Shown here in pieces: positions 1 through 26,886 of a DNA stretch of 26,886 bases. The DNA comes from Armatimonadota bacterium (GTDB lineage: Bacteria; Armatimonadota; Hebobacteria; CAIYQO01). The notes beneath the pieces were generated by a model. It was not told the origin of the DNA and searched no databases. It worked only from the letters and a program-made list of their open reading frames with translations. Made by a program: the position numbers and the translations under genes. Position 1 is the first letter of the stretch. Each line of letters starts with the position of its first letter. The stretch covers positions 1 to 26,886 of the forward strand of contig JBBRXO010000025.1 of the NCBI GenBank assembly GCA_038248345.1, written 5' to 3'.

Positions 1-1
1 A

Positions 2-199
2 GGATTGGAGGTGGGCAAGGTGCTCACCTGGACGAGTATCGGCTCCATCTTCGGCCCGCTCTTCAGCGGCTACTTCGCCGCTTTCGATGTCCGCCTCCCC
101 TTCTTCGCCAGTGGTGTGATAATGGCAGTAGCTGTCATTCCGCTATTCTGGTTGAATCTAAAGTTGCCTGCGCCGGATGCAACTGTGGAAAATGCGTAA
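2..199 (+). CDS. MFS transporter, C-terminal fragment (truncated by window edge)
   Basis: Last two TM helices with MFS-like SIGSIFGPLFSGYFA...RLPFF; the frame is open to the window start. Confidence 0.75.
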   Translation, partial: GLEVGKVLTWTSIGSIFGPLFSGYFAAFDVRLPFFASGVIMAVAVIPLFWLNLKLPAPDATVENA

Positions 200-392
200 T
201 AGCGAAAATTAAATTTGCCTCTTCTGTCAGTAACAATTTTAAACAAAAATGTAAAATTTTTGCCACTAATCACGATTATTGTATTTTCATTATTGACATC
301 TCATGGTATTATTTTAAGTGTAGTGAGGAAAGCGGTAAGTTTATTGATTTGGCCGCTTCTTCCATTTTTACGCCCATGAGGCGAAAGGAGCT

Positions 393-2234
393 ATGGTAAT
401 GTCTACACATCGTCGGTTTGATCTAGCCAGAATGATCGTAGTCGTAGCTGCGATCTGGCTGGCCGTAGGTGCGTTCGGGGCGGAGGTACGCTTAAGCGAT
501 CTCATACCCCCTGCGAACGCCATCTGGAACCCGGTCTTTGGCGATATCTCGTCAGTCCAGGTTCAGTCTATCAAAGCAGACAACATGAATGCCATGCTGC
601 GCATGAGCCTCACCGGTCTGCATCTGGCGCCCATCTTTCGGGATAAGATGGCGTTTACCCGCCTCTCGCTACCGGATGCCGGAGTTACTAACGAGATCGG
701 TTTGCCGGAGATACCGGTAGTACGACAACTGGTGGCTGTCCCTGAAGGCGCTATCGTAACCCTGACTGTTACCCCTGGCCCCTCGAAGATGGTGGAAGAT
801 CTGAACGTTTACCCAGTGCAGGAGCCAGTGCCCGAGGCCTTAATAGCCAATGCGGGCTTGATGGTAATGCCTTTCAAGCAAAACAAAAGTTTCTACAATC
901 TAAGATCGCCTTACCCAGCGCAACTTGCCCATGTATCTGAACCGATGAAGATACGGGACGTAACAGTGGTAATGCTGGAGATGTCGCCCATGCAATATCG
1001 GCCTGGATCAAAGCAGCTTACCGTTTATGAAAACCTGGACGTAAAACTTACCTATACAATGCCGAAAACTGGCAACACCCGGGTGCCACCAGGTCTGATA
1101 CGCCGCGACGACACTAAAATCAATACAGATGTAATAAAAATCGATAGAGACGTGAAATTTACCGATAAGAACATAATGGCAGCCAGATCGTTCATTCTTA
1201 ACGCTGACATGTACCGTATCCCGAAAAATTTCAAGATCATGTACGACTACCTGATTATCACCCCGGATGCCTACGTGCCCAATCTAAAACCTTTGGTGGA
1301 TTGGAAACGCGAACGCGGACTGAGTGTCAGGGTGGCCAAGCTCTCCGAAACAGGCACCACGGTGAATAGTATCAAAGCATACATTCAAGACATGTATACA
1401 AATAGTGGTATTCGTTACGTGTTGCTGGTGGGTGATACCAACTCTATCCCCGCATATATGTACGCCGGAACCGCCGCTTCGGACTATTTCTACTCGCTAG
1501 TATCGGGGTTCGACCCGCTGGCAGATATTGCCGTCGGTCGTTTTTCCGCGCGCAGTGCCACCGAGGTAGCTAACATGGTGAAGAAATCGGTAGACTATGA
1601 GCAGACTCCCTATGTTGGCAACACCGCCTGGTACAAAAAAGCGACCCTTATCTCTGATGCGGGCTATTTCCAGGATACCTCCAACTGGGTGGCGTCCTTC
1701 CTCACCGCACGCGGTTATACCGTGACGAAACTATACCAGTCACTGGGCAATGCCAATGTAGCGAATGTCACTGCCGCTATCAATGGTGGCAGCGCCTTCG
1801 TCAACTATCGCGGACATGGCTGGGAAGACGGCTGGGGAACCAGTGGATTCTCCAACACCAATGTCAATGCACTCACTAATGGCCGAATGCTACCGGTCAT
1901 CATCAGCCCCACCTGCCTTACCGGCTGTTATGACGCTCCCTCCGATTGCTACTCGGAGACCTGGTTGAAGACCTTCGGTGCGGGTACTCCGCGTGGCGCT
2001 GTGGCATATTGGGGATCATCCCGCATCAGCTACGGTGGCTACAACGACGAGCTGTGCAAAGGCGCATACAAAGCGCTCTTCAATGACAATATTCCCTGTA
2101 TAGGAGATATAGCGAACAAAGCGAAGATCTACATGATCTGTACCTACTCATATGATGACGCCGCCAAGCATGAGCTCCACTTCTTCAATCTCTTCGGCGA
2201 CCCCGAATTGCATGTGTGGACAGCAGCGCCATAA
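393..2234 (+). CDS. C25 family (gingipain-like) cysteine peptidase with propeptide
   Basis: Signal-like hydrophobic N-terminus; propeptide motif GLPEIPVVRQLVAVP; catalytic-domain motifs YLIITP, YVLLVGD, SDYFY, DIAVGRF, NYRGHG (His), PTCLTG (Cys), FNLFGDP; AAGGAG RBS upstream. Confidence 0.9.
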   Translation: MVMSTHRRFDLARMIVVVAAIWLAVGAFGAEVRLSDLIPPANAIWNPVFGDISSVQVQSIKADNMNAMLRMSLTGLHLAPIFRDKMAFTRLSLPDAGVTNEIGLPEIPVVRQLVAVPEGAIVTLTVTPGPSKMVEDLNVYPVQEPVPEALIANAGLMVMPFKQNKSFYNLRSPYPAQLAHVSEPMKIRDVTVVMLEMSPMQYRPGSKQLTVYENLDVKLTYTMPKTGNTRVPPGLIRRDDTKINTDVIKIDRDVKFTDKNIMAARSFILNADMYRIPKNFKIMYDYLIITPDAYVPNLKPLVDWKRERGLSVRVAKLSETGTTVNSIKAYIQDMYTNSGIRYVLLVGDTNSIPAYMYAGTAASDYFYSLVSGFDPLADIAVGRFSARSATEVANMVKKSVDYEQTPYVGNTAWYKKATLISDAGYFQDTSNWVASFLTARGYTVTKLYQSLGNANVANVTAAINGGSAFVNYRGHGWEDGWGTSGFSNTNVNALTNGRMLPVIISPTCLTGCYDAPSDCYSETWLKTFGAGTPRGAVAYWGSSRISYGGYNDELCKGAYKALFNDNIPCIGDIANKAKIYMICTYSYDDAAKHELHFFNLFGDPELHVWTAAP

Positions 2235-2262
2235 CCTTCGTGTTTGAGCAAAAAACCCATAT

Positions 2263-2297
2263 ATCAGGCCCGCATGCTTCCGGTGTGCGGGCCTGAT
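2263..2297 (+). terminator. Hairpin after the C25 peptidase gene, probable intrinsic terminator
   Basis: ATCAGGCCCGCATGC-TTCCG-GTGTGCGGGCCTGAT, 15-bp stem with two G-U pairs; the U-tail is weak. Confidence 0.65.
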
Positions 2298-2312
2298 TGA
2301 TAATTACCCCGT

Positions 2313-2341
2313 TTGACGCTATCCGGCTACTATGCCATAAT
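2313..2341 (+). promoter_or_regulatory. sigma70-type promoter, copy 1
   Basis: TTGACG (2313-2318), 17 nt spacer ending TGC, CATAAT (2336-2341); extended -10 TGn. Confidence 0.7.
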
Positions 2342-2381
2342 CGATATAGTAAATATTAGAGAAATGTGGCGGAGAGGCTGA

Positions 2382-3191
2382 ATGTTTGATACAACAGAAG
2401 AGTTATTGAAACGTTTTCGCTTCGATGAACAGTCTGTCACCACCGCCCCGAAAGAATGCCTGAAAAAGGAACTGTGGGGAAAATTCAATACGGCTTTATC
2501 TTCCAGCAACGATGAGGAGTTTTTGCTGAAATTAAAACTCCTCACCCAGGACGAAGATGGGAAGATTTTCCCGAGTGTTAGCGGAATTCTGATGGCCTGC
2601 GAAGAGCCGGAGAAGTATCTCACCAATGCCTTCATTCAGGCGGTTTATTATCGCGGCACTGAGCGGAACGGCGGCTTCCAATTGGACGCCAAAGACATTA
2701 CCGGCCCGTTGGATGTACAGATCGCCGCCGCCTGCAGATTCGTGGAAAGTAATATGAAAGTTGCCGCGATCAAAGACCCGATGCGCATTGATATACCGCA
2801 ATATTCGATGCAGGCGGTGTTTGAGGCAGTAGTAAACGCCGTGGCACATCGAGATTATTTCATCCAAAGCTCGAAAATCCGCCTGCATATGTTCGCGGAT
2901 CGGCTGGAGCTATACTCCCCTGGCACAATTCCCAACACTATGACCATCGACAGCCTCCCTTTACGTCAGGCGGCCCGCAATGAGTTACTCACCAGCCTAC
3001 TCGCGCGTTGCCCTATGATAGACAGGGAATATCACGGGAAGAGAAGTTTTCTCATGGATAAACGAGGTGAGGGAGTCCCCGTTATTCTCACCGAGAGCGA
3101 AATACTCTCCGGTAGAAGACCAGTGTATCGCTTGATTGATGATTCCGAATTGATGCTGACCATTTATGCTTCTAATCCACATGGTGTATGA
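2382..3191 (+). CDS. ATP-binding protein of the AlbA_2 + RecG-C-like (HATPase_c_4) family, lacking its AlbA_2 domain; possible pseudogene
   Basis: EAVVNAVAHRDY, IRLHMFADRLELYSPG, RNELLTSLL and DKRGEGV motifs; homologous to the C-terminal two-thirds of the 19777-20916 protein but without its LGED..EFK/AFSN..GG domain. Confidence 0.8.
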   Translation: MFDTTEELLKRFRFDEQSVTTAPKECLKKELWGKFNTALSSSNDEEFLLKLKLLTQDEDGKIFPSVSGILMACEEPEKYLTNAFIQAVYYRGTERNGGFQLDAKDITGPLDVQIAAACRFVESNMKVAAIKDPMRIDIPQYSMQAVFEAVVNAVAHRDYFIQSSKIRLHMFADRLELYSPGTIPNTMTIDSLPLRQAARNELLTSLLARCPMIDREYHGKRSFLMDKRGEGVPVILTESEILSGRRPVYRLIDDSELMLTIYASNPHGV

Positions 3192-3216
3192 TGATCTTTT
3201 TTTACACCCTTCCCGT

Positions 3217-3245
3217 TTGACGCTATCGCGTGACTGTGCCATAAT
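3217..3245 (+). promoter_or_regulatory. sigma70-type promoter, copy 2 (trpB promoter)
   Basis: TTGACG (3217-3222), 17 nt spacer ending TGC, CATAAT (3240-3245); lies in a 38-nt direct repeat of 2308-2345. Confidence 0.7.
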
Positions 3246-3303
3246 CGATGTAATGATTTTTAACTGAGGTAGAGGTGCTTTTGTGGGGGACGTGGGAGAG
3301 AAA

Positions 3304-4497
3304 ATGACGGTGGAATTACCCGATGCGCGGGGGTACTTTGGCGATTTTGGTGGTTGCTATGTGCCAGAGACACTGAAAACGCCGCTGGAGGAGCTGGCCG
3401 GCGCCTATACGCAGGCGTGTGCTGATCCGGCGTATACCACGGAGTTGGCGAGTTACCTGCGTGACTACGTGGGGCGGCCGACGTTGCTCTACCGTGCGGA
3501 TAGACTCACCGAGTATTTCGGCGGGGCAACCATCTACCTGAAGCGCGAGGATCTGTGCCACACGGGCTCGCACAAGCTGAACAATGTGCTGGGACAAGCG
3601 TTGCTGGCGCGGCGTATGGGCAAGACGCGCCTCATCGCCGAGACCGGGGCGGGGCAGCACGGTGTGGCCACCGCCACCATCGCCGCGCTATTTGGCATGT
3701 CCTGCGTCATCTACATGGGGTCAGAGGATGTCGAGCGCCAGGCGCTCAACGTCTTCCGTATGCGCCTGCTGGGGGCGACGGTGGTATCGGTAGACAGCGG
3801 CAGCCAGACGCTGAAAGACGCCATCAACGAAGCCTTCCGCGACTGGGTTACTAATCTCTACGATACCTTCTACGTCTTCGGCACTGCCGCTGGCCCGGCG
3901 CCGTATCCGCAGATGGTACGCGATTTCCAACAGGTGATCAGCCGCGAGATTAGGGCACAATGCTACGAAAAAATCGGTAAATTACCCGACGCGGTGGTCG
4001 CCTGTGTGGGCGGGGGCAGCAATGCCATCGGCGCTTTCAGCGACTTCATCAATGACCCGTCAGTGGCGCTCTACGGCGTGGAGGCGGCGGGCTACGGCCT
4101 GGATACCGACATGCACTCGGCCACCATCTGCCTGGGCCGGCCGGGCGTGTTGCATGGCAGCCACAGCTATCTCCTGCAGGATGAGCATGGGCAAATCATC
4201 CCCACACATTCAATTTCTGCCGGTCTTGATTATCCGGGCGTGGGGCCGGAGCACAGCTTCCTGCAAGCGAGTGGGCGCGCTACCTATGTGGCGGTGGCCG
4301 ATGCCGAGGTAGTGGAGGCCTTCCAACGCCTCTGCCAGCTGGAGGGCATTTTGCCCGCGCTGGAGAGTTCGCACGCAATCGCATATTTATCCACCCTTGC
4401 CCCGGCGCTTGGCGCGGGCAAGGTCATTGTAGTCTGCCTTTCAGGTCGTGGAGATAAAGATGTCCAACATGTCCAACGATACCTTGACGCCCGCTGA
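3304..4497 (+). CDS. trpB: Tryptophan synthase beta chain (TrpB1 type)
   Basis: [24 protein letters not shown] (PLP Lys), [41 protein letters not shown] 3304 follows GGAG (alternative GTG 3283). Confidence 0.97.
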
Positions 4498-5566
4498 TGA
4501 GCGTCCGCCCATACGTCGTCGCCGCTCACCGTGGCGTATTTTCTTCGCACTCTTATGCGTGGCGGCCGGTGGCTGGTATGCCTGGCATACTGCCCCACCA
4601 GCGATAGATACCTACGAAGCGGCGCGGCGTGTTGAAATAACCAATACCGTCAGCCCGATGGTAGAAGCGCTGGAGCAGGAGATCAATCCGCCAAACCTCA
4701 AACCCGTCAGTAAGTTGCCGCAACTTACTACCGCTTTTTTTGAGGCCAATGATACGGTAGCCTACGTACGGCTATGGAATAACAAGGGCGAGATGCTCTG
4801 TGAGGTGTCGCGCCTGGATAGCAAGACGATACTAACCACACCGCAACTGCCGGATTTAGGTGCCCGGGACGCCTTCCGAATGGCGGTGGACTGGACGCAT
4901 GATGCCGAATGGCGCAAGCCGATCATTGATCTTCGCCCGCTACTTTTGGGGCAAAATAATCTATCTGATTCTCTGCTGGCAACGGTAGATTCCAAAACAA
5001 TCACTCCGAACACCCGGCTGGATCTGTATTTGCAACAACAGAGTATATACGACTCCGTTGACAAACAAGTGATCTTTTATCCAGAGCTACAAGTAGCCAC
5101 TGTGCCGATGAACTCAATATTGGAGCTACTGAGTGGCAAAGAAGATATCTCTAACATCCAAGCTGCCGTCGATTTGTCACAAACAGCAGAGACGACGCTC
5201 TCACTGGCGGTGGAGAACCGACGCCTGGTCTTCGACGAAACGGGCGCGTTGCCACAAAATCTAGCCGGGCAAGCACCGGCGGGGGGGATGCTCTCCGCAA
5301 TATGGACAGTGGTGAATGCGCGACGGGTGATGGCCCCCATCTTCGGCAACGCGTTTGGTGAAAATCCGATCCCCACCGCGGCTGTTGTTGAAATCGGAAG
5401 CTTCTCCCGCGCGTATGAATTGTGGCAGTCGGTAGTATTCGCTTGCTGGCCGTCGTTTATCGCGCTGTTGTTGTCCATCCTTTTCCTGGTCTGGCCACGG
5501 CACAAGACAAAGAAAGAAAAGGCCATGGAGAACTACGAAAACCCACCGTTTTCGTTTGAGAAATAA
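4460..5566 (+). CDS. Hypothetical membrane protein with two TM helices flanking a large extracytoplasmic domain
   Basis: RRRR followed by hydrophobic [17 protein letters not shown]-terminal [21 protein letters not shown] then a basic tail; GGAG at 4450 precedes ATG 4460 (start uncertain; overlaps trpB end). Confidence 0.7.
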
Positions 5567-5583
5567 GATCATTTGAATTTATC

Positions 5584-5745
5584 CCTAGGGCGTTGCCCTA
5601 GGCTATCGAATCATTGCCTTTCAGGCAATCACAATTGGATGGTCTATTGGGCTTAAAATATCTATTTTTAGGTAAAAAGAACGATTTGAAGGGGCGGCCT
5701 TTGCCTGAAGGGCAAACATTCGATAGCCTGGGGCACCGCCCTAGG
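5584..5745. repeat. REPIN-like element: two inverted 45-nt palindromic units with a 72-nt AT-rich spacer
   Basis: 5584-5628 matches the reverse complement of 5701-5745 at 40/45; each unit has two internal hairpins (CCTAGGGC-GTT-GCCCTAGG and TTGCCT-TTC-AGGCAA). Confidence 0.8.
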
Positions 5746-5803
5746 TCGTCTTCAAATAGGGTTTTGTAATTCCCTTGTGCGTTCCGGGCATCCCCGGGCT
5801 TCT

Positions 5804-6658
5804 CTACCGTCCCAGCTCCAACCTATACCGGCATTTCTCCCGTTCGCCGTGCAGGTATTGATCGCTGTCTGTTGGCAGTTTGAAGATATCTACCAGCCGT
5901 GCGCCCAGATGTTCGATAGTTCGGCGTGAGGGGAGGTTGGGCGGGTTGGCGGTGATCCACAGGGTATCCATACCGCTGGTGCGGGCGAGCGGGAGCAGGA
6001 GGCGGCAGGCGCGCAATGCGTAATGGTGACCTCGATATGCCTGGTCTATCCCATAGCCGATATGTCCCCCGTAGGTGATGATGGAGTAGGAATTGCCGAT
6101 GCGTAAGTCGATGTGCCCCACATTCATCCCATGGGCACGGATGGCGAATTCATAGACGGGTATCAACATACGTAGCGGGTTGCCAGGGGTGCGCCGCAAC
6201 AGTACCAGCTCCAATTCGTTGTCATGCAGAATAGGCTCTGCCATGGCAGGAAGCTCGATGTTTACACCGCGCATGAAGCGATAGGACGGCCATGCTTCGA
6301 GATCGAGACGGTGCACGCGCGCATACTCCGGTATCACCCGCCGCCAGAAGCCAACTTCCCCGGCGACATCTACCCGCCACCAGCCGGCAAACCGGCCAAA
6401 GAGTTGCTCCACTACCGCCCGCCCCACCCCGCCGCGGCGAAATTCGGGCTGCACTGCCAAGTGTTGCAGATAAAATTCCTGCGTGGTATGGTCGATCCCC
6501 ACCCCCGCGAAACCTGCCTGAGCGCCGTTGAGCAGAATGACATAAGGGTAATTCTTCCCCGCACGCCACTCCGCGAGGAAATTCCGGTGGTACGTGCGCA
6601 TATGTTCATCAATTGTGGTGGCTGGGATAAGCCGAATGTCGATCGTATTGAATTGCAT
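5804..6658 (-). CDS. Tandem GNAT-family N-acetyltransferase
   Basis: Two acetyl-CoA motif-A regions: LAVQPEFRRGGVGR and GHIGYGIDQAYRGHHYA...NLPSRRTIEHLGA; begins immediately after the radical SAM stop. Confidence 0.85.
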   Translation of the reverse strand: MQFNTIDIRLIPATTIDEHMRTYHRNFLAEWRAGKNYPYVILLNGAQAGFAGVGIDHTTQEFYLQHLAVQPEFRRGGVGRAVVEQLFGRFAGWWRVDVAGEVGFWRRVIPEYARVHRLDLEAWPSYRFMRGVNIELPAMAEPILHDNELELVLLRRTPGNPLRMLIPVYEFAIRAHGMNVGHIDLRIGNSYSIITYGGHIGYGIDQAYRGHHYALRACRLLLPLARTSGMDTLWITANPPNLPSRRTIEHLGARLVDIFKLPTDSDQYLHGEREKCRYRLELGR

Positions 6659-6661
6659 CAA

Positions 6662-8179
6662 TTACCCCCGTGCCCGCCACGTGTGCCAGGCAAAGAGGGC
6701 GCGCCACAGGAAAACCTGTCCCTGTCCCAAAATCTGCAACATGACACGTTTGGCGAACGGCACGCCCGCGCCAGTCTGATTATCCCAGAACATACGCGGC
6801 ACCCACTTGAAATTAATCTCGTAGGCGGTCTTAAATATCTGCCAGTGAACGCGGGAGAAATCGCGAGCGATAGGGGCGACAATATCATCCAACGGGGCGT
6901 AGAACATTGGAAAAACGGAGATGCGGTCATTTTTTAGTCGCTGTACCAGCGACATCGTCCGTGCCACATCTGCGGGCGTCTCCCCCGGTAATCCGAGTAC
7001 TAGGCTGACCATCGGGAAGAACCCTGCACGGCTTAATCTGTCCAGCTGTGCCACGCAGAAATCTTCCCATTGTTCCGGCGGGCAACTGCCCATCTTCGGC
7101 GCCCCGCCGTTCTTCTTCAGCAATTCGCCGGAGGCGGTCTCTACCCCCACGTTCACCCATGGGTAGTCGTGCTTCACTTCACCCACCAGCAGGTCATGCA
7201 CGGTGCGCAATTCGGCATCGCTGTAAGCGGCGATAGAGATGGCGTTGGCGTGGTCGATCTGGATCAGCTTCAGACCTTTTATGGTACGCAACTGGCGCAG
7301 CAACTCGATGAGCGCGCTCGGATTCACCTTCACTCCGGTCGCGCCGTAACGGAAGAAATCCTCGCTCAATGCAGCGATACTGGTATTCCCCGCCGCAATA
7401 TTGGTGTTCATATCCGATATTATCGTCGCAGCAGGCAAGTGGCGCATGGGCACACAAGCGATGGTGCAGAAGGAGCAACCGAGACCACAGCCACGGCTCA
7501 ACTCCACCACGCCCATGGTACTGGGGTGTGCGATAGCCGGGACATCCTCCGTCGCCACATTCTCCCCGGCGATCACGGGAGGCAACGGCTGTCCGGTCAG
7601 AATTTGTCGATATATCTGGGCGATGTTGCCCTCACAATAGCCAGCGATAATATGATTGATGCCAAGGACGGCCAACTGTTCCGGGTGATCCCGCAACTGC
7701 CAGGCCCCGGCTCCCCCCATGATCACCTTTGCCTCCGCCGCGCTGACGGCAATCTGACGTTGTACCGTGCGGAGCAACCGGCGAAACATCACTTGTGGAT
7801 AAATTTGCCCACCCATGATCCCCACCATAGTATTAGTGTTCATGCCCAGCCCCAGCGGCTCACCGGCAGCGATACCAACAATGCGCGTGTTCTCCCCGAT
7901 GGCCTCCGCCAGCTGGTCTTCATTCACTACGGCCACTTCATCTGCACTGAAGCCTCCCGCCAGCAACGCCGCCTCCACGCGGCGCAAGCCTAGCGGGGCA
8001 GTACGTGCGCGCCCGTCCGCTGTGTTCCGCGGTTGCGGCATCAATAGTGAATTCATTATCGGTGCCGGGGTGATAGTAGTTTGGCTAGCGGTGAGCATAC
8101 CATCAAAAAGGATATCGTAATCCGCCATCAACGAGCGATCAGCTGTCAGTACCACTAGATATCCGCCAGGTTTACGCAC
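6662..8179 (-). CDS. B12-binding-like domain radical SAM protein
   Basis: ELSRGCGLGCSFC (CxxxCxxC); N-terminal VIMGGAGAWQL; VNVGVETAS; LVLGLPGET; GTG start abuts the upstream stop. Confidence 0.9.
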   Translation of the reverse strand: MRKPGGYLVVLTADRSLMADYDILFDGMLTASQTTITPAPIMNSLLMPQPRNTADGRARTAPLGLRRVEAALLAGGFSADEVAVVNEDQLAEAIGENTRIVGIAAGEPLGLGMNTNTMVGIMGGQIYPQVMFRRLLRTVQRQIAVSAAEAKVIMGGAGAWQLRDHPEQLAVLGINHIIAGYCEGNIAQIYRQILTGQPLPPVIAGENVATEDVPAIAHPSTMGVVELSRGCGLGCSFCTIACVPMRHLPAATIISDMNTNIAAGNTSIAALSEDFFRYGATGVKVNPSALIELLRQLRTIKGLKLIQIDHANAISIAAYSDAELRTVHDLLVGEVKHDYPWVNVGVETASGELLKKNGGAPKMGSCPPEQWEDFCVAQLDRLSRAGFFPMVSLVLGLPGETPADVARTMSLVQRLKNDRISVFPMFYAPLDDIVAPIARDFSRVHWQIFKTAYEINFKWVPRMFWDNQTGAGVPFAKRVMLQILGQGQVFLWRALFAWHTWRARG

Positions 8180-8995
8180 TTATAATTCCTTCCGCGCGAA
8201 CTTCTCCAGGTCGTCGATCAAGTCATCAATTTCGTCGTTCTTCACCGCCACCGTCTCGGTAACCGGGCCACCACATTCGGGACAACACTCGGCACCCACG
8301 CTCCCCGGGCGCGCCAGCTGCCCGCACACCGGGCAGGCGATTTTGGTGCGGGTGTAATACATGCGCCGTGCCGCTGCGTCTGGCTGCATCAATAGACCGG
8401 GGGCACCGGCGATGGCTGCATCTTTGCGGTAATGCGGGAAGATTATCGCCCCTTGCGGGCAAATGCGGCTACATGCCGGGCAGCCAGGTTTGCATTTGTC
8501 CGGGTTAGCCACCAGAATACTCCCATCCTCAGCTTGCTCATAGACGCCGAAGAGGCAAAATTGCACACAATGTCCACAATCTATACACCGAGCGTAGTCC
8601 ACCACCGGGTACCAGCGCGGGGGCACGGCAAGCGTCCAATCCACCACATTGCCTGCCACCGCCCCCACTGCACAATATTCGCTTATGGAGTTGCACGCAT
8701 CCGCGGCGGTGGCATAGTCGGCAATATTCACCGCAATTAAGCCCGGCAACTGATGCCCCGCCAGCAACAATTGCGCTGGGCGCGGGTGCACATCGCTCAA
8801 CAACAGCACCGGGGTGGTGAGTTCATGCAACTGGCACCATATCGGAGCATCCGCCCCAATATCGTACAAGGATGGAATACGTACCACATTCACCCCGGCT
8901 GCAGCACAGCATTGCGCCACTGCCGCTTCCTGGCCAGCCAGCGGGCAATGCAGCTCAAGTGTCGATATTAATACTGTTCCACAAAGCGTAGCCAT
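8180..8995 (-). CDS. 2x[4Fe-4S] ferredoxin-domain protein with C-terminal Zn-ribbon-like motif
   Basis: [21 protein letters not shown] and [13 protein letters not shown]; later CPVCG...CCPECG; acidic tail. Confidence 0.85.
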
Positions 8996-9144
8996 AATAG
9001 TTGATGCTATAACAACACTTGCACGCCTATGTTGTCAAGGTGAAGATCAATATATTATCACCAACGCCGGTAATACTGTGAAAACATTGCAATAATACCA
9101 CCAGTGCAATACAATACTCACATGAGGATTGCTGGGAGGTAACC

Positions 9145-10626
9145 ATGCCTAAGGATTTGGAGCGCGAACTGAAATCGACCTCGCCAAAATTTATAAAGAA
9201 CCTGATTGCGATTGGCATTCCGTTCGCATTTACGATATTTGCTGGATTTCTGCTTTTTAATTGGATGACAAATGGGCATAAGCTGGACTTTAATATTATC
9301 CGACGGGATAAGTCCGCCGCTGCGTCTACCAATAATGGCGCTTCAGCCACCACGTCGGGGGCCGTCAACGGCACCGGTGATGTTGATAACAAATCCGGGC
9401 TGGTCACTACCTTCACGCCGGGATATGGAAAAGCGGCTAGCCTCCCGGGCGCGTGGCCACGCTACCGCGGGGAGAAATTCGACGGGATAAGCTATGAAAA
9501 CGTTCCCTTGGCGCGCAGTTGGCCCGCCGACGGCCCCAAGGCCCTGTGGACAATAGAGATGGGCGATGGGTATGCCGGGCCAGCGATTTCAAATGGACGG
9601 GTATATGTGCTGGATTACGATAATAAAATCAAAGGCGACGCGTTGCGCTGCCTGTCGCTTGATGACGGGGCGGAAATATGGCGGAGGTCATACCAAGTAG
9701 TAGTGAAGCCGAATCACGGAATGTCGCGTACTGTACCTGCCGTAACGGATAAATATGTTTTAACAATCGGCCCCATGTGCCAAACAATGTGTGTAAAGGC
9801 GGACAGCGGTGAATTCCTCTGGGGCATCGACCTGGTGAAAAATTACGAAGCCGAACCACCGCCGTGGTATGCCAGCCAATGCCCACTGATAGACGATGAT
9901 AAAGCTATTATCGCTCCCGGCGGCAAAGCGCTGATGATAGCAGTGGACTGCGCCACTGGCAAAGTACTCTGGGAGACCCCCAATCCAAAACGCTGGAGTA
10001 TGACGCACAGCAGTATCATTCCGATAACTATCGCGAATAAAAAAGCCTACCTTTACCCTGCCAGCGGCGGGATTATTGCCGTTGATGCTGCAGACGGAAA
10101 ATTGCTCTGGGATTATCCCGAATGGACGGTAAAGACGGCGAATGTGCCCATGCCGGTGGTAGTGGGCGAGAATCGCCTCTTCTTCTGTGGCGGCTATGAC
10201 GCCGGAAGTATGCTGGCGAAGGTCAGTACAGGTGGCTTGGTGGAGAGCTGGCGCAAACCGCAGGATGTCTTTGGGACGGATCAGATTACGCCGATTTTTT
10301 ACAATGGCTTCATCTACGGCACCCGGCATGGACAGGAGTTCGTCTGCCTTGATCTGGACGGAAATGTGAAGTGGCAATCTGGCAGCACTAACCGCTTCGG
10401 CCAGTACGGAGGGCCATACATCATCGCTGATGGGATGATATATGTCATGGATGACGCCGGGGTTCTCACTTTAATGGAAGCAAACCCGGAGAAATTCACA
10501 TCATTAGGTAGTTTCACCGCCTTTGCAAATGGTAAAGATAGTTGGGGACCGCTAGCTATCGCCGGAGGGCTTTTGATTGCACGGGATTATAACCGTATGA
10601 CCTGTTTCGATGTGGCACGACACTGA
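9145..10626 (+). CDS. Membrane-anchored PQQ-like (BamB-like) beta-propeller protein
   Basis: N-terminal TM, Ser/Thr/Gly linker, WPRYRG, repeated Trp-docking motifs (GAEIW, GEFLW, GKVLW, GKLLW, GNVKW); GGAGG RBS. Confidence 0.85.
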   Translation: MPKDLERELKSTSPKFIKNLIAIGIPFAFTIFAGFLLFNWMTNGHKLDFNIIRRDKSAAASTNNGASATTSGAVNGTGDVDNKSGLVTTFTPGYGKAASLPGAWPRYRGEKFDGISYENVPLARSWPADGPKALWTIEMGDGYAGPAISNGRVYVLDYDNKIKGDALRCLSLDDGAEIWRRSYQVVVKPNHGMSRTVPAVTDKYVLTIGPMCQTMCVKADSGEFLWGIDLVKNYEAEPPPWYASQCPLIDDDKAIIAPGGKALMIAVDCATGKVLWETPNPKRWSMTHSSIIPITIANKKAYLYPASGGIIAVDAADGKLLWDYPEWTVKTANVPMPVVVGENRLFFCGGYDAGSMLAKVSTGGLVESWRKPQDVFGTDQITPIFYNGFIYGTRHGQEFVCLDLDGNVKWQSGSTNRFGQYGGPYIIADGMIYVMDDAGVLTLMEANPEKFTSLGSFTAFANGKDSWGPLAIAGGLLIARDYNRMTCFDVARH

Positions 10627-11594
10627 TGAATTACGATCCTGAAGAAGAAGAAGAATCCAAAGTTTCGCGCCGATACGATTCAGTACTGGCTGGGGTTGTT
10701 GCCGTGGTGGTGCTGGCCGCGGTACTGATAATATCTAATATGAAGAAATCCGGCTTGCAGACCCCTCCACTGCCCACCGAGCGTGCCGCCAGCGTGGAAA
10801 ATGCCGCGCGGGGTTACCATGAGACAGATTCAATCCCCACCGGTTTTGCCGTACCTAGCGGTCTAGCCTTGGGCCTTAATGGTCAGCTCTTTGTAGTGGG
10901 CGATAAAGCGCTGCATATTATCAACGCGAATGGCGAGTATATTGAGCAAACACTGGATGGCAAACCCACTTGCGTAGCGTTGAGCAAGGACAATCTGCTC
11001 TACGTCGGCATGGGAGATCACGTGGTGGTGCTGGATAACTGCGGACGTTGGCAGGCAACATGGGACAGTCTACCCGAAGGTTCATTACTAACATCCATAG
11101 CAATACATGAGAATGATATCTGGGTGGCCGACGCGGGCATGAAGACTGTCCACCACTATGACAAAAAAGGGAATCTCCTCGGCGAACTGGGGAGTAAACT
11201 GGTGGTGCCCAGCCCGCATTTAGATGTGGCCGTGGCCACTGACGGGCGCGTATGGATCGTCAATCCGGGTATACACCGGCTGGAAGAGTACGGCGGCGTA
11301 GGAAACCTTTTGCGCAGTTGGGGCGTATTCAATGCGGAATTAGCTGGCTTCACTGGATGTTGCAACCCAACGGATTTCGCCTTCCTGCCCGACGGACGCT
11401 TCGTCACCGCCGAGAAAGGCATCGCACGGGTGAAGACCTACCAAACTGATGGCACGCTGGACGCGCTGGTGGCAGGGCCTGATGATTTCGCTCCCAGTGA
11501 TGTGGGGTTGGATTTGGCAACGGATGCCGGTGGACGCATATTTGTATTAGACCCATTAGCGCATAACGTGCGGATATTCTCCGCCAAACAATAA
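10626..11594 (+). CDS. Membrane-anchored NHL-repeat beta-propeller protein
   Basis: TM segment, then NHL-like repeats (PSGLAL, PTCVAL, IWVAD, DGRVWIVNPG, GRIFVLD); GCCNP motif; TGATG coupling. Confidence 0.8.
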   Translation: MNYDPEEEEESKVSRRYDSVLAGVVAVVVLAAVLIISNMKKSGLQTPPLPTERAASVENAARGYHETDSIPTGFAVPSGLALGLNGQLFVVGDKALHIINANGEYIEQTLDGKPTCVALSKDNLLYVGMGDHVVVLDNCGRWQATWDSLPEGSLLTSIAIHENDIWVADAGMKTVHHYDKKGNLLGELGSKLVVPSPHLDVAVATDGRVWIVNPGIHRLEEYGGVGNLLRSWGVFNAELAGFTGCCNPTDFAFLPDGRFVTAEKGIARVKTYQTDGTLDALVAGPDDFAPSDVGLDLATDAGGRIFVLDPLAHNVRIFSAKQ

Positions 11595-11603
11595 GGCGAG
11601 CAG

Positions 11604-11828
11604 ATGAGTGACGAGATAGATACCAAAAAACGGGAGTTTCTCCGCACGGCCGCGCGGACAGCGGTGCTCGGCGTCTTCGCCTTCGGCGTGGGGGCGCTAC
11701 TGACCCGGCACACGACTGAATGTACCGGTTCCTTCGCTTGTCGCCAATGCGGGGCATTGGACGGGTGCAAACTGCCGCAAGCAGAGGCTGCCTGGCAGGC
11801 GATACAGAAGGAATATGATGGCCGATAA
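11604..11828 (+). CDS. Small Cys-rich protein with Tat-like leader or membrane anchor
   Basis: KKREFL plus hydrophobic stretch, then C-x5-C-x2-C-x5-C; fits exactly between neighbouring operon genes. Confidence 0.7.
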   Translation: MSDEIDTKKREFLRTAARTAVLGVFAFGVGALLTRHTTECTGSFACRQCGALDGCKLPQAEAAWQAIQKEYDGR

Positions 11829-12396
11829 CGCTAAAAAAGATGTGGGGCTGAATCGCCGAGAATTCCTCACCGAGGCTATCCGGGCTGCCAGCCTGCTGGC
11901 GCTGGGTAGTACTATTGGCCTGCTCGCAACCAGCCGCGCCAGCGCCCGCGCCTCGGTCTGGCAGATTGACCCCTATAAATGTACCAACTGCGGCAAATGT
12001 GCCACCGAATGCGTGCTGCACCCTTCAGCTGTGAAGTGCATGCGCTCCTACAAAATCTGCGGTTATTGCGACATGTGCTTCGGTTTCTTTAAAGCCAATC
12101 CTGATGCCAAAGCTGAATCAGCCGAGAACGAACGCTGCCCGGTGGGCGCCATCCAACGCCGCAGCGTCGAGTATCCCTACTATGAGTATATGATCGACAC
12201 AGAAAAATGTATCGGCTGCGGCAACTGCACTGGTGGATGCAACGACTTTGGCAATGGCAGTATGTTCCTGCAGATCAGCCACGACATCTGTATGCACTGC
12301 AACCAATGCAGCATCGCCCGCGTCTGCCCACCGCAAGCCATCAGCCGGATCCCTGCAGATGTTGCGTATTTGAAGAAACCTCGGGAGAAGAAGTAG
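11815..12396 (+). CDS. Tat-exported polyferredoxin (NapG/MauM-like, probably four [4Fe-4S])
   Basis: NRREFL twin-arginine motif, h-region, ARA site; 17 Cys including CTNCGKCATEC, CGYCDMC, CIGCGNCTGGC, CMHCNQC...CP. Confidence 0.85.
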   Translation: MMADNAKKDVGLNRREFLTEAIRAASLLALGSTIGLLATSRASARASVWQIDPYKCTNCGKCATECVLHPSAVKCMRSYKICGYCDMCFGFFKANPDAKAESAENERCPVGAIQRRSVEYPYYEYMIDTEKCIGCGNCTGGCNDFGNGSMFLQISHDICMHCNQCSIARVCPPQAISRIPADVAYLKKPREKK

Positions 12397-12410
12397 GAAG
12401 TAGGTATGCA

Positions 12411-12536
12411 CCACCCCCCTAAGGAGGTGGCTAACAGCTGTAAGCGCCCTGAAGAGCGCTATCATTCGGAGCAGAAAAGTCCGCGAAGGCGGACGACCGG
12501 CGCGAATCGCCCTGCAGCCGGGACTTTGATCCCAGC
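12411..12536. repeat. Multi-hairpin REP-like intergenic element
   Basis: Four imperfect palindromes: 12411-12430, 12443-12460, 12479-12494, 12517-12536. Confidence 0.6.
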
Positions 12537-12584
12537 AGAAAATTTGCAAAATATAATAACCAGAGACCAGGAACATTACAATAA

Positions 12585-13883
12585 ATGCGCAAATTAATCC
12601 GATACCTAATAATATTGGCCATTCCTATTGTCACATTCGGGCAGGAGTATAACTTCACTTCGCCACCGCAGTTTAGCGATGGTATTAAACCGCAGTGGTT
12701 GCAGGAGTTTTATCCGGCTGTACGGGCGGAGTGGCTCACTTATCTGGATATTGCTCTGTTGTTGTTAGCGATGGGTGTCACCGCCTGGTTACTACTTAAA
12801 AAGCGCTCACGCAACGGGGTGTTTGTCGTCATGTTGCTGTCGCTCCTTTATTTTGGCTTCTATCGACACGGGTGTATCTGCTCTATCGGCGCCATCCAGA
12901 ATGTGGCGATGTCGATGTTCAATCCTTCCCAGGCGTTGCCCGTAGCGACGCTCATCTTTTTCCTCGCGCCACTGGTCTTTACGCTCTTCTATGGCCGGGT
13001 ATTTTGCGCGGGCGTCTGCCCACTGGGGGCGCTGCAAGACCTGGTGCAATTGAAACCACTACAGCTACCGCGCTGGCTTGAGCAGTCGCTGGGCATTATC
13101 CCTTTCATCTACCTGGGCCTCGGCGTCCTTTATGCCGCCACCGGTTCAGTCTTTCTTATCTGTCAATATGATCCTTTCGTCGCCTTCTTCCGGCTCTCTG
13201 GCACTTCTACCATGCTCATCGGCGGCGCTGTTATCCTCGCAATCGGCACAGTCGTGGGGCGTCCCTACTGCCGCTTCCTCTGCCCCTACAGCGCCCTGCT
13301 GCGGATACTCGGGCCATTAGCGCGTTGGCGAGTACGCATCACTCCTACCGAATGTATCCAATGCCACTTGTGTGCGGATGCCTGCCCATATAATGCTATC
13401 AATCCCCCCACGCCGGAGCCGACAGTGGGCAAACGCGCTGAGGGGAAAAAGCAGCTGGCGCTGCTACTGGTACTACTACCGATGCTGATCGTCGGCGGCA
13501 GCTATCTGGGACGGGCCGCCGCCCCAACGCTGGCGCAGCTTGACCGTACAGTATATACCGCGAACCTTGTGCGGCAGGAGATTCAACTGACAGGCCATAT
13601 CACCCGCAAGTCATATGAGACTTACGCCTATGCGCGAACCGGAAAACCGGCGAGTGACATCTATAAACAAGCGGCGGATATCCACGCCAAATTCCTGCTT
13701 GGCAGCACTATTCTCGGCGGATATCTTGGGCTAGTTTTCGGCGCTACTCTCCTCGGCCTGGCCATTCGCCGCCGCCGTGTTGATTATGAAACCGACCCTG
13801 CACGTTGCCTCGCCTGTGGACGTTGCTATGATTCCTGCCCTTTCTCACATGTGGAGACTACGCCGGATGAGGTGTCACCATGA
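12585..13883 (+). CDS. Polytopic membrane 4Fe-4S binding protein (NapH/MauN/YccM-like)
   Basis: Multiple TM helices; GRVFCAGVCPLG and RPYCRFLCPY (CxxxCP); GCICSIG; ferredoxin motifs CIQCHLCADACP and CLACGRCYDSCP. Confidence 0.88.
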   Translation: MRKLIRYLIILAIPIVTFGQEYNFTSPPQFSDGIKPQWLQEFYPAVRAEWLTYLDIALLLLAMGVTAWLLLKKRSRNGVFVVMLLSLLYFGFYRHGCICSIGAIQNVAMSMFNPSQALPVATLIFFLAPLVFTLFYGRVFCAGVCPLGALQDLVQLKPLQLPRWLEQSLGIIPFIYLGLGVLYAATGSVFLICQYDPFVAFFRLSGTSTMLIGGAVILAIGTVVGRPYCRFLCPYSALLRILGPLARWRVRITPTECIQCHLCADACPYNAINPPTPEPTVGKRAEGKKQLALLLVLLPMLIVGGSYLGRAAAPTLAQLDRTVYTANLVRQEIQLTGHITRKSYETYAYARTGKPASDIYKQAADIHAKFLLGSTILGGYLGLVFGATLLGLAIRRRRVDYETDPARCLACGRCYDSCPFSHVETTPDEVSP

Positions 13884-15796
13884 CGGTTAAATTGATCACG
13901 CACAAAACCGATGAGGAGATCGCTCGCGCCTGGTATCAGGCGGCATTACGCCTCGCTATCCTCGCCGCCCTCATCAGCATCATCGGAGGCATTATGCTTG
14001 GGCAGGCCTGGACACAGAAAAAAAACAATGATCCGTTTCGTAATAAGCAGATTACTGGCCTGGTAATGCAATTGAGTAAGGAACAGGATCCGGCAAAAAA
14101 GGATATCCTGATCGAGCAAATTCGCCGAAAAGATGTTGAGGTGAACCGAGAATTCCGCAAAGCGGAGTCGTTTATCCATTCTGGCATTTACTTGCTGCTG
14201 GGTAGTCTGGCGATATTTGTTTTGGGTGCCAGAGTTGCCGTCCACTACCGCGAAAAGCTACCGGTGCCACAACATAAATCGCGCGATAACATCTGGATTT
14301 CCGCGGGGGTAAGCCGCCGGGCGGTGATAATGCTGGGCGTGTTACTCATTGGGGTGGCGTCTATCATAGTGGCCAAATCTCCCGGTGACCCCTTCGCCAC
14401 GTTAGCGCTGATATCATCGGGCAATATGGCCATGCCGGAGAAAGGATCACCCGCCAACTCCGCCACAGTCACCGCCGCCTTGCCCGGCTCTGCTACCATC
14501 GGCTCCGCCGCCTCTGCGGCTACTGTTTTCGTAGATCGCTGGCTGCCGGCTATCGAAGTGCCGGGGCTGGCCACCGGCAGCAACGGCGATGCCCTGCACA
14601 ACTGGCCTTCATTTCGTGGGCCGCTAGGCACCGGCGTAACCTTCGAGGCCACACCACCTTTCAGCTGGGACGCAGCAACCGGGGAGAATATCCTCTGGAA
14701 AGTGCCCGTCGATTTACCCGGCATGTGCTCACCCATCGTGTGGGGAGATAAAGTCTTCCTCGCTGGCGCCACTGAAGATAAGCGTGAAGTCTATTGCTAC
14801 AACGGTACTACGGGTACGCTACTCTGGAAAAAAGAAGTATCCGCTGGAGATAATGAACCGAAAGAAAAGCCATCTGTCTTCGCAGATACCGGCTTCGCCG
14901 CGCCCACCATGGCCACCGACGGTAACCTGGTCTATGCTATCTTCGCCAACGGTGATATCGCCGGATTTGATTTGGATGGTAACCAGAAATGGGTCAGAAA
15001 TCACTGGGGCATTCCCAGCTCCTACTATGGTTATTCCTCCTCACTACTCCTCTATCGTAACCGACTAATAGTGCAGATGGATCAGGACTTAACGGACAAA
15101 AGCGAAGTTGAAATCCCACGAAATATCTCCTGCCTGGATGGCAGCACCGGAGCAATTGTGTGGACAACAGCACGCCCGCCTGACGCCGGGAACACCTGGT
15201 CCTCACCGATTCTGATCAATACCGGCACGCGAGAAGAGATCATCACTGCCGGCCGCCCTTATGCAATTTCTTATGATCCGCTGACGGGTGCGGAACTATG
15301 GCGCGCGAACTGCCTGGGAGGCGATGTCGGCCCCTCGCCGATATACGCAGGTGGGTTAGTCTTTGTTGCTGAAGAAAGCGAGAAGCTCTCCGCTATCCGC
15401 CCCGGTGGAAGTGGCGATGTAACTAAAAATATCGTCTGGCAAGCGGAAGATGACCTGCCAAACACTGTCAGCCCGGTGAGTAATGGCGACCTGCTCTTCA
15501 TCACTTCCGGTGAAGGAAAGATCTCCTGCTATGATGTAGCCACTGGTAAGCAATATTGGCAGCACACATTCGGAAATGCTAGCGCCTACTCTTCACCCGT
15601 GCTGGTGCGCAACAGCATCTTCTATACCAATCGCGATGGAAACACCTACATCTTCCCCGCTGAACGTACCTTCAGTGAGGATCAAGTGAGAACTAATGTC
15701 ATCAAAGATACTATCGACGCCTCCATGGCAGTGGTGGGTGGAAGAATTTACCTGCGCGGTAAGGAGACACTCTACTGCATTGGCGCGAAACCGTAA
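13880..15796 (+). CDS. PQQ-like beta-propeller protein with three N-terminal TM helices
   Basis: Three hydrophobic segments, Ala/Ser linker, NWPSFRGP, repeated ENILWK/GTLLW/GNQKW/GAIVW/GAELW/GKQYW and SSP motifs; ATGA overlap with upstream gene. Confidence 0.85.
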   Translation: MTVKLITHKTDEEIARAWYQAALRLAILAALISIIGGIMLGQAWTQKKNNDPFRNKQITGLVMQLSKEQDPAKKDILIEQIRRKDVEVNREFRKAESFIHSGIYLLLGSLAIFVLGARVAVHYREKLPVPQHKSRDNIWISAGVSRRAVIMLGVLLIGVASIIVAKSPGDPFATLALISSGNMAMPEKGSPANSATVTAALPGSATIGSAASAATVFVDRWLPAIEVPGLATGSNGDALHNWPSFRGPLGTGVTFEATPPFSWDAATGENILWKVPVDLPGMCSPIVWGDKVFLAGATEDKREVYCYNGTTGTLLWKKEVSAGDNEPKEKPSVFADTGFAAPTMATDGNLVYAIFANGDIAGFDLDGNQKWVRNHWGIPSSYYGYSSSLLLYRNRLIVQMDQDLTDKSEVEIPRNISCLDGSTGAIVWTTARPPDAGNTWSSPILINTGTREEIITAGRPYAISYDPLTGAELWRANCLGGDVGPSPIYAGGLVFVAEESEKLSAIRPGGSGDVTKNIVWQAEDDLPNTVSPVSNGDLLFITSGEGKISCYDVATGKQYWQHTFGNASAYSSPVLVRNSIFYTNRDGNTYIFPAERTFSEDQVRTNVIKDTIDASMAVVGGRIYLRGKETLYCIGAKP

Positions 15797-15807
15797 GGAT
15801 AGGAAGA

Positions 15808-18192
15808 ATGACGACCACGTTAGATAAAAACAGCGCCCCGACGGACGTCATCGACCTGTCTTTTGTCGATGAGATAGTTGCGCGTATCGGGTGTACCCCT
15901 GACAAGTCTATCCCGCTGCTACAGGCGCTGCAGGAGCATTACCGCTACCTGCCCCAGCCCGCCATGGAGCGTATCTGTGCAATCACGGAGATCACCCCGG
16001 CAGCGATATCCGGCGTGGCCAGCTTCTATACACAGTTCCGGCACTTGCCTATGGGCCAGCACCTGGTGAGCGTTTGCCACGGCACCGCCTGCCACGTGAA
16101 GGGCGCACCGCTAATCAGCGAGACGCTAGCGCGCACCTTGCATATTGCTGAAGGGGAAGATACTGACCCCGATGGCGTCTTCACCATACAGAAGGTCGCC
16201 TGCCTTGGTTGCTGCACGCTGGCACCGGTAATGCAGATTGATGGTGTCACCTATGGTCACCTCACCAGCGAGAACGTGCCACGCGCACTACAGGATTTCC
16301 TCCACCTGGCAAAATCCGGCGCGCTGGGGCAAGCCGCCGATGATTTCATTCCGGGCGCGAATGGTATGGCGGAGATCCGCATCGGCGTTGGCTCCTGCTG
16401 TATCGCCGGTGGCTCGATGAAAGTACGCGATGAGCTGGAGACCGCTATCCACGAGGTAGGGGCGGATGTGGCCATTAAACCGGTGGGGTGCGTGGGCATG
16501 TGCCATCAGACTCCGCTGGTGGAAGTGGTGATGCCAACAGGCAAAAGCACCATCTACGCCAAGGTGCAACCGGACGACGCGGCGGAGATCATCCACCGAC
16601 ACTTCCAGCCCAAGGGGCTGCTGCGCAAATTATCACTCTCACTCTCGAAGCGACTGAGCAATATCCTCACCGATGAAGCATGGGAGCCGGTGACGCGCTA
16701 TGCCATTGATGTGCGCGACGCCCCGGTCTGCGCCTTCCTCGGTGAGCAGAAGCATATCGCCACAGAGCTGAGCGGGGCGCTGGATCCGCTGGATCTGGAC
16801 GCCTATATCGCCGCCGACGGTTTCGTCGCGCTGCGCAAAGTGCTGGACGAGGGCAAACCGGAGCAGGTGATTGCCGAAGTGAAGGCCAGCGGCCTGCGCG
16901 GACGCGGGGGCGCGGGCTTCAGCACCGGCACCAAGTGGGAGCTGGTACGGGCTGCCAAAAGTGAGCATAAATATGTGGTAATGAACGGCGATGAAGGCGA
17001 TCCTGGCGCCTTCATGGATCGCATGTTGCTGGAATCCTACCCCTACCGCGTGCTGGAGGGGCTGGCCATCGCCGCCTTCGCCATCGGCGCGCATGAGGGC
17101 GTGCTCTACATCCGCGCGGAGTATCCGCTGGCCGTACAACGCATCCGCGAAGCGATCCGCATCCTGGAGGCTGCTGATATCATTGGAAATAAGCTGATGG
17201 GTAAGACTTACCCACTGAAGTTGACGGTCATGGAGGGTGCCGGGGCCTTCGTGTGTGGTGAGGAAACGGCGCTGCTCGCCAGCATCGAGGGGAAACGCGG
17301 TATGCCGCACTTGCGGCCACCTTATCCCGCCGTCAAAGGATTGTGGGGGCTGCCAACGCTCATCAACAACGTAGAATCTTTTGCGCTAGTCTCTTGGATC
17401 ATTCGCCATGGAGCGACGGCCTTCGCCACGCTAGGCACAGAAAAGAGCAAGGGGACGAAAGTCTTCGCACTGGCGGGCAAAGTCGTCCGCGGCGGCCTCA
17501 TCGAAGTTCCCATGGGGATGACATTACGGCAGATAGTCACAGATATCGGCGGCGGTGTTCCCGACGGCGAGACGCTGAAGGCGGTGCAGATCGGCGGGCC
17601 TTCTGGTGGCTGCTTGCCCGCCCACCTGCTCGACATCCCGGTGGACTACGAAGCGTTGAACTCAGTGGGAGCTATCATGGGTTCGGGCGGGCTGGTGGTG
17701 TTGGATGGACACGACTGCATGGTGGATATGGCGCGCTATTTCCTGCAATTCACCCAAGAGCAATCTTGCGGCAAATGCACCTACTGCCGTATTGGCACCA
17801 GACGCATGCTCGATATATTGGAACGTATCTGCATTGGTAAGGGAAAGACCGGCGACCTGGAGAAGCTGGAAGAGTTGGCCCACATGGTGAAACACGGCAG
17901 TATTTGCGGCCTGGGGCAGACCGCCCCCAACCCGGTTCTCACCACATTACACTACTTCCGCGAGGAATATCTGGCGCACCTGGCAGGAAAATGCCCGGCA
18001 GGCAAGTGCAAAGAGCTGATTCATTACCGCATCACCGACGACTGTATCGGCTGCACCAAATGCGCGCAGGTGTGCCCAGTAGATGCCATCCCCATCGCTC
18101 CATACCAGATTCATGTGGTGGATGATGAAAAATGTACGCGCTGCGACAGTTGCCGCAGCGTCTGCCCGACTAATGCGATTGTGATTGAGTGA
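15808..18192 (+). CDS. NuoE-NuoF (HydC-HydB / BfuC-BfuB-like) fusion, NADH:FMN Fe-S subunit
   Basis: VCHGTAC...CLGCC [2Fe-2S]; second thioredoxin-like domain GSCC...GCVGMC; GLRGRGGAGF, NGDEGDPGAFMDR, FVCGEETAL, GGPSGGC, SCGKCTYCRIG...ICGLG; C-terminal 2x[4Fe-4S]. Confidence 0.93.
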   Translation: MTTTLDKNSAPTDVIDLSFVDEIVARIGCTPDKSIPLLQALQEHYRYLPQPAMERICAITEITPAAISGVASFYTQFRHLPMGQHLVSVCHGTACHVKGAPLISETLARTLHIAEGEDTDPDGVFTIQKVACLGCCTLAPVMQIDGVTYGHLTSENVPRALQDFLHLAKSGALGQAADDFIPGANGMAEIRIGVGSCCIAGGSMKVRDELETAIHEVGADVAIKPVGCVGMCHQTPLVEVVMPTGKSTIYAKVQPDDAAEIIHRHFQPKGLLRKLSLSLSKRLSNILTDEAWEPVTRYAIDVRDAPVCAFLGEQKHIATELSGALDPLDLDAYIAADGFVALRKVLDEGKPEQVIAEVKASGLRGRGGAGFSTGTKWELVRAAKSEHKYVVMNGDEGDPGAFMDRMLLESYPYRVLEGLAIAAFAIGAHEGVLYIRAEYPLAVQRIREAIRILEAADIIGNKLMGKTYPLKLTVMEGAGAFVCGEETALLASIEGKRGMPHLRPPYPAVKGLWGLPTLINNVESFALVSWIIRHGATAFATLGTEKSKGTKVFALAGKVVRGGLIEVPMGMTLRQIVTDIGGGVPDGETLKAVQIGGPSGGCLPAHLLDIPVDYEALNSVGAIMGSGGLVVLDGHDCMVDMARYFLQFTQEQSCGKCTYCRIGTRRMLDILERICIGKGKTGDLEKLEELAHMVKHGSICGLGQTAPNPVLTTLHYFREEYLAHLAGKCPAGKCKELIHYRITDDCIGCTKCAQVCPVDAIPIAPYQIHVVDDEKCTRCDSCRSVCPTNAIVIE

Positions 18193-18231
18193 GGCTGGGA
18201 GCGCACGCTTCCAGTACGATAGAGTGAAAAA

Positions 18232-19776
18232 ATGCCAACCATAACCATAGATAATAAACCGGTAACCGTCGCTGACGGCACTACCATCCTTGACGCGGCC
18301 ACGCAACTGGGGATTGCTATCCCCACGCTGTGCTACCTGCGTGGCGTCTGCTCGCCCACCTCGTGCCTGGCGTGCGTGGTGAAGGTGAATGGGCGTGCGC
18401 GGCTGGTGCCCGCTTGCGCCACCGCAGTTGCCGAGGGCATGGTGGTGGAGAGTAGCAGCGAGGAAGTGCAGAAGTCGCGCCGGATGGCACTAGAGCTGCT
18501 GCTCAGCGATCACCTGGGCGACTGCGTGGGGCCGTGCCAGAGCATCTGCCCTGCCCACATGGATATCCCCACCATGATCCGCCAGATAAACGCCGGCGAC
18601 CTGCGCGGCGCGGTGGTCACGGTGAAGGAGCGCATCCCCTTCCCCGCCACGCTGGGGCGCATCTGCCCGGAGATCTGCGAGAAGGGCTGCCGCCGGGTGC
18701 AGCAGGACAGCGCCGTCTCCATCTGCAAGCTGAAGCGCTTCGTCGGCGATACTGACCTAGCCACCGGCAAACCGTACCAACCCGCCTGCCGCCCGGCCAC
18801 GGGCAAGAAGGTGGCAGTTATCGGCGCTGGCCCGGCGGGGCCGTCCGCCGCCTATTATCTGCTGCGTCAGGGGCACGCGGTGGCGGTGATCGATGCGCAC
18901 AAAGACGCGGGCGGCAACCTGCGCTACGGCGTGCCGGAGGCGAAGCTGCCCCGCACGGTGCTGGATGACGAGATCAAACTAATCGTGCAACTGGGCGCGC
19001 AGCTCCGCCTCGGTGAGACGGTGAGCAACCTGAAACAACTGACCGACGCCTTCGATGCTGTGCTGCTGGCTGCCGGGGAGTTGACGCCCGACGCCATCAA
19101 ATCCCTGGGGCTGAGCGGCGCGGGCAAGGGTGTGAAGGTGGACAAAGCCACACTACAGACGAGTATCCCCGGGGTCTTCGCCGCCGGCAGCGCGGTCACC
19201 TCCAGCCAGCACGCGGTGCGTGCGGTGGGGTCGGGCTACGCGGCGGCGCGCTCCATCGGCCTCTTCCTCACCGGCGCCTACGCGCTGGAGGACGACCGCC
19301 CCTTCACCGTACACATCGGCAAACTGCACGAGTGCGAAGTGGCGGAGTTTATGGTAGATATCAGCCCGGCGGCCCGCGTGGAACCGAAAGGCGACGGCTT
19401 CACCGCCGCCGAAGCGGTAGCCGAGGGTGAGCGCTGCATGAAATGCGACTGCCTGAAGGTGAAAGACTGCGCCTTCCGCCAGGTGTGCGCCGACTACGAC
19501 GCCGACACCGCCGCCTTCCGTGGCGAACGCCGCGAGTACCGCCGTGAGCTCACCCACCCGGAGGTCGTCTTTGAGCCCGGCAAGTGCATCGCCTGTGGCC
19601 GCTGCATGGCCATCACCGAACGCGCCAAAGAACCGCTAGGCCTCACCTTCATCGGCCGCGGCTTCACCGTGCGCACCGCAGTCCCCTTCAGCGAGTCCCT
19701 CCGCGCCGGCCTGACGAAAGTGGCGCTGGAATGCGCCGACGCCTGCCCTACGGCGGCGCTGGCACGAAAGAAGTGA
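18232..19776 (+). CDS. HydA/NuoG-N-terminal Fe-S domain with inserted GltD/NfnB-like FAD module (no NAD(P)H domain, no catalytic domain)
   Basis: IPTLC...SCLACVV...PAC [2Fe-2S]; SDHLGDC; PCQSICP...GRICPEICEKGC; VIGAGPAG; TSIPGVFAAG; RCMKCDC...C; KCIACGRC; CADACPTAAL. Confidence 0.88.
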   Translation: MPTITIDNKPVTVADGTTILDAATQLGIAIPTLCYLRGVCSPTSCLACVVKVNGRARLVPACATAVAEGMVVESSSEEVQKSRRMALELLLSDHLGDCVGPCQSICPAHMDIPTMIRQINAGDLRGAVVTVKERIPFPATLGRICPEICEKGCRRVQQDSAVSICKLKRFVGDTDLATGKPYQPACRPATGKKVAVIGAGPAGPSAAYYLLRQGHAVAVIDAHKDAGGNLRYGVPEAKLPRTVLDDEIKLIVQLGAQLRLGETVSNLKQLTDAFDAVLLAAGELTPDAIKSLGLSGAGKGVKVDKATLQTSIPGVFAAGSAVTSSQHAVRAVGSGYAAARSIGLFLTGAYALEDDRPFTVHIGKLHECEVAEFMVDISPAARVEPKGDGFTAAEAVAEGERCMKCDCLKVKDCAFRQVCADYDADTAAFRGERREYRRELTHPEVVFEPGKCIACGRCMAITERAKEPLGLTFIGRGFTVRTAVPFSESLRAGLTKVALECADACPTAALARKK

Positions 19777-20916
19777 TCATTTACGTTTAAAGATTGCCTT
19801 AAATAGATTGCCATCCTTGTCATCGACAAACTCAAGCGAAAGAAATGCCTCAAGCGCTCGTATAATCCCAGAGCCATACTCACGATAAGGCAATATCTGA
19901 TTGGCGAAGGACGCCAATATTGGATTACGAGCGTTGGAGTTGCCCGCTTTGATGTTATCAATCGTTAAGTTATTGGGCAAGTGTCCGGGGCTGATAATTT
20001 CCACACGGTCTTCAAAGATAAATACACGAATGGGAGCTGAGATGAAATAGTCCCTATGCACCAGGGCATTAGCGACAATTTCTTCCAGCGCTATCCGGGG
20101 AATTTCCGGTTTCCCTACACTATTTACCGTCTGGTCTCCCTGTACATGATTTATATTCGCATTAATGAAGCTGATCGTCTGCTGAAAGATATCAGCGATT
20201 TTCCCGGTAATATCCCGGTTATCTAGGTATACATCTGTAGCGATACTACGACCGGGGAAACAGACAGCTTTCACAATAAACATATGCAAGCGTAATGATG
20301 GTTGCCGGGCGAATAAAAGAGCGCCAGTAACATTCAATACGCCATCACGGCCTAAATTCATGTTTTCAATTATCTGCTCTAATGGCAATTGTTGCTCATC
20401 GAGAGATTCACTATATCTCTGCTGAAAATAGCCACGAAAATAATCCATATCAAGGTCAGCGATGGTCAGCCCGTTTGCTGGATATTCATCCCCATGTACC
20501 AGACCGGACGCTTGGAAAAGCCGCTGAATCTCCTCACGAGAAGTAGCCTTTCTTTTATCGGAGCCGCTCTTAACCCAAAACACGCCATTTTTGTCCTGGT
20601 AGGGCTTATTTATGCCAGCGGTAACGCTGATAACCAGTACAATGCCATGATCAGTAGCGACATTCTCCGTGATGGGATTGATCGGTGGCTGTACCTGCTG
20701 GCTAGATATCAGTTGATTCAACCTGCGCACATCATCAGTTGCCAAACCAGAGATATTGCCCTCGTCGGTAACGCCAATAAAAATCTGCCCGCCACTACCA
20801 TTACTAAAAGCCACCATATCGGCGCATAAGGAATCGGCATTAGTGACATCCTTCTTGAATTGATGCTCACTGTCCTCACCCAGCGCCAAAATGGTGAGAA
20901 GTTCTATGGTCTCCAT
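19777..20916 (-). CDS. Schlafen/AlbA_2 domain + RecG-C-like ATP-binding protein
   Basis: LGEDSEHQFK, VAFSNGSGGQIFIGV, EIVANALVHRDY, DRVEIISPG, RNPILAS; start overlaps the upstream stop by 13 nt. Confidence 0.88.
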   Translation of the reverse strand: METIELLTILALGEDSEHQFKKDVTNADSLCADMVAFSNGSGGQIFIGVTDEGNISGLATDDVRRLNQLISSQQVQPPINPITENVATDHGIVLVISVTAGINKPYQDKNGVFWVKSGSDKRKATSREEIQRLFQASGLVHGDEYPANGLTIADLDMDYFRGYFQQRYSESLDEQQLPLEQIIENMNLGRDGVLNVTGALLFARQPSLRLHMFIVKAVCFPGRSIATDVYLDNRDITGKIADIFQQTISFINANINHVQGDQTVNSVGKPEIPRIALEEIVANALVHRDYFISAPIRVFIFEDRVEIISPGHLPNNLTIDNIKAGNSNARNPILASFANQILPYREYGSGIIRALEAFLSLEFVDDKDGNLFKAIFKRK

Positions 20917-22729
20917 ATGCTATAAATCTCCTTGCGACGCTTGAAAGCGTCATCGCCACCTTCCATGATGTCAATAATGGTCTGTTGTTGATTCTTATCG
21001 TCTATACCACCACTTTGCACTGATATTTTATCATCCATATCGGTACATGCGTGAATTTGCTCCGCATCGCCCAGCACCGGAATATTCGGATTATGAGTCG
21101 CGAATATGAATTGTACATCAGGTTTCATCTCGCGTACCAGCTTGATTACATCTTCATAAATAGTCTGGTTGTCCAGATCATCTTCGGGCTGGTCAATAAT
21201 AATCACGTCATTATTGCGCTGGCTGAGTATAAACAGAATCAATGCCGATGCCCGCTGGCCTAGCGAGTGATGCTGTAGCTCTTTGCCACGATACGATAAG
21301 GTAAATAAATTCGGTGTCTGGTATGTCAGTAGCGCTTTCAAATTATTATTGTTACTGGATGAATATCCGGGGAAGTTGCGAAGGTCATCTTCATGTTTCG
21401 ATAAAAACTCGGATAGATCAGCTACAAAATCATCTACCAAGCCAATGCCTTTATTCATGGTTCGGTTATCGTTATCAAAACTTAGGCGTTTAGCTAGCTT
21501 CTCCTCTATGTCGTGATCTCGATATATTTTTAACCGATGTTCCGAATTCAGCTTAATATCGGTTTATGCAGCACCGTCTCACGAATAGAAACACCTGGCT
21601 GTAATATATCGGCAATATATACGGCAGAACTAATATCTCCCAAAATCCGTCGTATCTCATAAGGTTGACGATTACGATCTCGCGCCTTTATAACAACCTT
21701 GCCGCCACTGCCCATGGTGTAGCGGACTAGTTCCTGCTTGTATTTTTGATCGATAGACTTTTCGCCAAAAGGTATCTCCAATACGTAGCGCAACACTTCC
21801 AGTATCGATGACTTTCCGCTCCCGCGAATTCCAATCAAGGTATTCAACTCAGGAGAAAAACGGACTGTTTCGCCATCCAAGGTTCCACCTTCAAAGCTGA
21901 TACTTTCGATGTTTGAGTGCTTAGTTGCCGGCACACCCTTAGTAACACGATTTGCATAGTCAGTTAAAGCAAATTTCACCGCTTCAAAGGTAAAAGCACC
22001 GACTTTCAAGTAGCGCTCCTCACCCTTCCCTATCCCTTCAATAGACTTAGGATCAGAGCCTTCAACCTCTGCCGGGTACCAATCTCCTAACCATTTTTTC
22101 ACCTGGGTACGTCTATAGTCCGAACGAACCTTCTGGAAGCCTAGTGTTCGCTCTCGCACGGTAGCATAACTCGCATTCTTCCAGTCACCTAGCTTTCCGC
22201 CATGGGTCTCTTCCCATAACCCTTTGCTATCTTCGACATGGGCAAACACCATGAAGTAATCACGGCCATCACGGCAGATCTTATCAGCTTCTTCGACCAA
22301 CTTCAGAATATTACAGTCTGTTCGTCCATTGCTATTTTGGAATTGTTGCAGGGTATCTGGGCATATTTTCGTTAAAAATATACTAATATAATCGCTATCA
22401 TTTTTCAGCCATTGCTCGCTAAACACGAGCAATATGTGAATCCCATTAGCGCCATCATTAACAGATAGTTCAACGCCGGGGAGCAGGTAGATGTCTTTAT
22501 TCTTTGCCGTTTTATGCAATGCGACGAATTCATCTTTGTCAAACTTATTGTGGTTGGTAATCACCCCAATGCGAATATTAGCCTTTACCAGAGCATCAAC
22601 ATACGCGCTGGTGTAATAATTCACATCTCCGGGGTAGGAAAACTCTTTATCTACCTTCGTATGCAGGTGAAAATCTGCGCGAAGCCAGGAAGCGCCATAT
22701 TGAAATATATCCAGATGATTAGCATTCAT
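20904..22729 (-). pseudogene. PHP-domain + ABC/AAA-like ATPase (TrlF/Ppl-like), frameshifted and internally deleted
   Basis: 5' ORF 22729-21548 has PHP motifs (DFHLHT, ITNHN, GVE, AHVE, GSD) and Walker A GIRGSGKS; 3' ORF 21458-20904 has signature SLGQR, Walker B IIIIDQPEDDLD and H-loop ATHNPN in a different frame. Confidence 0.82.
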
Positions 22730-22842
22730 ATGTAAAGAGTATTCTATACATCTAGTGATAGTTCCTACAAAGTATGATCTTCACATTTACCTGTTAAGCG
22801 AAATTTATATCAGGAAGCCACCAATGCGGCAAATACAAACAA

Positions 22843-22873
22843 CCCGCCCCGGACTTGTTCAGTCCGGGGCGGG
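22843..22873 (-). terminator. Intrinsic terminator after rplA
   Basis: Perfect 13-bp stem CCCGCCCCGGACT/AGTCCGGGGCGGG, followed on the minus strand by TTGTTTGTATTT. Confidence 0.85.
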
Positions 22874-22901
22874 GGTGTTATTGTCTATTTACCGTCAGTT
22901 G

Positions 22902-23609
22902 TTAGGACTTCAGCCCGGCGGAGGTCAGGGCGGCGGCGGCTTCAATGCGTACCGATGGCCCCATGGTGGAGCTGATGCTGATCTTTTTGAAGTAGTGTCC
23001 CTTGGCCGATGCCGGCTTGGCTCTGGATAGGGCGGTGACCAGTGCGATGAAATTCTCTACCAGCTGCTCTTCGGTGTAGCTGACTTTGCCAATGGCGACG
23101 TGAATGTTGGCGGCTTTGTCGACGCGGAAGCCGGCTTTGCCACCTTTCAGGTCTTTCACTGTCTGGGCAATATCATCGGTAACTGTTCCGGCTTTCGGGT
23201 TTGGCATTTTGGGGCCGAGTTTGCGGCCTAATTTGCCCACAATACCCATCATATCGCGCGTGGCGACGAGGATATCGAACTCTTTCCATCCGCCGTCGAT
23301 CTGGGCGACTAAATCTTCAGCACCTACTACGTCAGCGCCAGCGGCGGTAGCAGCTTCGGCATTTTCACCACGGGCAAATACCACCACGCGGGGGGACTTG
23401 CCGGTGCCATGGGGAAGGACTACGCTGCCGCGCACCATCTGGTCGCTCTGCCGCGGGTCTACACCCAGGCGGATAGCCACATCAACGGTCTCGTTGAATT
23501 TTGCAGCAGCTGCAGTCTTTACAGCAGCCATCGCCTGCAACGGAGTCGTCACGACATCCGCGGAGATTTTCTTTTGCGCTTCATCAAAGCGCTTGCTATG
23601 CTTTGCCAT
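22902..23609 (-). CDS. rplA: 50S ribosomal protein L1
   Basis: KFNETVDVAIRLGVDPR, VRGSVVLPHGTGK, MPNPKAGTV, SSTMGP; GGAGG RBS. Confidence 0.98.
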   Translation of the reverse strand: MAKHSKRFDEAQKKISADVVTTPLQAMAAVKTAAAAKFNETVDVAIRLGVDPRQSDQMVRGSVVLPHGTGKSPRVVVFARGENAEAATAAGADVVGAEDLVAQIDGGWKEFDILVATRDMMGIVGKLGRKLGPKMPNPKAGTVTDDIAQTVKDLKGGKAGFRVDKAANIHVAIGKVSYTEEQLVENFIALVTALSRAKPASAKGHYFKKISISSTMGPSVRIEAAAALTSAGLKS

Positions 23610-23620
23610 CATTACCTCCC

Positions 23621-23649
23621 GTGGTTAATCGAGGACTAGCCCCTCCCAC
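23621..23649 (-). promoter_or_regulatory. L1-binding mRNA leader (autogenous control site) upstream of rplA
   Basis: Minus strand GTGGGAGGGGCTAGTCCTCGATTAACCAC: GTGG/CCAC outer stem, GGAG asymmetric loop and inner stem, directly before the RBS. Confidence 0.7.
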
Positions 23650-23671
23650 AGTATATATATCGGGTAGTGGA

Positions 23672-24097
23672 TTAATCTACTACCACACAACCCATACTTC
23701 GTGCCTGACCTTCGATGATCTTCATTGCAGCATCGATATCGTTGGCGTTGAGATCCACCAGTTTCTGCTCGGCGACCTGGCGTATGTGTGCGCGGGTGAC
23801 CTGCAGCGGCTTATCCTTGCTGGGGGCAGAATTACCTTTGGGTAATCCGGCGGCCTTGAGGAGCAACTCCGAAGCGGGCGGGGTTTTCAGGATGAAAGTA
23901 AAGGTACGATCTTCAAAGATCGATACTTCTACCGGGATGGTGCTTCCAGCCATGGGCAACGTTTGGGCGTTGTAGGCTTTGATGAATTCCATCATATTGA
24001 TGCCGTGTGGCGCCAGTGCCGGGCCCACCGGGGGTGCCGGTGTAGCTTTACCAGCCGGCAACTGCAGCTTGACCTTGGCGGTCATTTTCTTTGCCAT
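23672..24097 (-). CDS. rplK: 50S ribosomal protein L11
   Basis: [28 protein letters not shown]. Confidence 0.98.
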
Positions 24098-24152
24098 TGT
24101 CTATCCTCCAACGGGAATGACCGGAGTCATCTCCCTCCCCCTAATACGGGCA

Positions 24153-24674
24153 TTACACCTTTTCGATGTCGCCAAAACCCAGGGTCACGGGGGTATCGCG
24201 ACCAAACAGGGTGATTAATACGCGTAATTGTTCGCGCGGCACCATGACTTCTTCGATGGTACCCTGAAAGTCTGCAAAGGGGCCGGTGATGACGCGGATA
24301 ACCTGTCCGGCCTCCCAGGCCACTTTGACAGGTTGCTCGGGTGCCTCGAACTGCTCCAAAATCGTATTGATTTCGTGCGGTTGCAACGGCACCGGCATTT
24401 TGTCCGGTCCCACAAACCCGGTCACACCGGGAGTGTTGCGGATAAGATAGCGTGTCTCATCATCAAGGTCCATCTCTAAAAAGATGTACCCCGGATAAAC
24501 TTTGCGCTTCCGCATCTGCTTTATTCCGCCACGTACGCCGACCATTTCTTCTTCAGTCAATACCAGGATGCGGTGCAATTTGTGGCTGATGCCTTGCGCA
24601 ACTGCACGTCGCTCGATACTGGTTTTAACCTTATTTTCATGCCCGGTGAAGGTGTGGATAACATACCATGCCAT
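24153..24674 (-). CDS. nusG: Transcription termination/antitermination factor NusG
   Basis: WYVIHTFTGHENKV, YPGYI, TPGVTGFVG, KOW GPFADF, LFGRDTPV. Confidence 0.97.
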   Translation of the reverse strand: MAWYVIHTFTGHENKVKTSIERRAVAQGISHKLHRILVLTEEEMVGVRGGIKQMRKRKVYPGYIFLEMDLDDETRYLIRNTPGVTGFVGPDKMPVPLQPHEINTILEQFEAPEQPVKVAWEAGQVIRVITGPFADFQGTIEEVMVPREQLRVLITLFGRDTPVTLGFGDIEKV

Positions 24675-24699
24675 GGTTGTCTTTTCCTGTCAGGTGAGG

Positions 24700-24978
24700 T
24701 TATTTACCCACCACTGGTTTAGGAGCGATGCCGATAATCTGTGCGAGCTGATACGCGACTTTGTCTGCTAACCAAAGAAATATAGCCACTGCGACAATTG
24801 TCACAATAACGATCATCACGGATTTGATGAGTTCATTGCGTGTTGGCCAGTTGGTCTTCTTCAGCTCATACCATATTTCGGAAAGGTAATGTACGACGGG
24901 ATTAGGGCCAGGTGTAGCAGATTTTACAATCGCCTGCTCCGCTGTCGTATTCACGGCATCGTCATTTATATCAGCCAT
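24700..24978 (-). CDS. secE: Preprotein translocase subunit SecE (single TM)
   Basis: ELKKTNWPTRNEL plus one TM helix; canonical position. Confidence 0.95.
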   Translation of the reverse strand: MADINDDAVNTTAEQAIVKSATPGPNPVVHYLSEIWYELKKTNWPTRNELIKSVMIVIVTIVAVAIFLWLADKVAYQLAQIIGIAPKPVVGK

Positions 24979-25023
24979 ACTGTTTGACCCTCATAATAAA
25001 ATGGGATATCACTGGACGTCAGG

Positions 25024-25215
25024 CTATTTGCCAGCCTTTGCCTCAATGCCCGTCTCCCGGTGATCGATGTGTTTCTTGCATTGCGGACAATACTTCTTCA
25101 TCACCAATCGTTCCGGATTGTTTTTTTTGTTCTTATAACTGGTGTAGTTCCGGCTTTTGCATTCTGTGCAGGCTAGCCAGAATCCGCGGTCCTTTATTCG
25201 AGACAGTCTTGCCAC
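25024..25215 (-). CDS. rpmG: 50S ribosomal protein L33 (Zn-binding C+ type)
   Basis: [11 protein letters not shown]...[13 protein letters not shown] start with GGAGGGG RBS. Confidence 0.95.
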
Positions 25216-25231
25216 GGGTTCACCCCTCCGT

Positions 25232-25277
25232 AAAAAACGACAGGGAAAGGAGGCTGAGTCGCCTCGCCTTCCCTGTC
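25232..25277 (-). terminator. Intrinsic terminator-like hairpin after tuf
   Basis: GACAGGGAA...TTCCCTGTC stem with inner GAGGC/GCCTC, followed on the minus strand by GTTTTTT. Confidence 0.7.
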
Positions 25278-25296
25278 CACGAGCGTTTCGATACGC

Positions 25297-26514
25297 CTAT
25301 TCGATGATTTTGACTACGACGCCGGCGCCTACGGTTCGGCCACCTTCGCGAATTGCGAAGCGGAGGCCTTCTTCCATAGCGATCGGCTGGATCAGCTCGA
25401 CGTCAACGTAAACGTTGTCGCCCGGCATTACCATTTCGATGCCTTCAGGCAAGGTAACCACACCCGTTACGTCGGTGGTGCGGAAGTAGAACTGCGGGCG
25501 ATATCCTTTAAAGAAAGGAGTATGGCGTCCGCCTTCTTCCTTGGCCAGAATGAGCACTTGGGCGGTGAAGCGGGTATGCGGCTTGATGGAGCCGGGAACC
25601 ACGATCACTTGACCACGCTCAATATCTTTGCGCTCAATACCGCGGAGCAGCAGGCCAACATTGTCGCCAGCTTCAGCGCGATCCAAGCTTTTCTTAAACA
25701 TTTCGATGTCGGTTACAACCGTCTTGCGCGGGGTATCATGCAAGCCGACGATTTCTACGTCCATACCACGGGTGAGGATACCGCGTTCCACACGACCGGT
25801 CGGCACGGTGCCGCGGCCAGAGATGGTGAAGACGTCTTCAACAGACATCAGGAACGGCAGCTCAGTCATACGGACAGGAGTTGGGATATATTCGTCAACG
25901 GCATCCATCAGCTCCATAATAGAAGCGTAGTCTGGATGATTGATGTCCTTCTCGCCCTTGAGGAAGGTCTCGTTAGCCAGCAACGCAGAACCCTTGATGA
26001 TGGGGATATCGTCGCCGGGGAATTCGTAGGAGGAAAGCAGCTCACGCAGCTCCATCTCTACTAATTCGATCAATTCCGGGTCGTCAACCTGGTCAGTCTT
26101 GTTCATGTAGACAACCATGGAAGGCACGTTCACCTGACGAGCGAGCAGGATGTGCTCACGGGTCTGTGGCATGGGGCCGTCAGCGGCGGATACTACCAGG
26201 ATAGCTCCGTCCATCTGCGCCGCGCCGGTGATCATGTTTTTGATATAGTCGGCGTGTCCCGGGCAGTCAACGTGAGCATAGTGACGTTTAGACGTCTCAT
26301 ACTCAACGTGTGCGGTATTAATGGTAATACCGCGCTGCTTCTCTTCCGGTGCCGAGTCAATCTGATCATAGCCCTTTACGGTGGCGTTCGATCCCTCGCG
26401 AAGGCTCAATACCATCGTAATGGCGGCCGTCAAAGTAGTCTTGCCGTGATCAACGTGACCGATCGTACCGATGTTCACGTGCGGCTTAGTGCGCTCAAAT
26501 TTCTGCTTGCCCAT
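25297..26514 (-). CDS. tuf: Elongation factor Tu
   Basis: [36 protein letters not shown]. Confidence 0.99.
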
Positions 26515-26588
26515 CGCTGGCTCCCTTACATAACATGATTAAGTTTGAAAGACGGCGAAGGCATTACCTTCTCCGTACCTACTATCTA

Positions 26589-26664
<76 letters not shown>

Positions 26665-26707
26665 TGATAGAAACGATGCTCATTTCGGCTATGTTCGGTG
26701 AACAGTA

Positions 26708-26793
26708 TGGTGCCGGGGGAAGGAATTGAACCTCCGTAGGCATAAGCCGGCAGATTTACAGTCTGCTCCGATTGACCACTCCGGCACCCCGGC
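26708..26793 (-). tRNA. tRNA-Tyr(GTA)
   Basis: 86-nt cloverleaf with long variable arm; anticodon arm GCAGA-CTGTAAA-TCTGC; encoded CCA. Confidence 0.96.
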
Positions 26794-26846
26794 ATACTGT
26801 TACAAACAAGTGACCGGAGGCGACTGCCGTCCGGTCAATGAAAAAT

Positions 26847-26875
26847 AATATACGCAACCCCAGGCAAAATGTCAA
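26847..26875 (-). promoter_or_regulatory. sigma70 promoter of the tRNA-tuf operon
   Basis: Minus strand TTGACA, 17 nt, TATATT. Confidence 0.8.
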
Positions 26876-26886
26876 GAGGCGCGGTC

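Follow-up and report, generated by a model that had tools for sequence, protein, structure and literature searches.

An eight-gene operon of an Armatimonadota bacterium appears to encode an iron-sulfur wire from NADH and ferredoxin to outward beta-propellers

Results

Gene organization of the operon

The first-pass annotation placed eight co-oriented genes at 9145..19776 of the window, which is the whole stretch of 26,886 nucleotides analysed here. All eight genes, designated A to H, are located there on the plus strand. These genes and the neighbouring features are as follows.

6662..8179, minus strand: radical SAM protein of the terpenoid cassette; PF04055, with weak matches to B12-binding families
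8180..8995, minus strand: ferredoxin-domain protein of the terpenoid cassette; Fer4 matches; divergent from the operon
8996..9144, no strand: intergenic region between divergent genes; sigma70-like matches on each strand
9145-10626, plus strand: A, one N-terminal membrane anchor and a PQQ-like/BamB-like beta-propeller, 493 aa, predicted to face outward
10626-11594, plus strand: B, membrane-anchored NHL propeller, 322 aa; PF01436
11604-11828, plus strand: C, 74 aa; RR-like at the N-terminus, a hydrophobic stretch, four conserved Cys
11815-12396, plus strand: D, predicted twin-arginine polyferredoxin
12409..12541, no strand: dispersed repeat of about 135 bp inside the D-E gap, outside the conserved system
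12585-13883, plus strand: E, membrane Fe-S protein, NapH/NosR-C-terminal-like; PF12801 (Fer4_5), E 5e-15
13880-15796, plus strand: F, three-helix membrane anchor and PQQ-like propeller, 638 aa, predicted to face outward; PF13360, E 2e-27
15808-18192, plus strand: G, BfuC-BfuB (NuoE-NuoF/HydC-HydB) fusion with FMN/NAD site
18232-19776, plus strand: H, BfuA, NfnA/StnC-like; Fer2_4, Fer4_20 and Pyr_redox

The intervals between successive genes from A to H are -1, +9, -14, +188, -4, +11 and +39 bp, where negative values represent overlaps. The domains initially assigned to A, B, D, E, F, G and H are all recovered by profile matches. In the divergent intergenic region, the sigma70 consensus is matched at 9087-9115 (+) and 9082-9054 (-), as motif matches only. 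The repeat in the D-E gap gives blastn matches of 80-88% across dozens of contigs of this genome, is missing at the same place in the nearest relative (L001) and has a fold z of -2.4. The ferredoxin and radical SAM genes at 6662-8995 are located just beyond the range initially quoted for the operon, and the TIGR04013 match of the radical SAM protein falls below the cut-off.

In a profile search, the window's proteins give no match to H-cluster, NiFe or molybdopterin families, and the sole CxxCH of the operon, at residue 257 of E, is within a ferredoxin motif. In NfnA/StnC, the GltD-like part supplies the catalytic site for NADP(H). Because the NADP domain is deleted in H, the earlier statement that the operon has no recognisable catalytic subunit holds.

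Cytoplasmic module

Judging from profiles and alignments, G and H are a Bfu-family module nearest to NfnABC/StnABC (PDB 9bov, 9n5u, 8oh5). The best PDB matches of G are 8oh5_B, 9bov_B and 9n5u_B (E<=3e-205). BfuB is defined by FMN, SLBB, NADH 4Fe-4S and C-terminal ferredoxin domains (PMC9304861), and G matches PF01512, PF10589, Fer4 and, below the cut-off, PF10531. The BfuC domain (PF01257) is located at the N-terminus of G, with the four C1 Cys in 52/52 sequences. The ligand Cys for C1, B1, B3 and B4, which make up the site of bifurcation and the ferredoxin path (PMC12018979), are found in 51-52/52 sequences, and G of this genome also has ligands for the B2/B5 sites. H contains the A1, A2 and A3 ligands in 51/51 sequences, in line with the definition of BfuA, which requires a 2Fe-2S domain and a 4Fe-4S domain as a minimum. 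With these ligands, G and H may carry out NAD/ferredoxin bifurcation. Identity as FeFe-, NiFe- or Fdh-Bfu is rejected, since no H-cluster, NiFe or pterin domain is found in the window or recurs in the 80 loci examined.

H is homologous to residues 1-672 of NfnA/StnC and lacks the C-terminal domain. It aligns to 9bov_A in two blocks, and the about 140 residues skipped between them represent the NADP domain. The NADP motif is found in 0/51 orthologues of H. Clusters A1, A2, A3 and A6/A7 are retained, as is the FAD-binding glycine motif (49-51/51; Lys ligand K168 in 41/51), and cluster A4 is gone, its ligand position being A/T/S in 51/51. This reduction is seen in stages: the NADP domain is degenerate in one further orthologue, deleted in most, and in four genomes only A1-A3 remain, fused to G. 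The whole FAD domain is missing in several lineages. Because the NADP domain is absent and only a three-cluster wire is left in some lineages, H has no catalytic third-substrate site. The NapH-like membrane protein E is likely the partner of G and H.

Thus G resembles NfnB/StnB together with the C subunit, and H resembles NfnA in residues 1-672, but here the C and B subunits are fused, the FAD arm is dispensable, and H lacks the NADP domain, cluster A4 and about 500 C-terminal residues of NfnA. Unlike those of NfnABC/StnABC, the genes for G and H are linked to genes for membrane and exported proteins. The BfuABC family (Type 3, membrane-bound Mbh-/Nuo-Bfu) likewise combines a BfuBC core with an A1-A3 BfuA, which is open to added subunits at A3 (PMC9304861). 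However, the third-substrate modules that the available text of PMC9304861 names include no NapH-like protein, exported polyferredoxin or propeller; clades 1-17 are left unassigned there.

Membrane and predicted exported Fe-S proteins

D has 16 invariant Cys in 72/72 sequences, accounting for four predicted [4Fe-4S] clusters, and a 17th, C75, in 66/72. All four Cys of C (C-x5-C-x2-C-x5-C) are found in 28/28 sequences, and this motif is located near B/D in 65/71 loci. C is fused to D in L004. The Tat signal initially read in D and C stands at the level of the motif: RRx[hydrophobic] is present in 74/74 sequences of D, and RRx in 25/31 of C. TatC is encoded in the same genome, and export of D and C by the twin-arginine route is predicted.

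Hydropathy predicts about seven helices in E. The protein has two CxxxCP motifs, GCxC, C193 and a 2[4Fe-4S] domain that a helix hairpin interrupts, with 15 invariant Cys in 30/30 sequences. Its PDB matches are limited to ferredoxin motifs. E and D share with NapGH/MauMN and with flavinylated NapH-like systems (PMC8238504) the pairing of a polyferredoxin bearing an RR signal with a membrane protein that combines a 2[4Fe-4S] domain and two CxxxCP motifs. However, E differs from these proteins in its extra helices and split ferredoxin domain, and is far below the family cut-offs (44.5 bits versus 234 for NapH and 41.8 versus 213 for MauN), as is D (20.4 versus 269 for NapG and 19.8 versus 179 for MauM). 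NapGH and MauMN usually act with a pool of quinol and a known reductase or dehydrogenase of the periplasm; neither a quinone prenyltransferase nor a Mo-bisPGD enzyme is found in this 95.7% complete genome. The operon has a cytoplasmic NADH module and no known terminal enzyme. The clusters of flavinylated NapH-like systems by definition encode ApbE or an FMN-binding domain (PMC8238504); neither has a Pfam match among the 23 window proteins.

Predicted outward propellers

A matches PF13360 (E 3e-24), has a hydrophobic segment at 16-41 and is found in 46/53 loci with room for it. H191, R195, Q245, H288 and Q380 are conserved in its subfamily (column counts, 55 sequences), and a PDB search with A gives nothing at E<=0.001. 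F, whose anchor is predicted from hydropathy, is found in 51/51 loci with room, and its best PDB match is the weak one to tetrathionate hydrolase (E 6e-8). A and F have PQQ-like propeller repeats in common with PQQ alcohol dehydrogenases, BamB and tetrathionate hydrolase, but are membrane-anchored and far under the enzyme cut-offs (19.4 and 31 bits, respectively, versus 480 for TIGR03075, PQQ-dependent dehydrogenases); comparison with these proteins identifies no cofactor site. PqqC has no match in this genome, nor in the control genomes.

B is found in 52/53 loci with room. Its vicinal Cys-Cys, in CCNP (residues 245-248), is present in 64/64 aligned sequences, the longer CGCCNP in 42/64, and the pair is retained in five short forms of 210-270 aa. 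The pair is a candidate outward redox or metal site.

Conservation of the operon

At least 591 stretches of the species-level genome collection encode a relative of E, and the best 80 were examined. The propeller/ferredoxin and NuoEF/NuoG halves, which the first-pass annotation had taken to belong together, are both kept in 47/51 loci with room. The trees of E and H have 25/38 splits in common, while shuffled labels give at most one, which in terms of phylogeny is joint inheritance of the two halves. No known catalytic subunit recurs as a neighbour in these best 80 of at least 591 loci, consistent with the earlier reading. An H orthologue is not found in G045. No description of such a system is found in the literature searched.

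Larger envelope system

A larger system, containing an FtsX-type ABC transporter, a GT4 and extra propellers, includes the operon as one of its blocks, and an SHC-like terpenoid cassette is often part of it too. Operon and cassette are contiguous in G003, L042, G140, G093, G191, G051, G284, G358, G376, G340, G394 and G346. Among 151 Planctomycetota, GT4 or prenyl synthase is found in 18/18 E carriers and 28/133 others; these counts include kin, and Fisher values overstate the association because kin are not independent. In the Verrucomicrobiota sample, GT4 is found in 14/20 E carriers, and the cassette is adjacent in five of the other six. An orthologue of the cassette ferredoxin (8180..8995), which stands first in the cassette of relatives, is located within 11/80 operon loci (best 80 of at least 591). 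Eight of the ten Planctomycetota with the radical SAM protein also have E. The larger system appears to export, and often make, an isoprenoid lipid.

The cyclase of this genome carries DGDDT, which contains DxDD, and in relatives it adjoins DUF116-polyprenyl synthase. 'SHC-like' class II cyclases, which are found in PVC and Bacteroidota, have the same motif and a polyprenyl synthase neighbour (PMC7306690, PMC12414744); the linked cyclase, which likewise occurs in PVC and Bacteroidota lineages, is likened to them by motif, neighbours and distribution. The available text of these papers mentions neither the ABC/GT4/propeller block nor the redox operon, and names the product of SHC-like cyclases as an open question of geochemical interest.

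Alternative module and oxygen

Of the 28 Planctomycetota carriers lacking the operon, 26 have a different module, which includes aldehyde- and alcohol-dehydrogenase-like genes. The 46 carriers of GT4 or prenyl synthase comprise 15 with E only, 26 with the alternative module only, three with both and two with neither, and both markers are absent from all 105 non-carriers. This split follows the presence of haem-copper oxidase: the COX1 superfamily is found in 26/26 alternative-only and 3/15 E-only genomes. It may be only a lineage effect. COX1-family genes are found in 6/18 E-positive Planctomycetota, so the operon also occurs outside anaerobes.

Host redox inventory

The only UbiA-family match in the genome is of the decaprenyl-phosphate phosphoribosyltransferase type, and no quinone prenyltransferase, RnfD/NqrB, COX1 or cytochrome bd is found at the completeness given above. 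Three FeFe hydrogenases, each with its own BfuBC genes, and two NiFe-family loci, both in clusters apart from the operon, are encoded; no Mo-bisPGD enzyme is found in the genome.

Discussion

The eight genes appear to form an undescribed Fe-S wire from NADH and ferredoxin inside to propellers outside the inner membrane. We give about an even chance to the reading, drawn from sequence comparison, that the operon encodes a haem-free, quinone-independent inner-membrane conduit serving the envelope system by outward flow. G and H would exchange electrons with NADH and ferredoxin, and H, acting as an A1-A2-A3 wire after loss of the NADP site, with its FAD arm dispensable, would deliver them to the 2[4Fe-4S] domain on the cytoplasmic side of E. 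The electrons would cross E by way of its Cys-ligated sites, located on both faces, to exported D, with C, and arrive at an outward-facing site of the anchored propellers, for which the Cys-Cys of B is the most plausible candidate. The topology and contacts are as predicted from the subunits. The most likely direction would be outward, with confurcation of NADH and reduced ferredoxin yielding a reductant of about -400 mV that would feed a redox step of the FtsX-type ABC transporter/GT4/propeller system, which in most carriers also contains the SHC-like isoprenoid cassette. The operon would thus be the version of this redox supply used by anaerobes.

Several results argue against this conduit. 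The membrane half is found without adjacent G/H in 4/51 loci and in G089, G371 and G392, and in Novipirellula herctigrandis G and H are located about 95 kb away. A divergent form of the module has lost the B5 cysteines and one B2 ligand. Of 30 loci of at least 20 kb, ten have no partner gene. The terpenoid core is not obligatory for operon carriers: prenyl synthase is not found in 5/18 E-positive Planctomycetota, nor in G005, G007, G009 and G015, and the cyclase is not found in five E-positive genomes in a search without positive control. Finally, the operon and the alternative module do not obviously share the same chemistry or compartment.

Inward flow is unlikely. In that case one of the propellers A, B and F would be a new periplasmic dehydrogenase, acting for instance on an aldehyde or alcohol group, and D, E and H would drain its electrons into NAD+ and ferredoxin. 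This reading would agree with the conserved His, Arg and Gln of A, the catalytic propeller matched weakly by F, the dehydrogenase-like genes of the alternative module and the linkage, in 172 genomes, of NapH-like proteins to PQQ alcohol oxidases (PMC8238504). However, ferredoxin reduction requires a donor with a potential of about -400 mV or lower (PMC9304861, Table 1), no known low-potential cofactor site is found, and the scores of A and F against PQQ alcohol dehydrogenases are low. Inward flow could also feed the radical SAM enzyme.

The two halves may instead be co-regulated but physically separate units, with G and H supplying reduced ferredoxin to the cassette (radical SAM, DUF116) and A to F acting apart. 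The loci where the membrane half lacks adjacent G/H, and the ferredoxin and radical SAM enzyme of the cassette, point this way, but H without an NADP site would have no third substrate unless a partner docks, 10/11 H-positive Planctomycetota have E, and no sampled locus has G and H beside the cassette without A to F nearby. We regard this arrangement as rather improbable.

A respiratory or energy-conserving complex is improbable. In it, E would interact with quinol, the role suggested for NapH, and the module would link NADH and ferredoxin with the quinone pool. In favour, some members of PF12801, the family of E, are described as probably linked to quinol (PMC8238504), membrane-bound forms of Bfu enzymes have been predicted (PMC9304861) and some carriers respire; yet neither quinone prenyltransferase nor terminal oxidase is found in this genome, the operon has no ion-translocating subunit, and such a complex would leave the linkage with the ABC/GT4/terpenoid genes unexplained. 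It is very improbable that the module serves a known hydrogenase or dehydrogenase subunit encoded elsewhere: the genome does have FeFe- and NiFe-family enzymes, but these have their own BfuBC or clusters, and neither a Mo-bisPGD enzyme here nor a recurring known catalytic subunit around the loci examined is found.

Returning to the outward conduit, a bolder version is put forward only tentatively, and we hold it more doubtful than not: a new trans-envelope machine, in which a bifurcating module docked on a haem- and quinone-free wire would power a periplasmic Cys-Cys propeller enzyme. This enzyme would carry out, independently of O2, a step by which the product of the SHC-like cyclase system is made or activated, and oxidase-bearing bacteria would use the flavoprotein/aldehyde-dehydrogenase module for that step. 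If the conduit exists, the Bfu family gains an undescribed third-substrate arm that leaves the cytoplasm, and a fermenter without quinones and cytochromes has a route to pass low-potential electrons across the inner membrane. A concrete redox gene set is now tied to SHC-like cyclases, and the oxygen-linked swap of modules would imply lipids with a common core that may differ in one redox step. Novipirellula herctigrandis (L034) is a cultured carrier of the operon.

Organization and conservation of the operon

Eight co-oriented open frames (A to H) are present at positions 9145-19776 of the + strand, as the first-pass annotation had described, with gaps of -1, +9, -14, +188, -4, +11, and +39 bases in this order. 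A and F are PQQ-like propellers, B an NHL propeller, C a 74-aa Cys protein, D a twin-arginine polyferredoxin, and E a NapH-like membrane Fe-S protein, which together form the membrane half, while G (a BfuC-BfuB fusion) and H (an NfnA-like BfuA) form the cytoplasmic half. Each of the gene labels of that annotation is backed by Pfam and NCBIfam matches, and its claim that hydrogenase, molybdopterin, and haem subunits are absent holds in that none of the Pfam or NCBIfam matches in the operon is to such a subunit. The D-E gap of 188 bases contains a dispersed ~135-bp repeat, which is not present there in the nearest relative. This structured, MITE- or REP-like repeat is located at positions 12409-12541 of the window, and dozens of contigs in the genome carry sequences that match it at 80-88%.

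Species genomes were searched with an alignment of 30 E homologues taken from 120 listed. At least 591 stretches related to E are detected, of which the best 80 were examined; because these loci were picked by likeness to E, close forms are favored. The records come mainly from Planctomycetota, Armatimonadota, Verrucomicrobiota, and Bacteroidota, and the nearest relative among the matches listed is an Armatimonadota sequence with identical gene order and an E identity of 79%. The co-occurrence of the two halves in other genomes, on which the first-pass annotation had made its reading depend, is observed: among the 51 loci that extend 7 kb or more beyond the 3' end of E, G and H are present in 47 and F in all. 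At the loci with at least 4.5 kb upstream of E, D is present in 53/53, B in 52/53, and A in 46/53, and the full A, B, D, E, F, G, H set is found in 32 of the 40 loci with room on both sides. A C-like motif is located near B/D in 65/71 loci. The trees of 41 sequences share 25/38 splits for E-H, 22/38 for E-G, and 20/38 for G-H (at most three when shuffled), and this congruence shows joint inheritance of E, G, and H, not specific co-evolution. Three to five tandem propeller paralogues are located 5' of A at four Bacteroidales loci (L059, L067, L080, and L047). The operon form of two loci titled Bifidobacteriaceae (L035 and L056) groups with Verrucomicrobiota sequences (L035 in the tree), and these labels may be wrong.

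Cytoplasmic half

The closest solved structures of G are the B subunits of Stn/Nfn, and the C1, B1, B3, and B4 ligands are conserved in 51-52 of 52 G sequences. H is aligned with NfnA in two blocks, between which ~140 residues are skipped. In GltD-like proteins, the stretch missing here is the NADP-binding domain with its GGGNxA motif. This motif is found in none of 51 H orthologues, and the ligands of the cluster numbered here as A4 are gone. A census of 62 frames spanning H end to end, in which some genomes are counted twice, indicates that 56 keep the FAD arm and have no NADP domain, five are shorter than 400 aa and have no FAD arm, and one retains a degenerate NADP domain. Four divergent genomes have an H fused to G, with only A1, A2, and A3 left. 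Because H shrinks to A1-A3 in this series, its conserved part is probably a wire ending at A3 and not an active site. The possibility that H is a catalytic NADP subunit and the system a plain NfnABC is ruled out, because the NADP domain is deleted, and the earlier statement that no catalytic subunit is recognizable thereby stands for H.

According to the available part of PMC12018979, FMN-C1-B1 constitutes the bifurcation site and B3/B4 the ferredoxin path, while FAD-A7-A6-A3-A2-A1-B1 constitutes the mid-potential path. By the domain definition in the accessible text of PMC9304861, G and H are predicted to be a Bfu enzyme but not Nfn, and G may fall, unnamed, among the unassigned BfuB clades of that text. 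The operon as a whole is likewise a Bfu member, judged by its domains, and falls outside Nfn, NapGH, and the PQQ dehydrogenases. On another contig of this genome (C3, L086:6699-9818), a complete GltD-like FAD/NAD(P) domain is joined to HydB, an arrangement termed sub-type I in the available part of PMC11406978.

Membrane half

E has approximately seven hydrophobic segments and 15 invariant cysteines. Judged by hydropathy and basic loops, the cytoplasmic side would hold both of its CxxxCP motifs together with the split 2[4Fe-4S] domain, and C97, C99, and C193 would face outward. The membrane part of E is covered by no solved structure in the PDB comparison. In D, 16 cysteines are invariant, a further one is present in 66/72 sequences, and a twin-arginine motif is present in 74/74; TatC is encoded in this genome. 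C is fused to D at one locus, and B has CCNP in 64/64 sequences. A and F are only 20% alike, both have conserved polar residues, and their scores are far under the PQQ-enzyme cut-offs. PqqC has no match in this genome, nor in the control genomes of that search. Look-alikes of B and of one E homologue in the ESM Atlas belong to unnamed clusters only. D and E occur alone in genome G392 (L152:12374-14425), with neither propellers nor G/H nearby.

Association with an ABC/GT4/terpenoid system

The genes that recur near the operon encode an FtsX-type permease of 1100 aa and its ATPase, a GT4 whose N-terminal part has a CxxC, and further propellers. They also encode a ferredoxin and a radical SAM enzyme, a fusion of DUF116 and a polyprenyl synthase, a DxDD cyclase, and a protein with a prenyltransferase fold. 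The complete set is contiguous in several genomes, and the terpenoid cassette, operon, and ABC genes form a single co-oriented run in five divergent genomes. Here, the genes for the ferredoxin and the radical SAM enzyme are located at 6662-8995 of the window, which is contig C25 of the genome, and the remainder on contigs C9, C24, and C69.

Among 151 Planctomycetota genomes, E is found in 18, the prenyl synthase in 39, GT4 in 44, and the radical SAM enzyme in 10; GT4 accompanies E in 17/18 and the prenyl synthase in 37/39, and the prenyl synthase accompanies E in 13/18. H is found in at least 11/151, with 10 candidates scored per genome and short forms of H falling below the cut-off used. G045 is a Verrucomicrobiia record, and in the 201 genomes surveyed from its phylum, E is found in 20, GT4 in 18, and both in 14; five of the six genomes with E and no GT4 carry the cassette next to E, and the sixth has only D and E. 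Among 41 relatives of this genome, E is found in 12 (strong matches, plus one partial), the prenyl synthase in 10, and both in nine. The proposal that the terpenoid cassette is obligatory is weakened, because it is not found in several near-complete operon carriers. The ABC permease is present in 5/5 genomes tested, and the ABC/GT4/propeller block is therefore the tighter partner.

The linked cyclase matches, by description, the 'SHC-like' clade, the function of which is stated as unknown in the available parts of PMC7306690 and PMC12414744. For DUF116, the accessible part of PMC5898192 gives no more than a prediction of metal binding, and the domain appears beside a cyclase in one figure legend of a preprint seen in excerpt (10.1101/2025.11.21.689855).

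Alternative module in genomes without the operon

In carriers of GT4 or the prenyl synthase without the operon, another block adjoins GT4/ABC. It encodes DUF3311, a solute symporter, an AMP ligase, an aldehyde-dehydrogenase-like protein (used as marker), an Fe alcohol dehydrogenase, a HemN-like radical SAM protein, a thioesterase, a PaaK-like ligase, a halogenase/GGR-superfamily flavoprotein, and a small, putatively UbiC-like protein. This conserved uncharacterized cluster is present in 29/151 Planctomycetota (for example, L184:4973-17899 and L170-L189). Of the 46 Planctomycetota with GT4 or the prenyl synthase, E alone is present in 15, the marker alone in 26, both in three, and neither in two; in one of these last two, G and H lie at the edge of a contig. 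E and the marker are both absent from the other 105. In the phylum of 201 genomes, the marker is found in three, all GT4-positive and one also E-positive. D has no match in five alternative-module genomes, in a search without positive control.

COX1-superfamily genes are found in 29/29 marker-positive genomes versus 3/15 E-only genomes, and E in 12/13 carriers without COX1; PF00115 takes in NO reductases as well. This result suggests that the module swap provides an oxygen-independent version of one step, although the chemistry and compartment of the two blocks are not the same, and the pattern may in part reflect lineage.

Possible role of the operon

Most probably, though with only about an even chance, the operon is a quinone-independent conduit that serves the ABC/GT4/isoprenoid envelope system. 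G would exchange electrons with NADH and ferredoxin, and the electrons would pass along the H wire and then through E across the membrane, probably outward, to be received outside by D/C and to end at a site on the propellers. In its workings, the operon would resemble a Bfu module coupled to a NapGH-like pair, as such pairs are described in the accessible part of PMC8238504. No description of the operon was found in a literature search, most subscription papers being outside its reach, and no such cluster appears in the available part of PMC11406978.

Electron flow in the opposite direction, inward from a novel propeller dehydrogenase, is unlikely, yet it is the strongest of the alternatives. 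A little less probable is that the two halves are separate co-regulated units. Counting against the conduit, the membrane half has no adjacent G/H in 4/51 loci and in G089, G371, and G392, and G and H of Novipirellula herctigrandis are located ~95 kb from its membrane half. Genes for 2-oxoacid:ferredoxin oxidoreductase and biotin synthase are found close to these detached G and H (L167:4257-14221). The conduit is also disfavored by the terpenoid core not being found in several near-complete carriers, although all five genomes tested for the permease have it, and by 10 of 30 long loci having no partner gene.

A quinone-linked complex is improbable. The sole UbiA-family gene of this genome (2.98 Mb, 95.7% complete) is of the decaprenyl-phosphate phosphoribosyltransferase type, and no Mo-bisPGD enzyme, RnfD/NqrB, COX1, or cytochrome bd is found in this assembly. 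The wire is therefore intact in a host without sign of quinones, as far as an assembly of this completeness shows. A catalytic subunit encoded elsewhere in the genome is very improbable and was rejected, because the three FeFe hydrogenases each have their own BfuBC genes, the two NiFe-family loci are in separate clusters, and a Mo-bisPGD enzyme is not found.

Other genes in the window

393-2234, + strand: secreted peptidase C25 with a gingipain-family domain and a propeptide, lying at the start of the contig
4448-5566, + strand: 372-aa protein with no Pfam or NCBIfam match, overlapping the end of trpB
19777-20916: AlbA_2/HATPase gene, after the TrlF frames
20904-22729, - strand: TrlF-family AAA ATPase in two frames (393 and 184 aa)

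The pair of trpB and the 372-aa protein recurs in the relative G007. The two TrlF frames cover positions 2-386 and 771-943 of the profile but not the stretch between them, and the split gene is likely a broken defence gene.
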